This document shows positions 1 to 64,000 of a stretch of DNA of 64,000 nt, piece after piece. Each line of letters starts with the position of its first letter. Positions within the stretch are counted from its first letter, which is position 1. A program made the translations under genes and the position numbers. This DNA comes from Alphaproteobacteria bacterium (GTDB lineage: Bacteria > Pseudomonadota > Alphaproteobacteria > CAAGCB01 > CAG-977), in the NCBI GenBank assembly GCA_017616015.1, contig JAFZYY010000019.1:486-64485 (forward strand). The letters are read 5' to 3'. A model generated the notes under the pieces. That model searched no databases, had not been told where the DNA came from, and saw only the letters and a list, made by a program, of their open reading frames with translations.

Positions 1-1250
1 ACAAGCCGTGACAGGTACGGGCATTTTTCCGGCGAAGCTTCCGGCGCGTAGCTCATAATATACTTCCAGATTGCGGCAGGGTCTTCGGAATGGCAGACGC
101 TGACAAGGTTCAGCAAAATCCCGAACGACAAACCCGTTTCCGGCTTCGGCGGATTGCCGTTGTGAATGTGCCAGACGGGGTTGTTGATTTTGTCCTTGTC
201 CTCTTGCCGACCGTAAGCGCCGATGAAGTTCAGGTATTCGTCGGTCGCGCGGGGAATCACGTCAAAGTACAGCCGCTTTGCCGTTTTCGGCTTCTGGTAC
301 ATGAACAAAGACAGCGATTCCGCCGGAGCGTATTTCAGCCATTCTTCCATCGACAAGCCGTTTCCTTTGGACTTGGAAATCTTTTCGCCTTTCTCGTCCA
401 AAAACAGCTCGTACGTCAGGTTTTTCGGAGGTTCTCCGCCTAAAATACGGCAAATCTTGCTTGACAGTTTGACCGAATCCGTCAGGTCTTTACCCGACAT
501 TTCATAGTCGACGCCCAAAGCGTACCACCGCATCGCCCAGTCGGCTTTCCATTGTAGCTTGCAATGCCCACCCGTGACGGGAACGGTCGTTTCCGTGCCG
601 TCTTCGTCGATAAAGGAAACGGTGCCGTTTTCCTTGTCGATTTTTGTCATTGCGACTTGCAGGACGTTGCCCGTTTTCGGCGAAATCGGCAGGAAAGGAG
701 AGTAAGTCGCGCGGCGTTCCTCGCCCAACGTCGGCAACATGACGTTCAAAATTTTTTCGTAATTTTCCAACACTTTTAACAGGGCTTTGTCGTAAATGCC
801 CGTCGTGTAAAGCTCGGTCGCCGACTTGAATTCATAGGTGAAGCCGAACTTGTCCAGAAACGCTTTCAGACAATCGTTGTTGTGATGCCCGAAGCTGTCG
901 TGACAGCCGAACGGATCGGGGATTTTGGTCAAAGGCTTACCTAAGAATTGCCCGACCATTTCCTTGTTGGGAATGTTGTCGGGGACTTTGCGCAGACCGT
1001 CCATATCGTCGGACACGCAGAACAGGCGCACGGGCACGTCGGGATAAAGCGTTTTAAAGGCGTTCATCACCATCGTCGTGCGGGCGACTTCGCCGAACGT
1101 GCCGATATGCGGCAGACCGGACGGACCGTATCCCGTTTCAAACAGGACATAACCCTTTTCGGGAACTTTGCCGCCCAGCTTTTCATTATACAAAGCGCGG
1201 GCTTCTTCAAACGGCCAGGCATTGGCGGTCATAGCGATTGCGGAATCCAT
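1..1250 (-). CDS. lysK: lysyl-tRNA synthetase, class I (LysK type); 3' end cut by window start
   Basis: Manual minus-strand translation from ATG at 1250 gives [27 protein letters not shown]... The class I HIGH region ([10 protein letters not shown]) and a KMSKS-type KISKSKGNG motif are present. The listed plus-strand ORFs 90-443 and 948-1349 are Arg-rich antisense artefacts of this gene. Confidence 0.8.
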
Positions 1251-1349
1251 ATTTTCACCTCTGATAAAAAGTTAAGGTTTGTTGCCGACAGTTTTATAAT
1301 GAAAAGCGGTTTTTGTAAAGAAGGCAAAATCAACGTATTTTGGAAATAA

Positions 1350-1559
1350 CACTAAAAAAAATTATGCAAAATTATCGTATTTTTTTACTGTTTTTATATC
1401 TTTTTAGAGCAAAGCTGATATCGAAAAAAGTAAAATTAAAAAAATAGTGGGTGACAGAAATTCTAAGAAGATAGTATTATGATGATAAAAAATAGATGAT
1501 GTTAAGAACGTTAGACTCTAAAACACATTGAATAAGCCGGATGTGGAGAAGATTTCGTT
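1350..1559 (+). promoter_or_regulatory. AT-rich non-coding leader/promoter region of the methyltransferase island
   Basis: About 210 nt of very AT-rich non-coding sequence (A/T runs, TATAAT-like hexamers) directly upstream of the first island gene. Confidence 0.3.
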
Positions 1560-2612
1560 ATGAGTGGGAACTCAATTTTAAATTGTGCGAAATATTCATC
1601 AAAAAATACGGATGAATGGTATACAACATACGAAACTATAGCAGAAGAAATAAAGTATTATACTAAGCAGTTTTTTGGAAAGGCGGTTTTGTGTAATTGT
1701 GATGATCCGTTTGAATCTAATTTTTGCTATTACTTTTTAAAAAACTTTAATAAGTTACGGTTAAAAAAACTTGTTTGCACTTCCTATGCTGGTTCAAAAA
1801 TTGATCAAATTAAAAATGATAGACAGGTGCCGTTAAAAATGTTTCTTAATACGGGAGAACCTGTAACGGTTGGCAGAGGGTATGTGCTTACAATAACTGA
1901 GATTCCAGGAAGGATTGGAAAAGAGGTTGATGATTTAACTATAAAGAAAATTCTTTCAAAAAAAGGAGTCGTAAAAAAATTAATCGGAAATGGAGATTTT
2001 AGAAGTGAAGAATGTGTTAAGTACTTGAAAGAATGTGATATTTGTTGCACTAATCCGCCGTTTAGTTTGTTTGTGGATTTATTTTCGCTGTTGGTTAAAT
2101 ACAATAAGCTATATTTGTTGATAGGTAATCAAAATGCCATTACATATAAAGAAATATTTCCCTATATAAAAGAAAATAAAGCATGGGTCGGATATAAATT
2201 CGGAGATATGGCGTTTAGAGTGCCTGCCGATACAGAACCTCGGAATACCAGATTTTGGGTTGATGAAGCCGGACAAAAATGGAGAAGCTTGGGAAACGCG
2301 ATGTGGCTTACCAATATAGATATTAAAAGAAAATATCAGAAGTTAGAATTAACTAAATACTATAATCCAGAAGTATATCCAAAATTTGATAATTTTGAAG
2401 GAATTAATGTAAAAAAAGTCGCAGATATTCCGGTCGATTACGACGGAATAATGGGTGTTCCTATTACATATATTAAATATCATAATAGTTCTCAATTCGA
2501 AATTATAGGTGAAGCTAATCACGGATCGGATAATGAATTTGATTTATTTAAACCTAAAGTAAATGGTAGAGAATTATTTAAAAGAATCCTGATTCGTCGA
2601 AAGGGTAAATAA
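1560..2612 (+). CDS. putative N6-adenine (amino) DNA methyltransferase
   Basis: 350-aa ORF with motif IV NPPF (CTNPPFSLF) and an N-terminal DEWYT (FxTP-like motif X) element. AT-rich codon usage. It is separated by 3 nt from the downstream C5-MTase. Confidence 0.55.
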   Translation: MSGNSILNCAKYSSKNTDEWYTTYETIAEEIKYYTKQFFGKAVLCNCDDPFESNFCYYFLKNFNKLRLKKLVCTSYAGSKIDQIKNDRQVPLKMFLNTGEPVTVGRGYVLTITEIPGRIGKEVDDLTIKKILSKKGVVKKLIGNGDFRSEECVKYLKECDICCTNPPFSLFVDLFSLLVKYNKLYLLIGNQNAITYKEIFPYIKENKAWVGYKFGDMAFRVPADTEPRNTRFWVDEAGQKWRSLGNAMWLTNIDIKRKYQKLELTKYYNPEVYPKFDNFEGINVKKVADIPVDYDGIMGVPITYIKYHNSSQFEIIGEANHGSDNEFDLFKPKVNGRELFKRILIRRKGK

Positions 2613-2615
2613 AGA

Positions 2616-3683
2616 ATGGCAAAAAAATTTAGAATCCTTGATTTGTTTTGCGGAGCGGGCGGCCTTTCATGGGGGTTGCATAAAAACAGAAATTTTAAGA
2701 CCGTTGTTGCGTTGGATCTTGATGAAAATGCGGCGAATACGTTTAAGAAGAATATGCCGGATACCGAAGTGTTTGTGGGAGACATAACGGATAATGTTAT
2801 TAAAGAAAGAATAATAGCTTGTTCTAAAAAAAAGAAAATCAATATGATTGTTGGTGGTCCGCCTTGTCAGGGTTATTCAATGAAAGGAAAAAAGCTCGGT
2901 CTGGCGGATCCTAGAAACTTTTTATTTCAAGAGTATTTGAATATAGTTAAGGAAATACAACCGGAAGTTTTTGTTATTGAAAATGTGAAAGGACTCCTGA
3001 TTTCATTAAAAGGTTGGTTCAAAGGTGAAATAATCCAATCTATAGAAAGATTGGGATATCATGTTGAATATGGAATCCTGAATGCGGCAGATTTTGGTGT
3101 TCCACAGTCAAGAGAAAGAGCTATATTTATTTGTTCTAAGGAAAAATCCATTCCATTGCCTAAAGCTACTGTTGTTAAAAGGACTACCGTTAGAGACGCA
3201 ATCAGCGATTTGGCATATTTGAATTCGGGAGAGGGGGGGTTTGAACAAGCATATCGTATCGATGCGCAAAGCGAATATCAGAAACTGCTAAGAAAAGGAA
3301 GCAATAAACTGTACAATCATAAAGCTTCAAATCATAAAAATATAGCTATAGAAAAACTAAAGTTAATATCTCCGGAACAAGGTAAAGAATGTCTTCCGGA
3401 AGAAATAATAGGAAAGCAAAAATTTAAGACTACGTGGGGACGCTTAAAATGGGATGAAGTTTCTCCTACAATTGATACCAGATTTGATGCTTCATCGAAT
3501 GGAACAAATAATCATCCTTATTTGCATCGGGCGATAACACCAAGGGAAGCGGCGAGAATACAATCCTTTGATGATGTGTTCGTTTTTTATGGATCGAAAG
3601 TATGCGTTAGAAAACAAGTAGGGAATGCAGTTCCGCCATTATTGGCAAAAGCTATCGCGGATCAGATTGAGAAGAATTTCTAG
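2616..3683 (+). CDS. DNA cytosine-5 methyltransferase
   Basis: All canonical C5-MTase motifs are present: FCGAGG (I), GGPPCQGYS (IV, catalytic Cys), ENVKGL (VI), QSRERAIFI (VIII), GNAVPP (X). Confidence 0.9.
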   Translation: MAKKFRILDLFCGAGGLSWGLHKNRNFKTVVALDLDENAANTFKKNMPDTEVFVGDITDNVIKERIIACSKKKKINMIVGGPPCQGYSMKGKKLGLADPRNFLFQEYLNIVKEIQPEVFVIENVKGLLISLKGWFKGEIIQSIERLGYHVEYGILNAADFGVPQSRERAIFICSKEKSIPLPKATVVKRTTVRDAISDLAYLNSGEGGFEQAYRIDAQSEYQKLLRKGSNKLYNHKASNHKNIAIEKLKLISPEQGKECLPEEIIGKQKFKTTWGRLKWDEVSPTIDTRFDASSNGTNNHPYLHRAITPREAARIQSFDDVFVFYGSKVCVRKQVGNAVPPLLAKAIADQIEKNF

Positions 3684-4595
3684 ATGAAAAGGAAAGCAGT
3701 AATGAATGTGGAAATGGCATATCTGCTTGGAATGATTGTGGGAAATGGTGAAATACAAAGAGGAACGATAGAAACGACAATTTCCATTGATATACCACAT
3801 AAGAAATTAGAAACTGAATTTCAGCATGATGTGGGAATTTACGTCAAGGCAAGTATTACGGATATTAGAAATGTGTTAGAGCCGTTGCTTGGCACATCGC
3901 TTAATTTTACGCAAAATGCAAATGTCTCATTGCTGTCGTTCCGAAAACCGAATGAAGATTATTTGATGCGTGAAATTTTAAGATATATAGGCGGGGCCAC
4001 AAGTTCCGATAATGCAAGAATTTCACAGGAGATGTTTGGTTTTACATTTGACGAGAGAAAGCATTTTGTGAAAGGTTTTGCTGATGTTACGGGATACATT
4101 CGAAGAAGTAATTACGCTTTTTCTGAGCCTAATTACAGGGTGTATTTTGAAATTCCGCATAATTGGGGATTGGTTGTAGATTTTTGTAATTTACTAAAAA
4201 GTATTGACATACCGGTTCAAGCTATAGACTGGGCCCATCCCAATATGAGAGACGGTAATTTAACTAAATATAATCAAGGCAAGTCCGATTTTTGGAAAAA
4301 AGAACATCAAGTTAAAGTATGGGCTTTGGAATATCAACCGGTTGGGTTTGTTGTATTACATAAGCAACAGGCGTTGGATTATTTTGCGAAAGAACAGAAG
4401 AAAAATTATGTGGTGCAAGGGAAAGATCCGGCAGAGCGACTTCATAGATATTATTGGGAACTCACTCAAAAAATAAGAGAAAAACCTATACATCCTGCAG
4501 AAAATGATGAATTTATTCCTGTTGAAATAAGAGGAAAGCATTATAATAGTTGGACAGAGATCGCGAAAGATTTAGGATATGGTAAAGACGAATAA
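3684..4595 (+). CDS. hypothetical protein with two degenerate LAGLIDADG-like motifs (candidate nuclease/specificity subunit of the island)
   Basis: 303 aa. Starts 1 nt after the C5-MTase stop. AYLLGMIVGNGE at residues 12-23 and KGFADVTGYI at residues about 120-130 are spaced about 108 aa apart, as in single-chain LAGLIDADG proteins, but the catalytic acids are replaced (N, T). Confidence 0.5.
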   Translation: MKRKAVMNVEMAYLLGMIVGNGEIQRGTIETTISIDIPHKKLETEFQHDVGIYVKASITDIRNVLEPLLGTSLNFTQNANVSLLSFRKPNEDYLMREILRYIGGATSSDNARISQEMFGFTFDERKHFVKGFADVTGYIRRSNYAFSEPNYRVYFEIPHNWGLVVDFCNLLKSIDIPVQAIDWAHPNMRDGNLTKYNQGKSDFWKKEHQVKVWALEYQPVGFVVLHKQQALDYFAKEQKKNYVVQGKDPAERLHRYYWELTQKIREKPIHPAENDEFIPVEIRGKHYNSWTEIAKDLGYGKDE

Positions 4596-5076
4596 TGTTA
4601 ATTTGGAAGAAGAGTTGTACGAGCCAATGCGATTGTGGCTTGAACGATATGTAAAAGATAAATGCAAAAATTATGAAGTTGTAGCTGTCGATGCGCATGC
4701 CGAACGATTAGATCGAGTGTTGGTAAAATATGAAATAGTAAATGAAATGGCAAATGGCGTTGATATTCAAATAGATGTTTTAGCAATCGCAAAGAAAAAT
4801 AATGATATGAAGCTTTTTTTTATTGAGGCAAAGAAAACTCAATTAACATTAAGAGATTTGGGACAATTATGGTCGTATTGTAAGTTGGTGGATCCTGATG
4901 AAGCGTTTTTAATATCTTCTTTGGGATTAGGGAGTTTAAATAAGTTGTTAAACGCATTCAGAAGAGAGGATCTTTTAGATTTCGGTAATGGTAAGAAAAT
5001 CAAAAAAATGAAAGTAGCTAAATGGGATATTAGAACCAATTCCCCAGATATAATGAGTATGGTTCCTAAAATATAA
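4579..5076 (+). CDS. hypothetical PD-(D/E)xK nuclease-fold protein
   Basis: 165 aa. Overlaps the upstream ORF by 17 nt, suggesting translational coupling. Motif ...GVDIQIDVLAIAKKNNDMKLFFIEAKK... gives D-x(n)-E-A-K in the expected beta-strand context. Confidence 0.55.
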   Translation: MVKTNNVNLEEELYEPMRLWLERYVKDKCKNYEVVAVDAHAERLDRVLVKYEIVNEMANGVDIQIDVLAIAKKNNDMKLFFIEAKKTQLTLRDLGQLWSYCKLVDPDEAFLISSLGLGSLNKLLNAFRREDLLDFGNGKKIKKMKVAKWDIRTNSPDIMSMVPKI

Positions 5077-5093
5077 AATGAGGAGAGAAAGGT

Positions 5094-5438
5094 ATGAGTG
5101 TTGCACAGCAAATAGATCAATTTTTTCAGAGCACAGGCCAGTCTGTATTCATTGAAGCTGAAGCAAAGGAAAGTAGAATATTAAGCTTTATAAGAGATTA
5201 TAATTCTAAATATTCTTTAAACTTAAGAATTTCAGATGAGGGTATTATTTCGTTGGGCGAAGATGCGAATAAGTGGGGGCTTGAATTGCGATGCTATTTT
5301 ATAGATCGTACAGGTATTCCGGCGGGTGTTCAGGTGACATCGAATAGAGCCTATCGTGCGGAATATCCGTATAGATTTAATGATGTCGATGTAATCCAGG
5401 AATTATTTGATTTAGGATATAGAATTGGTCTTAACTGA
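5094..5438 (+). CDS. hypothetical protein (last gene of the AT-rich island)
   Basis: 114-aa ORF with an SD-like aggagagaaagg upstream. Same strand and composition as the island. Confidence 0.45.
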   Translation: MSVAQQIDQFFQSTGQSVFIEAEAKESRILSFIRDYNSKYSLNLRISDEGIISLGEDANKWGLELRCYFIDRTGIPAGVQVTSNRAYRAEYPYRFNDVDVIQELFDLGYRIGLN

Positions 5439-5516
5439 TGAAATACTAAAGAATTATCTTTAGAAAAAGAGACTCTTTCGTGATTTATCATCTGTTGTAT
5501 TCGGGAAGGAACCATC

Positions 5517-8279
5517 GTGACGGAAGATCGTCCGCTGGCTATGGCGGCAGGGTTGAAAGAGTTCGTGTTGACGACGGCGGACGGGGAGTTTTCCCGCGCC
5601 GTGCCGATGCACGAGGTTTTCCGCATGGTCAAAAACGCGCCCGTTCTGGTTTGCAACCGGTCTTTGATGAAAGGGCGGTTGGGCGGACGGATGCCGGCGA
5701 CCGTTTTGGACGTGTTGGAGTTGTTCGCTTTCGTCTGTCCGGCGCAGAACGTCGTTCCGACCGCCAAAGAAATCGCCGCTTTTTTGAATATCACGAAGCC
5801 GACGAACGCTTTCGAAGAAGCGCGCTGTCTGTTTACGATCACGCGAATCCTGCTGTCCAAGCTGGCGGCGTTTAATGCGGAGGAAAGCAAGCAGGCGACC
5901 GATCTGGCAATCACGATGACGCGGGACGGTGGCTGGATCTGGGGCGCGGACGTACTGGCTGCTTTGGGGCGCGATCCGCGTTCTTTGGGCGTGACCGGAT
6001 TGACGGGCTTTGCGGTTTGGAACCATCTGACCGAGTGGCAGGAAAGCGCGCCCGAACCGCCGGCCGGGACTCAACCGGTCGAAGCGTTTGAAGCCGAACA
6101 AAAACTGAAAGAATTGCTTGCCGTGCCGTCCGACGGCTTTACGGTGGAAGATCGCGCCGATCAGTTTTCTTACGCGAGAACAACGGCAAAAGCTTTCGCG
6201 CCGCGGGCGGACGAGGGCGTTCCCGTCACCGTTCTGGCGCAGGCGGGGACAGGGATCGGCAAAACGCTCGGCTATCTGGCGCCGGCGGGGGTGTGGAGCG
6301 ATAAAAACGCCGGCACGGTCTGGATCAGCACTTTTACCCGCAATCTGCAAAGACAACTTGAAAACGAGCTGTCGCGCCTTTATCCCGACGCGACGACAAA
6401 GCGCCGCAACGTCGTCGTGCGCAAAGGGCGGGAAAATTATCTGTGCCTGTTGAACTTCGCCGAAGCGGTCGGACGGATACAAAGTTCTCCGCAATCCTCC
6501 GTGCCGTTGGGGCTGATCGCCCGCTGGATCGCCAAAACGAAGGACGGCGATTTAAGCGGCGGGGACTTTCCCGGCTGGCTGGCCGACATGCTGAACCGGC
6601 AAAGTTTGGAAAGTCTGGCGGATCAGAGGGGCGACTGTATTTACGCCCAATGCCCGCACTATAAAAAATGCTTTATCGAAAAGGTCTTGCGCCGCAGCCG
6701 GCACGCGAAAATCGTCGTTGCCAATCATGCTCTGGTGATGACGCAGCTGGCGGGCGCGGCGGACGAAGGCTTGCTGCCGGTTCGCTTTATTTTTGACGAA
6801 GGGCATCAGCTGTTCAACGCGGCGGACGATATTTTCGCAGGCGAAATCAATCTGCGCGAAGGCATGGAGATGCGCCGCTGTCTTGTAGGGGCGGAGGATC
6901 GCCGCCACGCCGGACGGGCGCAGGGGATCCGCCGCAGGATTGAAGATTTGTCTCTGATCGTACCGGACATCAATCTGACCGTGCAGGATATTGCCGCTTT
7001 ATCCGCTTTCCTGCCTAAAAGCGGCGCTTTGTCAAGACTGAAAAACAGGACGCCGCAGGGGAGCTTCGAAAAGTTTCTGACGCAGGTTTACCGGCAGGTC
7101 ACCGCCCGCGCGGAGCAAACCGACGTGCTGTATTCTCTGGAATGCGAGCCGCGCCCCGTCGCGCCGGAACTGGCCGAAGCGGCAAAAGAGCTTTACGCCG
7201 ACGTCAAGGCTCTGGAAGAAAAAGTCCGCTTGCTGATCCGTCTGATCGAAAAATATCTGAACGACGAAGCGGCGGACATCGAAACGGCGGATAAGCAACG
7301 ATATACGGCGGTCTTGCGGTCGCTGAAAAAAACGGCGGCGGAACCGCTGGCGGTCTGGCGGCTGATGCTGGAACAGCTGGAATTGAAAACGCCGTCGGAC
7401 TTTGTGGATTGGCTGGAAATCACGCGCACGGACGGCTATGACAGCGACGTGGGCTATCACCGCCACTGGATCGACCCGACATTTCCTTTTGCTCATTCGT
7501 TGAAGCAGGCGGCGCACGGCGTTTTAATCACATCGGCGACGCTGACGGACAGAAGCGGGGAGACGGAAACCGACTGGCTTCACGCGATGAAAAGAACCGG
7601 AGCAGAGCATCTGAACACGCCGGAGCTGCCGTTCGATTTAACAAAGGCGGACTTTGAATCGCCGTTCGATTACGGGAAAAATTCCCGCGTGCTGATCATC
7701 ACGGACGTGAACAAAGCGAACTATGACGAAGTGGCTTCGGCGTATAGGGAGTTGTTTCTGGCGACACAGGGCGGGGGTTTGGGCATTTTCACGGCAATAA
7801 AACGACTGAAAGAGGTTTACCGCCGCATCAAAGACCCGCTGGCGGAGGCGGGGTTGCCGCTGTTGGCTCAACATATTGACACGGTGAACCTGCAAACGCT
7901 CTTGGATATTTTCAAAGCGCAGGAGGACGCCTGTCTGCTCGGGACGGACGCGGTTCGGGACGGTATCGACGTTCCGGGGAAATCGCTTCGAATGATTGTG
8001 TTCGACCGTGTGCCGTGGCACCGGCCGTCCATCGCGCACAAAGCTAGAAAAGAAAAGTTCGGCGAAACGGGCGAGGCGTACAATTTAATGCTGGTGCGCA
8101 TGAAGCTGGCGCAGGCGTTCGGTCGCCTGATTCGTAAAAAAGACGACAAAGGCGTGTTCGTCCTGCTTGACCGCGCGATCCCCAGCGAAACGCTGACCGC
8201 TTTCCCGAAAGACACGCCGATTGAAAAACTCGGCCTGAAAGACGCGCTGGAAAAGATTAAAGAGTTTTTTGGCGGGTAG
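5517..8279 (+). CDS. dinG: ATP-dependent DNA helicase, DinG/Rad3 (XPD) family, with about 200-aa N-terminal extension
   Basis: Walker A AGTGIGKTLGYL, DEGH box (FIFDEGHQLF), and an Fe-S cysteine cluster (ENYLCLLN...CIYAQCPHYKKC). GTG start. GC-rich, unlike the island upstream. Confidence 0.8.
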   Translation: MTEDRPLAMAAGLKEFVLTTADGEFSRAVPMHEVFRMVKNAPVLVCNRSLMKGRLGGRMPATVLDVLELFAFVCPAQNVVPTAKEIAAFLNITKPTNAFEEARCLFTITRILLSKLAAFNAEESKQATDLAITMTRDGGWIWGADVLAALGRDPRSLGVTGLTGFAVWNHLTEWQESAPEPPAGTQPVEAFEAEQKLKELLAVPSDGFTVEDRADQFSYARTTAKAFAPRADEGVPVTVLAQAGTGIGKTLGYLAPAGVWSDKNAGTVWISTFTRNLQRQLENELSRLYPDATTKRRNVVVRKGRENYLCLLNFAEAVGRIQSSPQSSVPLGLIARWIAKTKDGDLSGGDFPGWLADMLNRQSLESLADQRGDCIYAQCPHYKKCFIEKVLRRSRHAKIVVANHALVMTQLAGAADEGLLPVRFIFDEGHQLFNAADDIFAGEINLREGMEMRRCLVGAEDRRHAGRAQGIRRRIEDLSLIVPDINLTVQDIAALSAFLPKSGALSRLKNRTPQGSFEKFLTQVYRQVTARAEQTDVLYSLECEPRPVAPELAEAAKELYADVKALEEKVRLLIRLIEKYLNDEAADIETADKQRYTAVLRSLKKTAAEPLAVWRLMLEQLELKTPSDFVDWLEITRTDGYDSDVGYHRHWIDPTFPFAHSLKQAAHGVLITSATLTDRSGETETDWLHAMKRTGAEHLNTPELPFDLTKADFESPFDYGKNSRVLIITDVNKANYDEVASAYRELFLATQGGGLGIFTAIKRLKEVYRRIKDPLAEAGLPLLAQHIDTVNLQTLLDIFKAQEDACLLGTDAVRDGIDVPGKSLRMIVFDRVPWHRPSIAHKARKEKFGETGEAYNLMLVRMKLAQAFGRLIRKKDDKGVFVLLDRAIPSETLTAFPKDTPIEKLGLKDALEKIKEFFGG

Positions 8280-8363
8280 CACTCCGAAGCGCTGACGAAA
8301 AGACTTTTCGACTTGATATAAAGAGTAGGGCTGTTTATTCTAAAACGAAATTATTTAAGGATA

Positions 8364-9209
8364 ATGGTTATGCTAAAACGTTTTTTGCTTCTTTTCAGTT
8401 TGTCTGTTTTGCCTTCCTGTTCGCAGGATTTGATTTATTCCGAAACAGCGCCGTCTTGGGTGAACGCCGTTCGTTCCGGCGACAGTTCCCTGCGTGTTGT
8501 ATCAGGGGATAAAATTTTATTCAGAGCCAATCAAAAAGGAAGCGGAAGCGATAAACGGGAAAATGTTTGTGTTGCTGCGATAGAAAAAAACGTTTCTTAT
8601 ATCAAGAAAGCATATCCGTCTTTAGTTCAAATTCCAATGACGGTTGAGTTGGTATTTTTTGATCCTAAAGTAAATGACTGTTCAACGACAATCAGCGTAT
8701 CTCGGCAACTGATGGAAAAGGCTGAAGTTTTGGCCAAATTAAAAAGTCAATATGACAAGGAAAAGAAAAGGTTAAAAGCAGAAACAGAAAAAATTCAGAA
8801 TGATTTGAAAAAAACAAATGCGGAAAAAGTGGTATTAGAAAGTAAAATCAAAAAGCTGAATGAACTTATCGCCCAAAATCAAAGCTATGCGAAACAGATA
8901 AAGACACTAGAAGATTTTGTAGAAAGTGTGAAAAATGAAAGAAAGCAAATTAAACAAAAAATAGAAAATTACATTTATACAGGAATGAACCCTGAAGAAG
9001 TCGGAAAAATTATGCGCGGACACAATTATCAGAGTGGTCTTGCAATAGATTCAGTATGTAGTACGGATCTTAATTATTATACTCGATATATGGATTATGT
9101 CCTGTGTGGAGTGAAATTACCATATAACGATGATGCAGAAGTGGGGTTTGTTACAGAAATTTGTAATTTAAGAGCAAATTCCTGTTACATAAAAGAATTG
9201 GAATATTAA
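8364..9209 (+). CDS. AT-rich lipoprotein with central coiled coil
   Basis: Signal peptide plus lipobox (LSVLPSC). A long K/E-rich heptad region (KLKSQYDKEKKRLKAETEKIQNDLKK...). The composition is clearly AT-richer than its neighbours. Confidence 0.6.
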   Translation: MVMLKRFLLLFSLSVLPSCSQDLIYSETAPSWVNAVRSGDSSLRVVSGDKILFRANQKGSGSDKRENVCVAAIEKNVSYIKKAYPSLVQIPMTVELVFFDPKVNDCSTTISVSRQLMEKAEVLAKLKSQYDKEKKRLKAETEKIQNDLKKTNAEKVVLESKIKKLNELIAQNQSYAKQIKTLEDFVESVKNERKQIKQKIENYIYTGMNPEEVGKIMRGHNYQSGLAIDSVCSTDLNYYTRYMDYVLCGVKLPYNDDAEVGFVTEICNLRANSCYIKELEY

Positions 9210-9267
9210 GAATCAGTCGTTCTGCTCTTTTTCCAAACAGAATTTTTCCCTTTCTCTTGTTTGCGCT

Positions 9268-9294
9268 CGACGGGCGGGCGTTCCCGTTTTTTTC
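9268..9294 (+). terminator. rho-independent terminator after lipoprotein gene
   Basis: Hairpin acgggcgggcgttcccgt followed by a T7 run. Confidence 0.5.
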
Positions 9295-9376
9295 AGATTG
9301 TTTCTCTGTCCGCTTGACTTTTCGGCGCATTGCGCTACAAATTTGAAAAAATGTTTTTCAGAAAAGGATTTGTCTT

Positions 9377-10849
9377 ATGGAAGTCAGAAGCAGATTTGCT
9401 CCTTCGCCGACGGGATATATGCACATCGGCAATTTGCGCACCGCTTTGTATGAATATCTGGTCGCCAAAAGCATGGGCGGCAAGTTTATCCTGCGCATCG
9501 AGGACACCGATCAGGAACGCTATGTCGAAGGCGCGGTCGATATCATTTACAAAACAATGGAAATGGTCGGGCTGAAGCACGACGAAGGTCCCGATGTCGG
9601 CGGCGATTACGGCCCTTATGTTCAATCCGAGCGCAAGGCGATTTACAAGGAATACGCCGATAAGCTGGTTGACTTGGGCGGCGCGCATTATTGCTTTTGC
9701 TCGGAAGAGGAATTGGAACGTCAGCGCAAGGAATGTGAGGAAGCGGGTATTCCCTTCAAATTCCGCGACCCCTGCAAGCGCATCAGCGTCGAAGACGCCC
9801 GCAAACGCATTGCCGCAGGCGAAAAATACACCGTCCGCCAGACGATCGATCCGAAAGGCACGGTGTCTTTCGACGACCATGTTTATGGTCATGTCACGGT
9901 GGAAACAAAGACGCTCGACGAAGGCATTCTGCTGAAATCGGACGGATTGCCGACGTACAATTTCGCAAACGTGGTTGACGATCATCTGATGAAGATCACG
10001 CACGTTCTGCGCGGCAACGAATATCTGTCGTCCACGCCGAAATACAATCTGATTTATCAGGCGTTCGGGTGGGACATTCCCGAATACGTCCACCTGCCGC
10101 CGATCATGAAGGACGAGCATAACAAGTTGTCCAAGCGTAACGGCGATGCGTCGTTTCAGGACTTGGTCGCGAAAGGCTATCTGCCCGAAGCGATCGTGAA
10201 CTACATCATTCTTTTGGGCTGGAGCGCCAAGAACGACGAGGAAATCTTCTCGATGGCGGAATTGGAAAAGATTTTCAACATTGACGGCATCAATAAGTCT
10301 CAGGCGATTTTCGACGGCGAAAAGCTGAAATGGATGAACGGCGTTTACGTTCGCAATTTGCCGCCCGAAAAATTCCACGAACTCGCTTTGCCATATTACA
10401 AAGACGCCGTGAAACGCGATGTCGATTTGGTTCTGTTGTCGAAGTGCGTTCAGCCGCGCGTCAACGTTTTGAACGAAATTCCGGAAGCAGTCGATTTCAT
10501 AGACGCTTTGCCGGAATACGACATCGAAATGTACGTCCATAAGAAAATGAAAACGACGCCGGAAATCGCTCTGAAAGCTTTGGAAGAGGCCGAAAAGGTT
10601 GTCGAAGGCATGACGGATTGGTCTTCGGTCGAAGCGGTGCACGAAGCTTTGTTGGCGATGCCTGAAAAGCTCGGGCTGAAGAACGGGCAGTTTTTGTGGC
10701 CGATCCGCACGGCTCTGACGGGCAAGCAATGCACGCCGACAGGTGCTGTCGAAGCGGCGTATCTGCTGGGCAAAGACGAAAGCCTTAAGCGTATTCGCAT
10801 AGGCATTGCAAAACTGACAGACGGAAACGCGGCTCTGTCGCGCGTTTAA
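9377..10849 (+). CDS. gltX: glutamyl-tRNA synthetase
   Basis: HIGH motif (YMHIGNLRTALY), KMSKS-like KLSKRNG, typical GltX length (490 aa). Confidence 0.92.
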   Translation: MEVRSRFAPSPTGYMHIGNLRTALYEYLVAKSMGGKFILRIEDTDQERYVEGAVDIIYKTMEMVGLKHDEGPDVGGDYGPYVQSERKAIYKEYADKLVDLGGAHYCFCSEEELERQRKECEEAGIPFKFRDPCKRISVEDARKRIAAGEKYTVRQTIDPKGTVSFDDHVYGHVTVETKTLDEGILLKSDGLPTYNFANVVDDHLMKITHVLRGNEYLSSTPKYNLIYQAFGWDIPEYVHLPPIMKDEHNKLSKRNGDASFQDLVAKGYLPEAIVNYIILLGWSAKNDEEIFSMAELEKIFNIDGINKSQAIFDGEKLKWMNGVYVRNLPPEKFHELALPYYKDAVKRDVDLVLLSKCVQPRVNVLNEIPEAVDFIDALPEYDIEMYVHKKMKTTPEIALKALEEAEKVVEGMTDWSSVEAVHEALLAMPEKLGLKNGQFLWPIRTALTGKQCTPTGAVEAAYLLGKDESLKRIRIGIAKLTDGNAALSRV

Positions 10850-10881
10850 TCCGGCGATAATGTGCTGTAAACGGAGGGAGT

Positions 10882-11166
10882 ATGGAAATAAACGACTACG
10901 ATTTTCTGTTCAATGATGACGGCGAATTGATGCTGGTATTTGACGGGTTTGACGAAGAACCCGAAAATCCGTGCCTGACCCTGAGGGATTCTCAGGCGAC
11001 GCTGATCCGCTCCGATAAAATGCCGACTTTGCATATCAAAGACGTGCCGAACGATATTTGGGCTACACTGGAAAGCGTTCCGCAGATTCTGGTTTGCGAA
11101 ATGGACGAAGACGGCGAACCCGCGCAAGTCTATGACGCGCCCGTAAAGAAGATTTTTAACGCGTAA
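10882..11166 (+). CDS. small acidic hypothetical protein
   Basis: 94-aa ORF with an SD ggaggg upstream, lying between gltX and dapL. Confidence 0.45.
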   Translation: MEINDYDFLFNDDGELMLVFDGFDEEPENPCLTLRDSQATLIRSDKMPTLHIKDVPNDIWATLESVPQILVCEMDEDGEPAQVYDAPVKKIFNA

Positions 11167-11175
11167 GGAAACCCG

Positions 11176-12375
11176 ATGATTAAGGCTAATCCCTATTATT
11201 CCGATTTGTCTGCCAACTACCTGTTTCAGGAAATCGCCAAGAAAATCAAAGCGTTTAAAGAAAAAACGCCCGACGCCGACGTAATCAGTCTGGGCATCGG
11301 CGACGTGACGCAGCCTATTCCTTCGGCGTGCGTCGAAGCGATGAAGAAAGCGGCGGACGAAATGGCGTCCGCTTCGACGATGCGCGGTTACGGGCCGGAG
11401 CAGGGCTACGAATTTTTGCGTCAGGCAATAGTGGATAACGACTATAAAGCGCGCGGCGTTGACATTGATACCGACGAAGTGTTCGTTTCGGACGGCGCGA
11501 AATGCGATGTCGGCAATATTCAGGAGCTGTTTGCAACCGATATTCTGGTCGCCGTGCCCGATCCCGTTTATCCGGTCTATCGCGACACGAACATTATGGC
11601 GGGACGGAAAATCGAATTTCTGCCCTGCACAAAGGAAACGGGATTTTCTCCGGCTTTTCCGAAAGGTCATGCGGAGCTGATTTATTTGTGCTCTCCGAAC
11701 AATCCGACGGGAGCGGTTTTAACGAAAAAAGATTTGGCGGCGTGGGTGAAATACGCGAAAGAAAACGGCGCGGTCATCGTGTTCGATTCCGCCTATAAGG
11801 AATATATTTCTACGCCCGGCATTCCGCACAGCATTTACGAAATCAAAGGGGCGAAAGATGTTGCGATCGAGCTTCGTTCTTTCTCCAAAACGGCGGGCTT
11901 TACGGGCGTGCGCTGCGCTTATATGGTTGTGCCGAAAGCGCTGAAAGCGATCGGCGGCAAGGGTGAAGAGGTATCCTTGAATGCGATGTGGAGCCGTCGC
12001 CATTGCACGAAATTCAACGGCGTCGCGTATGTCGTTCAGCGGGCGGCTGAAGCGGTCTTTTCGCCCGAAGGCAAAGAGCAGGTGCGCGCCATGGTCGGCT
12101 ATTACATGGAAAACGCGCGGTTGATCCGCGAAACGCTGGCGGCCAAAGGATTTATCGTGTACGGCGGTGTCGATGCCCCGTATATCTGGCTTGCGACGCC
12201 AAAGGGCATGACGTCCGTCGATTTGTTTGAAAAGCTCTTAAACGAAGCGCAGCTGGTCTGCACGCCGGGATCGGGTTTCGGTCAATGCGGCGAAGGCTTT
12301 GTGCGTCTGACGTCGTTCGGATCGCGCGAAAACACGTTGAAGGCTCTGGACAGGATAGGAAAACTCGCTTTATGA
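11176..12375 (+). CDS. dapL: LL-diaminopimelate aminotransferase
   Basis: Strong similarity by recall to chlamydial/plant DapL (MIKANPYYSDLSANYLFQEIAKK..., ISLGIGDVTQPIP, CSPNNPTGAVL, SFSKTAGFTGVR with the PLP lysine). Confidence 0.85.
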   Translation: MIKANPYYSDLSANYLFQEIAKKIKAFKEKTPDADVISLGIGDVTQPIPSACVEAMKKAADEMASASTMRGYGPEQGYEFLRQAIVDNDYKARGVDIDTDEVFVSDGAKCDVGNIQELFATDILVAVPDPVYPVYRDTNIMAGRKIEFLPCTKETGFSPAFPKGHAELIYLCSPNNPTGAVLTKKDLAAWVKYAKENGAVIVFDSAYKEYISTPGIPHSIYEIKGAKDVAIELRSFSKTAGFTGVRCAYMVVPKALKAIGGKGEEVSLNAMWSRRHCTKFNGVAYVVQRAAEAVFSPEGKEQVRAMVGYYMENARLIRETLAAKGFIVYGGVDAPYIWLATPKGMTSVDLFEKLLNEAQLVCTPGSGFGQCGEGFVRLTSFGSRENTLKALDRIGKLAL

Positions 12376-13190
12376 CGCAAATCCCCTTTATCAAAATGGA
12401 CGGGCTGGGCAACGATTTCGTGATTATCGATAATCGGGCGGGAGGCATTCGCCCGACGACGGAGCAAATCGTCGCAATCGGCAACCGGAAAACGGGCGTC
12501 GGGTTCGACCAGATGATTGTTTTGGAGAAATCGGACAAAGCCGCGGTGAAAATCCTGTTTTTCAATGCGGACGGGTCGACTGCGGGCGCGTGCGGCAACG
12601 GGTCGCGTTGCGCGGGAAAGCTGTTGATGGACGAAGCCGGAAGAAACGCTGTTGAGATGGAATCTCCGGACGGACGGATCCTGAAAGCGTTTCGTGAAAC
12701 GGCGGACGGACTTGTCACGGTCAATATGGGACTGCCGCGCTTAAAATGGTCGGAAATTCCGTTGGTAAAAGAAACGGACACTTTATCCGTTTCCGTGTTG
12801 CCGGAATTGCCGGACGCCTGCTGCGTGTCGATGGGAAATCCGCATGCCGTTTTCTTTGTGAAAGACGTTGAGCGGTTCGACGTGGCAAAATTCGGTTCGA
12901 TCATCGAAACGCACGCTCTGTTCCCGCAAAGAACGAATGTCGAATTTGCCGAAGTGCTTGCGCCGGATTTGATCCGCATGCGCGTCTGGGAACGCGGCGC
13001 GGGGATTACGGAAGCTTGCGGCACGGGAGCTTGCGCGACTTTGACGGCGGCAGTCAGAAGAGGCTTGTCGGCTTCAAAGGCCGAAATCCGCATGGACGGC
13101 GGTTCTTTGTGGATTGAATGGAAAGACAAAACCGATATTTTGATGACGGGTAAAACGCATTGCGCTTTTACGGGCGTTTATAACGCGTAG
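12372..13190 (+). CDS. dapF: diaminopimelate epimerase
   Basis: Begins MTQIPFIKMDGLGNDFVIIDNR (DapF signature) with catalytic cysteines (GNPHAVFFV; ACGTGACA). The start overlaps the dapL stop (ATGA). Confidence 0.85.
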   Translation: MTQIPFIKMDGLGNDFVIIDNRAGGIRPTTEQIVAIGNRKTGVGFDQMIVLEKSDKAAVKILFFNADGSTAGACGNGSRCAGKLLMDEAGRNAVEMESPDGRILKAFRETADGLVTVNMGLPRLKWSEIPLVKETDTLSVSVLPELPDACCVSMGNPHAVFFVKDVERFDVAKFGSIIETHALFPQRTNVEFAEVLAPDLIRMRVWERGAGITEACGTGACATLTAAVRRGLSASKAEIRMDGGSLWIEWKDKTDILMTGKTHCAFTGVYNA

Positions 13191-13198
13191 GGGGAAAA

Positions 13199-15346
13199 AT
13201 GGGCAGTAAATACATTATCGACTATGCCGAAAAGCTGAAAAACGGCGAACTGAAAGAAATTGTCGGACGCAAGAAAGAAATCCGGCGTGTGATGCACATT
13301 TTGTTGCGTGATATGAAAAGCAACCCGATGTTGCTGGGGCAGACGGGGTTGGGCAAGACCTCTATTGTTATCGGTGTGGCGGCGGCTTTGGCGGCGGGGG
13401 ATTGTCCTCCGAAGCTCAAAGGCAGAACCGTTGTCGGCGTTGATATTGCGACGATGATGATCGATTGCAAAACGCAGGCGGAATATGAAGATCAGCTCAA
13501 AGAGGCTTTTCAGGAATTACAGGCGGCTAAAGGGCAGAAAGTGTTGTTCATCAACGATCTGGGCTTTTTGGCGATGACGCCGAACGGCAATCATGAAATC
13601 CCGAAATTCCTCAAACCGAAAGTGTTGGACGGCGGGATTCAGTGCATTGTTGAAGCTGAACTGAACGCTTACAAGATGTATATCGAAACCGATCCCGATT
13701 TGATGAGCTGTCTGCAAACGATGTATATTGAAGAGCCGACACCTGCCGAAACGACGGATATTCTGCGCGGGGTCAAGCCGCGTTACGAAGAAAAGTACGG
13801 CATTGTCATTCCCGATGAGATTCTGCAAAAAGCCGTTGCCATGTCGGCGCGCTATGTCAAGTCCCGCCTGTTTCCTGAAAAGGCTCTGGATCTGCTGGAC
13901 GAAGCGGCGACCGGTCTGATGATGGCTTTGGACGAAGGATCGACGACGGACAACGTTTTAACCGAGCAGCATATCGCAAACATCGTTTCGTTCTGGACGG
14001 GTATTCCGATGGATAAAGTCGGATCCGAAGACAAACAGAAACTGATTGATTTGGAAAACTTCATCGGGCGGCGCGTGATTGGTCAGCCGGAAGCTATTTC
14101 CGTTATTTCCGGCGCGGTTCGGCGTATGAAATCGGGCTTGCAGGATCCGAACAGACCGCTCGGCACATTCCTGTTCATCGGTACTACCGGCGTCGGTAAA
14201 ACGGAATTGGCCAAGGCGCTGTCCGAATTCATGTTCGACGATGAAACGGCTCTGCTCCGTCTGGATATGTCCGAATATATGGAAAAGATTTCCGTTCAGC
14301 GTTTGTTGGGACCTCCTCCGGGAACGCCGGGATTTGAAAACGGCGGTGTGCTGACCGAAGCCGTGCGTCTGCGTCCCTATCAGGTGGTGCTGTTCGACGA
14401 ATTGGAAAAAGCGCACAGCGAAATCTTAAACCTGATGTTGCAGTTGCTGGACGAAGGGCGTCTGACGGACGGAAAGGGTGTGACGGTCGACTTCAGAAAC
14501 ACGATCGTGATCATGACGTCAAACCTCGGGGCGAACTTGCCGCGTTATCAGCGTATGGAATTTTTGCGCAAAAACCTGCGTCCCGAATTCCTTGCCCGTA
14601 TTGACGACATCATTCCGTTCCACGGATTGGCGGAAGAAAACCTGCTGGCAATCGTGGATATTCACCTGAACAAGTTTGTCAAACGCGCCAAAGCGGTCGG
14701 CTTGAAAGCCGAATTGACTCTGGAAGCGCGCAAGTGGTTTGCGGACGAAGTCTTTATCGCCAAGAACGGCGTGCGCGAAATCAAGCGCCTGATTCAGCAT
14801 CACATCGAAAACCCGCTTTCCGTTTTGATGATGTACGACAAAGTGACGAGTGAAGATCTTATCAAAATCATTCGTCCGAAAGACAAAAAGGGCGTTGAAA
14901 TCGTCGTTTTGAAACCGGAAGAACAAGATAAAGTGTTGGAGGAAGCCGTCACTATTGAAAAGAAGATGGACGACGGTGTGGACGATCGTCCGCCGCCTCC
15001 GCCGACGTTCAAGCTGAACGAAACAGGCGACGAAAACGCCGATCTGCCGGCGTGGAAACGCGCTCAGCTGGAAGCGGCCAGACAACAGGGCGGAAACGAA
15101 CAGCAAGCGCCCGCCGCGCCGCATAAAGTGGTTAAAGTGCCGGTGATGAAAGGCTTTAAATCGACTTTGGGCAAAGGATTGGGTATGCCTAAAATGCCTT
15201 CTGCCGCAATGGCGCACAGTGTTCCGGAACCTCAGCCGGTTCTTAATGATCCGCCGCCGGCTCCCGCTGTTCCCGAAATGGCTCCTGATTTGGATATGCC
15301 GCCGGTTCCCGATATGGTGCCGCCGATTCCTTCCGGAGAAAACTGA
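13199..15346 (+). CDS. atypical ClpA/ClpB-like AAA+ ATPase (no N-domain, degenerate D1 Walker B, Pro-rich C-terminal tail)
   Basis: D1 Walker A GQTGLGKTS but Walker B VLFINDLG (ND instead of DE). D2 has intact GTTGVGKTELAKAL and VVLFDELEKAH plus GRLTDGKG. No IGF/IGL ClpP loop was seen. The last about 130 aa are proline-rich (PPPPPTFK...PPPAPAVPEM...). Confidence 0.75.
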   Translation: MGSKYIIDYAEKLKNGELKEIVGRKKEIRRVMHILLRDMKSNPMLLGQTGLGKTSIVIGVAAALAAGDCPPKLKGRTVVGVDIATMMIDCKTQAEYEDQLKEAFQELQAAKGQKVLFINDLGFLAMTPNGNHEIPKFLKPKVLDGGIQCIVEAELNAYKMYIETDPDLMSCLQTMYIEEPTPAETTDILRGVKPRYEEKYGIVIPDEILQKAVAMSARYVKSRLFPEKALDLLDEAATGLMMALDEGSTTDNVLTEQHIANIVSFWTGIPMDKVGSEDKQKLIDLENFIGRRVIGQPEAISVISGAVRRMKSGLQDPNRPLGTFLFIGTTGVGKTELAKALSEFMFDDETALLRLDMSEYMEKISVQRLLGPPPGTPGFENGGVLTEAVRLRPYQVVLFDELEKAHSEILNLMLQLLDEGRLTDGKGVTVDFRNTIVIMTSNLGANLPRYQRMEFLRKNLRPEFLARIDDIIPFHGLAEENLLAIVDIHLNKFVKRAKAVGLKAELTLEARKWFADEVFIAKNGVREIKRLIQHHIENPLSVLMMYDKVTSEDLIKIIRPKDKKGVEIVVLKPEEQDKVLEEAVTIEKKMDDGVDDRPPPPPTFKLNETGDENADLPAWKRAQLEAARQQGGNEQQAPAAPHKVVKVPVMKGFKSTLGKGLGMPKMPSAAMAHSVPEPQPVLNDPPPAPAVPEMAPDLDMPPVPDMVPPIPSGEN

Positions 15347-15380
15347 AAAAAACCCGTCATTGATATGGCGGGTTTTTTCT
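15347..15380. terminator. bidirectional rho-independent terminator between the clp-like gene and atpG
   Basis: aaacccgtcat-tgat-atggcgggttttttc hairpin with T-run, placed between convergent genes. Confidence 0.6.
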
Positions 15381-15391
15381 TATCAGGCAAT

Positions 15392-16285
15392 TTATTTCTT
15401 TTTCTGCATTCGCAACGCTTCGGCGCCGGAAACAACGTCCAATAATTCCGTTGTGATGTTTTCCTGACGCATTTGCTGATATTCCAGATTCATCGCTTCC
15501 AGATTTTCATCGATATTCTTTTCCGCCGCTTGCATTGTCGTTAAGCGCATATGGTGTTCCGCCGACAAAGCGTCCGTAATCGCCGTAGACAATTCGATCA
15601 GCAACCTTTCCCGCATCAAAGCGGAAAAAATCTGTTCCGGCGGCAGAGTATACGTCGGAAAATTATGTCCCGGCCACCCGATGTTTTTCAATCGTTCCAG
15701 CCATTCCGTTCCTAACGGCATCAGTAAGGAGGAGGTCGGTACAACGCCGGTTCCCTGCTTTTGGCTGTAAAAAATATAAACGTGTGTCGTTCTTTCCGTC
15801 TGGATATGCTCCTGCGCCGTTATCAGAACGGAAGCCGCCGTTTTGCTGACCGCTTTAACCGAATTGGAAACAGGGTAGCTTTCAACCAGGTTGCGTTCAT
15901 CGCGCATCAACTGGGCGATGATTTGCCGGCCGATGGCAATAAAAGCCGTTTGTTCGATTTTAAATCCTTTTTCCGTCAGGAATTTTTCGGCAAAGCGCAC
16001 GACTTCGCGATTCATTTTGCCAACCAGTCCGGTATCCGATCCGATAACAACCGCTAAAGCGCGTTTTGCTTCCGGTTTGACGGGCGTTTCTTTCGGCAGT
16101 TTCAAATCGCCGTTTTTCATCAACGCAACAGCGCCTAAATTTATCGTCCGGCCGTATTCCACCAAAGACTTTAGCGCCGCGTCGTATTGAATAATGCTGA
16201 CGGCAGACAGCGATTTCATCGTTGACACGATTGACCGCAAATCCTGCGTTGTTTTGATGCGCTTTTGAAGCCCTTCAATATCCAT
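15392..16285 (-). CDS. atpG: N-type ATPase gamma subunit
   Basis: Gamma-like N-terminus (IKTTQDLRSIVSTMKSLSAVS) and its position as the last gene of the operon. Confidence 0.8.
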   Translation of the reverse strand: MDIEGLQKRIKTTQDLRSIVSTMKSLSAVSIIQYDAALKSLVEYGRTINLGAVALMKNGDLKLPKETPVKPEAKRALAVVIGSDTGLVGKMNREVVRFAEKFLTEKGFKIEQTAFIAIGRQIIAQLMRDERNLVESYPVSNSVKAVSKTAASVLITAQEHIQTERTTHVYIFYSQKQGTGVVPTSSLLMPLGTEWLERLKNIGWPGHNFPTYTLPPEQIFSALMRERLLIELSTAITDALSAEHHMRLTTMQAAEKNIDENLEAMNLEYQQMRQENITTELLDVVSGAEALRMQKKK

Positions 16286-16291
16286 GCCGCA

Positions 16292-17821
16292 CTAAACCTG
16301 TTTGACGGTTAAAACCCGTTCGTTGATCAAAGCTTCCCTGATATCGGCCGCTAACTGTTTTTTATTTTCAGCGGACAGTTTTTCGCGGCGCAGAATAATA
16401 TCCGTTATTTCGCGATGCTTCGTTTTCATCAGATTGGAAATGATAGCGTACGCTTTATCCCGTAATTTGTCGGATACGTTGTCCAGCAATCCTTCCGTCG
16501 TCGCAAACAGCACGGCAATCTGATCGACAACCGGCACCGGAGCGAATTGCTTTTGCTGCATTACGGCGCGAATGGCGCGGCCGCGTTTCAGCTGTCTTTC
16601 CGTATCGGCGTCCAGATGCGAACGGAACTTCGCGAAACTCTCCAGTTCTTCAAACTGAGAGAACGCCAGCTTTAACGGTCCGACCAGAGAACTGTATGCG
16701 GGCAGTTGCGCGTCGCCGCCCACGCGGGAAACGGAACGTCCCGTGTCAATCGCGGGCAGAATGCCTTTCTGATACATCGGCGAAGACAGATAGATCTGTC
16801 CGTCCGTAATGGAAATGATGTTCGTCGGAATATAGGCTGAAATGTTCTGCGCTTCCGTTTCGACGATCGGCAGAGCTGTTAAGGAACCGCCGCCGAATTC
16901 GGGACGCAGGCGCGTCGAACGCTCCAATAAGCGCGAATGAATATAGAAAATATCGCCGGGGAAAGCTTCGCGTCCGGGAGGACGGCGCAACAGCAAAGAC
17001 AGTTCGCGGTAAGCGCGGGCGTGATTGGTTAAATCGTCGTAAATCACCAGAACGTCCTTGCCCTTTTCCATAAAGTATTCGCCGATCGCTGTCGCCGCAT
17101 ACGGAGCGATATATTGCATGCCGGCCGTTTCATCACCTGAAGCGGCGACGACAATCGTGTTTTTCAACACATCATATTTTTTCAAATTGTCGACTACACG
17201 GGCGATTGCCGTTCCGCGTTGGGCGATTGCGCAGTAAATACAGATAACGCCCGTATCTTTCTGATTAATGATCGTATCGATGGCCAAAGCGGTTTTTCCG
17301 GTCTGACGGTCGCCTAAAATCAGTTCGCGCTGTCCGCGTCCGATCGGCGTAAAAGAGTCTATCGCTTTAATCCCTGTCTGCAAAGGTTCGGACACAGGGG
17401 AACGGGACATAATCGGGTAGGCTTCGCGTTCGACTTTGCGACGATGGACGGTCACAATCGGTCCCTGTCCGTCCAAAGGATTGCCCAGCGGATCAATCAC
17501 GCGTCCGAGCAACCGTTCCCCGACGGGAACGTCCACAACCCGGCCGGTGCGGTAAACGCGGTCTCCCGCTTTGATTTTTTCGGGTTGGTTCAGGAAAACG
17601 ACGCCGACGGAATCGGGAGCCAATGTGAACGTCATTCCCATAACGCTGTTCGGGAACATCAGCAATTCTTCCATCTGGACATTATCCAATCTGGATACTT
17701 CAGCTGTGCCGCCGGATACGGAAGAAACCGTGCTGATTTCTTCCACGCTTAATTTGTCCGATTGCAAATCAAGCGTATTCTGAACAACGTTAAAGACATC
17801 TTTTACTGTTTCTACCAGCAT
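16292..17821 (-). CDS. atpA: N-type ATPase alpha subunit
   Basis: Walker A GDRQTGKTALAIDTI, 509 aa. Confidence 0.9.
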   Translation of the reverse strand: MLVETVKDVFNVVQNTLDLQSDKLSVEEISTVSSVSGGTAEVSRLDNVQMEELLMFPNSVMGMTFTLAPDSVGVVFLNQPEKIKAGDRVYRTGRVVDVPVGERLLGRVIDPLGNPLDGQGPIVTVHRRKVEREAYPIMSRSPVSEPLQTGIKAIDSFTPIGRGQRELILGDRQTGKTALAIDTIINQKDTGVICIYCAIAQRGTAIARVVDNLKKYDVLKNTIVVAASGDETAGMQYIAPYAATAIGEYFMEKGKDVLVIYDDLTNHARAYRELSLLLRRPPGREAFPGDIFYIHSRLLERSTRLRPEFGGGSLTALPIVETEAQNISAYIPTNIISITDGQIYLSSPMYQKGILPAIDTGRSVSRVGGDAQLPAYSSLVGPLKLAFSQFEELESFAKFRSHLDADTERQLKRGRAIRAVMQQKQFAPVPVVDQIAVLFATTEGLLDNVSDKLRDKAYAIISNLMKTKHREITDIILRREKLSAENKKQLAADIREALINERVLTVKQV

Positions 17822-17838
17822 ACTCTACCTGCTTTTTG

Positions 17839-18621
17839 TTATCCTTCCTCACGCCCCATGCGCAAAGAAATGTTTTCCAAAACATCATTCATCTTTGTCG
17901 TAAAGGTATTCAGATAATCGTCCAAATTCCATGAAACGACATTTCCGTCGACGGAAACTTCAATACCGCAAAGCAATCTGGGGTTGACGACAAAATCGAC
18001 CTGCGGATTTTCCATTTCCAAAACATCGATCAGCACTTGCTTTAATTTAGTCTGAATTTCCGGCGTCAGTTCTTCGGAAGCGGAAATCTGGACGGAAGCT
18101 TCCTGCGCATCGGACACCAACAATTTTTTATCTTTGCGCGGCAATTCTTCCAACTTGCGTTTAAAGACACGGATCATGCTTTCTTCCAGCTTTTGATCTG
18201 CCATATTTTTAAAGGCTTTGCGGGCAAATTCCAAAAAATTCTCGACGACGGCCTGACGGAATTCGTTCGTCAATAACGTTTTTTCACGATCCAATTCCTG
18301 TTGCCAGATCAGTTTCTTTTCCAGAATTTCGGCCTGCGCCTCATGTTCTAATTGTTTGCGCAGTTTATCGGCGTCTTCTCTGGCTTCGTTCAGAATATGC
18401 GTGCGTTCGTTATCGATGTCCAAATAACGCTTGTTCAGATCTTCCAGTTTCTTTTCGGCATCAGCCGCCAGATTTTCGGCGTTCTGAATTTCGTCGGCGA
18501 TATGCTTTTCACGTTTATCAATCGCGACCAGCAAAGGCTTGTATAAAAACTTATACAACACGAAAATCAAAATCGTGAAATTGACGATTTGCGCCAATAC
18601 GGTGGTAAAATCTACGGACAT
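17839..18621 (-). CDS. atpF: N-type ATPase b subunit with delta-like C-terminal region (b/delta fusion)
   Basis: 260 aa. Has an N-terminal TM helix and a long charged coiled coil. The C-terminus (LLCGIEVSVDGNVVSWNLDDYL) resembles a delta/OSCP C-terminus. No separate delta gene is present in the operon. Confidence 0.7.
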   Translation of the reverse strand: MSVDFTTVLAQIVNFTILIFVLYKFLYKPLLVAIDKREKHIADEIQNAENLAADAEKKLEDLNKRYLDIDNERTHILNEAREDADKLRKQLEHEAQAEILEKKLIWQQELDREKTLLTNEFRQAVVENFLEFARKAFKNMADQKLEESMIRVFKRKLEELPRKDKKLLVSDAQEASVQISASEELTPEIQTKLKQVLIDVLEMENPQVDFVVNPRLLCGIEVSVDGNVVSWNLDDYLNTFTTKMNDVLENISLRMGREEG

Positions 18622-18665
18622 ATTTCAAATCCTCAATTCTAAAGGTTAAAAGCGGAAACTTCCTT

Positions 18666-18944
18666 TTATTTTGCGGCCGCGCTGATTGCATACTGCCAGA
18701 ACGGATTGGCAAACAATAAAATCATCGCGACAACGAAGCAGTAAATCGCGGACGTTTCGACAATCGCCAAAGAAATGAACATTGTTCTGGAAATCGAACC
18801 GGCTTCGTCCGGCTGCTGAGCCAAAGACGTTAAACCGGACGATACGGCATATCCTTCTGCCCAACCGACTGCGGCGGCGCCGCCTGCCAAAGTCAATCCC
18901 GCGGTAAGAATTGAAACAGCTCCTAAAATTGCAACTAAATCCAT
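18666..18944 (-). CDS. atpE: N-type ATPase c subunit with Na+-binding signature
   Basis: 92-aa two-helix proteolipid. Helix 2 carries ETSAIY (the E-S/T ligand set). Helix 1 carries AEGYA, with Glu where F-type c subunits have Gln. Confidence 0.85.
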   Translation of the reverse strand: MDLVAILGAVSILTAGLTLAGGAAAVGWAEGYAVSSGLTSLAQQPDEAGSISRTMFISLAIVETSAIYCFVVAMILLFANPFWQYAISAAAK

Positions 18945-18966
18945 AACATACTCCTCTCAAGATTTC

Positions 18967-19692
18967 CTATAAAGTTTCATCGATATCCAGACTTTTCTTA
19001 GGTGACGCGGCGGCTTCCTCGTCTTCGTCCGCGCGGACGGAAGAAACATACATCAAAGCCAGCATTGCGAAAATATAAGCCTGGATCATTCCGGTAAACA
19101 GCCCCAATACCTGCATCGGCAAAGGCAGAATAAACGGCACCAATATCATGCAAATCGATCCGATAATTACGCCGGACAGGACGTTTCCGAACAAACGGAC
19201 AGCCATGGCGCCCGTTGATGTGATTTCGCTTAAGATATTGAACGGCAACATTGCCGGCGACGGTTCAATGTATTTTTTCAGATACTTTTTTACGCCGGCT
19301 GTTTTAATCCCGAAAAACGGCACGCCGAACAGCACCATTAACGCCAGAGCCCCCGTTGTCGACAAAGAAGCCGTCGGCGTTTTGAATTCGGGAATGATTG
19401 TCAGAATATTGCACGTCAGAATAAAGATGAAAAGCGTTCCGATAAACGGCATGTACGTCATCGCGTTGCTTTTCGTCACTTCATTGATTTGGCCGTAAAT
19501 GGCTTTGACGATGACTTCCATCGCCGTCTGCCAGTGAGATACTTTGTTCCCCGTTTTCAAATGTCTGGTCGCCAGCCAGGACACAATCATCAAAACAATC
19601 ATGACGATCCATGTCGAAGCGATCGTCCAGTTAACGGGGATATTAAAATACGGCAGATAAAAAGCGATCTGTTGATCGTAGATTTCTAACAT
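18967..19692 (-). CDS. atpB: N-type ATPase a subunit
   Basis: Polytopic protein with the conserved stator Arg motif (AVRLFGNVLSG). Confidence 0.85.
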   Translation of the reverse strand: MLEIYDQQIAFYLPYFNIPVNWTIASTWIVMIVLMIVSWLATRHLKTGNKVSHWQTAMEVIVKAIYGQINEVTKSNAMTYMPFIGTLFIFILTCNILTIIPEFKTPTASLSTTGALALMVLFGVPFFGIKTAGVKKYLKKYIEPSPAMLPFNILSEITSTGAMAVRLFGNVLSGVIIGSICMILVPFILPLPMQVLGLFTGMIQAYIFAMLALMYVSSVRADEDEEAAASPKKSLDIDETL

Positions 19693-19997
19693 GCGGGTAT
19701 CTCCTTTGCTTTTTTCATGTCGATCTTTCTTTTAACCGCGCGAATGATAACGGTTCTGGCTATCAATAGGCCGGCGGCGCCGCACAAAAGGCTGGCGGCA
19801 TTGTAACGAGCCAGTCCGTACAGTCCCAGACACAGCAAGACGGAACGAACCGCCCAGCTGAGCAATAAAAAGCTTTTTTTATGTTCAACGTTTTTCAGCT
19901 TCATCACCGAAAACCACAGTCCGCTGAAGTACAGACCGCCCAGTATCAGTCCGCCGAACAGTCCTATTCCTACGGTCAGAGGGGTAAAAGACATCAT
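19686..19997 (-). CDS. atpR: N-ATPase accessory membrane protein AtpR
   Basis: 103-aa protein, MMSFTPLTVGIGLFGG..., with 3 TM segments. ATG at 19997 overlaps the atpQ stop (ATGATGA). The listed 187-aa ORF 19686-20249 is an over-extension of this gene. Confidence 0.6.
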   Translation of the reverse strand: MMSFTPLTVGIGLFGGLILGGLYFSGLWFSVMKLKNVEHKKSFLLLSWAVRSVLLCLGLYGLARYNAASLLCGAAGLLIARTVIIRAVKRKIDMKKAKEIPAC

Positions 19998-20440
19998 TCT
20001 TCGTTTGCCTCCTCTTCTTCGTCTTCGAATTCGCCCGAAACAAGCTCTTCCTCTTTTTCGGTCGGCGTCATAGCCGCGTTTCTGGCTTCTTCCACCAGAG
20101 CGTTGCGGCGGTTTTGTTCTTTTTGCGCGCGTTCGATACCTTCGCGTTTCAGCCACTGCCAGGCTCCGACCGTACCGAAGATAAGTCCTAACAGCAGGAA
20201 GTTCAGCGTCCATGAAATCGATCCGACTTTGTGATGCGCGTCCAGCCACCGCCCCAACAGAATGCCGAGAATGGTCGGAAGCGGAATATTCCAGCCTAAA
20301 GCCCCCAGAAACGCCAATCCTTTCGCCGGAGAAAAAGCTTCTTTGTCCGTTTTATTGATCAAATGACGGGAAGCCCTCTTGGCTAACCGTTCTGCTAACG
20401 CATTGTCGGAGTTCTTTTTTTCAGGTGTTTCAAAGCTCAT
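19994..20440 (-). CDS. atpQ: N-ATPase accessory protein AtpQ (AtpI/AtpZ-like)
   Basis: 148 aa with two TM helices (LAFLGALGWNIPLPTILGILLG; LNFLLLGLIFGTVGAW) and an acidic tail. Position between atpC and atpR. Confidence 0.6.
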   Translation of the reverse strand: MSFETPEKKNSDNALAERLAKRASRHLINKTDKEAFSPAKGLAFLGALGWNIPLPTILGILLGRWLDAHHKVGSISWTLNFLLLGLIFGTVGAWQWLKREGIERAQKEQNRRNALVEEARNAAMTPTEKEEELVSGEFEDEEEEANEE

Positions 20441-20442
20441 GT

Positions 20443-22459
<2,017 letters not shown>

Positions 22460-23422
22460 TTATTTCAAATAGTTGCGATAGTCTTGAATTTTTTTATGAA
22501 AACGGAGCTTTTTCACGTATTCCAGCGGGTTTTTTGGCGTGACCAGCGCGCCCGGCACGCGGTTCAGCCAGTCATACGTCCGCGTCAGCAGAAAACGCAA
22601 AGCGCTACCCAGAGCCAATGTCGGCAGAGCTTCTTTTTCTTCGTCTGACAGCGTGCGGACGCGGTCGTAGGCTTCAATCATGTTTTTCGCTTTGGCGGGA
22701 TTAAAGTCCCATGTGTCCTGATCAAAACACCACGCGTTCAGGCAGACGGCTAATTCGTAGACAAGAGCGTCGTTGCAGGCAAAGTAAAAGTCGATGATGC
22801 CGGATAATTTCCCGTCGGTAAAAAAGACATTGTCGGGAAACAGATCGGCATGAATGACGCCTTGCGGCAAGTTTGCCGGAAAAAGGCTTTTGACGTTCTG
22901 AAAGACTTCTGCCATTTCTTCAGACAAGCCGCGTTCGATTTTATCGGCTTCGCGGCCGATTTTGCCGAGCAGGCTTTCCCACCCGTCAACGGAAAGGTCG
23001 TTTTTGCGCAAGCCCGCAAAATCCCGTCCCGCCAGATGCATTTCCGCCATGGCTTTTCCCAGTTGACCGCAATGCTCCGGCGTGATTTGTCCGACGGATT
23101 TTCCTTGCAAAAAAGTTGTCAGACAGGCTTTTTTGCCGCACAAAGGCAACAAAGCTTCCCCCGTTTTTGCCGTGACGGGCAGGGGGCAGGAAACGCCTTT
23201 TCGCGCCAGATGAGTCATTAAGTCCAGAAAGTACGGTAATTCCCGGGGATTAACGCGCTTTTCGTAAAGCGTCAGAATAAAACGGGTTTTGTCCGTCTGA
23301 ACCAGATAGTTTGTGTTTTCAATGCCTTCGGAAATGCCGGTCAAAGACACAAGCGAGCCAATGTCAAATTGTTTTAAAAATTCGGATAAATCCTGTTCGG
23401 TGACTTTGGTATAAACGGCCAT
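22460..23422 (-). CDS. thrB: homoserine kinase, APH (aminoglycoside phosphotransferase) type
   Basis: Close similarity by recall to Pseudomonas/alphaproteobacterial non-GHMP ThrB (MAVYTKVTEQDLSEFLKQFDIGSL...GISEGIENTNY...IHADLFPDNVFF...GIIDFYFAC). Confidence 0.75.
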   Translation of the reverse strand: MAVYTKVTEQDLSEFLKQFDIGSLVSLTGISEGIENTNYLVQTDKTRFILTLYEKRVNPRELPYFLDLMTHLARKGVSCPLPVTAKTGEALLPLCGKKACLTTFLQGKSVGQITPEHCGQLGKAMAEMHLAGRDFAGLRKNDLSVDGWESLLGKIGREADKIERGLSEEMAEVFQNVKSLFPANLPQGVIHADLFPDNVFFTDGKLSGIIDFYFACNDALVYELAVCLNAWCFDQDTWDFNPAKAKNMIEAYDRVRTLSDEEKEALPTLALGSALRFLLTRTYDWLNRVPGALVTPKNPLEYVKKLRFHKKIQDYRNYLK

Positions 23423-23424
23423 GA

Positions 23425-24369
23425 CTATTCCCTTAACGAAGCGGGAAGAGGAAACGATACTTTTTCTTCGGTTTCAACGTGTTCCGATAAAGTGATTTTG
23501 AAATGTCCGGCCAATGTATCGATGACTTCCCTGACTAAAACTTCGGGGGCGGAAGCGCCGGCGGTAATGCCCAGCGTTTTAACGCCGGCTAAATCGTCCG
23601 GATTGATGTCGGCGGCTCGCTGTACCAGGACGGAATGTGCACAGCCGGCTTCTTTGGCGACTTCGACCAGACGTTTGGAATTGGACGAATTCGGTGCGCC
23701 GATGACCATCAGCAAATCGCATTTTTTCGCGATGGCTTTGACGGCCTTCTGCCGGTTGGTCGTCGCGTAGCAGATGTCGTTCTGATGCGGTTTGACAATC
23801 GAGGGAAAGCGGCTTTTTAAAGCCTGAAGCAACTCCGCCGTTTCATCTAAGGAAAGCGTCGTTTGCGTCACATAACCGAGATTGTCCGCCCAGTCCGCCG
23901 GAATGGCGTCAATATCGGAAACACTGGAAATCAGTTTTATTTCGTCGGCGGGGATTTGTCCCATCGTGCCGATCACTTCGGGGTGGCCTTTGTGGCCGAT
24001 TAATAGTGTTTTCCTGCCGTCATTATGATTCTTGCGCGCTTCTTTATGGACTTTTTCCACCAGAGGACAAGTTGCGTCTATAGTCGTCAGGGCGCGGCGT
24101 TTTGCTTCCTCTATGACGGACAGGGGGACGCCGTGCGCCGAAAAAATAACGACGGAACCGTCCGGCACTTCGTCAAGCTCATTGACAAAGACGGCTCCTT
24201 CGTCCGCCAGTTTCTGCACGACGTATTTGTTGTGCACAATTTCATGGCGGACGTAAACGGGCGTGCCGAATTTCTTTAAAGCCATGGACACGATTTGAAC
24301 GGCGCGCGTGACGCCGGCGCAGAAACCGCGCGGAGAAGCCAGCAAAATTTTTAATTCGGATCCGGGCAT
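23425..24369 (-). CDS. ispH: 4-hydroxy-3-methylbut-2-enyl diphosphate reductase
   Basis: LASPRGFCAGV start, three conserved Cys. 314 aa. Confidence 0.9.
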   Translation of the reverse strand: MPGSELKILLASPRGFCAGVTRAVQIVSMALKKFGTPVYVRHEIVHNKYVVQKLADEGAVFVNELDEVPDGSVVIFSAHGVPLSVIEEAKRRALTTIDATCPLVEKVHKEARKNHNDGRKTLLIGHKGHPEVIGTMGQIPADEIKLISSVSDIDAIPADWADNLGYVTQTTLSLDETAELLQALKSRFPSIVKPHQNDICYATTNRQKAVKAIAKKCDLLMVIGAPNSSNSKRLVEVAKEAGCAHSVLVQRAADINPDDLAGVKTLGITAGASAPEVLVREVIDTLAGHFKITLSEHVETEEKVSFPLPASLRE

Positions 24370-24372
24370 GTT

Positions 24373-25845
24373 TTAATTCTTGGTTTCCAAATTATCGCGA
24401 ATGTACTTGTCCAGCAGCCAAACGCCGAAGCCGGAACCTCCTTTGGGCCCCAGAAGACCGTTCTTTTCCCGCAAAGCGACGCCGGCAATATCCAGATGCG
24501 CCCATTTCGTTTCGGGACGGATAAAGCGTTTTAAGAACGTTGCCGCCGTGATGCTACCTGCCGCGCGTGTCGAACAGGCATTTTTGATGTCGGCGATGTC
24601 GGAAACAATATCGTCTTCAAACAGATCGTCCAACGGCATGCGCCACAGCTTTTCACCGCTGTCGTCCGCCGCTTTTTTCATTTGTTCGGCCAGTTTGTCG
24701 TCATTGGAAAATAATCCGGCGATGTCCGTGCCCAAAGCAATGGTGATTGCTCCGGTCAGACTGGCCAGATCGATCAGAACGGGGGATTTAAAGCGTTCCT
24801 GCGCATACCATAAAGCGTCGCCCAGAACCAGACGTCCTTCCGCGTCCGTGTTCACGACTTCGACCGTGATGCCGGCCAGAGACTTGACAATATCTCCCGG
24901 ACGCTGCGCTGTTCCCGACGGCATGTTTTCGACCATCGCCATGACGGCGGCGACATTGACTTTCGCCCGCTGCATCGCCAAAGCCTGCAGTGTGCCCAAA
25001 GCGGTCGCCGCGCCGGCCAAGTCTTCCTTCATGTCTTCCATGCCTTTGGCGGGTTTCAGGCTTAAGCCGCCGGAATCGAAAGTCACGCCTTTGCCGACCA
25101 GAACGGCGTGGGTGTTTTTATCTTCCGGTTTGCCGCGCCACTGGACGACGACCAGTCGGGGCGGATTGATCGAGCCTTGTGCGACGCCCAGCATCATGTT
25201 CAGTCCTTTGGCTTTCAGCTGTTTTTCGTCGTAGACTTCCGTTGTCAGACCGTATTTTTGCAATTCTTCCGCCCGTTTGGCAAACGCTATCGGATTAATG
25301 ATGTTTGACGGTTCATTGACCAGATCGCGCGCCGTATGAATGCCTTTGGAAATGGCAAAATAAGGCTCGTACTGATTTTGCGCGGTCTGCGGCTTTTCCG
25401 TCAGAACGTAAAATTCCTTCAAAGTCACGGGCTTTTTAAACACGGTTTTATGCTTTGTAAAACGGTAAGAGGCGATTTTCGCGCCAAATCCGACGACTGC
25501 GGCCGGCAGATCGTCCGTCGCGAAAGAAACGGCCGTTTCTCCGCCGGTCAATAAAGCGTTCGCCGCATGAGCCCCGATTTTGCAGGCAGTTAATTCGTTG
25601 TTTTGCTCTTTTTTGCCCAGTCCCAGACAAATCAGCCGCTTTGTTTGCAGCGCTTCGGTCGGCAGCAATTCCTGCGTTTGCCCTATTTTTCCGTTAAAAT
25701 CGGTGCTTTTCAAAGCTTTCAGCAATCCGCCGTTCAAAAGCGTGTTGATTTTTTTTGCCGTTTTCGTCAGCAGCAGGTTTTCGTAAATGCCGACAATTAA
25801 AGCGGTACTGCTTGAAATGTCGTTTTTCTTAAACAGAATGTCCAT
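24373..25845 (-). CDS. pepA: leucyl aminopeptidase (M17)
   Basis: M17 signature NTDAEGRL and metal ligands (VGKGVTFDSGG). 490 aa. Confidence 0.88.
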   Translation of the reverse strand: MDILFKKNDISSSTALIVGIYENLLLTKTAKKINTLLNGGLLKALKSTDFNGKIGQTQELLPTEALQTKRLICLGLGKKEQNNELTACKIGAHAANALLTGGETAVSFATDDLPAAVVGFGAKIASYRFTKHKTVFKKPVTLKEFYVLTEKPQTAQNQYEPYFAISKGIHTARDLVNEPSNIINPIAFAKRAEELQKYGLTTEVYDEKQLKAKGLNMMLGVAQGSINPPRLVVVQWRGKPEDKNTHAVLVGKGVTFDSGGLSLKPAKGMEDMKEDLAGAATALGTLQALAMQRAKVNVAAVMAMVENMPSGTAQRPGDIVKSLAGITVEVVNTDAEGRLVLGDALWYAQERFKSPVLIDLASLTGAITIALGTDIAGLFSNDDKLAEQMKKAADDSGEKLWRMPLDDLFEDDIVSDIADIKNACSTRAAGSITAATFLKRFIRPETKWAHLDIAGVALREKNGLLGPKGGSGFGVWLLDKYIRDNLETKN

Positions 25846-25991
25846 GGCTTTAGTCCGTTTTTTCGATATTGTTCAATATGTTTTACAGCATACACGGACT
25901 GTTCGGGAAAGCAAGAGTCAGATCAAAAATAATTCAAGTGCAAAGTATTTCCGTCTTTGCTATAACAAATAACGAAGTTCGGAGAAAAAGC

Positions 25992-26996
25992 ATGTCTGAA
26001 AACGAAACGAAAACCGATGAAAATAACGGTCTGCTGTTCGCGTTGTTGCTGGACGGGCAAGGCGGGGCAAAGCATTTAAGCTATGAAGAAGCGCTGAACT
26101 GGACGCCCGAACAAGGCGTACTGTGGCTTCATATGGACTTGCAGGCCGCCGGAACGAAAGAGTTTCTGGAAACGAAAAGCGGCATTAACCCGCTCGCTCT
26201 GGAAAGTCTGACGGAAGAGGAGGAGGATCGCCCCCGCTGCGTGTCTTTCGGGGACAAGCTGATGCTTTTTCTGCGCGCGATCAACCTCAATCCGGGCGAA
26301 GAACCCGACGACATGATTTCTTTGCGAATCTGGTGCGAAAACGATCGTATGATTACTCTGCGCGAAACGCCGATGAATTTCCTGACCGCAATGGAACGCG
26401 AATTCGACACGGGCGGCGGTCCGAAAAATGCCGGCGAATTGTTGGACGAAGTTTGCTATTTCACGTTGGATAAAATCGTTGACGTCGTTGCCGATGTCGA
26501 GGTCGTCATCGACGATATCGAGGATAAAATTATCGAGGGCGAAGAGGACGACGACGATTTTATGCCGCGTCTGTCCGAAGCCCGCCGTAATCTGACGGAA
26601 ATGCGCCGGTATCTGTATCCGCAACGGGACGCGATGGACGCTCTGCCGCGCCAGACGATGTCCTGGCTGAACGCCGAAAACCGTTACCAGTTGCGCGAAA
26701 ACGCCAACCGCATGATGCGCATCATCGAAGACATGGACTCTTTGCGGGAACGAGCGATGATCAATATGGACGAACTGTCCAACCGCGTACGCGAACAAAC
26801 GCAGGAAAATATGTATATGCTGTCCGTGTTGGCGGCGATTTTCGTTCCTCTGACCTTTATCACGGGATTGTTCGGCATGAACGTCGGCGGGATTCCGTTG
26901 GCGCAGAGCGAAAACGGACTGCTGTTCATGTCGGCCGGCCTGCTGTTTTTAGGGGTGTTGCTGGCGATCATTCTGAAAAAACTGAAGTGGTACTGA
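25992..26996 (+). CDS. zntB: CorA/ZntB-family divalent cation transporter
   Basis: Two C-terminal TM helices with the GMN motif (LFGMNVGGIP). ATG at 25992 with a GGAG SD. The listed start at 25869 lacks an RBS. Confidence 0.75.
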   Translation: MSENETKTDENNGLLFALLLDGQGGAKHLSYEEALNWTPEQGVLWLHMDLQAAGTKEFLETKSGINPLALESLTEEEEDRPRCVSFGDKLMLFLRAINLNPGEEPDDMISLRIWCENDRMITLRETPMNFLTAMEREFDTGGGPKNAGELLDEVCYFTLDKIVDVVADVEVVIDDIEDKIIEGEEDDDDFMPRLSEARRNLTEMRRYLYPQRDAMDALPRQTMSWLNAENRYQLRENANRMMRIIEDMDSLRERAMINMDELSNRVREQTQENMYMLSVLAAIFVPLTFITGLFGMNVGGIPLAQSENGLLFMSAGLLFLGVLLAIILKKLKWY

Positions 26997-26997
26997 A

Positions 26998-27939
26998 ATG
27001 AGTGTCGAACCGGTCAACGCGCAAAGCATAGCTCTTGCCGCTGAGTTGCTGGCAGCGGGGAAACTTGTCGCTTTTCCGACCGAAACGGTGTACGGACTTG
27101 GGGCGGACGCGGCGAACGATTTGGCGGTTGCTTCGATTTTTGAAGCCAAAGGACGCCCGCAGTTCAATCCGCTGATTGCGCATATCGCCGATATTTCCTG
27201 GGTGGAGAAGTTCGCCGTGATGACGCCAAGCGCTAAGTCGTTGGCGGAACGGTTCTGGCCGGGACCTTTGACGCTGGTGATGAAGCGGACGGAAAACTGC
27301 CCGATTTCCCATCTGGTCAGCGCGGGACTGGATACCGTCGGCGTGCGCTTTCCCGTTCACGAGGCGGCGAAAAAGATGCTTGAAGCGTTCGGAAAGCCCG
27401 TGGCGGCGCCAAGCGCAAATATTTCCGGCACGGTCAGCCCGACGACGGCACAGCACGTCGCGAAAGGTCTGGCGGAGCGCGTGCCGCTGATTTTGGACGG
27501 CGGGGCGTGTGCGGTCGGGGTGGAATCGACGATTCTTGACGTGTCGGAGGACGCGCCTGCTTTATTGCGCGCGGGCGGCATCGGCGTTGAGGAAATCGAG
27601 GACGCGCTAAAGAAAAAACTGCGCCGTCCGGAAGCCGATCCGAACGCGCCGCGTTCCCCCGGACAAATGCTGTCGCATTACGCGCCGCGTCTGCCGGTAC
27701 GTTTGAACGCCGCTTTTCCCGAAGAAGGGGAGGCTTTTCTGGCGTTCGGCAAAGCGGATAATGCGACATTGAATCTCAGTCCGTCCGGCAATGTGAAAGA
27801 AGCCGCCGCGCATTTGTTCGCGTATATGCGTCTGTTAGATAATCCGAAATATAAAGGCATCGCCGTGATGCCGATTCCGACGTTCGGGCTGGGCTTGGCA
27901 ATCAACGACCGCCTGAAAAGAGCCGCCTATCCGCATTAA
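26998..27939 (+). CDS. tsaC: L-threonylcarbamoyladenylate synthase (Sua5/YrdC family, long form)
   Basis: YrdC domain (VAFPTETVYGLGADA) plus a Sua5 C-terminal domain. 313 aa. Confidence 0.85.
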   Translation: MSVEPVNAQSIALAAELLAAGKLVAFPTETVYGLGADAANDLAVASIFEAKGRPQFNPLIAHIADISWVEKFAVMTPSAKSLAERFWPGPLTLVMKRTENCPISHLVSAGLDTVGVRFPVHEAAKKMLEAFGKPVAAPSANISGTVSPTTAQHVAKGLAERVPLILDGGACAVGVESTILDVSEDAPALLRAGGIGVEEIEDALKKKLRRPEADPNAPRSPGQMLSHYAPRLPVRLNAAFPEEGEAFLAFGKADNATLNLSPSGNVKEAAAHLFAYMRLLDNPKYKGIAVMPIPTFGLGLAINDRLKRAAYPH

Positions 27940-27983
27940 GTTTTTGACGTCCCGTCTCTTTTAATGCTATTTTATCTCAACTT

Positions 27984-29786
27984 TTGACGATGAGGGACAA
28001 AATGGCGTTTTTTAAAAAAAGCAAAGATTTGCCACAGCTGAATAAAGAAAGCATGCTGATGTACAAACGCGTGTGGAACACGTATGTCGCGGATAAGTGG
28101 CGGTGGTTGATTTTAGCTGTATTCCTGATGTTGATCGCGGCCAGTTTCGACGCCCTTCTGGTGCGTCAGCTCAAACCCATTTTCGATGAAGTCTTTATCG
28201 ATAAAAACAGGGATTCTCTGGGCATCATCGGCCTGACGATTTTAGGGCTGTATTTCCTTAAAGGCGTATTTACCTATTCTCAGGTTCTTGTAATGACAAA
28301 ACTGTCCATTCGCGTGATCGCCGATATGCAGCGCGATATTTTCAAGCGCCTGATCCGTATGGACAATGAGTTTTTCCATGAACATTCCACCGGTGAAATC
28401 CTTACGCGTTTTACGTCTGACGTGGCAATCGTTAAAGAAGCCGTTTTGAACAGTCTGACGACATTTGTCAAAGATACGGCTTCCGTCGTTTTTCTGATTA
28501 TCCTGATGTTTTTTCAGTCTTTGGAAATGGCGTGCGTCGTTTTCTTCGTTTTTCCTTTGGGGGTTTATCCCGTTGTGCTGTGCGGCCGCAAAATGCGCAA
28601 AAAAACAAAGCGCACTCAGGAAGCCAGCGAAGGCTTTTTCAATCAGCTGACGCAAAGCTTCAAAGGAATTAAAATCATTAAATCCTATTGTACGGAAGAT
28701 CGCGAATTCAGCGAACTGGATCATACGATTGTTAAAATGAACAAGCTGTCATTTTCCATGACGTGCCTGCACGCTTTGCAAAGTCCGTTAATGGAGTTTT
28801 TCGGCGGTATCGCGATGGCGACGACTTTGGGATACGGCGGCTATCAGATTATGCAGGGACATATGAGCCCCGGCAATTTCATGGTGTTTTTATTGGCGAT
28901 TGTTGCCGCTTACAAACCGATGAAAAATGTCGCCGGTCTGCATATGCGCATGCAAATGGGCGTCGCTTCGATGCAAAGGCTGTTTTCCATGCTGGACATC
29001 GAACCGAAGATAAAAGATGCTCCGGACGCCCGGGATTTAATTGTTTCCGAAGGCAAAATCGAAGTCGAAAACGTCAGCTTTTCCTATGACGGCGAACGTC
29101 CTGTTTTAACAGATATTTCTTTGACGGCTCAACCCGGGCAGACGATTGCGCTGGTCGGTCATTCGGGTTCCGGCAAATCGACGCTGATCAGCCTTTTGCC
29201 GCGTTTTTACGATCCGCAAAAAGGACGCATTCTGATTGACGGGCAGGATATTTCTCAGGCTACTTTGGAAAGCTTGCGCAAACATACCGCTTATGTGTCT
29301 CAGGAAGTGATTTTGTTTAATGACACGATTAAAAACAATATCCGTTACGGTTCGCCCGACGCGACTGACGAACAGGTTATTGAAGCGGCAAAAGCCGCCG
29401 CCGCGGATAATTTTATCCGGCAAATGGAAGACGGATACGACACGATGCTGGGCGAACAGGGCAGCGGACTGTCCGGCGGACAAAGACAAATGCTTTCCAT
29501 CGCGCGGGCAATGTTGAAAAACGCGCCGATTTTGTTGCTGGACGAAGCGACGTCCGCTTTGGATTCCAAATCAGAAAAAATCGTTCAGGATTCTTTGGAA
29601 GTGCTGATGAAAGGGAGGACTTCCATTGTGATTGCGCATCGTTTGTCAACGATAGTAAATGCCGACAGAATATATGTTTTCAACGAAGGAAAAATCGTTG
29701 ATTCCGGAACGCATAAAGAATTGCTGTCCCGCGACGGAATCTATGCGCAACTCTATAAGATTCAGTTTATGAAAGAAGGCAGATAG
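27984..29786 (+). CDS. msbA: ABC transporter permease/ATPase, MsbA-like lipid exporter
   Basis: N-terminal 6-TM domain. Walker A GHSGSGKST, ABC signature LSGGQRQ, Walker B ILLLDEATSALD. Start uncertain (Met at 27984 or 28047). Confidence 0.8.
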   Translation: MTMRDKMAFFKKSKDLPQLNKESMLMYKRVWNTYVADKWRWLILAVFLMLIAASFDALLVRQLKPIFDEVFIDKNRDSLGIIGLTILGLYFLKGVFTYSQVLVMTKLSIRVIADMQRDIFKRLIRMDNEFFHEHSTGEILTRFTSDVAIVKEAVLNSLTTFVKDTASVVFLIILMFFQSLEMACVVFFVFPLGVYPVVLCGRKMRKKTKRTQEASEGFFNQLTQSFKGIKIIKSYCTEDREFSELDHTIVKMNKLSFSMTCLHALQSPLMEFFGGIAMATTLGYGGYQIMQGHMSPGNFMVFLLAIVAAYKPMKNVAGLHMRMQMGVASMQRLFSMLDIEPKIKDAPDARDLIVSEGKIEVENVSFSYDGERPVLTDISLTAQPGQTIALVGHSGSGKSTLISLLPRFYDPQKGRILIDGQDISQATLESLRKHTAYVSQEVILFNDTIKNNIRYGSPDATDEQVIEAAKAAAADNFIRQMEDGYDTMLGEQGSGLSGGQRQMLSIARAMLKNAPILLLDEATSALDSKSEKIVQDSLEVLMKGRTSIVIAHRLSTIVNADRIYVFNEGKIVDSGTHKELLSRDGIYAQLYKIQFMKEGR

Positions 29787-29879
29787 CCGTTTTTGCGGCA
29801 CTTTTGACCGATCGGGCAGATACCCGCGGCGTTTTCTTGTCCTTATAATGACGCTTTGTCATTCAGTAAGGAGAAGAAA

Positions 29880-30242
29880 ATGAAAAGATTTATTTTAGGC
29901 GCTTTAGCCGCTTTGGGCGGTATCGGACTGTATAAACTGCATAAAGACGGAAAGATTCACTATCCCGTTCTGAAAGTCAAAGGAACCGTAGATTCCGTTG
30001 ACTACGAAAGACGTTCTTTTCAGCTCAGGTCGGCGTTGGATCGTAATATTTTAATGGAAATGACGGTTTCTCCGGCAACCAGATTTATGTGGCTGAATCC
30101 TGTCGGCGATAAAGAAAATATGGCTCAGTTCGCCGATATTACGGAAGGAGAAAAGTTAAACGTTGCCTTTTCCAAAAATAAAGACAACGATTGTTTAATC
30201 GCCGAACGCGTTGTTATTGAAAACAATGCTGAAGCGGTATAA
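29880..30242 (+). CDS. small secreted hypothetical protein
   Basis: MKRFILGALAALGGIGLY signal peptide, with a good SD (taaggag). The listed start at 29856 is TTG. Confidence 0.5.
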   Translation: MKRFILGALAALGGIGLYKLHKDGKIHYPVLKVKGTVDSVDYERRSFQLRSALDRNILMEMTVSPATRFMWLNPVGDKENMAQFADITEGEKLNVAFSKNKDNDCLIAERVVIENNAEAV

Positions 30243-30257
30243 GACAAAAAGACGACA

Positions 30258-30305
30258 AAAAAGCAGCCTGTTTACCCGCGTGGTTTTCTGGCTGCTTTTG
30301 CTTTC
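30258..30305. terminator. putative bidirectional terminator
   Basis: aaaagcagcc...ggctgctttt inverted repeat flanked by A/T runs, between convergent genes. Confidence 0.4.
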
Positions 30306-30343
30306 GATGATTCTTTACAGTCCCGTCCTGGTCTGACCGGAAT

Positions 30344-31894
30344 TTATTCGGCAAGCTTTGAAATATTTTCGTTTTCGGCAAGCGTGATAATGCGGTTTTG
30401 AACGGCGGGCAAGCCTTTGTCGTTGACTTTCGTTCCGGTAAAGAAAATACCGCAATGTTCGCCCTGATGAACAAGTTTGCTTTGTACCAGTAAACGCAAG
30501 CCGGCCAAAGCCGAGCTACCGACGAGGGATAAATCAATGCCCGTTTTTTCCAAAGCCAGTTCCTGCGCTTTTTTCAGTTCGTCCGGCGAAGTGATTAAAG
30601 GCAGGCCGCCTGAAATAATCATGTGGCGGATAATTTCCAGTCCGTCGTATGTTTTATTGTCCATCGGCGCGCCGAGCGAGTTTTCTTCCGATATCCAGAC
30701 TTTGAAAAATTCGTTGCGCTTTTTCCCGACTTCAATGAAAACGGCTTCCATATCATCGCGGATTTTCGGATACATTTCCGCAATCAGTTCGGCGGTCATT
30801 TTGATTTGTCTGAGGTTGTTTTCCAGCAAATCCTTTGCGTCAAAAGAGCTTTCCAACAACATGGCCAATTCCGGCGGCAACGTTACGACACCGCCGCGTC
30901 CCAATTCGCGCAGAACCAGGAAATAGCTTTGCGCCAAAGGATAGCAGTCTGTCGTTTGACACGTGTACAGACGCGGCAGTTTGCGGATAATATCCAGACT
31001 CTTGAACAAAGAGTTGGCGCTGGCGACGGCGTTGGCCAGACTGCCTCCGCCGACCTGAACCACCTGAACGTCCAACGGCGTGTCAATCAGGTATTGATTG
31101 AACAAAAATTCGTATTCCATCGTTTCGGCGCCTTCGACGGCGGACCAAAGGTCGTGCCCGTACGACGTCAGCGGAGACCAATCAAATTTTTTCAGCGCTT
31201 CCTGATAACGCTGACGGCAAAGCGCCAGATCCGTTTCCCGCGTTTCGCTGGCGACTTTAACGACGGTTGTTCCCAAATTGGTTAAAACGGAAACGATGTC
31301 TTCTTCAATTCGTTCGGGAACAAAAGCGTATAATTTATAACCGGCGGCGCCGGCAACGGCGGCGGCTTCCGTTATCGCGTTGCCCTGAGAATAAATCGCC
31401 AATGTTTTCTTTGCGGCGGCCGGATCATCGCTGATTTCACGCAATGTTTCCAGATGCATGATGACTCCGGCGAAGTGGCGGGATTTATGTGATCCCATCA
31501 GTTGCAACGTTTCGTTTTTAACGAAAAGGGAGCCTTTGGGCAAATCAATTGCCTGTGCCAGATCGTCCGCCTGCAGTTCAGGCGTGCGAATAAAGCCGCG
31601 GCCTGTCATTCTTTCGCACGCGTCGGACAACGCCAGAACGCGTTCCACCCACCACGACGCTTTGCCGTGCTTGGCGGCTAGCTGATAGCTGGCCATAAAT
31701 TCGCGGAAAACGCTGAACGGCAGTTTCTTATCGTTCCAACGTTTGGTCAAAGTCGTCGGAAAAACGCGCGCCAATTCGGAAGGATCTTCCCGTTTGATTA
31801 AAGGGTGTATGCCGTCTTCCGTGCTTTCGGGACAAAAGAGGGCGTTCGTTTCCAACGGATATTCTTTATCGCAGACAGGGCAATACAAATGCAT
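30344..31894 (-). CDS. PLP-dependent fold-type II enzyme (tryptophan-synthase-beta/threonine-synthase superfamily) with N-terminal Cys-x2-Cys zinc ribbon
   Basis: MHLYCPVCDKEY...FCPE ribbon. PLP-lysine context NETLQLMGSHKSRH. ATG at 31894 is preceded by aggaagga. The listed start at 31915 is TTG. Confidence 0.6.
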   Translation of the reverse strand: MHLYCPVCDKEYPLETNALFCPESTEDGIHPLIKREDPSELARVFPTTLTKRWNDKKLPFSVFREFMASYQLAAKHGKASWWVERVLALSDACERMTGRGFIRTPELQADDLAQAIDLPKGSLFVKNETLQLMGSHKSRHFAGVIMHLETLREISDDPAAAKKTLAIYSQGNAITEAAAVAGAAGYKLYAFVPERIEEDIVSVLTNLGTTVVKVASETRETDLALCRQRYQEALKKFDWSPLTSYGHDLWSAVEGAETMEYEFLFNQYLIDTPLDVQVVQVGGGSLANAVASANSLFKSLDIIRKLPRLYTCQTTDCYPLAQSYFLVLRELGRGGVVTLPPELAMLLESSFDAKDLLENNLRQIKMTAELIAEMYPKIRDDMEAVFIEVGKKRNEFFKVWISEENSLGAPMDNKTYDGLEIIRHMIISGGLPLITSPDELKKAQELALEKTGIDLSLVGSSALAGLRLLVQSKLVHQGEHCGIFFTGTKVNDKGLPAVQNRIITLAENENISKLAE

Positions 31895-31987
31895 TTCCGA
31901 CAATCCTTCCTTCAAGAACCATTTTTTCGATTTTACACTATACTGTTTTTTTGCAGAATATAAAGTTTTTTTTCATCTTAAAAAAGG

Positions 31988-32022
31988 AAAACCCCGCTTT
32001 CCTATCCGAAAAGCGGGGGGCT
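31988..32022 (-). terminator. rho-independent terminator downstream of flbT
   Basis: ccccgctttcc...gaaaagcgggg hairpin followed, on the minus strand, by a T-run. Confidence 0.55.
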
Positions 32023-32035
32023 TTCGCGGGAAAAA

Positions 32036-32428
32036 TTATTTTCCTTTGGCGCGTTCCAACAATTCGGCTTCTTTTTCAATCAAAGCCATCATGTGTTTTA
32101 ACGCGGAATAGTAATCTCCGCTCAGAATGTCGTTGTTCAGTTCGTCTATTGCGGGAGCAAAACTGGGCGCCGCTTTCGTGATTTCCGAAATGCGTGCGAA
32201 GTATTCCGGGTGCAGAATTTTAGGATCTTTTGCCAGATACATTTCCTGCAAAACGTAATAAACTTTTTTGCACGGCGTGTCGGCTTCCTTTTCCGTCAGG
32301 ACGTATTTTTCCCGCAAAATGGGAACATTACCCTCAATAAACAGTTTGACGCGTTCTTTGTCATTTGTAATCAGGGCATTGCCTACGATCAGACGTTCCC
32401 CGGGTTTTAATTCGATTTTTAACGGCAT
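32036..32428 (-). CDS. flbT: flagellin synthesis regulator FlbT
   Basis: N-terminus MPLKIELKPGERLIVGNALITNDKERVKLFIEGNVPILREK matches the Caulobacter FlbT N-terminus (MPLKLSLKPGEKFV...). 130 aa. Confidence 0.75.
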   Translation of the reverse strand: MPLKIELKPGERLIVGNALITNDKERVKLFIEGNVPILREKYVLTEKEADTPCKKVYYVLQEMYLAKDPKILHPEYFARISEITKAAPSFAPAIDELNNDILSGDYYSALKHMMALIEKEAELLERAKGK

Positions 32429-32444
32429 GAGAATTCCTCAGTAA

Positions 32445-33881
32445 TTAAAACAAAGATAAAACGCTGGCGTTTGTATCCATTGTAATGCTTATCACATTAT
32501 TTACCAACTCTTTTTGTGTGTTGGTGACTAAAAGTTCAATCGAAACTTCGTTCAGATCGGCTTCCGTCAGCATTGCGGCGCCGTTTAAACAAGTGTCGGA
32601 CATGATTTCCAAAAAGCTGTCGCGCGACTGAACCATGGCTTGGGCACTGTCAAATTTGCTGGTCGCCTGACGAACCTGATAAATAGCGTTTTGAATTTCG
32701 TCCAGCGCGGCCTGAATATCGTCGTCGCTCTGCCAATCTGCGACGGCATTTTGCAGCCCTAAAGAATCCGTATCCAGCCTGACGCCGTGAATGGTGCGCA
32801 TCGCGCTGCCTTTTTCGTTAAAAATAGCGCGAATGGAATCGCCTTCCAGCAGGTTTAATCCGTTAAAACTGCTGTCTTTAACGATGTCGTTTATTTGCTT
32901 AAGAAATTCATTGTATTGGTCGGCGTAGATTTTTTTTGTATTGGTACCGCCGTCATCAAATCCGCTTAATCCGAAAGAGTCTGCGGTTTCTCCGGTTAAA
33001 TCGGCAATGATCAGGTCTTCACCGTAAAGCGAAGAAATTTCCAAATGTCCCTTGCTGTTAACGGCGGCCGAGATGCCTTCTATATCAGAAAAAGCTTCGG
33101 CCAGTTGCGATACCGTCATATTTTCCTCGATCGTGATTTTGTATGTCGAGGATAAATCAAATCCGAACGCGCCGGTCAGACTGCTTTCTTCTATCATAAT
33201 AGGGCTGCGATCCTTGGTGAAAAGCGTCAGTTTTTGATCCGTAATGTCAAAATCAAAAATGCCGGAAGGCGTCTGTTCGTAAATCTGGCCGAAAAAGTCG
33301 GTCACTTTCATCGTTTCGTCCGTAACGGTCAGAGTAATCCAATCGTTTTCGCCGATTTTGATTTTCATTTCTTCTCCCTCAACAATATTTAAATCGGCTA
33401 AAGTGGTGTCCCGTTCTATGGCAAACTGCGATTCCACTTTATCGGCGTCGCCGGTGCGGAGCAGAATTTCATCGCCGGAATTGACGCCCGGCAGATTGGA
33501 AAGCGATTCTTTCGGCGTGACCGTGAAGTTTTTACCGGTCAGCATGGTCAGGTAGTTGTTTCCGTCCATGGCGGAATTGGCCGCCGCTTTCGCGTGATTT
33601 AACAAATTTGTGATTGTATCCAGAGAATCGCTTGTCGATGAAAGCATGGAAACAATGTTGGTCAGGCCGTCCATAACGCTGTTTAATTCCTGTGCCCGTT
33701 CGCTTAAACGCATATCTTTGAAAAAGAGCGTCGAATTGTCGTAAGACGTATTGACTTTTTTCCCCGTCGTCAGCGCGATCGAATTTTTGTCGTGAGCTTT
33801 CGTCAGCGCTTTCGACTGCAGCAATGCCGTCTGAATAGAGGTCGTCGTCGGGATCGTCAGATTGTAAGGCATTGTTTTCAT
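32445..33881 (-). CDS. highly divergent flagellin-family protein (flagellin or hook-associated FlgL-like)
   Basis: Flagellin-like N-terminal helix pattern (ALLQSKAL...LTTGKKVNTSYDNSTLFF...ELNSVMDGL...) and C-terminal helix (...LNEVSIELLVTNTQKELVNNVISI...VLSLF). The middle is variable. SD aaggag upstream. Confidence 0.6.
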   Translation of the reverse strand: MKTMPYNLTIPTTTSIQTALLQSKALTKAHDKNSIALTTGKKVNTSYDNSTLFFKDMRLSERAQELNSVMDGLTNIVSMLSSTSDSLDTITNLLNHAKAAANSAMDGNNYLTMLTGKNFTVTPKESLSNLPGVNSGDEILLRTGDADKVESQFAIERDTTLADLNIVEGEEMKIKIGENDWITLTVTDETMKVTDFFGQIYEQTPSGIFDFDITDQKLTLFTKDRSPIMIEESSLTGAFGFDLSSTYKITIEENMTVSQLAEAFSDIEGISAAVNSKGHLEISSLYGEDLIIADLTGETADSFGLSGFDDGGTNTKKIYADQYNEFLKQINDIVKDSSFNGLNLLEGDSIRAIFNEKGSAMRTIHGVRLDTDSLGLQNAVADWQSDDDIQAALDEIQNAIYQVRQATSKFDSAQAMVQSRDSFLEIMSDTCLNGAAMLTEADLNEVSIELLVTNTQKELVNNVISITMDTNASVLSLF

Positions 33882-33983
33882 GGTGATTCTCCTTCAACTC
33901 GGAAAAGATACACGTATGCATCTGATTTTAAGATAACATAAAAAAAGAGCGTTGAAAACAAAAAAATGTAAATTTTTCAATAT

Positions 33984-34010
33984 ATTAGTAGGCAAAAATT
34001 GCCTACTAAT
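33984..34010. repeat. perfect 12-bp-arm palindrome attagtaggcaa-aaa-ttgcctactaat
   Basis: Read directly from the sequence. It overlaps the stop of the transglutaminase gene and lies about 100 nt upstream of the flagellin start. Candidate terminator and/or operator. Confidence 0.7.
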
Positions 34011-34890
34011 CCGTTATCGGACAAACGGCGACGTCAACTTTGACGGTATGATTGCCGCCGCCGGTCATAATTCCTTTGACGGGACTCATATCGTCAAAAT
34101 CGCGTCCCCAGCCGATGGTCAGATGTTCCGATTGTATGTACATATTGTTCGTCGGATCCAAATCCACCCAACCGAAGTCGGGAACGTAAACCGAAAACCA
34201 GGCGTGAGAAGCGTCTCCGCCGATCGTTTCCCGATTGTTTTCGTGGTGATGCGTGCGAATGTAGCCGCTGACATATCGGGCGGCCAGACCAAAACTGCGC
34301 AGGCAGGCAATGCCGACATGAGCAAAGTCCTGACAAACGCCCCGTTTCATTGCCAGAGTTTCGTTAATCGGCGTGGCAATGCTGGTTGCCGCGGGATCGT
34401 ATTTGAAGTCCTGATAGATTCGGCGCATGATTTCTTCGGCGGCTTCCAGAATCGGGCGGTCGGGTAAAATGGAAGAAGCTGCGTATTCCCGGATTTCGGA
34501 CGTTATCGGAATAAAACGCGAAGGATTGGTCATTTCGCTGGCTTCCAACAACTCCGGCGTATCAGGAGACAACAGGCGCGCCGCCGTTTCTGCGCACGAA
34601 AGCGTCCGGGAAGGATCCGGATAAACGGGCGCCGTGATTTCGGCTGTAAATTCAGATGTAATTATCATTTCGTCGTGCGCGGCTTCCACAATGAAAAAGG
34701 AAGCTGTGTTGCCGAATGCGTCTGTTTCCGTTTGTTCGAATGTCGGTTCCGGCATTACCGAAATATTGGCGGAAATGACGTTTTGGCAGGGCGTTTTTCT
34801 CGGTTTCAGGCGAGCCAAATGGTGCGACAGCGTGACAGGACAGCTGTAATTGTAAACGGTTTTATGGCAAACCCGATAAGAAACGGTCAT
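34006..34890 (-). CDS. transglutaminase-like cysteine protease domain protein
   Basis: Cys-His-Asp triad context: RGVCQDFAHVGIACLR, SHAWFSVYVPDFGWVDLDPTN. Confidence 0.8.
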   Translation of the reverse strand: MTVSYRVCHKTVYNYSCPVTLSHHLARLKPRKTPCQNVISANISVMPEPTFEQTETDAFGNTASFFIVEAAHDEMIITSEFTAEITAPVYPDPSRTLSCAETAARLLSPDTPELLEASEMTNPSRFIPITSEIREYAASSILPDRPILEAAEEIMRRIYQDFKYDPAATSIATPINETLAMKRGVCQDFAHVGIACLRSFGLAARYVSGYIRTHHHENNRETIGGDASHAWFSVYVPDFGWVDLDPTNNMYIQSEHLTIGWGRDFDDMSPVKGIMTGGGNHTVKVDVAVCPITD

Positions 34891-37316
34891 TTCATTTTTC
34901 CTTTGTTATAAGCCGGTCCCTGACGTGTCGAATCCGCATGGACGAAACAAGAGAGAGTCAATGTGTCCGAAAATTCCTGCAGTCGCGCGCGCAAAGGATC
35001 GATAATTGCGCTGAAAACAGGTGTGACGGCGCTTGTTTCTGTTTGATTCGCCAAAGTCATGATGTCAATTTCTTTGATTTGCGGAATGATTCTTTCCAGA
35101 ATGGACAATTCTTTGGAAAACAGGTTCGGTATGCGGCTTTCTTTTTTCAGAACGGAAATGTTTTGTCTTAATTTCAGAACCTGATAAATCAAAGCGCGCG
35201 GATTGCCGTCGTCGCAGACCAGCAGGTCAAAAACCAAAGGAACGGTCGGAACAGCCATGTAACGCGCGCGATATGTCATGCGGCTGTCCAGGGCTTCCAG
35301 GATTGTTTCCAAAGAAGCATTGAAGCCGCTTTGCGCGCAATACGCAATGCCGGATACCAGATTCAGAATCTGCATGCCTCTTTCCAATCGCCGGCCGATT
35401 TCCAGAAAGCGCCAGCTGTGATCGCGAGTCATATCTTCGCGAATCAGTCCGCTGAGCGCGTTTTGCCGCAGGATCAGTCCGTTCAGACGGTTAAGCAAAA
35501 TGTGGTGATTCGCGTTTTTTTCAGGCAGCAAAGGCAACAATTCCGTGAATAATTCCCAGGTATCCATGGATAAGCGATCGTGAAGCGTGTCCGCCATTTC
35601 TTTCAGCCGGGAAAACAGGAAGTGCAGACCGAAGCCGTACTCGGGCGAAACAATGATTTCCCGCAGAGCTTTCAGCGCCTCTTTCTGAACGTCCGGATTT
35701 TGATATTCCTTAAAAGGCAGGTATCCCGTCAGCGCCAGAACGGACAGAAGCGTGGCTTCATCGTCCGAAGCGTGAATTTCGGGGCCTTCCGTCAGGCGTT
35801 CTATCGCAAGGCGCAGCAAACGGGCAAGCTGTTCGCTTCTTTCCAAATTCCGTCCCAGCCAGAACATGTTGTCCGCGATGCGGGAGGTCAGTTCGAATGT
35901 TTTTCGGACAGGCTTTATCGTAAAAACGCTTTGAGCCGGGCGTTCTTTACTTTTTTCCGTCTGCGCGCCGACAATCCATATATCGCGCAAATCCGCCGCC
36001 GCCTGTGTAAAAGCCAGACCGCCCGTCAGCACGCGATATGTCCCGTTTTCGTAGATTAAGTGAAAACGCAGACGAACACGGGCGGGAACAAGCCGGCCGT
36101 TCTGCAGAACGGGCGTCAAAGAAGCGTTTACGCTTTCCTGAGCGGTGAAGTTTTCGGGGTGCTCTTTTATTTCTTCGGGATTCGGAGTTACCCTTTTGCC
36201 GTGCAAATCATAGATTTTCAGTTCGGACAAATGTTCCAGAACGTAAGCTTTTTCAGCTGATTGTCCGCACCACCAGGCCGCAATGCTCGGCAAAAGCAAT
36301 TCCCGATCGTTAAAGAACCGGTTGATTCCGTGTATGAAAGCTTTTAACGCGGGAATTTCGGCTACTCCCGATCCCAGCGGGTTGACCAGAGCGACATTGC
36401 CTTTCCTGACAACTTCTGTCAGTCCCGCGACGCCGCATAAAGACGAACCGTTTAATTCCAACGGGTCGCACAACGCATCGTCAATCTTTCGCAAAATAAC
36501 GTCGACGGGTTTTAATTCGTCAATATTCTTTAAATAGACGCGATTACCGCGCACGGTCAGATCGGCCGGATCCGCGACGCTGATTCCCAGCCCGCGGGCA
36601 AAGAAAGCTTCTTCGAAGGAAAGCTTTTTTTTGACCGATCCGCTGAGCAGAACAATCAGCGGGATTTTATTGTCTTTAATTGTAGCGCAGTCGAATAAAT
36701 GGCGCCGCATCGTTTCAAAAAAGTCGGATATTCTTGCCGGCGCCGCTTGTTCGTAAATATCGGGCATGACACGGGAAAGCGCTTGTCTGTTTTTGATTGC
36801 CAGACCGACGCCTTCAGGCGTTTGCGTTTTGTCCGATACGACCCAGAACCGCCCGTCCGGCGCGCGTTCCACATCAACGGCGTATTCCTGCAGAAAAACA
36901 CCGTTCGCCGGCCGTACGTTTTTCAAAGCGGGCAGATAAGCCGGATTGCCGAAAAGAACGGCGGGCGGCAAAACGCCTTGCGTAATCAGTTTCTGTTCTC
37001 CGTAAAGATCGGCCAGTGTTTTATTAATCAGTTCTGCGCGCTGAATCAGTCCGGCGCAGAGCGTTTTAAATTCTTCATAAGGCAGAATGAACGGAATGAC
37101 GCCGTGGGTGTTTTGCTGATTCGCGGCGGCGGTCAGCAGATCGGCGCTCATCAGTCGCGCGGTTTGATCGGCATAAGAAAAAATTTTTTCTTTTCCTTCC
37201 CGATCAAGGGCGTTGAAAAAATTGCGCCAGTGCGATCGAAGCTTTCCGTCTTCGGTCATCAGTTCGTTGTAACCGCCCGTTTCGCAAGTCGCGGGATAAG
37301 AAAAAGGAAAAGACAT
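34887..37316 (-). CDS. fused circularly permuted type-2 ATP-grasp (DUF404/407-like) plus alpha-E (DUF403-like) domain protein
   Basis: N-terminal half matches the CP ATP-grasp family (HWRNFF...IPFILPYEEFKTLCAGLIQRAELINKTLADLYG). C-terminal ADNMFWLGRNLERSEQLARLLRL matches the alpha-E signature. ATG at 37316 has an SD agagga. Overlaps the transglutaminase gene by 4 nt. Confidence 0.7.
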   Translation of the reverse strand: MSFPFSYPATCETGGYNELMTEDGKLRSHWRNFFNALDREGKEKIFSYADQTARLMSADLLTAAANQQNTHGVIPFILPYEEFKTLCAGLIQRAELINKTLADLYGEQKLITQGVLPPAVLFGNPAYLPALKNVRPANGVFLQEYAVDVERAPDGRFWVVSDKTQTPEGVGLAIKNRQALSRVMPDIYEQAAPARISDFFETMRRHLFDCATIKDNKIPLIVLLSGSVKKKLSFEEAFFARGLGISVADPADLTVRGNRVYLKNIDELKPVDVILRKIDDALCDPLELNGSSLCGVAGLTEVVRKGNVALVNPLGSGVAEIPALKAFIHGINRFFNDRELLLPSIAAWWCGQSAEKAYVLEHLSELKIYDLHGKRVTPNPEEIKEHPENFTAQESVNASLTPVLQNGRLVPARVRLRFHLIYENGTYRVLTGGLAFTQAAADLRDIWIVGAQTEKSKERPAQSVFTIKPVRKTFELTSRIADNMFWLGRNLERSEQLARLLRLAIERLTEGPEIHASDDEATLLSVLALTGYLPFKEYQNPDVQKEALKALREIIVSPEYGFGLHFLFSRLKEMADTLHDRLSMDTWELFTELLPLLPEKNANHHILLNRLNGLILRQNALSGLIREDMTRDHSWRFLEIGRRLERGMQILNLVSGIAYCAQSGFNASLETILEALDSRMTYRARYMAVPTVPLVFDLLVCDDGNPRALIYQVLKLRQNISVLKKESRIPNLFSKELSILERIIPQIKEIDIMTLANQTETSAVTPVFSAIIDPLRARLQEFSDTLTLSCFVHADSTRQGPAYNKGKMK

Positions 37317-37415
37317 GAACAAATATCCTCTGAGAGTTTTTATTTTTTTAAGGCAAAAAAAATAAAAGGTCGTTAAAATTGATTTGGCTTTTGATTTTTT
37401 TATGAAAGAAAAAAA

Positions 37416-38183
37416 ATGACAAAACAAAAAATCCTGACGTTTTTTCTGATGGTTTTGCCTTTCGGAACGGGCGTTTCTTTTATGCGCTGTTTTATGAAAA
37501 ACAACGCGAGCGCATGGGCGGGATTTTTATTGGCGGCGGGGATTGTTTCCGTTCTTGTCGCGGGCTTTTTCCCGAAAACGCGCAAGAGCGTTCTGGAAAC
37601 CGCGGTAAAGCTTCAGCCTCTGGCCGCCGTCGTTTTTACGGCGTCGTTTGTTTTGTCTTTTCTGCCGTATTCAATGATGTGGCCGCAGCTGTTTTCCGTT
37701 TTGGTTTTGAATACGGTTTGCCTTTGTATGGCGTTTGATAAAATGTCCGGTTCCAAACGCAGTTTGCTTTTCGGGTTGCTCGGCAGTGCCGTGCTAATCG
37801 GAGCTTGTCCCGTATTTTTCGGACAAACGGGCATCGTTTACATCGGCTTTGTTTTGTTGTCGTTGCTTTGCCGGCCGGTCGCGGCGAAAAAAAACGTGCG
37901 GGAAATATGGAAGGATATAGCTTTCCCTTTGTTTGTTTTGGTGGGATCTTTTGTTTTGTTCATCGCCGCCAATCACGGCGAAGCTTTGCCCGTAGTTATC
38001 GCTCAATCCGTCGTTATGCTGATGATCGGCGGATTATTGGCACTGCCGTCTTCGTCTTTGAGATTAACCTTGATGACAATCGTTCTGATGATTTTCGGCA
38101 GTTACGTCTTTTCGGCGCAAAACGCGGAGTCCGTCTTTAACCGTTCGGGTCAGTCGCTGACTCGGATAGAGCGGCTGTTTTGA
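37416..38183 (+). CDS. polytopic inner-membrane protein, unknown function
   Basis: 255 aa, with 6 or more hydrophobic segments. Confidence 0.5.
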   Translation: MTKQKILTFFLMVLPFGTGVSFMRCFMKNNASAWAGFLLAAGIVSVLVAGFFPKTRKSVLETAVKLQPLAAVVFTASFVLSFLPYSMMWPQLFSVLVLNTVCLCMAFDKMSGSKRSLLFGLLGSAVLIGACPVFFGQTGIVYIGFVLLSLLCRPVAAKKNVREIWKDIAFPLFVLVGSFVLFIAANHGEALPVVIAQSVVMLMIGGLLALPSSSLRLTLMTIVLMIFGSYVFSAQNAESVFNRSGQSLTRIERLF

Positions 38184-38665
38184 TCGGATTTTCTGAAATC
38201 CGCCGGCATTTGAAAATCTTCACACCCCCAAATCCCCTTTTTTCCCCGGATAGCTTTTGCTTCTTCCAAGAGAAGAGCTTCGTTGCTTTTTGAAATAACG
38301 ACAGCCATGCCGGCGCGAACCATCAGAGTGTTCAAACTTGTTTTTTCGCTGCCGGCCGTTATAAAACATTCGGCAAGCAGACGGCCGTAGACATCGCGAC
38401 CCGAGGGGACGCAGGAAACAGTACTTGAACCGATGAAGTCGGCTAAAGCTTTTTTGGCTTGAATGCCGCAGTTTGTTTTTTCTCCGCCGCATGTGCAGGT
38501 TTGCTTTATTTCCGGCGCGTCAACGGCGCTGAACCGGATTTTTTCCCTTCCGAGAATCAAAGTGTCTCCGTCCACAACGATTTGCCGCGTGCCAATTTTG
38601 TGCGAAATGAAAAAAGCCGCCGCCAGAACGGCCAAATATTTTATGAATGATTTCAGTCTGGTCAT
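38150..38665 (-). CDS. secreted staphylococcal-nuclease-like (SNase/thermonuclease) protein
   Basis: Signal peptide, then IVVDGDTLILGREKIRFSAVDAPE (SNase Ca-site/catalytic motif). Confidence 0.7.
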   Translation of the reverse strand: MTRLKSFIKYLAVLAAAFFISHKIGTRQIVVDGDTLILGREKIRFSAVDAPEIKQTCTCGGEKTNCGIQAKKALADFIGSSTVSCVPSGRDVYGRLLAECFITAGSEKTSLNTLMVRAGMAVVISKSNEALLLEEAKAIRGKKGIWGCEDFQMPADFRKSDQNSRSIRVSD

Positions 38666-38723
38666 TATCGTTGTTTTTGGTTATGATGTTTCCGATTTGA
38701 ATCAGAACACGGGGGACAACCGA

Positions 38724-41700
38724 ATGTCAAAAAAAATATTTTTTCTGTTTGCCTTAATGCTTTTTTCTTTTTCCGCTGCGGCAGCCGAATCGGAGTTATC
38801 CGTTGTGCGCGTTATTCCGCAGGGGAAAGGGATTAAAAATGCGGATAAAATAGTTTTTGAATTTAATCAACCGGTTGTGCCTTTGGGGGAAATGGAGCGG
38901 ACGGCCGATCAAATCCCCATAAAAATCAAACCCGCGCTGAATTGTCAGTGGCGGTGGCTGAATCAGTCGTCGCTGGCGTGTATTCTGGGCGAAAAAGACA
39001 GAATGAAACCGGCAACGGCCTATCGGATTACCGTCAAACCGGAATTGAAGGCTTTGTCCGGAGCCGTGATGCGGGAAAAACAGAAATATGAAATCGAAAC
39101 CGTTCGTCCCGAAATTAATTCTCCCCGCAGTCGTTTTGTTCAGTTTGTCGCTCCCGAACGCCCGCAATGGGAATTGTTCTTTAGTGCGGATACAAAGCTG
39201 AAATCCGTCAAATCGAACGTCTTTTTCATGGCCGGTGGCAAAAGTGTCAAAGCGGAAGTGTCGGAAGTCGAATGCTATTCGTACAGCACGAACTGCCGCG
39301 CGCGGTTTTTGGTTTCTCCGGCGAAAGATTTGGGCGTGGATCAGTCTTATGAAATCGTCTATACGCCGGGTTTTGAGGCGCTGGACGGCGGCAAGCTGAA
39401 ATCCGAAAAAGAAGGGATCGCCGCCAAAGGAAAAACCTTGCCCGTATTCGCCGTTAAGGAAATGCAATGCCATGACGAGAATTACAGATTTAAAACGTAT
39501 ACAGCGGAAGAAACGCGGCTGAATCCTCCGGTCTGCGTGTTTGATTCCGCTCTCCGTATCCGTTTGACCGATCGGACGGTTCAGGGGAATATCTCTGACT
39601 TTGTTAAAGGCGAACCTGCCATATCTGTAGATAACAGAGAAACCACATCGGATTTGATTTTCTTTTCCGCGCCGAAAGCCGATCAACTTTATACAGTGAC
39701 GGTTTCGGATCAGATGAAAGACGTTTGGGGATCGGAATTGGTTCGTCCCGAAACGTTTATGTTTAAATCGTCAAACAGATCCCCTTCTTTGAACATGCCG
39801 TATTATTCGATTGTTTTAGAGGCCGGAGAACAAACGAAAGCCGTCGGCTATGCGACAAATCTGAGTAAGGCTGAAGTGAATTTTAAGGGATTAACCGCCA
39901 AAGAAAATATTTCGGGAACGTATCAAATCGCCGATATTCAGCCGTCAGTCAGAAATATCTCATATCCGTTCGATTACGGTATTCGGGATATGCTGAAAGG
40001 AAAAACAGGCTTTATTTACGGCAACGTCATTTCCGATCCGAAACTTTCCGGCGATTACTCTTTTTCCGCGTCCGTGTCGAAATGGCAGGTGTTGGCCAAG
40101 ATCGGGTGGTATGATTCTTTGGTATGGGTGACGGATTTAAAGACGGGCAAGCCGGTTAAAAACGCCAAAGTGGAATTGTTTGCCACGCCCGAATCCATTC
40201 CGCAGAAAGATAAAACTTTGGTTTCCGGAACGACGGACGCTTCCGGTCGGGCTGTATTGGCGGGATATAATCAATTTGATCCGAAAGTGGAAAAAATCAA
40301 TCAATGGAATTCCAAAAAGGACGCTTTGTTCGTTTCCGTTTCTGTCGGCAATGATATTGCGGCGTTTCCGTTGAACGGTTCCTTTTCGATTTCCGCCGAT
40401 TCGTTAAGCGATTGGGATATTTCAACCGTTTATTATCCGTCCGGAAACACGTATTTGCGTGCATTCGGCTTTACGGCGCAGGGAATTTACCGTCCCGGCG
40501 ACGAGGTCGAGTTTAAAATTTATGTCCGTTCGGTTAAAGAAAACGCTTTAAGCAAAGCGCCGCAGGACGGTTATTCGTTGGAAATCAAAGACGCGGCCGG
40601 AAAAGTCGTTTTTAAACAAAAGGATTTGTCTTTGTCCGACTTCGGCGCGCTGGACGGCAAGTTTACGTTGCCGCAGAATGCCGTTTCGGGGTGGTACAAC
40701 GTTTATCTGCGCCGCGCGAAAGACAGTCCGTTTTTACCGATGCAGTTTTTGGTGTCCGACTTTACGCCGTTGCCGTTCAGCTCTTCTACCGAAGTCAACG
40801 GCAAAGTCTTTAAGACGGGCGATAAAGTTTTAATGACTTCCCGCGCTTCTTTGTTCTCAGGCGGAGCATTTGCCAAAGCGAAAATGAAGCAAACCGCAGT
40901 TCTGTCTTTTGAGCCGTTCCGGTTGGAGCAGCCGAAAGATGCCGTGCCGTTTGTCTTTACCGGCAAGATGTCCGAGCAGGATTATGAACCCGAAACGCTG
41001 TTTGCTTTGGAAACGACGTCAGACAAGGACGGCATGGCGGAAAACAAAGCCAAACTTGAAAAATCCGGCAAATCGGCAGGCAAGATCCGGTTTGAAACGA
41101 AGGTGTTCGACGATTCCGGTCGTTCCGCCTCTTCGTTCGCGTCGGCGGATTATTTTGCGACAGACCGTTTTGTCGGTCTTCGCCGTCAGGAAAACACGGC
41201 GACGGTCGGAAAGCCGGCTACGTTGGAATATGTCGTTGCGGATACCGATAAAAAGTTGGTGGCCGGTGTGCCGGTGACGATAGTTGTAACGCGATCGGAA
41301 AACAAATTGGTGCGCGAAAAGTCAGCGGGCAACGCTTACCTGATGAAGTATGTCAGGCAGGAGCAAAAAGTCGCCGAATGCAAGGGTGTCAGCGCTTCGG
41401 AACCGCAGAAATGTTCTTTCACGCCGGATAAAAGCGGCTTGTATGACGCGACGGCGACGATTGACGGTCATTCGGCGCGTATGTCTTTTTATGTTGAAGG
41501 AGCCGACTATGTTCCGTGGGCGTCCGATGAAAACAAGCTGAAAATGACGCCGGACAAAAAATCTTATGCTGTCGGGGACGAGGTCGTTTTGACGGTTGAA
41601 AATCCCGCTCCGGGCGCGCAGGCATTGATAACGGTCGAACGTTACGGCATTTTGCAGTCGTTTGTGAAAGTTCTGGAAAATTCGATCGAACAAATCAAAC

Positions 41701-44243
41701 TGCCCGTGACGGAAGAGTTCTTCCCCGGTGTATATGTATCCGTCGCGGTGGTTTCTCCGCGTGTCGACAAACCGATTGAGGGTACAGTCGATTTAGGAAA
41801 ACCGACTCAATGGACGGGCTATCTGAAAATCCCCGTGTTGGACAAGTCGCGTCAGATCACTGTTGCCGTCAAACCGGAAAAGCAGGAATATCGTCCCGGC
41901 CAGACGATGAAAGCGACGCTGAAGGCAACTTTGCTGAACCGGAAAAAGGAACCCGTCGAAGCGGCTGTCGTCGTGTTGGACGAAGCTGTCCTGTCATTAT
42001 TGCCCCACGGCATTAAAAGTTTTGATCCGTATGAAGGCCTGAATGAACTCGGAGAACTGAACGTGCGGACGTACAGTCTGATTCGTCAGCTGATAGGTCG
42101 CCAGAAAATCGAAAAGAAAGGCGCGAACCAAGGCGGTGACGGCGGATCGGATTTTGCCGTGCGCGACATCTTTAAATTCGTGGGATACTTCAATCCGTCG
42201 ATTAAATTGGACGAAAACGGCGAAGGTTCTTTTGAAATGAAGCTTCCCGATAATCTGACCGGTTGGCGCATTATCGCGGTCGCGGTAACGCCCGAACAGT
42301 ATTCCGGCATGGGCGAAAGCCGTTTTAACGTTTCTCAGCCGTTGGAAATCCGCGCTCTGTTGCCCAATCAGTTAAGGGCGAACGACATCTTTGCTCCGGC
42401 GGCGTCGGTGATGAACAGAACGGACAAGGAAAGAACGGTTTCCGTTTCCGTTCAGGCAAGCGGATCAATGAAACAGCCCGTTTCGTTGGCAAAAGAAATC
42501 ACGCTGAAGCCTTTTGAACGTCAGGCGGTTTTCTTTGACAATGTGCAGGCGGTTCTGACACCGGAACAGGCATCGGGAAAAATCACGCTGACTTTCAGAG
42601 CCGTCAGCGGTCAAGAAAAGGACGGTTTGAAACAAACGCTTGACGTTTTGAATCTGACGACGTTTGAAACGGCGGCTTTATTTGGCAGTGCCGACGGTCA
42701 GTCGGCGCTTATTCCCGTTTCTGTGCCGCAGGGAGTAAAAGAGTACGGCGGACGGTTCTTTATGTCTGCCGCGCCGACCGTCTTGAACGGCTTGCGCGGA
42801 GCGGTCAAAGTTATGCGCGATTATCCGCACCCGTGTTGGGAACAAAAGCTCAGCCGCGCGGTGGCGGCCGCCGTTTATGCTTCTGAAAAGAACGCCGTCT
42901 GGCCGGAAGATCTGTGGACCGACGCAGACGAATTCGTGAAAAAAACACTGACGGAAGCGCCCTCTTATCAGGCAGAAAACGGCGGTATGGCTTACTTTAC
43001 ACCCAGAAACAATTACGTCAGTCCTTATCTGTCCGCGTATACGGCCTACGCATTTTCTTATCTGGCAAGGCTTGGCTATGAAATTCCGCAGCAGGTGCAA
43101 GATAAACTGGCGCGTTATCTGACAACGATTTTCAAGCTGACGGAAAAAGGACTTGATCCAAAAATTTCGTTGACAACCCGCTTGTTATCTGCCGGATTCC
43201 TGAAAGAAAGAAATCTGATTACAGTAGCGGATATTGCCGTGTTTGAACGCGATATTCCTTTGATGTCCTCGTTTAACAAGGCGTTGTATCTGCAATTAAA
43301 TCCCGAAAATAAAACGGTTTTAAACGATCTGTACAACAGTTCCTATAAAACGTCGGGCAGTTTGATTTTTAAAGAAGAAGCAAATCAACCTTACGGTCTG
43401 TTATCGTCTGCGGCAAAAACGACATGCGCCGCTTTGAGCGCGTTTACCCGGACGGATCCGGTTCGCGCGGAAGCTTTGGTGCGTGGGGCGTATTCTTTGC
43501 GTTTGGCAAACGGTTCCTGGATCAACACGCAGGCAAATGCTTTCTGCATGATGGCGGTACAGGAATACGCCGGAAAAGCGGAAACGCAAACGCCCGATTT
43601 GACGCTGACAGGAAAATTCGGCGACAAGACATTGTTTGAAACAACGTTTGCTTCCAAAACCGATAAACCTGTTATGACCGCGACAGTCCTGACGCCTGAA
43701 ACGGCGGGTGAAAAGCTGACGGCGGGAATCGAAGCACAGGGACAGGGCAAATATTATTATTCAACGATTTTGTCTTATCCGTCCGATTTAAAGAAAGCGG
43801 TCAACGCGGGATTGGAAGTGTCGCGCGCTCTGTTTGTCGAACGCGACGGAACTTTTGTTCCTGTGAATAAAGACACTGTTTTAAAACGCGGCGAGTTGGT
43901 TAAAGTCGAGCTGACGCTTGTAAATCCGGTCGGGTTGAACTTTGTCGCGCTCAGAGATTGTGTCGCGGGCGCATTCGAACCGGTTTCTTCATTGTTGGCA
44001 ACGTCTTCTAAGACAGATCAGGAAAAAGCGAAAACGGATCCGGAGTTTGACTTTGAAGACATCGGGCATAAAGCCGTCGGTTTTTATGCGGAAGTCTTAC
44101 CCGCCGGAACACACAAAGCGACTTATATGGCTCAGGTGGTTGCGGACGGCGTGTTTACGGCTTTCCCCGCCAAGGCGGAAGCGATGTATGCGCCTGACGT
44201 GTTCGGTTTGACGGCTTCGGATACGGTTAAAGTTGCGCCTTAG
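38724..44243 (+). CDS. yfhM: bacterial alpha-2-macroglobulin (YfhM/ECAM-like)
   Basis: 1839 aa. Signal peptide MSKKIFFLFALMLFSFSAAAAE. CWEQ (CxEQ thioester-type motif) at about 74 percent of its length. Immediately followed by pbpC. The listed start at 38463 runs through the upstream intergenic region. Confidence 0.8.
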   Translation: MSKKIFFLFALMLFSFSAAAAESELSVVRVIPQGKGIKNADKIVFEFNQPVVPLGEMERTADQIPIKIKPALNCQWRWLNQSSLACILGEKDRMKPATAYRITVKPELKALSGAVMREKQKYEIETVRPEINSPRSRFVQFVAPERPQWELFFSADTKLKSVKSNVFFMAGGKSVKAEVSEVECYSYSTNCRARFLVSPAKDLGVDQSYEIVYTPGFEALDGGKLKSEKEGIAAKGKTLPVFAVKEMQCHDENYRFKTYTAEETRLNPPVCVFDSALRIRLTDRTVQGNISDFVKGEPAISVDNRETTSDLIFFSAPKADQLYTVTVSDQMKDVWGSELVRPETFMFKSSNRSPSLNMPYYSIVLEAGEQTKAVGYATNLSKAEVNFKGLTAKENISGTYQIADIQPSVRNISYPFDYGIRDMLKGKTGFIYGNVISDPKLSGDYSFSASVSKWQVLAKIGWYDSLVWVTDLKTGKPVKNAKVELFATPESIPQKDKTLVSGTTDASGRAVLAGYNQFDPKVEKINQWNSKKDALFVSVSVGNDIAAFPLNGSFSISADSLSDWDISTVYYPSGNTYLRAFGFTAQGIYRPGDEVEFKIYVRSVKENALSKAPQDGYSLEIKDAAGKVVFKQKDLSLSDFGALDGKFTLPQNAVSGWYNVYLRRAKDSPFLPMQFLVSDFTPLPFSSSTEVNGKVFKTGDKVLMTSRASLFSGGAFAKAKMKQTAVLSFEPFRLEQPKDAVPFVFTGKMSEQDYEPETLFALETTSDKDGMAENKAKLEKSGKSAGKIRFETKVFDDSGRSASSFASADYFATDRFVGLRRQENTATVGKPATLEYVVADTDKKLVAGVPVTIVVTRSENKLVREKSAGNAYLMKYVRQEQKVAECKGVSASEPQKCSFTPDKSGLYDATATIDGHSARMSFYVEGADYVPWASDENKLKMTPDKKSYAVGDEVVLTVENPAPGAQALITVERYGILQSFVKVLENSIEQIKLPVTEEFFPGVYVSVAVVSPRVDKPIEGTVDLGKPTQWTGYLKIPVLDKSRQITVAVKPEKQEYRPGQTMKATLKATLLNRKKEPVEAAVVVLDEAVLSLLPHGIKSFDPYEGLNELGELNVRTYSLIRQLIGRQKIEKKGANQGGDGGSDFAVRDIFKFVGYFNPSIKLDENGEGSFEMKLPDNLTGWRIIAVAVTPEQYSGMGESRFNVSQPLEIRALLPNQLRANDIFAPAASVMNRTDKERTVSVSVQASGSMKQPVSLAKEITLKPFERQAVFFDNVQAVLTPEQASGKITLTFRAVSGQEKDGLKQTLDVLNLTTFETAALFGSADGQSALIPVSVPQGVKEYGGRFFMSAAPTVLNGLRGAVKVMRDYPHPCWEQKLSRAVAAAVYASEKNAVWPEDLWTDADEFVKKTLTEAPSYQAENGGMAYFTPRNNYVSPYLSAYTAYAFSYLARLGYEIPQQVQDKLARYLTTIFKLTEKGLDPKISLTTRLLSAGFLKERNLITVADIAVFERDIPLMSSFNKALYLQLNPENKTVLNDLYNSSYKTSGSLIFKEEANQPYGLLSSAAKTTCAALSAFTRTDPVRAEALVRGAYSLRLANGSWINTQANAFCMMAVQEYAGKAETQTPDLTLTGKFGDKTLFETTFASKTDKPVMTATVLTPETAGEKLTAGIEAQGQGKYYYSTILSYPSDLKKAVNAGLEVSRALFVERDGTFVPVNKDTVLKRGELVKVELTLVNPVGLNFVALRDCVAGAFEPVSSLLATSSKTDQEKAKTDPEFDFEDIGHKAVGFYAEVLPAGTHKATYMAQVVADGVFTAFPAKAEAMYAPDVFGLTASDTVKVAP

Positions 44244-46344
44244 TCTGAAAAAAACGGCGATTGCCTGCGCCGGTATCGCGTTGTTCGCCGTCCTTCTTTT
44301 CGGCGTGATGGCGGGTGATTTGCCCAATGCGTTGGAAGATTTGACAGCGCGGACGGACAAGCTCCAATTTGTTGACCGTTCGGGCGAACCGCTGAACGCG
44401 TCCTATCAGAATTACTGGAACGTTTCAGACGTGATGGCGTTGCACGAAATGCCGCCGTTGCTGATTCAGCTGTTTATCGCGGCGGAAGATAAAAACTTTT
44501 ACAGCCATTCGGGTGTAGACTGGCGGGCGAGGTTTGCGGCGTTATGGCAGAATGTCCGGGCAGGAAAGGTCATTCGCGGCGCCAGCTCGCTCAGCGAACA
44601 GGTCGTGCGCATGATTGTTCCCCGCAGACGCACGTTTTTTTCCAAGCTGTTGGAAACGGTCGACGTTTGGCGATTGGAACGGCGTTTTTTAAAAAACGAT
44701 ATTCTCGAGTTTTATCTTAATCAGGTTCCGTACGCGGCGAACAGGCGCGGGATAAAGCAGGCGTCGCGGTTTTATTTTTCGAAAACACCCGACCGATTGA
44801 GCATTCGGGAAATGACGGCGCTGATCGTTTTGGTGCGCGCGCCGACTTCGTTCGATCTGTATCGCGCAAAAGACAAAATCGACGCTTCAATCAACCGGCA
44901 GTTGCAACTGTTTTTTGAGCAAGGACTGATTAACGAAAACGAATTGAACGCGGCGTTACGGGAAAAAATGACGCTTGTTCCACCGGCTTTGACAATTCAG
45001 GCTCCGCATTTTTTGGAATATGTCCGATCTTTGACTCCCGAGGCGGGCAAGGCGGTCGAAACGACGTTGGACGCGTTTTTACAGAAGAAAGCGGCGGAAT
45101 TGACGCTTCAGCGGCTGAAAGATTTAAAATATCGCCATGTTTCAAACGCAGCTGTTCTGATTGCCGATCGTCGCACGGGGGAAATTCTGGCGTGGGTGTC
45201 TGAAACAATCAATCCCGATACAAAAGCGATTAATGCCGTTTTAGTGCCGCGTCAGCCCGCTTCCGCGCAAAAGCCTTTGCTGTACGGGGTGGCTCTGACG
45301 AAAGGCATGACGGCCGCGACAAAAATCAAGGACTCTCCGTTTTCCAAAGCGGTCGGACAGGGTGTGCATCACTTTAAAAATTACAGCCGGACGTATTACG
45401 GCGATGTGACTTTAAGACAGGCTCTGGGCAATTCTTTGAACATTCCCGCTTTAAAAACAATAGAATTTATCGGCTATCAGACGTACTACGATTTTTTGAA
45501 AAATTTCGGCTTCGTTCAATTTGACAAACCGGCTGATTTTTATCGCGAAGGGTTGGCGTTGGGTAACGCGGAAATGACATTGTTTTCATTGACGCAAGCT
45601 TATTTGATGTTGGCAAACGGCGGAATGACGAAATCGTTAAGGGTGTATAAAGCGCAGGAAATACCGGCGGAAAAGCGCGCCTTGCCCGAAACGGCGGCAA
45701 GTCTGATAGGGCATATTCTGTCCGATCCGTTGGCCAGACAGTGGGAATTCGGCACGGACAGCGTTTTGAATTTTCCCGTTCAGACGGCTGTGAAGACGGG
45801 AACGTCCACCGGATACAGGGACGCCTGGGCGATGGGATACAACAGGGACTTTGTCGCTGGCGTGTGGTTCGGGAATCTGAACTACGAACCGATGAGCGAC
45901 GTGACCGGCGCGGCGGGGCCCGCTTTGCTGTTGCGGTCAATTTTTACGGAACTGAACAAGATCAAAACATCGGGGGCTTTGGAGTTGTCGCCGGAGCTGG
46001 AAAAAAGAACCGTTGACGGCAAGACGGAATACTTCGATCCGAATGTGACGGAAACCTATCGGATAGAAGCTCCCGACTGCATTGTGACTTCGCCGGAAAA
46101 CGGAGTGATGCTGGCGATTGATCCGCGCATTCCGCCGGAGTATCAGCAATATCCGTTTTCTGTTTCTTGCGTGCCGGAAGGGGCGTCTGTCGTCTGGAAC
46201 GTAGACGGAAAAGAAGTCTGGCAGGGACGGGAAAACACTTTTCTGTGGCGCATCAGCCGCGGAAGTCATACAGTACGGGCGGCATTTGTCGGAGAAAACT
46301 TCGAAAAACAGGACTTGCCCGAACAAACCCTGATTGTGCGATAA
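44233..46344 (+). CDS. pbpC: penicillin-binding protein 1C (transglycosylase/transpeptidase)
   Basis: GT51 motifs (EDKNFYSHSGVD; RGASSLSEQ) and transpeptidase SAQK...KTGTS. TTG start at 44233 overlapping the A2M gene. Exact start uncertain. Confidence 0.8.
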   Translation: MRLSLKKTAIACAGIALFAVLLFGVMAGDLPNALEDLTARTDKLQFVDRSGEPLNASYQNYWNVSDVMALHEMPPLLIQLFIAAEDKNFYSHSGVDWRARFAALWQNVRAGKVIRGASSLSEQVVRMIVPRRRTFFSKLLETVDVWRLERRFLKNDILEFYLNQVPYAANRRGIKQASRFYFSKTPDRLSIREMTALIVLVRAPTSFDLYRAKDKIDASINRQLQLFFEQGLINENELNAALREKMTLVPPALTIQAPHFLEYVRSLTPEAGKAVETTLDAFLQKKAAELTLQRLKDLKYRHVSNAAVLIADRRTGEILAWVSETINPDTKAINAVLVPRQPASAQKPLLYGVALTKGMTAATKIKDSPFSKAVGQGVHHFKNYSRTYYGDVTLRQALGNSLNIPALKTIEFIGYQTYYDFLKNFGFVQFDKPADFYREGLALGNAEMTLFSLTQAYLMLANGGMTKSLRVYKAQEIPAEKRALPETAASLIGHILSDPLARQWEFGTDSVLNFPVQTAVKTGTSTGYRDAWAMGYNRDFVAGVWFGNLNYEPMSDVTGAAGPALLLRSIFTELNKIKTSGALELSPELEKRTVDGKTEYFDPNVTETYRIEAPDCIVTSPENGVMLAIDPRIPPEYQQYPFSVSCVPEGASVVWNVDGKEVWQGRENTFLWRISRGSHTVRAAFVGENFEKQDLPEQTLIVR

Positions 46345-46355
46345 AGGAATTAGAA

Positions 46356-47609
46356 ATGAAGAAACCCGAACTGCTTTTGCCCGCAGGATCTCCCGAAGCG
46401 ATGCAAACGGCTTTTTTATACGGAGCAGACGCCGTTTACTGCGGGTTGCCGTCTTTGTCTTTGCGGGCGGGAAACGGTTTTGATTTAAATACTCTGGCTC
46501 AGGCGATTTTACAAGCGCATAAGCGAAACAAAAAAGTCTATCTGACGTTAAATTTGTTTTCGCGCAACAGCGATATTGAGCGGTTGGCGGACTTTGCCGA
46601 AACGGTAAACGAGCTTCGTCCCGACGGGCTGATCATCTCCGATCCCGGCGTGTTTATGTTTATGAAAGAACATGCGCCCGACATTCCTTTGCACGTTTCG
46701 ACGCAGGCCAATGTCGGATCTTGGCTGACGGTCGATTTCTGGCGGTCTTTGGGGGCAAAGGTATGTGTTTTATCCCGCGAAACGCCGTTTGAGGACATCT
46801 GCGAAATCAAGCGCAAAATTCCCGATATGAAAATCGAGATGTTTATTCACGGCGCAATGTGCATGAGCTATTCGGGGCGGTGTCTGCTCTCCTCCTTTAT
46901 GACGGGGCGCAGCGCCAATCGCGGCAAATGCGCGCATGCCTGCCGTTGGAAGTATAAGCTTTATCTGGAAGAGGAACAGCGTCCGGGCGAATTTCTGCCG
47001 ATTGAAGAAGACGATCGCGGAACGTATATCCTTAATTCCAAAGATTTATGTCTGATGCCGTGCTTAAATAAAATTCTGGAAGCCGGAATCGATTTGTTGA
47101 AAGTCGAAGGGCGCAACAAGACGCCTTATTATGTCGCGCAAACGGCCAGAGCTTATCGTCACGCGATCGACGATTGGTTCGATAATCCGCGAAATTGGCG
47201 CTTTGAAAAGTACCAAGCGGAATTGGACACGCTTCAGAACAGAGGCTATACGACCGCTTTTTTCAACGGTGTACCGGATTCGGCGGCGCAGAATTACGAA
47301 ACGACTCAAAGCGCCGGCGACTGGCGCAACGCGGGCGTGATTTCCGCCTGGACGGACGAGGGGGCGGAGATGATCATTTATCAGAAAATCGAAGCGGGGG
47401 ATACGCTTTACTTTTTGCCGCCCGATCGTTTCGAAAGCGTTCCGGTCACATTGCTCCGGATTATTGACGGTTTTACCAAAAAGGAAGTGCCGGCTTTGTC
47501 CCCCGGCCGCGTCGGGCAGAGCATCTTTATCCCGATGGCTTTTTTCAAAGGATTGAAGCCTGAAAACCTGCCCGTTTTCACGGTCGCGCGCACAAAACTG
47601 AAAAGCTGA
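46356..47609 (+). CDS. peptidase U32 family (collagenase-like) protein
   Basis: MKKPELLLPAGSPEAMQTAFLYGADAVYCG start is typical of U32/YegQ/PrtC. ATG at 46356. The listed upstream extension is in-frame run-on. Confidence 0.75.
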   Translation: MKKPELLLPAGSPEAMQTAFLYGADAVYCGLPSLSLRAGNGFDLNTLAQAILQAHKRNKKVYLTLNLFSRNSDIERLADFAETVNELRPDGLIISDPGVFMFMKEHAPDIPLHVSTQANVGSWLTVDFWRSLGAKVCVLSRETPFEDICEIKRKIPDMKIEMFIHGAMCMSYSGRCLLSSFMTGRSANRGKCAHACRWKYKLYLEEEQRPGEFLPIEEDDRGTYILNSKDLCLMPCLNKILEAGIDLLKVEGRNKTPYYVAQTARAYRHAIDDWFDNPRNWRFEKYQAELDTLQNRGYTTAFFNGVPDSAAQNYETTQSAGDWRNAGVISAWTDEGAEMIIYQKIEAGDTLYFLPPDRFESVPVTLLRIIDGFTKKEVPALSPGRVGQSIFIPMAFFKGLKPENLPVFTVARTKLKS

Positions 47610-47680
47610 AAGAACGGCTTGATTCCCGCTGTTTTTTTGTTAAAATGCGGACAAGATTAAAACAGTCGGGGAAAATCATT

Positions 47681-48349
47681 ATGAAAACGGCTTTACACAT
47701 TTGCGCTATAACTTTTTTGCTGTCGGCGTGCGTGACAACAAAACAAACGGAAACCTCTGCGGCCGTAAAATTGTCGTTGACGGATCGCGTGCAGGCGGCA
47801 GTTACCGAAGTTCAGAAAAGCGTCACCGAAGCTTTGCCCGACGAAATCGCCGGATTAAAGTCTGTCGAACCCGTTGCCGATCGTGAAAAAAATCAGCGCG
47901 GCGCCGGCTTTACCCGCGCTTATACGGCAGACGACATCGTTGCAACCGTTTTTATTTACAATAATCAGAATTTCGGCGTTTCCGAGGAAGATGAAGTCAC
48001 AATGGATTCTTTGATGGATAAGCATTTGCAGGAATTCCTGTCTTTGCAGGATTCGGGACTGTACGCAAATGTCAAAACAGGAGCAAAAAAACAGCGCGAG
48101 TTTAAATGGAAATCCATAAAGTATCAGGTGTTGGAAGCCGACGTTCTGTTTTCTCAGAAAGAGGAAGCAAAAAAGTCTTTTCTGGTTTTGGGCGCGAACA
48201 AAGACCTGATGTCTTATATCAGAATTCGCTATACCTATCCCAAATCCAAACAGGCGGAAATGAATAAAAAACAGTCCGTTTTCACGCGCACGGTGATGAC
48301 GGTTTTGCATGATTTTGCTGCGGCTCAGCAGACGCCTGCGGCTCAGTAA
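47681..48349 (+). CDS. lipoprotein, unknown function
   Basis: MKTALHICAITFLLSAC lipobox. Confidence 0.55.
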   Translation: MKTALHICAITFLLSACVTTKQTETSAAVKLSLTDRVQAAVTEVQKSVTEALPDEIAGLKSVEPVADREKNQRGAGFTRAYTADDIVATVFIYNNQNFGVSEEDEVTMDSLMDKHLQEFLSLQDSGLYANVKTGAKKQREFKWKSIKYQVLEADVLFSQKEEAKKSFLVLGANKDLMSYIRIRYTYPKSKQAEMNKKQSVFTRTVMTVLHDFAAAQQTPAAQ

Positions 48350-48362
48350 ACGGGGGCTGACC

Positions 48363-48785
48363 ATGAAGCATTTAATTCTGCTGTTTTCGCTGTTTCTGTC
48401 GGGTTGCCTTTTATTGGATCCCGCCGCCGAAGTCGGTCAAACGTTGCACTATATGAATCAGGCTTATATGGATAAAGAGCTTGACGCGTTTATGAGCTTT
48501 GTCAGTCCGGATTATCAGGGGCGCGACAATCTGCAAATCGCGGTGGAAAACGACTTTGCCGGTTTCGCTGACGTCGAGTACAGAACGTCCGTTTTTCAAA
48601 CGAAAGTTAATAAAGAGACAGGCGATTATCAGGCGTCGGTTTACTATTTCAGAACAGCGCGGTCAAACCGCTACGGCGTCGACAATCAAAGCGGCGAAAC
48701 CGTTTTGACTTTTCATAAAGATAAAGACGGCTTAAAGCTGACCAAAATGCCCGAACCGCCTTTGTACGGTTTGATTGTTCCTTAA
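48363..48785 (+). CDS. lipoprotein, unknown function
   Basis: MKHLILLFSLFLSGC lipobox. 141 aa. Confidence 0.55.
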   Translation: MKHLILLFSLFLSGCLLLDPAAEVGQTLHYMNQAYMDKELDAFMSFVSPDYQGRDNLQIAVENDFAGFADVEYRTSVFQTKVNKETGDYQASVYYFRTARSNRYGVDNQSGETVLTFHKDKDGLKLTKMPEPPLYGLIVP

Positions 48786-48796
48786 AAGAAATCTCT

Positions 48797-51316
48797 ATGA
48801 CTGCCGAAGAAATTTTACAGGCGTACGAAGCGGCCTATGAACAGCCCCGGCCGTTTGACGCAAAACACCCGCAGGACGGTACATTGTCCCGCCGGCAGGA
48901 CGGATTGCCGCCATTGCCGTTGAACGCCGAACAAACGGCGGCCTGCGTCGAATTATTGGAAAAAGGCGAACAAACGGATAAGGCTTTATCTCTGTTGCTG
49001 AACCGTGTTCCCGCCGGAACCGGAGACGCCGCAAAAATCAAAGCCGGTTTTTTAGGGCAGGTCGCTTCGGGAAAAACGACTGTCGGCGGATTGACCGACG
49101 AACAGGCGATTGAGCAGCTGGGATATATGAAAGGCGGGCAGAATATCCCCGTTTTGATTAACCTGTTGACAAAGCGGAAAACGGCGGCGAAAGCGGTCGA
49201 AGTTCTGTCTCGTTTGGTGCTGATTCATCAGGCGGTCACCGACGTCGCGCGGCTGTACAGGACAGGGAACAAAGCGGCGGCTAAACTGCTGGAGTCTTGG
49301 GCAAAGGCGGAATGGTTCTCCCGTCGTCCCGAATTTGAAGCGGAAACGAAACTTGCCGTCTTTAAAATTCCCGATGAAATCGAGGCGTCAACCGACTTCC
49401 TTTCCCATTCCAAAGGCGGACACACGCGCACGGACGTTCCTTTTCACGGCAGGCACTATTTCATGAATGAAGAACTGCTGAACGAATTGAACGCTCTGAA
49501 GGCTAAAAATCCGGAAATTCAGGTCGCTTTGGCGGCGGATAAAATCGGAACGAGTTCTTCCAGAAAATCCGGCATGAACAATGTCGAATGGAATATCGGC
49601 ATCGAAAACGAAGATACGCGCTTTCTTCCCGATAAAAAGACTCGCGCCGTGATTTTCGCCGGCCGCGTTTTAGGCCCTATCTTTGCCAAGACCGCCGAGG
49701 ATATGGGGTCGATCATCGTTCGCACGAACACCGACGTTTTGCAAACGGGAATGATTGTCCGCGCCGTGTGGCAAAAAGGGCTGATTCTGTCCGAAAGCGG
49801 TGAAAAAATCGCGGAGTTCGAACCGCTGTCGCAAAGCAGTCTGGATATGCTGCGCGCGGGCGGCGCGACGAATTTCCGCATGGGGCGGATACTGACGGCG
49901 GCCGCGCAAAAGATTTTGGGAAAAACTTTCTCTTTGCCGTATGCGGAAAAAAAGATTGAACAACAAAACCGCCCGATGACGGCGGCGCAAAAGATCATCG
50001 CGAAAGCCGCCGGCGTGAAAAGCGTTTGTTCCGGACAAATCGTTTACGCCAAAGTCGACACGGTCGCTTCTCAGGACACGACGGGCGGCATGACCGTCCA
50101 GGAATTGCAGGGGACTTTGGCGGCGATGACGCTGGCCGTGCCTTTGCTGCTTCAGTCTCAATGCCATAACGCGGCGATGGGATTCAGGACGGAAGCGGTT
50201 GTCGCGGCAAATAAAAAACTGGTCGATTATATGCGTTCAATCGGCGGCATTACGCTGAACATGGGGGACGGCATCATTCATTCGTGGTTAAACGAGTTGG
50301 TCGTTCCGAATACGATTGTTGTCGGCGGGGATTCGCACACTCGCACGCCGACCGCGCTGAGTTTCCCTTTAGGCTCCGGCGGTATTGCCGAAGCGGCGGC
50401 GACAGGCGTGACGGAAATCACCGTGCCGGACAGCGTTCTGGTGTGTCTGACGGGCGAATTTAAGCAAGGCGTCACCGCGCGCGATCTGGTCAACTATATC
50501 CCCTATAAAGCTCAAAAGCTTTTCGGAAAGAACGTCTTTGAAGGGACGATTATCGAGTTTCGCAGGACAGGCTCTCTTTTTGACATGATTGACGTGTTCA
50601 AGATGACGAACGCTTCGGCGGAGCGATCCGCGGCGGCGGCGTATTTCGAGCAGGACGCTCAAACGGTCGCGGACTATGTCAAAAATCATTCTCTGCCGAT
50701 TGTCAAACGGCTGATCGAAGCCGGATACGACAACAACGGCGCTTTGGAAAACAGAAGGAAAGCCCTTGAAGAGTACGTCGAAAATCCGCAGGCGGTGACG
50801 GCGGACGACAAGGCGGAATACGCGTATGTTCTGGATATTGATTTATCCGAAATCGATCAGCCGTATGTCGCTTGTCCGCATACGCCGGACAATGTGAAGC
50901 CTTTGGCGGAACTGGCGGGGACGAAAGCGGAGTTTTGTTTTATCGGGTCGTGCATGTCCGGCAAAAAGGACTTCGAGGCGTTTGAACGGCTGACGAGAGG
51001 GGCGGAAAAACTTGCCGTCGAAACATGGGCGGCGCCGCCGACGCGGCTGATCGAAGCGGAACTGAAAGATGTGCTGGGCGCTTTGAAAAAACGGGGCGTT
51101 CGTGTCGAAATTCCGGGCTGTTCTTTGTGCATGGGCAATCAGGAGCGCGTGCAGGGCAAACGTAATGTTCTGACGACGTCGACGCGGAATTTCAAAGCGC
51201 GTATGGGCGATGAGGCGTCCGTTTATCTGGTGTCGGCGGAACTGGAGGCCGTCGCGGCGAAAACGGGCGTTTTCCCCGATGTCGAAACTTATTTTAAGGC
51301 GGTAAACAATGGTTGA
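48797..51316 (+). CDS. acnB: aconitate hydratase B (bifunctional aconitase/2-methylisocitrate dehydratase)
   Basis: Collinear with E. coli AcnB: HEAT-like N-domain (AEQTAACVELLEKGE), swivel and catalytic domains (SQDTTGGMT; GGDSHTRTP; CSLCMGNQERV). 839 aa. Confidence 0.88.
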   Translation: MTAEEILQAYEAAYEQPRPFDAKHPQDGTLSRRQDGLPPLPLNAEQTAACVELLEKGEQTDKALSLLLNRVPAGTGDAAKIKAGFLGQVASGKTTVGGLTDEQAIEQLGYMKGGQNIPVLINLLTKRKTAAKAVEVLSRLVLIHQAVTDVARLYRTGNKAAAKLLESWAKAEWFSRRPEFEAETKLAVFKIPDEIEASTDFLSHSKGGHTRTDVPFHGRHYFMNEELLNELNALKAKNPEIQVALAADKIGTSSSRKSGMNNVEWNIGIENEDTRFLPDKKTRAVIFAGRVLGPIFAKTAEDMGSIIVRTNTDVLQTGMIVRAVWQKGLILSESGEKIAEFEPLSQSSLDMLRAGGATNFRMGRILTAAAQKILGKTFSLPYAEKKIEQQNRPMTAAQKIIAKAAGVKSVCSGQIVYAKVDTVASQDTTGGMTVQELQGTLAAMTLAVPLLLQSQCHNAAMGFRTEAVVAANKKLVDYMRSIGGITLNMGDGIIHSWLNELVVPNTIVVGGDSHTRTPTALSFPLGSGGIAEAAATGVTEITVPDSVLVCLTGEFKQGVTARDLVNYIPYKAQKLFGKNVFEGTIIEFRRTGSLFDMIDVFKMTNASAERSAAAAYFEQDAQTVADYVKNHSLPIVKRLIEAGYDNNGALENRRKALEEYVENPQAVTADDKAEYAYVLDIDLSEIDQPYVACPHTPDNVKPLAELAGTKAEFCFIGSCMSGKKDFEAFERLTRGAEKLAVETWAAPPTRLIEAELKDVLGALKKRGVRVEIPGCSLCMGNQERVQGKRNVLTTSTRNFKARMGDEASVYLVSAELEAVAAKTGVFPDVETYFKAVNNG

Positions 51317-53090
51317 GGCTTTTATAGATGTGGCTCTGCCCGAAGAATCGGCGGGCGCGGCATATGAAATCGTCAAGCGGGAACTGATAACGCCGTTTGA
51401 AAATTTTATCGGCAAAAAGCGTCTGCGCGAACACGACTGGAGCCTGAAAGGGCGGATTCAGACTAACGGGGAAATAATCCGCGAAACAATCGAAATGGCG
51501 GGCGGCAATCCGAAAGGCGTTCTTATCAAAGGGCCCGGCATTACGCCGACAAAAGAGCAAACGCAGGCTGTCCTGACCGAACTGGGCGATGAACGCAAAC
51601 CGGAAGAATTGAGCAAATTGGTGACGGGGACTCCGAACGGCTATCTGCGCGGCCATTGGTTGGTCAAAGGCAATCTGGAACGTTATGAAAATCCGGGATT
51701 ATCCGACTTGCTGAAAGTTTCTCTGCCGACGTATGACAAAGCCGGAAAACTTGATGTTTTATATCTTGGCGGCGGTCGGGCGAAGGACGCTTCCTTTTTT
51801 GTTTTGGAAAACGAAGCGGAAGTCCGCGTCGATTTTAACCGGGAAACGGTCAGAAAAGCCGAAAAGCTGTCGGCCGATTCCGCCGTTTATGTCAAAATCA
51901 CCCGTCGAAAAGACGTGGTTGATTTATGCAATCGCGCGATCGAAAAAGGCGACGAAATCGTCTTTATGTCGAAATATACAGTGCGGCCGAATTTGGACGG
52001 TGAAAAGAAAAGAATCTATAACGACTGCCGTGAAAAACACGGGTTGGATCGGCGCGAAGGTAATCAGGGAGATATTGTCGATGCGGCTTTCGCTCGTTTG
52101 CTGGCGAAACCGGAGCCGCGGAATTTAACAGTATTGGTGCCGGATCCGTCTTACGGTCCGAAAATCGCGACTGTTTTGAACGCCGTTTACGCCGCAGGTG
52201 TCCGAAAACCGGTCGGAGAATTTTCCGTTTGCCGTTTTTCCGCGGGAAAAAGCGAATACGGCGGCTTGAATCAGGTTGTTTCGGAAAATGGGGAATACCG
52301 GTTGCATATCGGCGCAAAGGAAATTCGCATTCCCGTCAAAGCCGGCGATATGTTCGAAGAAATGCACTATGATTACAAAGACGCCGAACGGTATGTGAAG
52401 CAGGTATTCCGCCAACTTTCTTTCAAAAATTACGATCGCGTCGTTTTTGCTTTTGATGAATCGGATTTGTATGACGCTCCCGTTGTCAAAGCCGTGCGAA
52501 AAGAGGCGTTCAGACTGAAAAAAGTCGAAGGACAGGACTTTGTCGTGATGAAGCCGGACGCGGCGGCGGTGATGATGTTTACCGCGCCGTTGCCCGGCAA
52601 GACATGCTACGCTTACGATAACCTGTGGGGCGATATTGTTTCGGACGCGATGGATTTAGGGGCAAGCATCGCTTCAATCAATTCGGTGATTTTACTTGCA
52701 GACGGGCGGATTTGGCCGGAAATGGGCGGCGCGGGGACAGCGCCGGATCTGATGAATTTGTTTAAAAAAGAAGGTTTCTGGCGCTACGATCCGATACCGA
52801 TTATTGAAGGATTGGCCATTGGATTTCAGCAGGCGGCATTGGCGGAACCGGATAATATGCCTCTGAACAGCTACGCTAATTCTTTGCACGAAGCGTATGT
52901 CCGCGTTTTAAAGCAGGGTATTGCAACTCCGGATCTTATCGGAAAATTAAACACGAAACAGCAAAAGGGCGTTGACACGGCTTCTTTTGTTTTAGCGGTG
53001 AGGGTGGAATTGTTAACACTTTTGGGTTTAAAAAAAGAAGCTGAAGCACAAGCTTTAAGATTAAAACAGGAAATGAAAGAAATCAGATGA
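51309..53090 (+). CDS. icd: isocitrate dehydrogenase homolog, monomeric type but unusually short (593 aa)
   Basis: C-terminal block YDNLWGDIVSDAMDLGASIASINSVILLADGRIWPEMGGAGTAPDL aligns with monomeric IDH (...GNVLRDYLTD...[23 protein letters not shown]). Further blocks (VKAGDMF; VVFAFD) also align. Overlaps acnB (8 nt) and gltA (ATGA). Confidence 0.55.
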   Translation: MVEAFIDVALPEESAGAAYEIVKRELITPFENFIGKKRLREHDWSLKGRIQTNGEIIRETIEMAGGNPKGVLIKGPGITPTKEQTQAVLTELGDERKPEELSKLVTGTPNGYLRGHWLVKGNLERYENPGLSDLLKVSLPTYDKAGKLDVLYLGGGRAKDASFFVLENEAEVRVDFNRETVRKAEKLSADSAVYVKITRRKDVVDLCNRAIEKGDEIVFMSKYTVRPNLDGEKKRIYNDCREKHGLDRREGNQGDIVDAAFARLLAKPEPRNLTVLVPDPSYGPKIATVLNAVYAAGVRKPVGEFSVCRFSAGKSEYGGLNQVVSENGEYRLHIGAKEIRIPVKAGDMFEEMHYDYKDAERYVKQVFRQLSFKNYDRVVFAFDESDLYDAPVVKAVRKEAFRLKKVEGQDFVVMKPDAAAVMMFTAPLPGKTCYAYDNLWGDIVSDAMDLGASIASINSVILLADGRIWPEMGGAGTAPDLMNLFKKEGFWRYDPIPIIEGLAIGFQQAALAEPDNMPLNSYANSLHEAYVRVLKQGIATPDLIGKLNTKQQKGVDTASFVLAVRVELLTLLGLKKEAEAQALRLKQEMKEIR

Positions 53091-54382
53091 CGGCAAAAAC
53101 GGTTACTTTGAAATATGATGGCAGGGAATACGAGTTTCCCGTGCTTTATTCGACAACCGGGGAAGGCTGTATCGATATTTCCAAACTGCGCGCCGAAACC
53201 GGATTGACAACGCTTGATCCCGGATTCGGCAATACGGCGTCTTGTGTCAGTAAGATTACTTACGTCAACGGGGAAAAAGGCATTTTGCGCTATCGCGGCA
53301 TTCCGATTGAAACGGTGGCTGAAAAAATGACGTTTGTCGAAACGGCGTGGCTGCTGATTTACGGGCGTTTGCCGACAATGGCTGAAATGAAAAAGTTCAG
53401 CTCTCGGCTGACGAATAACGAATTGTTGCACGAAGGTCTGCTGCATCATTTCGACGCTTTTCCGCCGAACGGGCAGCCGATGTCGATTTTATCCGCCGTC
53501 GTTAACTCTTTGATTTGCTATTCGCCGGAAATTATGGACACGACGGACGAGGAAGCCATGCGCAACGCCGTCGCCGCGATTATTTCCAAAGTACGTACGA
53601 TTGCCGCTTTTTCCTATCGTAAAGCGATGGGATTACCTTTTGTATATCCGGATCCGGCCAGAAGCTACTGCGACAATTTCCTGCACATGATGTTTTCCAT
53701 TCCCAACAAGTCGCATCAGCCGACGCAGGAAGCCGTCAAGGCGCTGAACCTGTTTTTGATGTTGCACGCGGATCATGAGCAGAACTGTTCAACCTCGACC
53801 GTGCGCATTGTCGGGTCGGCGGAAACAAATTTGTTTTCTTCGGTGGCTTCGGGAATTTGCGCTTTGTGGGGCAAGCTGCACGGTGGAGCAAACGTCGCCG
53901 TTTTTGAAATGTTGTCCCGATTGGCTAAAGGCGATGAAACGCTCGATAAGTTCATCGAACGCGTCAAACGTAAGGAAGTGCGCCTGATGGGATTCGGTCA
54001 CAGGGTTTACAAAACGTTTGACCCGCGCGCGAAGATTTTGAAAAAAGCGGTTTTTGATTTGTTGGAAGCGGAACGCGTTGCCGATCCGCTGATCGATATT
54101 GCTTTAAAATTGGAAGAAAAAGCGTTGAACGACAGCTATTTCAAAGAACGCAACCTGTATCCGAACGTTGATTTTTATTCGGGTATGATTTTGCGGGCTT
54201 TGCGGATTCCGCTGAATATGTATACGGTGATGTTCGCGATCGGCAGAATGCCGGGGTGGATAGCGCATTGGCGGGAAAACAACGAGGATCTGCGTCGTTT
54301 GGCTCGTCCGCGTCAACTGTATTCGGGGCCTGTGGAAACGCCGTTTGTTCCGTTGGATCTGCGTCCTGACGAAGAATTGTAA
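53087..54382 (+). CDS. gltA: citrate synthase
   Basis: GFGHRVYK catalytic His motif, plus HADHEQN and MFAIGRMPGWIAHW. 431 aa. Confidence 0.9.
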   Translation: MTAKTVTLKYDGREYEFPVLYSTTGEGCIDISKLRAETGLTTLDPGFGNTASCVSKITYVNGEKGILRYRGIPIETVAEKMTFVETAWLLIYGRLPTMAEMKKFSSRLTNNELLHEGLLHHFDAFPPNGQPMSILSAVVNSLICYSPEIMDTTDEEAMRNAVAAIISKVRTIAAFSYRKAMGLPFVYPDPARSYCDNFLHMMFSIPNKSHQPTQEAVKALNLFLMLHADHEQNCSTSTVRIVGSAETNLFSSVASGICALWGKLHGGANVAVFEMLSRLAKGDETLDKFIERVKRKEVRLMGFGHRVYKTFDPRAKILKKAVFDLLEAERVADPLIDIALKLEEKALNDSYFKERNLYPNVDFYSGMILRALRIPLNMYTVMFAIGRMPGWIAHWRENNEDLRRLARPRQLYSGPVETPFVPLDLRPDEEL

Positions 54383-54390
54383 GGAGAAGT

Positions 54391-55377
54391 TTGATGATTT
54401 ACGATAATTTGGACAGCAAGAAAAACGAATTGGATCAACAACCGCCGTTGCCGTTGGATCTGTTAAAGGATCTGAGAAAAAAAATGGAATTGGAAACGGC
54501 TTACGTCGGCGGTTATTTTGACGGTTCCAGAGTAACGTGCAAAGAAACGGCCAAGATTTTATATGAAGACAAAACAGTTGAAAAATATTCTTTAACGGAA
54601 CATATCCGGGTTTTAAACGCTGCCAAAGTGTTCGAAATGATTGCCGAGCTGGCATTGAAAGTCAATCATCAGATCGACGATTCGGACGTAAAAAATATCC
54701 ATCGTATTGTTGTGCGCAACCTGGACGACAACAACGGCGGCATGTATCGCGGTTTTACGCTGAATTTTCAGGTCGGCTCGCATGAACTGCCCGATTCAAT
54801 TCGTGTTCAGCGCATGATGAATGATTTCGGCATGTGGCTGTTTTCCGCCAGAACTTTACACCCTGCGGCAATTGCGGCGGAAGCGCATTTAAAACTGATG
54901 TCCATTCAGCCTTTCGGACAGGGAAACGCCTGCGTCGCCCGCTTTTTGATGAATTTGATTCTGATGCGCCACGGTTATCCGCCGGCTTTGTTTTCCAGAC
55001 GCGAAAAGGCGGAATACTGGGAAACGCTGGAAAAAGCGATTTTTGAAAACGATCGCGAAGGCTATGACAAACTGATTTGCCGCGCCGTCAATCGGGCGTT
55101 GGAGCTTCATTTGAACACGGCTCAAAAGAAAGAGGTCAATGAAGTGGAGCACGATCCGTATTTCCTCAGAATCGGGCAGTTGGCCAAAGAATGCGGCGAA
55201 CGCGTTTCGACTTTGCGTTATTGGACCAGCATGGGATTGTTGGAAACGGCGGGCAAAACGTCGGCGGACTACACGCTTTATTCCTCGGATATTCTGCCGC
55301 GCATCAGACGTTTGAAAGAATTAAAAGACCAGCGTTATACATTGGGGGAAATCCGCCGCAAATTGCGGGAAGAATAA
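54391..55377 (+). CDS. Fic/DOC-family protein with degenerate active-site motif and C-terminal MerR-type HTH
   Basis: The Fic core IQPFGQGNACVARFLMNLILMRHGYPP replaces the HPFx(D/E)GNGR consensus with Q..Q..A.C. The C-terminal LRIGQLAKECGERVSTLRYWTSMGLLE is a MerR-like HTH. Starts 9 nt after gltA with an SD aaggag. Confidence 0.65.
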   Translation: MMIYDNLDSKKNELDQQPPLPLDLLKDLRKKMELETAYVGGYFDGSRVTCKETAKILYEDKTVEKYSLTEHIRVLNAAKVFEMIAELALKVNHQIDDSDVKNIHRIVVRNLDDNNGGMYRGFTLNFQVGSHELPDSIRVQRMMNDFGMWLFSARTLHPAAIAAEAHLKLMSIQPFGQGNACVARFLMNLILMRHGYPPALFSRREKAEYWETLEKAIFENDREGYDKLICRAVNRALELHLNTAQKKEVNEVEHDPYFLRIGQLAKECGERVSTLRYWTSMGLLETAGKTSADYTLYSSDILPRIRRLKELKDQRYTLGEIRRKLREE

Positions 55378-55469
55378 GACTTTCGGGCTAAATCCAAAGT
55401 CGGCTGGAAAGGTCTTTTTCCGAAACTTATCATTTTATTCTGGTAAGGTTTTGAAAGAAGGAGACCGGT

Positions 55470-55826
55470 ATGGCTGTCGAAGAAAATCTGGTTGCCAAAA
55501 AAATGGCAAAAGCGTTGGCGTTTATGTGCCTGAACGAGCATTTCAAATTGCCGTTGCACAGCGGGCGCGATCCCGTTTCCCGCACGGGGGACTATACGGA
55601 CGTGGTCGTTACGGACGCTAAAGGCCGGAAAATGGCTTGGAATCAGGCTTGCCGAGTGTCTTATCGGGAGCGCGAAAAAATGATGGAAGACGTGGCGGAA
55701 GGCATTTACGACTTTCTTGTGAATATCGAAACGGAAACTTACGCCAAAAGATTGGAAGACGCTTACCGCGCGAGCGTCCATTGGAAAAGCGCCGACGCTT
55801 TCGGTCGCAGGAAAAAGCACGGGTGA
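55470..55826 (+). CDS. hypothetical protein
   Basis: 118-aa ORF with an SD (gaaggag). Confidence 0.4.
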   Translation: MAVEENLVAKKMAKALAFMCLNEHFKLPLHSGRDPVSRTGDYTDVVVTDAKGRKMAWNQACRVSYREREKMMEDVAEGIYDFLVNIETETYAKRLEDAYRASVHWKSADAFGRRKKHG

Positions 55827-55903
55827 TTTTTTTTGTTTCTTTCGGACGGGATTCAGGGTAAAACAGGAACATACTTTTGTTTAGTTACGGATTTGTTCCT
55901 GAA

Positions 55904-57067
55904 ATGAAAAATTCTGCCCGTTGCGGACTTCTTCCCGTCGGTATGACGGATACTCTGCCGCCCTTCGTCGATTATGAGGCCGGCGCCGTTTCCGTGTTGA
56001 TGTCCGTACTGCAAGGCGGCGGCTATCAGCGGGTGTCTCCGCCGTTGTTGGAATATGAAGAAACGCTGCTGTCCGAAAAGTACGGCGATCTGTCGAATCA
56101 GACTTTTCGCGTGACCGACGCCGTTTCCGGCCGGATTATGGGTATTCGGGCGGATATGACGCCGCAGATAGGCCGGATTGCCGTCACACGCCTGAAAGGG
56201 GAGCCTCGTCCCCTGCGTCTGGCGTATGCGGGCTCCGTGGTCAGAATGTTTCCGACACAGCTTAATCCCGCCCGTCAGATTTTGCAGGTCGGCGCGGAAC
56301 TGATCGGTGCCGACTGCGCGAAGGCCGACGCCGAAATCATTTTGTTGGCGGCTGAAGCTCTGGAAAAGCTGGGCGTGCCGCATTTCGTGTTTGATTTGAA
56401 TTTGCCGACGATGTTTCCGGCTTTGTGCCGGGCGTTCGGGATTGATCCCGAAGATCGGGAAAAAATGCTTCTTTCGCTGAATCAAAAGGATTTTTCCGCT
56501 GTTCTGGCCATATTGGAAAACACGAACAGAAAAACGCGCGAAAGCAAAGATCTTTTTGCTTCTTTGTTTCAGGCGTTCGGCGATTGCGACCGCGTTCTGG
56601 ATATTTTGCGTCCGTTATCTCTGCCTGCCGAAGCTGCCGCCGAATGCCGCCGGTTGACGGAAGTCGTTTCTTTGCTGAAAAAGGAAAAAAACACTCTGCC
56701 ATTGACGATAGATATTTTTGAAAACCGCGGGTTCGAATATCATTGCGGCATAGGCTTTTCCGTCTTTTCAAAACAGAGCGAACAGGAATTGGGGCGCGGC
56801 GGACGGTATTTCGCCGGCATTGAGGGCGAACCGTTTGAACCTGCCGTCGGCATCACGCTGTTTTTACAGGATATTTTACCCCTTTTGGAAAAGCGCGACG
56901 ACCGCAAACGGATTTATGTGCCGTTTGACGTTTCTTTCAAAGAAGCGGCGGAATTGCGCGCAAAAGGATTTGTCACCGTCTGCGGATTAAAAGAGGGCGG
57001 ACGGGAAGAGGCGCAGAGGCAAAACTGCGATTGTATTTACACGGGCGGACGGATAGAGCCGCTTTAG
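55904..57067 (+). CDS. hisZ: ATP phosphoribosyltransferase regulatory subunit (HisRS paralog)
   Basis: HisRS-like class II motifs without an anticodon-binding domain (GLLPVGMTDTLP; FRVTDAVSGRIMGIRADMTPQ; QVGAELIG). Lies upstream of purA, as in many proteobacteria. ATG at 55904 is preferred over the TTG at 55877. Confidence 0.7.
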   Translation: MKNSARCGLLPVGMTDTLPPFVDYEAGAVSVLMSVLQGGGYQRVSPPLLEYEETLLSEKYGDLSNQTFRVTDAVSGRIMGIRADMTPQIGRIAVTRLKGEPRPLRLAYAGSVVRMFPTQLNPARQILQVGAELIGADCAKADAEIILLAAEALEKLGVPHFVFDLNLPTMFPALCRAFGIDPEDREKMLLSLNQKDFSAVLAILENTNRKTRESKDLFASLFQAFGDCDRVLDILRPLSLPAEAAAECRRLTEVVSLLKKEKNTLPLTIDIFENRGFEYHCGIGFSVFSKQSEQELGRGGRYFAGIEGEPFEPAVGITLFLQDILPLLEKRDDRKRIYVPFDVSFKEAAELRAKGFVTVCGLKEGGREEAQRQNCDCIYTGGRIEPL

Positions 57068-57095
57068 CTTGGTTCATTTGTAAGGAGCAGAATTT

Positions 57096-58388
57096 ATGAC
57101 CAATATCGTAATCATCGGCGCTCAGTGGGGCGATGAGGGCAAAGGGAAAATCGTTGACCTGTTGAGCGAACGCGCCGATGTCGTCGTTCGTTTTCAGGGC
57201 GGCAACAACGCCGGGCACACGCTGGTCGTGGACGGAGTGACCTATAAACTTTCTTTGCTGCCGTCCGGCATCGTCCGCGGCAAGCTGTCGGTCGTCGGCA
57301 ACGGCGTCGTCGTCGATCCGTGGGCATTGCGCGACGAAATGAAGCGCATTACGGATCTGGGGACGAAGATTTCTCCCGACGTGTTGAAGATTTCCGATCA
57401 GGCGACGTTGATTCTGCCGTTGCACCGCGAGCTGGATCAGATGAGCGAAGCTGCTGCCGGCAAAGGCAAAATCGGCACGACCGGCCGCGGTATCGGTCCC
57501 GCTTATCAGGATAAAGTCGCCCGCCGCGCCATTCGTGTCGGCGATTTGGCGGAAAAAGAATCTTTGGAAGCTAAAGTTGATAATCTTTTGCTGTTCCATA
57601 ACGCTTTGCGCAAAGGCTGGGGACAGCCCGAAGTCGACAAAGCCGATCTGATGCAAACGCTGGACGAGATCGCCGAATTCATTTTGCCGTACGCCATTCC
57701 GGCATGGAAAATCCTGTCCGAACAGCTCAAAAACGGCAAATCGTTGTTGTTTGAGGGCGCTCAGGCGACGATGCTGGACAATGATTTCGGCACCTATCCG
57801 TTCGTGACCTCTTCGAACACGATCGCGGGGCAGGCGGCTGTCGGCTCCGGCGTCGGCATGAAAGACATCGACAAAGTCATCGGCGTGGTCAAAGCTTATA
57901 CAACGCGTGTCGGCTCCGGTCCTTTCCCGACGGAATTGTTTGACGCGGACGGCGATCGTATCCGCGAAGTCGGACGCGAATTCGGAACCGTGACGGGACG
58001 TCCTCGCCGTTGCGGGTGGTTTGACGCCGTTTTGGTGCGTCAGGCGATTTTGGTCAACGGCGTGCAGAATCTGGCCGTGATGAAGCTGGATATTCTGGAT
58101 CAGTTCGACGAGATCAAAGTGTGTGTCGGCTATGAGCACAAAGGCAAAAAGCTGGATTATTATCCGATGCAGATGAACGCGCAGGCGGAAGTCAGGCCGG
58201 TCTATGAAACGCTGCCCGGTTGGAAAAGTTCGACTTTCGGTATTCGGGAATATGACAAACTGCCCGAAAACGCCAAGAAATATCTGGCTCGTCTGGAAGA
58301 GTTGCTGGGCGTGAAAATCGGCATGATTTCCACCAGTCCGGAACGCGAAGACACGATTATTCGTATTGATCCGTACGAAAAGAAATAA
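57096..58388 (+). CDS. purA: adenylosuccinate synthetase
   Basis: P-loop [11 protein letters not shown], plus GTTGRGIGP and TSPER. 430 aa. Confidence 0.92.
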
Positions 58389-58399
58389 AAAAACTTTTT

Positions 58400-58460
58400 A
58401 TTTAATATAAATCATGTAAAATAAGGGGAAAAGCAGAAAGCTTCTTTCCCTTATTTTTTT
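58400..58460 (+). terminator. putative terminator after purA
   Basis: Imperfect hairpin gggaaaagcagaaagcttctttccc followed by ttatttttttacc. Confidence 0.4.
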
Positions 58461-58474
58461 ACCAGAAGGAAAAA

Positions 58475-60532
58475 ATGGCTGAAACGAACACAGAAACACA
58501 GCAACCGCAGTCTTCCGCTCCTACTGATTCTTTTGTAACGCGCAAAGAAGATTTTTCTCTTGTCCGCGGCAAATACAGAGTCTACTTCAATTTACCTTTG
58601 GCTTTATTGGATATGCCAAATGCCAAAGCTTTTCAGGCCGAAGACATATCGGCTCCAGAACATAAAATTTTCGCATTGGTCTGCGATCCCAAATTGCCGA
58701 TCAGAAAAGACCATATCAAAGCCAGAAGCGGGGCAAAAATCGACGGATTGCTTCCGTTAGTGGACGCGGGATCGGCTTTTTGGGTTCCGATTAATCGTAA
58801 GACTATGATCTTACTGTATGAAATGCCTTTAGGCGGACGGGTTCTGATTTCCAAGGCGTACGGTAAGATTTTACCGGACGAAGAAGCTGAAAAAATTTCA
58901 AAATGGATTCGACCGCTGTTGGTCGGAATAGGAAATCTGGCCGTGCGCGGATTGACGCACAGAGCCATTCGGCCGGATAATCTGTTTTACATGGACGCTG
59001 ATAAAACAAAAGTCGTTTGGGGCGATTGCATTTCCGCTCCGCCCGGATACGATCAGCCCCCGGCCTTTGAAACCATAGAAACCTCTATGTGTCAGAAAGA
59101 GGGAAAAGGAAACGGAACGACAGCAGATGATTTGTACGCTTTCGGGGCTACGTTGCTTTGTTTGAGTGTCGGTTACAATCCGGTTGAAAACCTTTCTCCC
59201 GAAGAATTGCTGGAGCTGAAAATTTATAAAGGTTCTTACGCCACACTGATTGGCGAAGAACGGGTTCCTTTGGCTTTGATCGAGCTGTTTCGGGGGTTGC
59301 TGGCAGATAATATCAATCAACGCTGGGACACGTCGTCAACGACGTTATGGGCGGACGGACGACGCCTGACGCCGGTGCAGGCAAGGGCGGTAAAAGCTTC
59401 TCAGCGTCCGTTTTTGTTTAATAATATCGAATATTTTTCTTTCCGGCCGTTGGCTTATGCTTTTTCCAAAAACTGGGATATGGCGATAGATACAATCCGC
59501 TCGGAAAAATTTCTGAGCTGGATAGAACGCGGCTTTGACGATAAAGATACTGCGGACTCAATCCGAAAATCGATCGATATGGCGTTGGTGCGCTTTTCAA
59601 CAAAAGAAAAACAGGACGACTTTTTCGTTGCCAGAACATGCATGATTTTGGATCCTCTTGCGCCGTTGAGAGTGCGTGAATGCATGTTTTTGCCAGACGC
59701 GTTGGGAACAATGCTGGCAATGAGTATCGAAGACAATAAAAAAATAAAAAAACTGGTCGGATTGATCGCAACCGGATACTTGGAAAGCTGGTATGAATTC
59801 CATAAAGATATGGTCGCCGAACAAAATATTAAGAACTGGCAGATTACTTTGCAAAAACCGACAATGGGAATGGGCATCGAAAAACTGCTGTACGATTTAA
59901 ACGAAGGTCTGCCCTGCCAAAGTCCGTTGCTTGTTAAAGACTATGTCGATGAAATCAGGGATTTGTTGCCGGCTTTGGAAGACGTCGTCAAGAAAAACGC
60001 TCAGAAAGCCGAACCGATTGACAGGCATATCGCCGCTTTTATTGTCGTTAAGTTCGGCGCGAAGGTTTCGGAATATATGTCATGGCTGAATTCGCCTAAA
60101 GAAAGTCTGCACATTCAGGGCATTATGAATATTTTCGCAACGTTGCAAAAAATGTTCGGTCCGGAACATCTTTATGCGTTGACCAGCTGGATCGGCAGTA
60201 TGGTTGCTCCTGTGATTAACAGTTACCATAATCTTGAAAAACGCCAACAACTGGAAAAAAATTTACCCAAAGTTATTCGAAAAGGAAATTTTTTGGAACT
60301 TTGTTCTTTTCTGGACGATAAGCAGGAACGTTTGTATGACGTCAGTTACTTTGAACAGGCGAAAAAGGAATACGCCAAGCTGTCAGAAGAAATTGACTTC
60401 TTGGACGGTAACCGCGAAAAACGCGAAGAAGAAGGGCTGATGCTCGGCAATCAAATTGCCGCTGTTATTTGTTTCGGCATTGCCGTTTTAACGATGTTCC
60501 TGCTGTTGCTGACACGGCTGTTAAGGGGATAG
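58475..60532 (+). CDS. eukaryotic-like protein kinase fold protein, predicted pseudokinase, with C-terminal TM anchor
   Basis: Catalytic-loop-like LTHRAIRPDNLF (HRD becomes HRA), a WGDC in place of DFG, and a subdomain-IX-like ADDLYAFGATLLCL. A C-terminal hydrophobic helix (IAAVICFGIAVLTMFLLLL). Confidence 0.55.
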   Translation: MAETNTETQQPQSSAPTDSFVTRKEDFSLVRGKYRVYFNLPLALLDMPNAKAFQAEDISAPEHKIFALVCDPKLPIRKDHIKARSGAKIDGLLPLVDAGSAFWVPINRKTMILLYEMPLGGRVLISKAYGKILPDEEAEKISKWIRPLLVGIGNLAVRGLTHRAIRPDNLFYMDADKTKVVWGDCISAPPGYDQPPAFETIETSMCQKEGKGNGTTADDLYAFGATLLCLSVGYNPVENLSPEELLELKIYKGSYATLIGEERVPLALIELFRGLLADNINQRWDTSSTTLWADGRRLTPVQARAVKASQRPFLFNNIEYFSFRPLAYAFSKNWDMAIDTIRSEKFLSWIERGFDDKDTADSIRKSIDMALVRFSTKEKQDDFFVARTCMILDPLAPLRVRECMFLPDALGTMLAMSIEDNKKIKKLVGLIATGYLESWYEFHKDMVAEQNIKNWQITLQKPTMGMGIEKLLYDLNEGLPCQSPLLVKDYVDEIRDLLPALEDVVKKNAQKAEPIDRHIAAFIVVKFGAKVSEYMSWLNSPKESLHIQGIMNIFATLQKMFGPEHLYALTSWIGSMVAPVINSYHNLEKRQQLEKNLPKVIRKGNFLELCSFLDDKQERLYDVSYFEQAKKEYAKLSEEIDFLDGNREKREEEGLMLGNQIAAVICFGIAVLTMFLLLLTRLLRG

Positions 60533-60535
60533 AAC

Positions 60536-61081
60536 ATGCTTGATGATAAACAAAGGCAACAAAATGCTAAACGAAAAGATTCCCTTCTGACCACGGGCTT
60601 TTCGTTTTTGATCCTGTTCCCGATGATGTATTTAATGCTGCCGACGGTTATTTTCCTGTTTTTAGGCATGTTACCGACATTGGTGGCTTTAGTCGTCGAT
60701 TCCAGTTCCAAGTCGAAACTTAAATATAAGTGGCTGTGCATCGGCGGATTAAATTTCGCAGGCTCTTTGCCGTACTTGTTTCGCTTATGGTTCAGCGGTA
60801 ACAACACATGGGACGGCGCCGTCGAGATGTTTTTAAGCGGTATGGCTTTCTTTATTATTTATCTGACGGCGTTTATCGGATATTTGCTCTATCGCTATAT
60901 TCCTCCCGTTGTTTTAAGCTTTCTGGAATTGTCCGATCAGCGGCGCGTCGTTAATTTGCGCGAAGCTCAGGTTAAACTGATCGCTAAATGGGGAGAGGAA
61001 GTCGCGTCCGGCGTTGCGGTTAATGTCTCCGAACCGTCAAAAAATAAAGCCGATTCCTCAAACGAAGCTAAAAAGAAGTAG
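60536..61081 (+). CDS. small polytopic membrane protein, partner of the kinase-like gene
   Basis: 181 aa with 3-4 TM helices. Starts 4 nt after the kinase-like gene stop. Confidence 0.5.
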   Translation: MLDDKQRQQNAKRKDSLLTTGFSFLILFPMMYLMLPTVIFLFLGMLPTLVALVVDSSSKSKLKYKWLCIGGLNFAGSLPYLFRLWFSGNNTWDGAVEMFLSGMAFFIIYLTAFIGYLLYRYIPPVVLSFLELSDQRRVVNLREAQVKLIAKWGEEVASGVAVNVSEPSKNKADSSNEAKKK

Positions 61082-62543
61082 AACTGTCGCTTTTCTTTTC
61101 TTTGCGCCATGCTAACGGTAGTAACAGGACGAATACGGTCATGTATTCCAAACGTCCCAGCATCATGTTGTAAGAAAGCAACCATTTCGCGCTGACCGGC
61201 AGGTTTGCGAAACTGCCGCCGGATCCGACGACCGGTCCGAAGGCGATGCCCGTATTGCCCAGGCTGGACAAAGTCGCGCTGACGCATGTGATAAAATCCA
61301 ATCCGATCAACGCCAGCAACAAAACGGACAGCAAAAACGACAACAGGAAAATCGCCATAAACACGAACACGCCGGACGAAATTTCTTCGGTCAGCGGTTT
61401 TCCGTTATATTTGGCGATAAAGATACCGTGCGGTAAAATCTTGCGGCGCAGATACTGCATGGACGACAGGTACATAATGTTAAAACGGAATATCTTGATT
61501 CCGCCGGACGTCGATCCGCTACACGCGCCGATCGGCAGTAAAAACGTGAAGAACATTACCGCAAAACTGCCCCAGGATTCAATGTCGCTGTTTAAAAATC
61601 CCGAAGAAGTGACGACGGAAATAAAGTTAAACGCCGAATATCTGATTGCGGTGAACAAAGGAATGTCTTTAGTCAGAATCAGATAAACGGTTAAGATTGC
61701 CGTGCTGCACAAATAGAAGTACGCGTACGTTTTGATCTGTGTGTCATTCTTGACGGAGTTCCAGTTTTTCTTGATCAGAAAGTACGAAACCAATAAAGGC
61801 ATACCGCAGACAAACATGAAAAAGGTCATCACCCATTGCGAAAAAGCGTTTAATTCCATTGCCGACGAATTTCTGGGAGCAAATCCGCCTGTCGGAATTG
61901 TCGATAAAGTGAAGGTCAACGCTTCGAACCAGTCCAGTTCGGATATGTACAGCAGGATTGTGCAGATAATCGTAAAGATTACGTAGATAATCATGATCAT
62001 GCCGATGATTTGTGACGTTTTCGGCAAAGATTTATCGGATTTGTCCGAAGATTCCATCGTGTACAGCTGCATGCCGCCGATGCGCAGCAAAGGCAGAATT
62101 CCCAAGGCGATAAAGATAATTCCGACTCCGCCGAACCATTGCAGCATGCCTCGCCACAGCAAAATACCGCGCGGCTGAACGGATAAATCTCGGATCATTG
62201 ACGCGCCCATAGTCGATAGTCCGGACATCGCTTCAAAAAAAGCGTCCGTATAATTCAAAGAATCGGGACCGAAATAAAACGGCACGGCGCAAAACGCGCA
62301 GACCAACAACCATACCAGCGACGTTGTCAGGTACATTTCCCGCACGCTCAGTTTTTCGTACTTGTTGTAGAAAGTCGTGACAAACAAAGCGCCTGAAAAA
62401 ACGGTTACGCCGCCCGCTTGCCAAAAAGCCTTGGCGGAACCGATGTTTCCGTCCGAAAAATCTAAAAATCCGGGGATAATCATGATCGCGCCGAAGATGA
62501 TTAAAATACAGCCCGAAATGAAAAAAGTGATTCCCGCTCTCAT
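61068..62543 (-). CDS. trkH: TrkH/KtrB-family potassium uptake protein
   Basis: About 10 TM helices with repeated selectivity-filter-like GxG segments (STMGAS; PTGGFAP; LGNTGIA). 491 aa. Confidence 0.75.
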   Translation of the reverse strand: MRAGITFFISGCILIIFGAIMIIPGFLDFSDGNIGSAKAFWQAGGVTVFSGALFVTTFYNKYEKLSVREMYLTTSLVWLLVCAFCAVPFYFGPDSLNYTDAFFEAMSGLSTMGASMIRDLSVQPRGILLWRGMLQWFGGVGIIFIALGILPLLRIGGMQLYTMESSDKSDKSLPKTSQIIGMIMIIYVIFTIICTILLYISELDWFEALTFTLSTIPTGGFAPRNSSAMELNAFSQWVMTFFMFVCGMPLLVSYFLIKKNWNSVKNDTQIKTYAYFYLCSTAILTVYLILTKDIPLFTAIRYSAFNFISVVTSSGFLNSDIESWGSFAVMFFTFLLPIGACSGSTSGGIKIFRFNIMYLSSMQYLRRKILPHGIFIAKYNGKPLTEEISSGVFVFMAIFLLSFLLSVLLLALIGLDFITCVSATLSSLGNTGIAFGPVVGSGGSFANLPVSAKWLLSYNMMLGRLEYMTVFVLLLPLAWRKEKKSDSSTSF

Positions 62544-62552
62544 TGAAAATCC

Positions 62553-64000
62553 TTACAGCGGCGCGCAGGCTTCCGCCAGCCAATCCGCCGTCTGTTTGTC
62601 GACGAAAGGCGAAATGATTCTGCGAATGCGGGCGTGATAGCCGTCCACCCAGGCTTTTTCGCGCGGCGTCAGTTGCGTTTTGTCGATTAATCGTCTGTCA
62701 AACGGAGCCAGACTGAGCGTTGAAAGCCCCAGAATTTTAATTTCCGACCCTTCCGCCGGCGGCAAAGGTTCGACCATGACGACGTTTTCCAACCGGATTC
62801 CGAAAGCGTCGGCTTTGTAATATCCCGGTTCGTTTGAAATCAGCATGCCCGGCATTAAAGCGATGCGATTATTGCCGCGGGCTATTCTTTGCGGCCCTTC
62901 GTGAACACTTAAAAAGCTGCCTATGCCGTGTCCTGTGCCGTGTGCGTAATCGACTCCGTCCCGCCATAAAAACTGACGCGCCAGAATATCCAGCTGGGAA
63001 CCGGTTGTTCCTTCCGGAAAAGCGATCGTGGCGATCGCGATATGTCCCTTTAGGACTTGTGTGTAGCGCTTCTTTTCTACGGCGGAAACCTCGCCGACGG
63101 CAACCGTGCGCGTAATGTCCGTCGTTCCGTCCAGATACTGCGCTCCCGTATCAATCAGGAATATTGAATTTTTCCTGATCGGCGCGTTGTTCCGTTCGTT
63201 CGTATGATAGTGAATATAAGCCGCGTTTTTGCCGGCGGCCGCGATTGTGGCAAAGCTTTCCCCGCGGTACAGCGGATTGTCCGCGCGGAATTCTGCAATT
63301 TTGCGCGCGGCGTCCATCTCTTTTAATTCGCCTTTCGGAGCTTCCTTGTCAAACCAGGCTAAGAAACGGCACATCGCAATACCGTCTTTGACATGAGCAT
63401 TCACCGCGCCGTTGCGTTCGATCGTGTTTTTGCAGGCTTTGCGGATCAGGCAGGGATCTTCTTTGGAATGAACGATTGCGCCGGCGGCGGACAGGCGTTC
63501 GTAAATCCATGCCGGAGAGAGAGCCATATCCAACTGCACGCGCGCTTTCTGGATCCCCAAAGCGTCCAAAGTCACCGCCATCAGCTCGGGATCTTTGACT
63601 TCGACCAAAGAGCTGAGTTGCGCGCGTACATGAGGTTGAATCTTTTCCGGATTGACAAACCAGTCAAGCGTACCGTTTTTATACAGGACGGCGAAAGACT
63701 GGACGACGGGAATGTAAGGAATATCCCGGCCGCGCACGTTTAACAGCCAACAAATCGATTCCGGCGAAGTCAGCACGAGCGCGTCGTCTTGGTCTATCCC
63801 CAAAGACGCCGTGACATCGACAATTTTGGACGTGCTGTCCAGTCCGGTATAATTCTCGGGTAAAAAGACGGCCCATTGCGTTTCTTCTTTCGGCTTGTCC
63901 GTCCACAGCAGATCAATCGGATTATACGGAAGAGGAACGATCTTCGCGCCGTTTTTCGCGCAGGCGGAAGCCATTTTCCTGATTTCGTCCGGCGTGTGCA
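62553..64000 (-). CDS. pepP: Xaa-Pro aminopeptidase (M24B, aminopeptidase P family); 5' end beyond window
   Basis: M24 metal ligands (DTGAQY; HGTGHGIG; NEPGYY). The ORF continues upstream of the last Met (...HTPDEIRKMASACA) to the window edge. Confidence 0.75.
   Translation of the reverse strand, partial: HTPDEIRKMASACAKNGAKIVPLPYNPIDLLWTDKPKEETQWAVFLPENYTGLDSTSKIVDVTASLGIDQDDALVLTSPESICWLLNVRGRDIPYIPVVQSFAVLYKNGTLDWFVNPEKIQPHVRAQLSSLVEVKDPELMAVTLDALGIQKARVQLDMALSPAWIYERLSAAGAIVHSKEDPCLIRKACKNTIERNGAVNAHVKDGIAMCRFLAWFDKEAPKGELKEMDAARKIAEFRADNPLYRGESFATIAAAGKNAAYIHYHTNERNNAPIRKNSIFLIDTGAQYLDGTTDITRTVAVGEVSAVEKKRYTQVLKGHIAIATIAFPEGTTGSQLDILARQFLWRDGVDYAHGTGHGIGSFLSVHEGPQRIARGNNRIALMPGMLISNEPGYYKADAFGIRLENVVMVEPLPPAEGSEIKILGLSTLSLAPFDRRLIDKTQLTPREKAWVDGYHARIRRIISPFVDKQTADWLAEACAPL

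Follow-up and report, generated by a model that had tools for sequence, protein, structure and literature searches.

Type IIT restriction-modification systems such as BtsI, BsrDI and BspD6I combine two strand-specific methyltransferases, separate or fused, with a large endonuclease subunit and a small one of ~160-190 aa, an arrangement that resembles the cassette analysed here (PMC4081073, PMC2909958). Recognition by the large subunit and cutting by the small one is the division of labour expected of such enzymes (PMC4081073, PMC2909958). In BtsI and BsrDI the large subunit also nicks the DNA at its site, leaving the second strand to the small one. The large subunit of BtsI carries a canonical PD-ExK site, P57/D58/E72 (PMC2909958). 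According to the description of Type IIT/IIS enzymes, asymmetric sites are usually handled by one adenine-type plus one cytosine-type methyltransferase in each locus (PMC4081073). FokI-type Type IIS enzymes use a sequence-reading module to position a small non-specific PD-(D/E)xK nuclease, which may have to dimerise transiently to cut both strands; the logic that we propose for the cassette is alike. In Type IIS systems of the HphI, Hin4II and Esp3I type, an asymmetric site has an m6A methyltransferase for one strand and an m5C methyltransferase for the other, as two proteins or as a fusion, next to a single large endonuclease of the HNH or PD-(D/E)xK kind; our cassette likewise has one adenine and one cytosine methyltransferase.

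The cassette lies in a 64,000-nt stretch of an Alphaproteobacteria bacterium contig (the window). We consider it fairly probable that this horizontally acquired block is a restriction-modification cassette of Type II directed at an asymmetric site, in which the endonuclease joins targeting by a LAGLIDADG-fold protein (O3) to cleavage by a PD-(D/E)xK protein (O4). Such a restriction enzyme would appear to be of a new kind, and LAGLIDADG is not mentioned in two surveys of Type II enzymes, from 2008 and 2014. Type IIT, in which a large subunit is joined by a small one and each strand has its methyltransferase, would seem a closer label for it than Type IIS, which implies cutting outside the site.

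Layout and origin of the cassette

The preliminary description had listed five co-directional genes, and all five are present as closely spaced ORFs at 1560-5438 on the + strand, with lysK on one side and a DinG-like helicase gene on the other:

1350..1559, + strand, leader, AT-rich, non-coding, upstream of the cassette; GC about 0.29-0.31
1560-2612, + strand, gene 1 (M1), 350 aa
2616-3683, + strand, gene 2 (M2), 355 aa
3684 to 4595, + strand, gene 3 (O3), ORF open from 3684 (303 aa); likely 3702-4595 (297 aa)
4579-5076, + strand, gene 4 (O4), 165 aa; alternative start TTG 4603
5094-5438, + strand, gene 5 (O5), 114 aa

Measured by ORF ends the spacings are 3 nt, 0 nt, a 17-nt overlap and 17 nt, as first described, but the second value probably needs revision. 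The true start of gene 3 is most likely the ATG at 3702, because a ribosome-binding-like site (AAAGGAAAG) lies upstream of it and nearly all of the homologs among the matches listed have ~297 aa and start with MNVEM; the gap after gene 2 would therefore be 18 nt and not 0. Gene 4 may start at the TTG at 4603 rather than at 4579, since many of its homologs are 158 aa long.

The cassette is horizontally acquired. The GC content of the block 1350-5460 is 0.341 against 0.498 +/- 0.017 (minimum 0.452) for windows of the same length in the rest of the 64 kb, giving z = -9.1, and GC3 is 0.25-0.30 in the five cassette genes compared with 0.68-0.70 in both flanking genes. The AT-richness noted earlier was thus confirmed, and with it the foreign origin, for which these two contrasts are the reason. 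Consistent with this, positions 1559-5436 are collinear, at 77% nucleotide identity, with a cassette in an Erysipelotrichaceae metagenome-assembled genome, and the nearest relatives are found in low-GC Bacillota. The flanks had been named correctly: upstream is a class I lysyl-tRNA synthetase gene on the minus strand, ending near 1250 (PF01921, E = 4e-136), and downstream a DinG-type helicase gene (Helicase_C_2 and DEAD). The borders are as plain as had been described, with no tRNA gene found by ARAGORN in 1-12000, no meaningful repeats at the cassette borders and no integrase ORF between the lysK and helicase genes. The leader contains a single promoter-like site, GTGACA-18-TATTAT at 1451-1480 (10/12 consensus match); in a consensus scan the number of such sites in this region was not above shuffled expectation. 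It is not conserved in the closest cassette, L007, where homology begins at 1559.

Methyltransferases and their linkage to O3-O4

The m6A and m5C pair proposed for genes 1 and 2 stands, both proteins giving full-length, high-scoring family matches. M1 is an N6-adenine DNA methyltransferase of the EcoRI_methylase family (PF13651, E = 4.6e-106; PADLOC MTase_II, E = 2e-103), and the NPPF motif ascribed to it is present as CTNPPF. M2 is a C5-cytosine DNA methyltransferase (PF00145, E = 6e-74; TIGR00675 dcm, E = 9e-66) with all the conserved motifs that had been claimed, namely FCGAGG, GGPPCQGYS, ENV, QSRERAIF and GNAVPP. Their identities to the counterparts in the L001 cassette are 71% for M1 and 74% for M2, and in some loci the two are fused into one protein of ~700 aa.

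Homologs of the downstream ORFs could have turned out never to lie beside methyltransferases; the opposite was found, with near-constant co-occurrence for O3-O4. O3 and O4 are neighbours in the ~150 loci examined, O4 directly downstream of O3: they are adjacent in 86/86 loci of the gut/rumen clade and in all 68 environmental loci that leave room downstream (ORF calling showed it in 62, six-frame hmmsearch in 6). Two proteins of ~540-557 aa, P0283 and P0298, are fusions in which the O3 region is followed by the O4 motifs YEP..W, D, ESK and QLLxY. The earlier suggestion of a split or heteromeric nuclease is supported by this adjacency, by the fusions and by the near-constant methyltransferase linkage.

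The pair almost always adjoins one or two DNA methyltransferases. Bacteria, archaea, plasmids and phages with O3-O4 beside methyltransferases number in the hundreds, and the window cassette is one copy of a very widespread type and not a one-off. The methyltransferase families are swapped between loci, as a modification-sensitive nuclease would predict of a constant O3-O4 core. We found EcoRI-like m6A with m5C enzymes (separate or fused), m5C with a gamma-class N6 enzyme, and gamma-class N6 with a beta-class N4/N6 enzyme. A distant clade has an adjacent beta-class methyltransferase in 54/58 loci, often together with a D12-class one; the other 4/58 have O3-O4 with no recognisable methyltransferase alongside. 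On a Heimdallarchaeota contig O3-O4 is followed by a methyltransferase. The minimal unit is a fused methyltransferase with O3 and O4: a 6.5-kb Lactiplantibacillus (L.) plantarum plasmid encodes rep, a 700-aa fused methyltransferase, O3 and O4, and two gut phages carry an annotated DNA methyltransferase of ~700 aa followed by O3 and O4. An excisionase gene lies just upstream of the unit in one of these phages. The cassette occurs across many phyla and often in defence islands with AbiA, McrBC and GmrSD genes. Extra nuclease-type proteins (NOV_C, SfsA-like, HARE-HTH) vary around the core, and several loci have separate small HTH proteins, HTH_17 or HTH_26/HTH_3, at the head of the operon.

The candidate endonuclease subunits

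O3 is shown here to be a two-domain LAGLIDADG-fold protein of 297 aa. The fold given for gene 3 at the outset therefore holds, but a canonical cutter it does not appear to be, as neither LAGLIDADG helix has D or E at its penultimate position in any of 145 sequences (145/145). The residues at the two catalytic positions are R/N and A/T/G, and judged by them the canonical active sites are dead; O3 is therefore probably a targeting subunit and not a LAGLIDADG-type cutter, and we propose it as the large, DNA-targeting subunit of the endonuclease. Monomeric LAGLIDADG homing endonucleases (I-Tsp061I, I-DmoI, PI-SceI, PI-PfuI) differ from it in having the acidic residues and in lacking its conserved hairpin insert (WGHPN…EHQ) and 60-aa C-terminal tail, and O3 lies outside any intron or intein and shares its operon with a PD-(D/E)xK protein and methyltransferases. 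Recognition by a two-domain LAGLIDADG saddle typically spans 14-22 bp. A site that long is far beyond what two methyltransferases could protect, which means that O3 must bind DNA in another way than homing enzymes do. The same dead pattern is known from WhiA, which is unable to cut DNA (PMC3384342). WhiA/DUF199 is a domesticated, catalytically dead LAGLIDADG scaffold with a C-terminal HTH that serves Gram-positive bacteria as a conserved, chromosomally encoded transcription factor, whereas O3 lacks the HTH and is a mobile protein linked to a nuclease and to methyltransferases.

Conservation in O3 is uneven. Across the family the beta-sheets of domain 1 are its most variable part (2.1-2.8 bits) and the sheets and hairpin of domain 2 the most conserved (0.8-1.6 bits); within the clade having methyltransferases in common both domains are conserved. 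In domain 2, D128, R146, H179, P180, E201 and H202 are 100% invariant among 145 homologs, and N181 and Q203 nearly so. O3 identity is 85% between the window and L001, above the 71-74% of the methyltransferases, and 59-89% across phyla. Restriction enzymes normally diverge fast, and such conservation is unusual for them.

The PD-(D/E)xK assignment first made for gene 4 is supported, and from its motifs O4 appears to be a nuclease of the RecB/Cas4-like type, which we propose as the small, cleavage subunit. It has the set E…D…ExK…QxxxY, and across 56 homologs at 25-77% identity there is no variation at W20, D66, E83, K85, Q96 and Y100 and hardly any at E10. Sub-threshold Pfam matches recur to DUF234 (15/56), HSDR_N_2 (8/56) and YhcG_C (19/71), which we take to be PD-(D/E)xK-clan families, and there is a weak, sub-threshold PADLOC match to Cas4d (E = 0.003). 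Unlike Cas4, O4 lacks the four-cysteine Fe-S cluster (a single Cys, C101, is conserved), and unlike the RecB/Cas4 family it has no helicase partner and only ~160 aa. In profile searches neither O3 nor O4 matched PDB chains at E <= 10 beyond chance-level, unrelated proteins; the BspD6I subunits being presumably in the PDB, no sequence relationship to them is seen.

Proposed mechanism and alternative readings

In the scheme that we infer, M1 (m6A) and M2 (m5C) would each protect one strand, and restriction would fall to a two-subunit enzyme of O3 and O4. O3 would act as a monomeric, pseudo-dimeric LAGLIDADG scaffold binding the unmethylated site, with specificity supplied by its variable N-terminal domain and the conserved C-terminal domain as functional core, and would hold O4, which would cut the DNA. 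A double-strand break could arise if two O4 subunits dimerise, as in FokI, or from a second, non-canonical catalytic centre in domain 2 of O3 (D128, H179-P-N, E201-H-Q), as in Type IIT enzymes such as BtsI and BsrDI. Against this scheme stand the unusual conservation of O3, the long sites read by two-domain LAGLIDADG saddles, the sub-threshold level of the Pfam and PADLOC matches of O4, the few loci with O3-O4 but no recognisable neighbouring methyltransferase, and one genome, Metallumcola, in which O4 is missing beside O3. Fused recognition/cleavage forms occur in FokI-type enzymes as they do for O3-O4; the two are usually separate polypeptides here, and recognition would be by a LAGLIDADG fold and not by winged-helix domains.

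O3 may itself be catalytic through the domain 2 cluster. The system would then be a Type IIT enzyme in the strict sense, in which each subunit has a catalytic centre, O3 acting as a strand-specific nickase and O4 cutting the other strand. Large/small-subunit enzymes with two methyltransferases provide the precedent (PMC4081073, PMC2909958), although O3 has a LAGLIDADG fold in place of the PD-ExK motif of the BtsI large subunit. The cluster sits in the conserved core and is invariant in homologs with differing methyltransferase partners, therefore a role in specificity is unlikely; a Metallumcola genome has a methyltransferase and O3 without O4. That locus adjoins an IS element, however, and may be decaying, and the cluster fits no known nuclease motif, draws nothing in the PDB profile search and could equally be a surface for docking O4 or binding the DNA backbone. 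We regard this reading as unlikely. It is very unlikely that O4 alone is the restriction endonuclease and O3 a WhiA-like, non-catalytic regulator timing methyltransferase and nuclease expression like a controller: O3-O4 fusions exist, the 165-aa O4 is nearly all nuclease core with little room for reading an asymmetric site, several loci already have their own small HTH proteins, and O3 is conserved beyond every other protein of the cassette and present without exception, unlike a typical regulator.

The fold of O3 is otherwise typical of selfish homing elements, its conservation is unusually high, the cassette is highly mobile and its core is decorated by variable nucleases, all of which would suit an element other than a classical restriction system: O3-O4(-O5) could form a selfish module of the homing or addiction kind, or a defence that is triggered and not constitutive, with the methyltransferases as antidote or epigenetic marker. 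We find this highly improbable, as the canonical homing site is dead in every member, an intron or intein context is absent, and the constant pairing with strand-complementary methyltransferase sets, together with their swapping, fits a modification-sensitive nuclease. Addiction behaviour is in any case already known of Type II systems.

The favoured O3-O4 restriction enzyme leaves gene 5 outside the core. A three-ORF nuclease module had been envisaged; genes 3 and 4 do form a linked core, but an O5-domain protein is present in 73/87 loci, missing from 14/87, and absent from the minimal plasmid copy. O5 had no match in Pfam or PDB and, on sequence grounds, is a previously undescribed domain and a facultative accessory of the module. 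It would be dispensable, and may be an adaptor bringing an extra NOV_C nuclease in other loci. Its homologs (hhalign 97-99.7%) are a 'long' form of ~150 aa and the N-terminal domain of a nuclease protein with NOV_C (PF13020), which in other loci sits between M2 and O3.

The cassette and its origin

The cassette lies within positions 1350-5460 of the window and consists of five tightly packed + strand ORFs, in the arrangement that had been proposed from the sequence alone:

1560-2612, + strand: gene 1 (M1), DNA methyltransferase
2616-3683, + strand: gene 2 (M2), DNA methyltransferase
3702-4595, + strand: gene 3 (O3), LAGLIDADG-fold protein, 297 aa
4579-5076, + strand: gene 4 (O4), 165 aa, PD-(D/E)xK motifs
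5094-5438, + strand: gene 5 (O5), 114 aa

Two start positions need slight adjustment. The ORF of gene 3 is present as described, but it most likely begins at the ATG at 3702 and not at 3684: a ribosome-binding-like AAAGGAAAG lies upstream of this ATG, and a length of about 297 aa is shared by nearly all listed homologs. Gene 4 may start at TTG 4603.

M1 is a full-length N6-adenine methyltransferase of the EcoRI_methylase family (PF13651, E = 5e-106) with an NPPF motif, and M2 a full-length C5-cytosine methyltransferase (PF00145, E = 6e-74; TIGR00675) carrying the PCQ, ENV, QxRxR and GNAVPP motifs. These family matches and catalytic motifs substantiate the m6A plus m5C pair of the preliminary description. 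PADLOC 2023 matched only the methyltransferases of the cassette (MTase_II, DruM/DrmMII-like), with no hit for O3 or O5.

Both the AT-rich block and the deviant composition sought as a sign of foreign DNA are evident: GC is 0.341 across 1350-5460 versus 0.498 +/- 0.017 in equal-sized windows over the rest of the 64 kb (minimum 0.452; z = -9.1), and GC3 is 0.25-0.30 in the five cassette genes versus 0.68-0.70 in both flanking genes. Upstream lies a class I lysyl-tRNA synthetase gene (lysK, minus strand; PF01921, E = 4e-136) and downstream a DinG-type helicase gene (Helicase_C_2 + DEAD). The classical hallmarks of a genomic island (integrase, tRNA target, flanking direct repeats) were not found around the cassette, in agreement with the earlier finding of none at its borders between lysK and the helicase gene. 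Positions 1559-5436 are collinear over their whole length with a contig of an Erysipelotrichaceae metagenome-assembled genome (MAG) at 77% nucleotide identity. The low GC is therefore that of its source, low-GC Bacillota of the gut or rumen. The acquisition of the cassette by its host looks recent. A second AT-rich patch (8364-9209; GC ~0.32 vs ~0.50) follows directly after the helicase gene and may likewise have been inserted from a foreign source; its 281-aa ORF combines a lipoprotein-like N-terminus with a long coiled coil and has a weak coiled-coil match as its sole Pfam hit.

Predicted folds and conserved residues of O3 and O4

Neither O3 nor O4 had a usable match in Pfam, NCBIfam, PADLOC or the PDB sequences, and profile searches of the PDB sequences with the family alignments were likewise empty. 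With 13 close homologs only, AlphaFold2 modelled O3 at a pLDDT of 41. A good model (pLDDT 93.8, pTM 0.92) was obtained from 145 sequences with identity down to 23%, and only once a profile search had supplied homologs of 26-36% identity. The Foldseek matches of this model in the PDB and among viral models agree and all point one way: judged by its predicted structure, O3 is a member of the LAGLIDADG (DOD) structural superfamily, as its description as LAGLIDADG-like had anticipated.

The two 'LAGLIDADG' helices of O3 comprise residues 3-16 (YLLGMIVGNG) and 123-131 (VKGFADVTG). In homing enzymes the metal-binding Asp or Glu stands at the penultimate position of each LAGLIDADG motif, as D21 and E117 do in I-DmoI (PMC3384342). 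Across the 145 O3 sequences position 15 is R (110), N (32) or K (3) and position 130 is A (64), T (43), G (24) or, in the remainder, C, S or N; Asp or Glu was found at either canonical catalytic position in 0 of 145. Homing endonucleases have acidic catalytic residues in these motifs and reside in group I introns or inteins or stand free at a homing site, whereas O3 lacks the acidic residues and is encoded in an operon of the order methyltransferase gene - O3 - O4. O3 belongs to the superfamily but lacks two features that define homing endonucleases, namely the catalytic carboxylates and a location in an intron or intein.

The invariant residues of O3 (D128, R146, H179, P180, E201 and H202) and the near-invariant N181 and Q203 are all in domain 2, where the WGHPN…EHQ residues border the beta3'-beta4' hairpin. 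Family-wide, variability is highest in the beta-sheets of domain 1 (2.1-2.8 bits) and lowest in the sheets and hairpin of domain 2 (0.8-1.6 bits); among the close relatives of the gut clade, which has common methyltransferases, segments of both domains are conserved. We read this as a putative variable specificity domain joined to a constant functional core, and the core could serve in O4 docking, in gripping the DNA backbone or as a new active site.

Among 56 homologs of 25-77% identity, O4 always keeps W20, D66, E83, K85, Q96 and Y100, and nearly always E10. Together they form the E…D…ExK…QxxxY motif set of RecB/Cas4-type PD-(D/E)xK nucleases, and the catalytic D…(D/E)xK motif formerly assigned to gene 4 is thus present and invariant across the 56 sequences. 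Sub-threshold Pfam matches of family members include DUF234 (15/56), HSDR_N_2 (8/56), YhcG_C (19/71), UPF0102 and NA-iREase1, which we take to be PD-(D/E)xK-clan families; other families recur at the same level. These sub-threshold matches are what supports the alpha-beta-beta-beta-alpha-beta restriction-endonuclease-like fold predicted for O4. PADLOC gave weak, chance-level matches to O4, among them Cas4d (E = 0.003). O4 does not have the features of Cas4: it has one conserved Cys (C101) versus the four for an Fe-S cluster, and no cas genes are nearby.

The O3-O4 family and a model for its function

At E <= 1e-3 we found 1855 homologs of O3 and 2183 of O4, the best 120 of each being 76-100% identical; a MAG recorded as 'Alphaproteobacteria bacterium' encodes an identical O3. 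When one genome was scanned for each species, relatives came up in 181 species. The 80 loci retrieved from these include members of Bacillota, Bacteroidota, Spirochaetota (including Treponema socranskii ATCC 35536), Campylobacter, Desulfovibrionaceae, Anaerolineaceae, Synergistaceae and Elusimicrobia-type MAGs. O3 of the gut/rumen clade retains 59-89% identity between hosts as far apart as Bacillota, Bacteroidota, Spirochaetota, Campylobacterota and the present alphaproteobacterium, and the clade is therefore a clear marker of recent gene flow between phyla. The pair is also mobile in a minimal form: on a 6,495-bp Lactiplantibacillus plantarum plasmid, a 700-aa fused methyltransferase, O3 and O4 are accompanied by rep, DUF536 and a YafQ toxin, and in two gut phages (Ca. 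Heliusvirales) a ~700-aa annotated DNA methyltransferase is followed by O3 and O4, in one of them with an excisionase gene just upstream of the unit. Carriers available in culture include L. plantarum P9 (the host of this plasmid), Butyrivibrio sp. X503, Anaerotignum neopropionicum DSM 3847, T. socranskii ATCC 35536 and Merdimmobilis hominis An559.

When 1.84 billion cluster representatives were searched with a profile, 294 O3 clusters (50% identity level) matched at E <= 1e-3, and more than 456 metagenome loci hold the family. With a diverse O3 alignment, a second search reached homologs of 26-36% identity in Heimdallarchaeota, Promethearchaeota, Bathyarchaeia, Elusimicrobiota, Poribacteria and Metallumcola, where the context is again methyltransferase, O3 and O4. 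Among 80 metagenome loci of this distant clade, counting only those with room on the relevant side, a beta-class methyltransferase adjoins the pair in 54 of 58, often preceded by a D12-class one, and O4 follows in 68 of 68 (62 by ORF calling and 6 more by six-frame hmmsearch). An apparent O4-less subclade of six metagenome loci was rejected, since the six-frame search found a full-length O4 in 6/6. A recognisable methyltransferase is missing in 3-4 loci. Metallumcola ferriviriculae (L090; CP121694.1, 1318891-1333745) was alone among the loci seen in having a methyltransferase and O3 but, even by six-frame search, no O4. This locus adjoins an IS (rve) element and a TIR/caspase-like cluster; either the copy is decaying or O3 may be able to act alone.

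Two cluster representatives of ~540-557 aa (P0283, P0298) are O3-O4 fusions with the O4 motifs YEP..W, D, ESK and QLLxY at the C-terminus. Four others (P0302, P0313, P0318, P0331; 990-1300 aa) end in an O3-like domain preceded by 700-1100 residues that have no Pfam match, and are possibly single-chain relatives. In P0283 and P0298, LAGLIDADG domain 1 further contains a zinc-ribbon-like insertion (CxxC…CxxC), and the O3 region is rich in Cys towards its C-terminal end. Most distant O3 homologs keep conserved cysteines (C…IC..LGC in the consensus), which the subfamily of the window has lost. One metagenome contig (L101; Ga0315280_10000365) has two O3 paralogs on either side of the methyltransferase, in the order O3 - beta-class methyltransferase - O3 - O4, which could reflect duplication of a targeting subunit.

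In all 86 gut-clade loci retrieved O4 directly follows O3, and in nearly all the pair adjoins methyltransferases. Homologs of the downstream ORFs that never co-occur with methyltransferases had been named as evidence against a joint system; for O3-O4 we found the opposite, a near-constant linkage. Three architectures occur.

Methyltransferase architectures upstream of O3-O4
A: EcoRI-like m6A plus m5C, separate or fused (~700-720 aa); the type of the window
B: m5C plus a 470-aa gamma-class N6 methyltransferase (N6_Mtase/Eco57I/TaqI_C)
C: gamma-class N6 methyltransferase as in B plus a 258-aa beta-class N6_N4 methyltransferase

Each locus of types A-C always has one adenine-type methyltransferase together with one of cytosine (m5C) or N4/N6 type, and one O3-O4 core is served by interchangeable, non-homologous methyltransferases. 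Such a pairing is exactly what a nuclease reading one asymmetric site predicts. Because each locus has two methyltransferases of different chemistry and fused forms exist, the recognition site of the system is predicted to be asymmetric. Between the window and L001, a related locus, O3 (85% identity) and O4 (78%) are better conserved than the methyltransferases (71% and 74%); higher conservation of the nuclease part is the reverse of the usual restriction-modification pattern.

The best-supported model is a Type II restriction-modification system of the IIT/IIS kind. The two strands of an asymmetric site would be methylated separately, one by M1 and the other by M2, O3 would read the unmethylated site and O4 would cut the DNA, both strands being cut either by FokI-like dimerisation of O4 or with a second centre in O3 domain 2. 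As regards Type II, methyltransferases with complete motifs and linked candidate endonuclease genes are both present. As regards a two-subunit (IIT) enzyme, O3 and O4 are co-inherited, their fusions are known, and there is one clear catalytic motif set, that of O4. That domain 2 of O3 supplies a second, non-canonical catalytic centre is suggested by its invariant residues and counts as a rival reading.

Two other readings of the pair were weighed. WhiA, which a 2012 review on the relatives of homing endonucleases among host proteins describes as built on the LAGLIDADG fold (PMC3384342), does not cut DNA and shows the same non-acidic pattern at the LAGLIDADG catalytic positions as O3. O3 could be merely a WhiA-like regulator, or O3-O4 a selfish or defence module that acts other than by restriction. 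Both are less likely than the restriction model because O3 and O4 occur fused, O3 is invariant and whole methyltransferase families have been swapped around the pair.

Among known systems the published layout of Type IIT enzymes is close to that of the cassette: a large subunit recognises the site, a small one cuts a strand, and the two methyltransferases are sometimes one chain (PMC4081073). BtsI and BsrDI were rejected as true relatives, since BtsIB has a PD-ExK site at P57/D58/E72 (PMC2909958) and O3 has nothing comparable. MhoVII (fused methyltransferases, GATG/CATC) is unrelated, its methyltransferases being YhdJ-class and D12-class m6A enzymes. The BslI alpha and beta subunits were also considered, since a 2008 fold survey had left their folds unassigned. 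That survey and a 2014 review (PMC4081073) give five folds for Type II restriction enzymes (PD-(D/E)xK, HNH, GIY-YIG, PLD and half-pipe) and make no mention of LAGLIDADG. A full-text literature search found no description of a LAGLIDADG-fold restriction-modification system, although REBASE may already flag such putative genes. The family annotations examined were hypothetical or nameless save for one UniRef entry, 'LAGLIDADG homing endonuc…', so automated fold-level annotation of the family exists.

On strong comparative and structural evidence we rate the cassette as a putative restriction-modification system with an unprecedented endonuclease architecture. An architecture in which a LAGLIDADG-fold subunit encoded in methyltransferase operons is obligately partnered with a nuclease would be new for restriction-modification systems. 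Opinion is evenly balanced on the wider proposal that O3-O4 represents a new structural class, in which a LAGLIDADG scaffold without an active site of its own was recruited as the sequence-reading subunit of a detachable PD-(D/E)xK nuclease for short methylatable sites, its specificity diversifying with partner methyltransferases across bacteria, Asgard and other archaea, plasmids and phages. If this were true, a sixth fold would be added to the restriction-modification protein repertoire and homing endonucleases would be linked directly to restriction-modification systems. Annotation pipelines for defence and restriction-modification have probably overlooked a large family. The LAGLIDADG scaffold is the one used for engineered meganucleases, and a natural version that reads short sites and leaves cutting to a separate nuclease could serve as a template for engineering.

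O5 and accessory genes

O5 has no known relatives in Pfam, NCBIfam, PADLOC or the PDB sequences, including a profile search of the PDB. It shares homology with a ~150-aa 'long' form and with the N-terminal domain of a 358-aa NOV_C (PF13020) nuclease protein (hhalign 97-99.7%), whose gene follows the methyltransferase genes and precedes O3 in other loci of types A and B; NOV_C is a PD-(D/E)xK domain. The 358-aa protein is directly upstream of O3 in the related loci L001-L006 (6922-7998), L008, L010, L012, L017, L018, L024, L027-L031 and L034. An O5-domain protein is present in 73 of 87 loci.

Forms of the O5 domain, by number of loci
Short form only: 26
O5-NOV_C fusion: 19
Long + short forms: 18
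Long form only: 7
O5-NOV_C fusion + long form: 2
Long + long forms: 1

In the type-A loci inspected the short form and the NOV_C fusion replace one another and were not found together, and the minimal L. plantarum plasmid copy has no O5 domain. We treat O5 as a facultative adaptor or accessory. A half-LAGLIDADG domain was considered and found unsupported (hhalign probability against O3 profiles <= 25%).

Architecture C loci (L039-L077) have accessory genes of their own: a 225-aa SfsA-like nuclease (12 loci), a 121-aa ORF (9), a 313-aa HARE-HTH protein (8), and small HTH_26/HTH_3 or HTH_17 proteins at the head of the operon, with TnpV or recombinase genes nearby. The cassette is often found within defence islands. 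In L001 (9455-16900) McrBC, an AbiA-type HEPN/reverse-transcriptase protein and a protein with an FRG domain are encoded nearby; GmrSD is directly downstream in the phage locus L089 (4202-6295), and a PLD-family NgoFVII-like endonuclease is a neighbour in a further related locus, L144 (143-1057).

Follow-up and report, generated by a model that had tools for sequence, protein, structure and literature searches.

Single-chain LAGLIDADG homing endonucleases, such as I-DmoI, I-AniI, I-Tsp061I and I-SceI and the inteins PI-PfuI and PI-SceI, have two LAGLIDADG helices with a beta hairpin after each. Domesticated, catalytically dead proteins of the same fold include the bI3 maturase and WhiA (DUF199), in which the acids are replaced and the scaffold carries a C-terminal extension. 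WhiA only binds DNA, and Arg and Gly occupy its catalytic positions (PMC3384342). A review of proteins related to homing endonucleases lists no LAGLIDADG descendants other than maturases, HO and WhiA. Inactive I-SceI has also been joined by engineers to the FokI cleavage domain, PvuII or MutH (PMC2685105, PMC3258161, PMC3627573), a design in which a dead scaffold is combined with a PD-(D/E)xK nuclease.

Restriction endonucleases, for their part, use the PD-(D/E)xK, HNH, GIY-YIG, PLD and half-pipe folds; no LAGLIDADG-fold protein was found among them in the reviews searched, and the literature searched yielded no description of a LAGLIDADG-fold component of a restriction-modification (R-M) system. 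Among two-subunit enzymes, BtsI and BsrDI are heterodimeric Type IIS endonucleases with a large B and a small A subunit, two methyltransferases and the logic of an asymmetric site (PMC1950550). The locus described here resembles each of these systems in part: a degenerate LAGLIDADG-like gene lies in an operon with two DNA methyltransferase genes and a gene for a small nuclease-like protein.

Gene organisation in the window

The window, a 64,000-nt stretch of an alphaproteobacterial contig (JAFZYY010000019.1), contains a five-gene unit that lies wholly inside a low-GC island. The features are as follows:

1250-5450: low-GC island, 31-38% GC vs 50-60% in the flanks
1451-1480, plus strand: sigma-70-like promoter match (10/12 consensus), the best upstream of the first methyltransferase gene
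1560-2612, plus strand: methyltransferase 1, an EcoRI-type N6-adenine DNA methyltransferase of 350 aa with an NPPF motif (PF13651, E 4.6e-106; PADLOC MTase_II, 2e-103)
2616-3683, plus strand: methyltransferase 2, a C5-cytosine DNA methyltransferase of 355 aa (PF00145, E 6e-74; TIGR00675, 9e-66)
3702-4595, plus strand: gene for a degenerate double-LAGLIDADG-fold protein of 297 aa, readable from 3684 as 303 aa; proposed DNA-recognition subunit
3717-3752, plus strand: LAGLIDADG-like motif 1, AYLLGMIVGNGE, residues 12-23 of the 303-aa frame, at the end of predicted helix 1 (residues 3-15 in 297-aa numbering)
4065-4100, plus strand: LAGLIDADG-like motif 2, FVKGFADVTGYI, residues 128-139 of the 303-aa frame, at the end of predicted helix 116-130
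4230-4322, plus strand: extended beta3'-beta4' loop of domain 2, WAHPNMRDG...KKEHQVKVW, where conservation across the family is highest
4485-4580, plus strand: conserved C-terminal tail, HPxE..IP..IRGKHY.SW..IA.DLGY, followed in fusions by the linker that connects the nuclease domain
4579-5076, plus strand: partner protein of 165 aa, proposed catalytic subunit with a putative RecB/NucS-type PD-(D/E)xK signature
4774-4776 (D66), 4825-4833 (E83-A-K85) and 4864-4878 (Q96-x3-Y100), plus strand: signature residues of the partner, invariant in the diverse alignment
5094-5438, plus strand: acidic protein of 114 aa, pI 4.8, an accessory gene of the system

The match at 1451-1480 may be the operon promoter; sigma-70-like sites occur in this region at close to the number expected from shuffling, and this one is a consensus match only. 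The island looks horizontally acquired, and the closest relatives (87-89% amino-acid identity) belong to Lachnospiraceae, Erysipelotrichaceae and Anaerovoracaceae MAGs. Repeats or an integrase were sought in the flanks at the island borders, and none were found.

The initial annotation had reported a 303-aa reading frame at 3684-4595 (+), and this frame exists as described. The true gene probably begins at 3702 instead, because all relatives begin there and an AGGA lies 8 nt 5′ of that ATG. The second Met (MNVEMAYLLG) is the start in all of the roughly 1,855 database relatives of the 297-aa protein, including a 100%-identical NCBI entry (Alphaproteobacteria MAG, J5787_05135), which is likewise 297 aa long. 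The reported 17-nt overlap with the 165-aa frame was correct (ATG at 4579, stop codon of the large gene at 4593-4595); an alternative partner start, TTG at 4603, agrees with homologues of 158 aa.

The first motif was placed correctly from the outset, whereas the second, put at about residues 118-130, is actually at residues 128-139. The two are about 116 residues apart and not 108, although the idea that this distance suits a single-chain LAGLIDADG enzyme still holds. The spacing range of other single-chain LAGLIDADG enzymes also takes in about 116 residues. For I-DmoI, residue numbers give a spacing of 96 (PMC3384342). By chance, a relaxed nine-residue form of the pattern appears one or more times in 1.9% of 20,000 shuffled versions of the protein, and two copies at a spacing of 90-135 in none of the 20,000.

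Predicted fold and loss of the catalytic acids

An AlphaFold model of the 297-aa protein built on a diverse alignment reached pLDDT 91.8 and pTM 0.91. Its first domain runs helix 3-15, strands 16-20 and 24-32, helix 44-63, strands 68-71 and 75-83 and helix 87-96; the second runs helix 116-130, a short beta1′ bridge at about 131-132, strand 145-151, helix 155-167, strands 172-176 and 202-207 and helix 208-211. An earlier run on a shallow alignment (at least 77% identity) gave pLDDT 58 and is not trustworthy; this superseded model nevertheless had the right topology, with beta1′ as a full strand (131-135), and its matches were also LAGLIDADG proteins. In a Foldseek search of the PDB with the newer model, all 50 of the top 50 matches were LAGLIDADG proteins, comprising homing endonucleases, the bI3 maturase and WhiA (bI3 maturase, 2.4e-6; I-Tsp061I, TM 0.70; also I-AniI, PI-PfuI and I-DmoI, with WhiA only 47th-50th). 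Against the viral structures of BFVD the matches were inteins and free LAGLIDADG endonucleases (best 1.4e-9). The initial annotation's suggestion of a LAGLIDADG fold is supported by these results, and at the fold level the predicted structure places the protein in the LAGLIDADG superfamily, with the topology of the single-chain homing endonucleases.

Support for the fold is structural rather than profile-based, because the Pfam LAGLIDADG profiles miss the family. The profile evidence that the initial annotation had called for did not materialise: the window protein had no match to PF00961, PF03161 or PF14528 at E up to 1, and LAGLIDADG_3 gave a noise-level match (E 0.12) in one of 36 relatives. 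Motif 2 of PI-PfuI aligned weakly, in register, with motif 2 here (E 0.32). Sequence searches of the 297-aa protein against Pfam, NCBIfam, PADLOC, PHROGs and PDB sequences returned nothing meaningful.

Conservation was assessed in an alignment of 36 diverse relatives (23-100% identity). As in homing endonucleases, the motif glycines are kept: G10, G16 and G125 are invariant, down to 23% identity, and D128, at position 6 of motif 2, is nearly so; the concern that these positions might be unconserved among homologs thus did not hold. The substitutions at the canonical, penultimate acid positions (N in motif 1, T in motif 2) were reported correctly, and they are family-wide and not a quirk of the window copy. 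Position 8 of motif 1 is N (as in the window protein), R (as in most of the distant relatives) or K, rarely S or G, and position 8 of motif 2 is T, A, G, C, N, I or S; neither is D or E in the window protein or in any of the 36 relatives, a difference from the homing endonucleases. The family differs from them further in a conserved insertion of about 25 residues in the beta3′-beta4′ hairpin, in a C-terminal extension of about 90 residues and in its setting: no intron or intein context was seen for the LAGLIDADG-like gene, which is found instead in an operon with methyltransferase genes and the separate nuclease-like gene. The C-terminal tail weakly resembles NUMOD1-type repeats by way of the repeat protein P0351; it is not assigned here as a NUMOD1 or HTH domain, as this protein, with its noisy Pfam matches, is the sole link.

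WhiA is a parallel to the loss of the acids, with Arg/Gly at the positions where the family here has Arg/Asn/Lys (motif 1) and Ala/Thr/Gly (motif 2). It differs in genomic context and in its domains, as the window protein matched none of the WhiA Pfam families (PF02650, PF10298, PF14527) and has no HTH. Unlike the family described here, neither WhiA nor the maturases are known to be coupled or fused to a nuclease.

Partner protein and methyltransferase linkage across loci

The 165-aa partner carries a recognised nuclease motif, D66, E83-x-K85 and Q96-x3-Y100, and is proposed from these residues to be a RecB/NucS-type PD-(D/E)xK nuclease. Its profile matches are weak, with overall E values of 0.003-0.7, all below significance: Cas4d (0.003), HSDR_N (0.008), YhcG_C (0.06) and EndoMS/NucS. 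In the weak match to EndoMS, the ExK and QxxxY elements are in register with the catalytic E179/K181 and with Q192/Y196. The same D...ExK...QxxxY pattern occurs in NucS/EndoMS, Cas4 and the HsdR N-terminal domain; the partner differs from these RecB-family nucleases in being a stand-alone protein of 158-165 aa without the Fe-S cysteines of Cas4 or the N-terminal domain of NucS. It matched no PADLOC restriction-enzyme model, Pfam or NCBIfam family or PDB sequence, so that in these searches neither protein of the pair showed homology to a characterised restriction endonuclease.

The putative catalytic pattern and the sizes are close to those published for BtsI and BsrDI. The small subunits of that type, about 19-25 kDa, have PD-x(12-17)-ExK (D65/E78/K80 in BtsI A, D67/E82/K84 in BsrDI A) vs D66/E83/K85 (D-x16-ExK) here, a likeness drawn from published descriptions, and the BtsI subunits are of 37.6 and 18.6 kDa vs 34.6 and 19.1 kDa here (PMC1950550). 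Two methyltransferases are also shared; gene order is not.

The link between the two proteins that the initial annotation proposed is consistent across genomes. In a set of 89 loci, found with the close-family alignment, the nuclease-like gene is directly 3′ of the LAGLIDADG-like gene in every case, co-oriented and overlapping or abutting. Among 150 listed representative clusters (50% identity), 19 have both proteins fused in one chain of 539-557 aa, and 17 of these 19 are independent of the search model. Such natural fusions have the layout of the inactive I-SceI chimeras; the chimeras are man-made, whereas the family here is natural, widespread and accompanied by methyltransferases that would be protective. 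One fusion locus (L090) has an extra free copy of the small protein that lacks E83, K85 and Q96.

The R-M setting likewise extends beyond the window. Counting within 5.5 kb, one or more DNA methyltransferase genes accompany 88 of the 89 loci (the exception ends at a contig edge), and 76 loci have at least two, many of the others having a two-domain fusion; methyltransferases 1 and 2 themselves are fused as a 711-aa protein in some relatives. In Type II R-M systems endonuclease genes adjoin methyltransferase genes, and here the pair does so, with two such genes directly upstream in the window. The methyltransferase families vary by clade in three pairings (EcoRI-type m6A with C5, C5 with gamma-N6, and gamma-N6 with beta-N6/N4), and distant relatives adjoin other N6_N4 methyltransferases. 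Homologues of the 114-aa protein, or related forms of 151-159 aa, occur at about 53 of the 89 loci, just 5′ of the LAGLIDADG-like gene or just 3′ of the nuclease gene; the 114-aa gene of one locus (L005) was tested as the counterpart of the window's and is different.

The system was found in at least 181 species genomes of at least seven phyla; grouped at 90% identity, its database entries form about 1,855 clusters. Carriers include L. plantarum P9 (plasmid p9), Butyrivibrio sp. X503, Anaerotignum neopropionicum DSM 3847 and Treponema socranskii ATCC 35536. It is present in a temperate phage, in defence islands with McrBC, GmrSD, AbiA and PLD genes, and on a 6.5-kb L. plantarum plasmid that holds, besides rep genes and a toxin, only one fused methyltransferase with the large and small genes, the 114-aa-type gene being absent. 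The patchy spread over at least seven phyla, together with the low-GC island in the window, fits mobile R-M genes.

Proposed mechanism and competing explanations

The strict pairing with a nuclease-like protein and with methyltransferases suggests a kind of restriction enzyme that is widespread and has yet to be described. The explanation that we favour, with moderate confidence, is that the large and small proteins form a two-subunit Type II endonuclease (IIS-like, with an asymmetric site), in which an inactive scaffold reads and the small nuclease cuts. The large subunit would be a single-chain, pseudo-dimeric LAGLIDADG scaffold in which neither motif retains its metal-binding acid and which serves only in sequence reading, its beta-sheet saddle binding an asymmetric DNA site. 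The small subunit, which has no recognisable DNA-reading part, would hydrolyse the DNA, held on the scaffold or, in some lineages, covalently joined to its C-terminus, and would probably be dimeric to cut both strands. The two upstream methyltransferases would protect the host, each modifying one strand or one half-site and so blocking binding or cleavage. The terms that the initial annotation applied to the large protein, a catalytically silent specificity subunit that recruits the nuclease, would then be apt.

Some observations are awkward for this explanation. LAGLIDADG scaffolds normally read 14-22 bp, and short-site methyltransferases are hard to square with covering a site of 14-22 bp. 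In the distant relatives, 26 positions of domain 2 are at least 80% conserved vs seven of domain 1, and a contrast this marked is what an active site or a fixed interface would be expected to show, and not a variable reading surface. Residues grouped by methyltransferase-pair clade were also uninformative on specificity: of the 297 positions 138 are shared and only three are clade-specific, the clades being too alike for any concentration of such residues in the beta-saddle to be judged. This near-identity across clades gives no positive sign that the large protein sets specificity; it fits isoschizomers with swapped methyltransferases. A more particular form of the proposal, in which the dead saddle reads a long asymmetric site, each half covered by a separate methyltransferase, and brings a generic RecB-type nuclease to it, is proposed only tentatively, at well short of even chances.

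The conservation of domain 2 is also one argument for the foremost alternative, which we judge unlikely: a heterodimer with two active sites, of the BtsI/BsrDI type, in which site recognition and the nicking of one strand both fall to the large subunit while the small PD-(D/E)xK subunit cuts the other strand. The conserved positions of domain 2 include C162, H179, N181, E201, H202 and K221, and the loop at 4230-4322 contributes W177, G178, H179, P180, N181, E201, H202 and Q203; with the near-invariant D128, the His, Glu, Asn and Lys residues could supply a non-canonical site (D128, R146, H179, N181, E201, H202 and K221, equally unlikely as part of the same reading). Nicking of one strand by the large subunit is known from BtsI and BsrDI, whose small subunit has no activity by itself (PMC1950550), and the free small copy at L090, without E83, K85 and Q96, would leave double-strand cleavage in need of a second catalytic site elsewhere. 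However, no member has a metal-binding acid in either motif, and most have Arg there. The large subunits of BtsI and BsrDI, moreover, carry a second PD-(D/E)xK-type site (D-x-E-x12-QR), vs a LAGLIDADG fold here; as the corresponding pattern, D-x13-18-E-x12-QR, searched for as the regular expression P/A/F-D-x13-18-E-x12-QR, occurs in 0 of the 36 members and the fold is different, the large protein was rejected as a BtsI/BsrDI large subunit. The Cys and two His of the cluster suit a structural zinc site equally well. Judged from the residues, the cluster and the loop that holds much of it could be a second, non-canonical active site, a docking surface or a metal site such as a zinc site, one possibility being that the LAGLIDADG fold has acquired a catalytic or metal centre not seen before.

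Less likely again is that the large protein is a WhiA-like regulator, or controller, that times the operon, the 165-aa protein being a self-sufficient restriction endonuclease. A controller gene just 5′ of the R gene and overlapping it is the classical layout of PvuII-type systems, and real restriction enzymes can be as small as the partner (PvuII, 157 aa), both of which would suit this role. WhiA, a transcription factor that is among the structural matches, shares the fold and the loss of the acids (PMC3384342). The fusion of both proteins into one chain in 19 representative clusters fits a regulator poorly, however, and no HTH domain was detected, the C-terminal tail having a single predicted helix. 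The large gene abuts a methyltransferase gene, which leaves no intergenic operator region, the minimal plasmid retains both genes, and some loci have a separate small HTH gene upstream.

Very improbable is a reading in which the pair is no restriction enzyme at all, and instead what is left of a decayed mobile homing endonuclease, a toxin with its inhibitor, or a nuclease dependent on modification that travels with methyltransferases. In its favour, LAGLIDADG genes are as a rule selfish, the locus is mobile, with copies in an island, on a plasmid and in phages, and homology to known restriction enzymes is lacking. Against it, the protein is strongly conserved (77-100% identity among the 120 best database clusters) and intact in at least 181 species genomes, and it has a constant partner and methyltransferases in place of an intron or intein setting; the pair is also kept while methyltransferase families are exchanged, as expected if methylation guards against the pair.

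If the preferred explanation, an inactive LAGLIDADG scaffold working with a separate nuclease, is true, these loci would represent a new R-M architecture, one frequent among bacteria of the gut and rumen, and a second independent domestication of the homing-endonuclease scaffold. The family is annotated as "hypothetical protein" everywhere and has therefore been overlooked by defence-system finders. It would provide a natural precedent for the engineers' design of an inactive meganuclease plus a nuclease domain, and it might yield rare cutters with asymmetric sites that are useful as tools. Should the tentative long-site reading also hold, the pair would define a class of restriction endonucleases that is structurally new, and would connect the LAGLIDADG lineage with R-M systems for the first time.

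A low-GC island and its LAGLIDADG-like protein

A low-GC island at ~1250-5450 of the window (GC 31-38% vs. 50-60% in the flanks by composition profile) contains five co-oriented, tightly packed genes:

1560-2612, +, EcoRI-type N6-adenine methyltransferase (PF13651, E 4.6e-106)
2616-3683, +, C5-cytosine methyltransferase (PF00145, E 6e-74)
3684/3702-4595, +, LAGLIDADG-like ORF, the subject of the initial annotation
4579-5076, +, 165-aa ORF, putative small nuclease, overlapping the LAGLIDADG-like ORF by 17 nt
5094-5438, +, acidic 114-aa ORF after the nuclease gene

The ORF proposed at 3684-4595 is real, and an Alphaproteobacteria MAG entry at NCBI matches it with 100% identity. All database relatives, that entry included, take the second Met as their start (MNVEMAYLLG, 297 aa), and an AGGA lies 8 nt upstream of ATG 3702; residues are therefore numbered from this codon. 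An imperfect 53-nt direct repeat (3366-3418 and 4488-4540, 72% identity) has one copy in the part of the C5 methyltransferase gene that is variable (SPEQGKECLPEEIIGKQK at the protein level) and the other in the segment encoding the C-terminal tail of the LAGLIDADG-like protein (HPAENDEFIPVEIRGKHY); the similarity may be due to chance in AT-rich coding DNA. A second AT-rich patch within high-GC host DNA (8364-9209, GC ~32-40%) encodes a 281-aa product that has a signal of the lipoprotein type (LPSC) and, in its middle, a coiled-coil-like stretch rich in Lys and Glu; it is unrelated to the LAGLIDADG-like gene.

The LAGLIDADG-like protein has no match in Pfam, NCBIfam, PADLOC, PHROGs or PDB sequences. 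Profile searches, proposed initially as a check of the fold, did not support it, as a Pfam scan of 36 diverse relatives at E up to 10 gave a single, noise-level LAGLIDADG_3 match. Structure prediction with Foldseek, proposed alongside, did recover the fold. A first AlphaFold model from close homologues was poor (pLDDT 58); with 36 sequences taken from 271 relatives, found down to ~25% identity by exhaustive search of 1.84 billion representatives, the model reached pLDDT 91.8 and pTM 0.91. The top 50 PDB matches were all LAGLIDADG-fold proteins, including bI3 maturase (2.4e-6), I-AniI, PI-PfuI, I-DmoI, and PI-SceI, with the regulator WhiA lower down, and the match to I-Tsp061I had a target TM of 0.70 and an rmsd of 3.7 Å. 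Matches in a viral structure library were to proteins carrying inteins and to free-standing LAGLIDADG endonucleases, with E values as low as 1.4e-9. The family profile aligned weakly to PI-PfuI (E 0.32), with motif 2 in register.

Motif 1 (AYLLGMIVGNGE) lies where it was first located, at nt 3717-3752. Motif 2 (FVKGFADVTGYI), originally assigned to residues 118-130, falls at residues 128-139 of the 303-aa ORF (nt 4065-4100), and the spacing is ~116 residues rather than 108. When the protein was shuffled 20,000 times, a relaxed version of the motif pattern never appeared twice at a comparable distance. In the AlphaFold model, helices 3-15 and 116-130 end C-terminally in the two motifs, and a strand comes after each helix, like in real enzymes. 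Across the 36 sequences, the consensus is Y-L-L-G-[LM]-I-x-[GA]-[RNK]-G for motif 1 and F-[IVL]-[RK]-G-[FY]-A-D-[VA]-[ATG]-[GA] for motif 2, with motif glycines G10, G16, and G125 invariant. In homing endonucleases the penultimate motif positions (D21 and E117 in I-DmoI) bind catalytic metals, while WhiA, a transcription factor of the same fold, has Arg and Gly there (PMC3384342). In the family the motif 1 residue is Arg in the majority of distant members, with Asn in the clade of the window, and the motif 2 residue is a small one. Since this position is never acidic in the 36 sequences, the canonical LAGLIDADG active site is, judging from the alignment, absent family-wide.

The putative small nuclease and natural fusions

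No family match above threshold was found for the 165-aa protein. In an alignment taking in relatives at 25-35% identity, Y14, P16, W20, L48, D66, E83, K85, L91, Q96, Y100, P106, A109, and W149 are invariant, and D66...E83-x-K85...Q96-x3-Y100 fits the PD-(D/E)xK signature in its RecB-family form. EndoMS/NucS was a weak match to the family profile (E 0.71), with ExK on E179/K181, the catalytic residues of EndoMS, and QxxxY on Q192/Y196. Other weak matches were Cas4d (0.003), the HsdR N-terminal nuclease domain (0.008), and YhcG_C (0.06).

A total of 89 loci were collected, mostly by scanning one genome per species (at least 181 species genomes matched, 80 loci kept), and in all 89 the small nuclease gene lies immediately 3′ of the LAGLIDADG-like gene on the same strand. 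Proteins of 539-557 aa fuse both domains in 19 of the 150 representative clusters listed (50% identity), 17 of which are independent of the model that found them. In each fusion, a complete LAGLIDADG-like region (residues ~3-335), whose domain 1 contains a Cys-rich insertion, is joined through a linker rich in Lys and Glu to the nuclease domain (residues ~390-550). The existence of such natural single-chain proteins is strong evidence that the separate polypeptides would act as one enzyme.

Several variants depart from this layout. At L090:1187-3354, the 557-aa fusion P0310 is followed by a second, free nuclease copy in which the catalytic E-x-K is replaced by N-x-E and the Q of QxxxY by E; because of these changes, the working nuclease module may be a dimer in which one copy is active and the other is not. 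Four large proteins (P0293, P0304, P0322, and P0324; 991-1299 aa) carry the LAGLIDADG-like domain C-terminally, after 700-1000 residues without a Pfam match, and may be another architecture of the same idea; one (L091:1211-5255) adjoins an N6_N4 methyltransferase, near a 1853-aa helicase-nuclease gene. A Cys/His/Cys/Cys set is conserved in the C-terminal tail of distant members (alignment residues 244, 280, 288, and 293), and fusion proteins P0298 and P0310 have a CPxC...CxxC insertion in domain 1 (residues ~45-75). Both are probably zinc sites, and the window's clade has neither. P0351 (640 aa) is built of ~50-residue repeats whose similarity to the LAGLIDADG-like protein is confined to the final 30 residues of the latter, and its Pfam matches, which are noisy, are NUMOD1, the I-TevI DNA-binding domain, and Flg_new_2; the tail may therefore be a small reusable DNA-binding element.

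Methyltransferases, accessory genes and distribution

In 88 of the 89 loci, one or more genes for DNA methyltransferases are found within 5.5 kb, the exception being a sequence that ends 53 nt upstream of the LAGLIDADG-like gene. At least two are present in 76/89, and many “single” genes are two-domain fusions of 700-720 aa. Three pairings surround a nearly constant endonuclease pair:

Pairing 1: EcoRI-type m6A + C5, as in the window
Pairing 2: C5 + gamma-class N6
Pairing 3: gamma-class N6 (Eco57I/TaqI_C type) + beta-class N6/N4

N6_N4 and N6 methyltransferases also flank more distant relatives and the fusion proteins. Hosts include Bacillota, Bacteroidota, Spirochaetota, Campylobacterota, Desulfobacterota, Synergistota, Chloroflexota, and the window's Alphaproteobacteria MAG. 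A small, non-mobilizable Lactiplantibacillus plantarum plasmid (L092; NZ_CP060181.1, 6495 bp) contains only replication genes, a toxin, a fused methyltransferase, and the two endonuclease genes, and defines the minimal system: fused methyltransferase, LAGLIDADG-like protein, and nuclease. Copies also occur in Lachnospiraceae and Anaeroplasmataceae phages; in the Lachnospiraceae phage examined, a temperate one (L093; PV036410.1), an excisionase adjoins the system. The plasmid and this phage are handy sources for experiments. Some loci, with McrBC, GmrSD, AbiA-HEPN, PLD, and FRG-domain neighbours, are defence islands.

The acidic 114-aa ORF belongs to a family of small proteins (114-160 aa; e.g., L055:6171-6985, L075:6039-6992) in ~53/89 loci, sometimes in two copies, encoded upstream of the LAGLIDADG-like gene or downstream of the nuclease gene. 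Its members share the motifs IEAE, K..LELR.YF, P, R.N, and G..IG, with I20, K60, R66, Y68, P76, R94, and G108 invariant. Pfam, PHROG and PDB searches gave no match for the family, and the minimal plasmid system lacks it; the protein could be a third subunit or regulator. A 358-aa NOV_C/DUF3883 protein is encoded between the methyltransferases and the LAGLIDADG-like gene in ~18 loci (e.g., L001:6922-7998), while other loci have an unrelated 114-aa gene in this slot together with a PLD-family gene downstream; these appear to be accessory effectors that vary between loci.

A proposed two-subunit restriction endonuclease

We consider it moderately probable that the LAGLIDADG-like and 165-aa proteins form a two-subunit restriction endonuclease, in which the dead LAGLIDADG scaffold would provide sequence recognition, the RecB-type subunit would hydrolyse DNA, probably as a dimer, and the two methyltransferases would protect the two strands or halves of the recognition site. 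Two different methyltransferases per system are the usual solution for asymmetric sites, and this layout also suits a monomeric, pseudo-dimeric reader.

By analogy, the closest functional precedent appears to be BtsI/BsrDI, heterodimeric Type IIS enzymes whose small subunit is inactive alone (PMC1950550). Subunit sizes are alike (18.6 and 37.6 kDa in BtsI vs. 19.1 and 34.6 kDa here), small-subunit residue numbers are nearly equal (D65/E78/K80 and D67/E82/K84 vs. D66/E83/K85), and two methyltransferases are likewise present (PMC1950550). However, the large subunit has a different, LAGLIDADG-like fold here, and lacks the second PD-(D/E)xK-type site, D-x-E-x12-QR, of BtsI/BsrDI (PMC1950550), which a motif search found in 0/36 family members.

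The proposed model sits less easily with the conservation of domain 2, where distant members have 26 positions conserved at ≥80% vs. 7 in domain 1. Conservation peaks in a ~25-residue insertion in the beta3′-beta4′ hairpin (W-G-H-P-N-x-R-D...K-E-H-Q-x-K), together with C162, R146, N154, W155, and K221. No other part of the family is conserved as strongly as the (nearly) invariant Cys/His/His/Glu/Asn/Lys cluster at 4230-4322 (residues 177-207, with C162, R146, N154, and K221), and domain 1 lacks an equivalent. The cluster could dock the nuclease, its Cys and two His could form a structural zinc site, or it could be a new active site, in which case the enzyme would be a BtsI-like heterodimer with two sites, an unlikely reading. 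A WhiA-like regulatory role is quite improbable, as it fits the gene order but not the fusions to a nuclease.

LAGLIDADG saddles normally read long sites, which does not fit neatly with two short-site methyltransferases. Between clades with different methyltransferase pairs, the LAGLIDADG-like protein has 138 shared and 3 clade-specific positions; the simplest reading would be isoschizomers with exchanged methyltransferases, and this sequence comparison gives no positive proof that the LAGLIDADG-like subunit sets specificity.

In design, the nearest precedents are engineered chimeras that join inactive I-SceI to the cleavage domain of FokI or to PvuII (PMC2685105, PMC3258161). Family members are “hypothetical protein” wherever named, and PADLOC restriction-enzyme models do not match them. 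LAGLIDADG is unmentioned in reviews of Type II enzymes from 2014 (PMC4081073) and of R-M systems from 2025 (PMC12707154), and maturases, HO, and WhiA are the sole LAGLIDADG-fold descendants named in a review on relatives of homing endonucleases. The literature searched, mostly open papers, contained no description of the family, which we rate as an R-M system with an apparently new endonuclease architecture.

Follow-up and report, generated by a model that had tools for sequence, protein, structure and literature searches.

Three genes on the forward strand of the window, by which we mean the whole 64-kb stretch of DNA analysed, lie contiguously in the order acnB-idh-gltA, with reading frames that share 8 nt and 4 nt at their junctions (Table 1), exactly as a preliminary description of this DNA had stated. 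The two outer enzymes are readily identified. AcnB contains the Pfam domains Aconitase_B_N, Aconitase_2_N and Aconitase and passes the NF006690 equivalog (805 bits, cut-off 782), while scoring 673 bits against TIGR00117, below its cut-off of 1287; GltA passes NF004126 (548 bits, cut-off 505) and matches Citrate_synt with an E value of 2.3e-128. A Fic/MerR-HTH fusion gene begins 9 nt 3' of gltA; it is possibly a co-transcribed fourth gene and serves here as context only. Promoter and terminator scans at the locus gave chance-level hits only.

The arrangement is strongly conserved. The order acnB-idh-gltA recurs in 27 of 27 related species loci, all from uncultured gut or rumen Alphaproteobacteria, and acnB lies 5' of idh in every complete one; the 8-nt overlap recurs unchanged at 20 of 24 loci and that of 4 nt at 24 of 25, and the Fic/MerR-HTH gene is kept 3' in about 25 of 27. 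The middle protein has a constant length of 592-595 aa (27 species, more than 70 clusters), and the dN/dS of its gene (0.08-0.11, about 0.09) indicates purifying selection. Given the conserved gene order and overlaps and the low dN/dS, this compact idh is not a chance ORF. Of the translational coupling put forward in the preliminary description, the overlapping stops and starts hold up in most of the relatives, and it is from these overlaps that we infer co-translation of the three genes.

Table 1. Features of the acnB-idh-gltA locus (positions in the window; residue numbers refer to the 593-aa protein)
Feature	Position	Strand	Basis
acnB, aconitate hydratase 2, 839 aa	48797..51316	+	ORF; NF006690; Pfam; position 5' of idh
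idh, predicted compact single-chain (type III-like) isocitrate dehydrogenase, 593 aa	51309..53090	+	Pfam, AF2, Foldseek, hhalign, dN/dS
8-nt overlap ATGGTTGA, idh start within acnB stop region	51309..51316	+	sequence; kept in related loci
Substrate-binding loop TPNGYLRGHWLVKGNLER, T108/N110/R114/R125	51630..51683	+	alignment to AvIDH, IDH1
Putative inserted pseudo-subunit module, residues ~126-300, second small/clasp copy	51684..52208	+	hhalign to IDH1
K222 codon	51972-51974	+	aligned to AvIDH K255, IDH1 K212
D258 codon	52080-52082	+	aligned to AvIDH D350, IDH1 D252
RFSAGKSEY, R309 and catalytic Y317	52233..52259	+	alignment
Metal-binding motif NLWGDIVSD, residues 438-446, D442/D446	52620..52646	+	alignment
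Cofactor loop EMGGAGTAPDL, D480/L481 (EMGGAGTAPD, residues 471-480, 52719-52748)	52719..52751	+	alignment
EGFWRYD, R492 (AvIDH R600), D494 (AvIDH D602)	52770..52790	+	alignment
TPD, D542 at AvIDH R649 position	52926..52934	+	alignment, low confidence in segment
gltA, citrate synthase, 431 aa	53087..54382	+	ORF; NF004126; Pfam Citrate_synt
4-nt overlap ATGA, gltA start/idh stop	53087..53090	+	sequence; kept in related loci
Fic-domain and MerR-HTH fusion gene	54391..55377	+	Pfam Fic, MerR_1 matches

Family and architecture of the middle protein

What kind of enzyme is encoded between aconitase and citrate synthase? Sequence models place it poorly. The Pfam monomeric IDH family PF03971 matches above its gathering threshold (40.6 bits, threshold 25), though only partially (aa 271-541, model positions 367-644 of 734). 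The protein fails the monomer_idh equivalog TIGR00178 (26.4 bits, cut-off 950) as well as the type II equivalogs NF006156 and TIGR00127 (29.6 vs 335 bits and 27.1 vs 397 bits), and its PF00180 match, which covers the shared C-terminal core, stays below the cut-off at 20.7 bits. Fold and profile comparisons speak more clearly. With an AF2 model of high confidence (pLDDT 89.1, pTM 0.88), type III IDHs take the first 14 places among Foldseek matches in the PDB (E 1e-30 to 1e-24, TMq 0.69-0.78), followed by type II dimers at a TMq of about 0.5. Superposition on solved monomeric IDHs extends over the full length (TM 0.76-0.78, 15-16% identity), as does profile-profile alignment with hhalign (Prob 99.9, E 1.7e-32, 566 columns); the similarity is thus not confined to a short motif, a possibility the preliminary description had raised. 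The type III reference structures are 1ITW/1J1W (Azotobacter vinelandii AvIDH), 2B0T (C. glutamicum), 5KVU (M. tuberculosis ICD2), 7Y1U (Campylobacter corcagiensis) and 5Z16 (Acinetobacter AbIDH2). The AF2 model and its Foldseek matches display the single-chain plan of a domain I and a pseudo-two-fold domain II. By predicted fold and by profile, the 593-aa protein belongs to the IDHs of single-chain build (type III, "monomeric"), in keeping with the original assignment.

Within that architecture it stands apart. Solved type III enzymes share only 15-20% identity with it in fold and profile comparisons, and in an exhaustive search canonical monomeric IDHs reach E ~1e-13 at best, over residues 271-539 only; full-length relatives number about 20 among 1.84 billion representatives. 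The failure against TIGR00178 and the scarcity of full-length relatives mark the 593-aa IDH as a distinct subfamily, as had been suspected: it is a previously undescribed, stripped-down form of the 740-residue enzyme.

The compact IDH is 148 aa shorter than AvIDH (741 aa), matching the shortfall of about 150 aa noted at the outset. Alignment to AvIDH locates the losses, which are scattered (59-67, 107-124, 266-310, 328-341, 361-368, 689-699 and the C-terminal ~38 aa). The largest, about 60 aa within 266-341, removes the helical insert that separates catalytic Lys255 from Asp350. The loss does not fall mainly on the clasp-like region, which the preliminary description had named as a possible site; both beta-meanders are kept. 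The distance between the catalytic Lys and Asp is 36 aa, compared with 91-103 in canonical type III and 40 in type II enzymes, the R-to-R spacing is 11 aa (6 in type III, 9-10 in type II) and the C-terminal tail is 147 aa, compared with 135 in type II enzymes of the human IDH1 type.

Active site and cofactor pocket

All nine isocitrate, metal and catalytic positions of AvIDH, whose identities were checked against the 1ITW sequence, are present within the one compact polypeptide. T108/N110/R114/R125 align with AvIDH S132/N135/R139/R145 and with IDH1 S94/N96/R100/R109, K222 and D258 with the Lys and Asp given in Table 1, Y317 with AvIDH Y420, and D442/D446 with D548/D552; the functional roles of these nine AvIDH residues (S132, N135, R139, R145, K255, D350, Y420, D548, D552) are those known for the 1ITW enzyme. 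The set T108/N110/R114/R125/K222/D258/Y317/D442/D446 is invariant across 13 family members and 19 distant relatives. One substrate contact has changed place: directly ahead of the first metal Asp, Gly441 stands where AvIDH has its substrate Arg547, and R309, invariant in the compact family, occupies the dimeric-type substrate Arg position, where AvIDH has Leu412. Alignment and spacing suggest that R309 compensates for the loss of Arg547. The same R309/Gly441 arrangement occurs in some canonical members of 741-746 aa (P0111, P0112), so Arg547 is not universal in the type III family.

Two motifs, NLWGDIVSD and EMGGAGTAPD, had been regarded as diagnostic of monomeric IDHs. Both are present, but the label does not fit the first. 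EMGGAGTAPD, together with EGFWRYD, resembles the monomeric motifs ETGAGGSAPK and EGYLRWD; NLWGDIVSD is a generic metal-binding motif common to all beta-decarboxylating dehydrogenases, and with Gly-Asp it takes the form seen in dimeric IDHs (NYDGDVQSD in human IDH1, vs NVLRDYLTD of the AvIDH type), for which reason it is not diagnostic.

Could the enzyme be a beta-decarboxylating dehydrogenase acting on homoisocitrate, 3-isopropylmalate, tartrate/D-malate or, in view of the bifunctional annotation of AcnB, which includes 2-methylisocitrate dehydratase activity, a methyl-branched analogue? The superfamily is known as promiscuous, and the weak PF00180 match to the common core would fit. We nevertheless consider this highly improbable: the isocitrate-specific contacts (Ser/Thr108, Asn110, three Arg, Tyr, Lys and three Asp) are all conserved, Thr/Ser108 and Asn110 matching the gamma-carboxylate-recognising pair of IDHs (EcIDH S113/N115), the closest folds and profiles are IDHs throughout, the gene always lies between aconitase and citrate synthase, and the methylcitrate cycle proceeds through a lyase step and needs no dehydrogenase. 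That deletions have here reduced a monomeric IDH to a degenerate or non-catalytic remnant is scarcely credible. The short chain and very low equivalog scores would be expected of a relic; the constant length, the low dN/dS, the invariance of every catalytic residue and the confidently predicted fold would not. Residue conservation and the model instead point to a catalytically competent enzyme.

How might one shortened chain house a complete site? A second hhalign alignment places residues 112-300 on IDH1 124-285 (Prob 96, E 4e-9), so that two independent, significant alignments bring different parts of the protein onto the same small-domain region of IDH1. Direct repeat-versus-repeat comparison gave no significant internal duplication; a duplication is supported by the two alignments to IDH1. 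The compact IDH may accordingly be described as a type II-like subunit carrying an inserted second small/clasp copy (residues ~126-300). Dimeric IDHs rely on the partner subunit for the catalytic Lys and the third metal Asp; here these two, K222 and D258, would through the insertion be supplied in cis and would sit beside T108/N110/R114/R125/R309/Y317/D442/D446.

Which cofactor would such a site accept? The determinants of 2'-phosphate binding were taken as AvIDH Lys588, His589, Arg600 and Arg649 (PMC4360740, PMC8287583, PMC10574006). D480/L481 align with the coenzyme-discriminating K588/H589 of AvIDH and R314/H315 of IDH1, with D or A at 480 and L, M or F at 481 across the family; NAD-specific enzymes carry D326/M327 (OlIDH) or M583/L584 (CaIDH) here (PMC4360740, PMC8287583). 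Counting R492 and, in a segment aligned with low confidence, D542, the four positions read Asp480/Leu481/Arg492/Asp542 vs Lys/His/Arg/Arg in NADP enzymes. With three of the four non-basic, NAD+ use is plausible and the "NADP-dependent" label appears unsupported. On balance we lean slightly towards NAD+ preference or dual specificity rather than NADP+ use.

R or K is kept at position 492, that of the NADP-binding Arg600, throughout the compact family, an observation that keeps NADP+ use a real possibility. Together with the PF03971 match and the name "NADP-dependent isocitrate dehydrogenase" borne by identical or similar proteins in NCBI/nr, it would suit an ordinary NADP+-dependent monomeric IDH with trimmed loops and no meaningful subfamily distinction. 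Such an enzyme appears unlikely in view of the TIGR00178 score, the low identity to solved enzymes, the partial reach of canonical members in the search and the systematic differences in K-to-D and R-to-R spacing; furthermore, the changes His589 to Leu, Lys588 to Asp/Ala and Arg649 to Asp are of types seen in experimentally NAD-specific IDHs.

Metabolic role and place among known IDHs

Very probably, the cluster encodes the oxidative branch of the TCA cycle, and its middle gene a competent, minimal IDH on the type III plan, dispensing with the ~60-aa Lys-Asp helical insert, several surface loops and C-terminal helices. GltA, AcnB and IDH would in turn convert oxaloacetate and acetyl-CoA to 2-oxoglutarate. 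IDH reactions are reversible and the hosts are gut- and rumen-anaerobe-associated MAGs, so one might think of 2-oxoglutarate carboxylation in a reversed or branched TCA cycle. We give a mainly reductive direction very little credence: idh is a neighbour of citrate synthase, not of ATP-citrate lyase, the 64-kb window contains no CO2-fixation genes, and a homologue with 49% identity adjoins glnA (glutamine synthetase), a setting that suggests a role in providing 2-oxoglutarate for nitrogen assimilation. For an anaerobe living in the gut, the oxidative branch would likewise deliver the 2-oxoglutarate needed in glutamate and nitrogen assimilation.

A more far-reaching and tentative reading, to which we assign a minor share of belief, is that the compact IDH and its metagenomic relatives form a fourth, unrecognised IDH lineage between type II and the 740-aa type III enzymes, probably using NAD+. 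It would be a record of the stage that directly followed insertion of the duplicated small/clasp domain into a type II-like subunit, the "arginine swap" from Arg309/Gly441 to Leu412/Arg547 and the Lys-Asp insert having been gained later. If true, this would show how monomeric IDHs arose. With its type II-like spacings and motifs, the conserved 65-kDa form would in any case offer a testable intermediate for the long-standing question of their evolution from dimeric IDHs and of whether NAD+ use is ancestral. If its competence is borne out, it would also be the smallest one-chain scaffold known to house an entire IDH active site, of use for engineering. A corrected cofactor would amend the automatic "NADP-dependent" annotation and would matter to metabolic models of abundant uncultured gut and rumen Alphaproteobacteria, in redox balance and in 2-oxoglutarate and glutamate supply.

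Finally, we would like to place the compact IDH among known systems. IDHs are classified into three subfamilies, type III being defined by chains of ~740 aa (PMC8287583, PMC10574006), which corresponds to about 80-85 kDa. With type III the compact enzyme shares the single chain, domain I with a pseudo-dimeric domain II, Lys and Asp in cis, and the motifs ExGxGG(S/T)AP and EG(Y/F)xR(W/Y)D; it differs in length (593 vs 723-751 aa), in its 15-20% identity, in lacking the AvIDH 266-341 insert, several loops and ~49 C-terminal residues, and in having Gly441 for Arg547 and Arg309 for Leu412. Like CaIDH and CcIDH, the NAD+-specific monomeric enzymes from Campylobacter that have been proposed to be ancestral-like within type III (PMC4360740), it replaces His589 by Leu and Arg649 by a non-basic residue, whereas CaIDH has 731 aa, Asp at the Arg600 position (Arg492 here) and Met583 (Asp480 here).

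Type II enzymes (human IDH1, 1T09; the NAD-specific Ostreococcus OlIDH) resemble it in segment lengths, the Gly-Asp metal motif, an Arg placed 7-8 residues ahead of the catalytic Tyr, the likeness of its GxxTPDL to GFMTKDL and an Asp-Leu pair paralleled by OlIDH Asp326/Met327, and two of its regions each align significantly to IDH1. Unlike their subunits of ~410 aa, it has some 175 additional residues from R125 to R309, a module that would supply Lys and Asp in cis, so that a partner subunit would be unnecessary for the active site. The rare metagenomic relatives (P0078-P0098, P0109; 589-813 aa) are homologous over the full length (E 1e-68 to 1e-30) and share the invariant catalytic set, a K-to-D spacer of 35-59 aa and a mostly Asp-Leu cofactor site; they are <50% identical, have variable N- and C-terminal extensions and, unlike the compact idh, stand alone without acnB and gltA flanks. 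Clustering of citrate synthase with IDH in the oxidative branch is familiar from citZ-icd-mdh of Bacillus subtilis and similar TCA operons; the locus described here differs in its acnB-idh-gltA order, its overlapping frames and a type III-like rather than type I IDH.

Fold and active site of the compact isocitrate dehydrogenase

Plain sequence searches recognise the product of idh, the middle gene of the cluster, weakly. The Pfam family of monomeric isocitrate dehydrogenases (IDHs), PF03971, aligns at 40.6 bits over residues 271-541 (model positions 367-644 of 734), PF00180 stays below threshold, and NCBIfam monomer_idh reaches 26 bits against a cut-off of 950; the best PDB sequence match, the 741-residue enzyme of Azotobacter vinelandii (AvIDH, 1ITW), covers residues 316-547 only (E 5e-6). 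An AlphaFold2 model computed from a 13-sequence alignment of the family, that is the compact enzyme and its close relatives, is confident (pLDDT 89.1, pTM 0.88). Searched against the PDB with Foldseek, its first 14 chains are all type III, single-chain 'monomeric' IDHs (7Y1U, 5KVU, 1ITW, 4ZDA, 6G3U, 1J1W, 5Z16, 2B0T), with E 1e-30 to 1e-24, query TM-scores of 0.69-0.78 and 15-16% identity, followed by the homodimeric type II enzymes at a TM-score of about 0.5. When the family profile was aligned with a profile of nine canonical monomeric IDHs, the alignment likewise spanned the full length (Prob 99.9, E 1.7e-32, 566 columns, 20% identity).

Once the 1ITW sequence had been reconstructed and its numbering checked, nine AvIDH residues, whose functional roles are known from the 1ITW work, were mapped onto the compact enzyme: S132 to T108, N135 to N110, R139 to R114, R145 to R125, K255 to K222, D350 to D258, Y420 to Y317, D548 to D442 and D552 to D446. 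None of the nine varies across the family or among 19 distant relatives, apart from a T/S alternation at position 108 in the family. If the compact enzyme works like characterised IDHs, D258, D442 and D446 would hold the divalent metal and Y317 and K222 would act as the acid-base pair. In the proposed pathway, GltA would make citrate, AcnB would isomerise it, and the compact IDH would convert isocitrate to 2-oxoglutarate by oxidative decarboxylation.

The family profile gave two separate significant alignments to type II IDHs. On human IDH1, whose sequence we verified against 1T09, the first places residues 14-114 and 355-574 on IDH1 18-102 and 180-411 (Prob 97.5, E 7e-12), and the second places residues 112-300 on IDH1 124-285 (Prob 96, E 4e-9), with K222 on K212 and D258 on D252. 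K212 and D252 are contributed to each active site of a dimeric IDH by the partner subunit; the compact enzyme has its own K222 and D258. These alignments argue that the stretch from about residue 126 to 300 is an inserted duplicate of the small/clasp domain, completing the active site in cis. A direct profile comparison between the two putative repeats (residues 120-300 and 301-460) gave no significant match (E 0.14, Prob 0.4), so the proposed internal duplication rests on the separate alignments of both regions to IDH1.

Relative to AvIDH, the enzyme lacks residues 59-67, 107-111 and 114-124, 266-310 (45 aa), 328-341 (14 aa), 361-368, 689-699 and the C-terminal end, about 704-741. The preliminary description had raised the possibility that part of the clasp-like or small domain is missing, but the alignment does not place the main loss in the clasp: both beta-meanders of the clasp-like region show small gaps only, which makes the helical insert that separates the catalytic Lys from the Asp the largest loss. 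The anchor-to-anchor spacings indicate that this assignment is robust.

Spacings between conserved anchors (residues)
Segment	Compact IDH	Canonical type III	Type II
K to D	36	91-103	40-43
R to R	11	6	9-10
Chain start to first Arg	114	130-148	100-102
D446 (last metal-binding Asp) to chain end	147	181-199	130-136

The acnB-idh-gltA cluster and its surroundings

The three overlapping ORFs described before were all confirmed at their positions, and on their sequence matches the identities of AcnB and GltA are unambiguous. With each GTDB species represented by a single genome, a scan located idh at 27 loci. The hosts are without exception uncultured Alphaproteobacteria, sampled from the human gut, the rumen or horse faeces, and include 'Acetobacter sp. 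CAG:977'. The gene order is kept in every sufficiently long related locus, as are, where length allows, a U32 peptidase gene and two small ORFs upstream and a Fic-MerR gene downstream. Twenty of 24 loci share exactly the same 8-nt overlap, the 4-nt overlap recurs in 24 of 25, and the dN/dS of the IDH against six relatives is 0.08-0.11. The cluster is conserved and under selection, and not assembled by chance. The overlaps between stop and start codons, being conserved, suggest that the genes are co-transcribed and translationally coupled. Promoter and terminator scans of 46000-58600 gave the same counts as shuffled controls, and no operon boundaries could be called; since the cluster is part of a long co-directional string of genes, the 158-aa ORF upstream and the Fic-MerR gene downstream may belong to the same transcription unit. 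Beyond the cluster, the 64-kb window has neither another IDH gene nor any further gene of the TCA cycle, and literature searches on the TCA cycle in RF32, a label for this gut alphaproteobacterial lineage, found nothing relevant.

Several further observations concern the neighbourhood and the related loci. The Fic-MerR gene starts 9 nt past the gltA stop and lies downstream of gltA in about 25 of the 27 related loci; its product may be a regulator, or the gene a fourth member of the operon. In one related locus, L025, the early closure of the idh frame is likely a frameshift or an assembly error in an older scaffold.

Features of the window and of two related loci
Feature	Position	Strand	Observation
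Putative restriction-modification island	1560-5076	+	GC 0.35-0.41 (about 0.50 elsewhere); EcoRI-like adenine methyltransferase, C5 cytosine methyltransferase, two ORFs without Pfam match; probably horizontally acquired
ATP synthase operon	15392-22292	-	includes AtpR subunit (PF12966), hallmark of N-type (Na+-translocating) ATPases
ORF	32445-33881	-	478 aa; no Pfam match
Circularly permuted ATP-grasp/Alpha-E fusion	34006-37427	-	846 aa; adjoins transglutaminase-like protein; conserved gene pair
Bacterial alpha-2-macroglobulin and PBP1C-type transglycosylase/transpeptidase	38463-46344	+	1926 aa (alpha-2-macroglobulin), with the PBP1C-type protein directly after it; known A2M-PbpC pairing
234-aa and 158-aa ORFs	47645-48785	+	directly 5' of acnB; no Pfam match; kept in related loci, 26-78% identity
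acnB	48797-51316	+	839 aa; NF006690 805 bits (cut-off 782); three aconitase-B Pfam domains
acnB/idh overlap	51309-51316		8 nt, ATGGTTGA
idh	51309-53090	+	593 aa
idh/gltA overlap	53087-53090		4 nt, ATGA
gltA	53087-54382	+	431 aa; NF004126 548 bits (cut-off 505)
Fic-MerR gene	54391-55377	+	328 aa; Fic/DOC domain aa 95-191, C-terminal MerR HTH aa 260-327
ORF	58475-60532	+	685 aa; no Pfam match
idh in L025 (Acetobacter sp. CAG:977 scaffold HF994935)	6001-7796		frame closes after 537 codons; tblastn match ends 7575
Surroundings of P0076 in L028	4941-7840		P0076 gene after glutamine synthetase, OMP decarboxylase and Crp-family regulator; type IV secretion genes near

Cofactor preference

The protein is 100% identical to the record 'MAG: NADP-dependent isocitrate dehydrogenase [Alphaproteobacteria bacterium]', and since the gene is thus already auto-annotated as an IDH, its general function is not new. 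The label 'NADP-dependent' is unsupported. In type III enzymes, NADP+ specificity is determined by His589, Arg600 and Arg649, with Lys588 adjacent, and the NAD-specific Campylobacter enzyme CaIDH has Met583, Leu584, Asp595 and Ser644 at the corresponding sites; the NAD-specific type II enzyme of Ostreococcus, OlIDH, carries Asp326/Met327 where IDH1 has Arg314/His315 (PMC4360740, PMC8287583, PMC10574006). At the discriminating positions the compact enzyme has Asp480, Leu481, Arg492 and Asp542, varying within the family as D/A, L/M/F, R/K and D. The Asp480-Leu481 pair mirrors the NAD-specific enzymes, although Arg492 is NADP-like; an enzyme that prefers NAD+ or accepts both cofactors is therefore somewhat more likely than one specific for NADP+.

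Kinship with type II and type III enzymes

The close relatives form about 75 clusters (64-86% identity, all 592-595 aa), and one further homologue, P0076, is 629 aa long and 49% identical; its gene lies outside any acnB/gltA cluster and adjoins glnA. When 1.84 billion representatives, among which the family counts as a single one, were searched exhaustively with the profile, no more than 123 matched with E of 1e-3 or better. Some 20 of them, rare metagenomic proteins without names (589-813 aa), give full-length matches (E 1e-68 to 1e-30); the best E values of canonical monomeric IDHs are about 1e-13, over residues 271-539, and those of type II IDHs 1e-10 or weaker, over residues 428-572. The rare relatives have the catalytic set in common with the family and a short K-to-D spacer of 35-59 aa. 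They are stand-alone genes with neither acnB nor gltA beside them; the genomic context of the distant relatives yielded no functional evidence, and a look-up of their clusters gave no taxonomy and no name other than 'isocitrate dehydrogenase'.

Where AvIDH has Arg547, the compact enzyme has Gly441, which creates the dimeric-type motif N-x-x-G-D-x-x-S-D. An invariant Arg309, eight residues ahead of the catalytic Tyr317, occupies the position of the substrate Arg of dimeric IDHs (R132 in IDH1), which in AvIDH is Leu412. This 'arginine swap' lies within the wider family and is not confined to the clade, since the same R/G arrangement occurs in some type III proteins of 741-746 aa, such as the homologues P0111 and P0112. 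These two carry Arg for Leu412, Gly for Arg547 and an Asp-Leu pair at the cofactor site, and so show, inside canonical type III, a subgroup with a covarying 'arginine swap' and a putative NAD-type pocket. A neighbour-joining tree, built on saturated distances and without bootstrap, unites canonical type III in one clade and leaves the family and its rare relatives as a grade between type III and type II, a hint, suggestive only, that they fall outside the crown group of canonical type III. The idea that an intermediate between the two types has survived in this clade is tentative and, in our view, rather unlikely.

The literature up to 2026 distinguishes three subfamilies of IDH, type III being about 740 aa long (PMC8287583, PMC10574006), and its searchable part mentions neither a variant of some 590 aa nor a fourth or type IV subfamily. 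Neither the compact architecture and its type II-like features nor the probable difference in cofactor nor the wider clade of rare relatives has been described. Judged by its segment lengths, the enzyme amounts to a type II-like subunit with a minimal inserted module, and an active site completed in cis by such a module would follow the principle of the type III enzymes.
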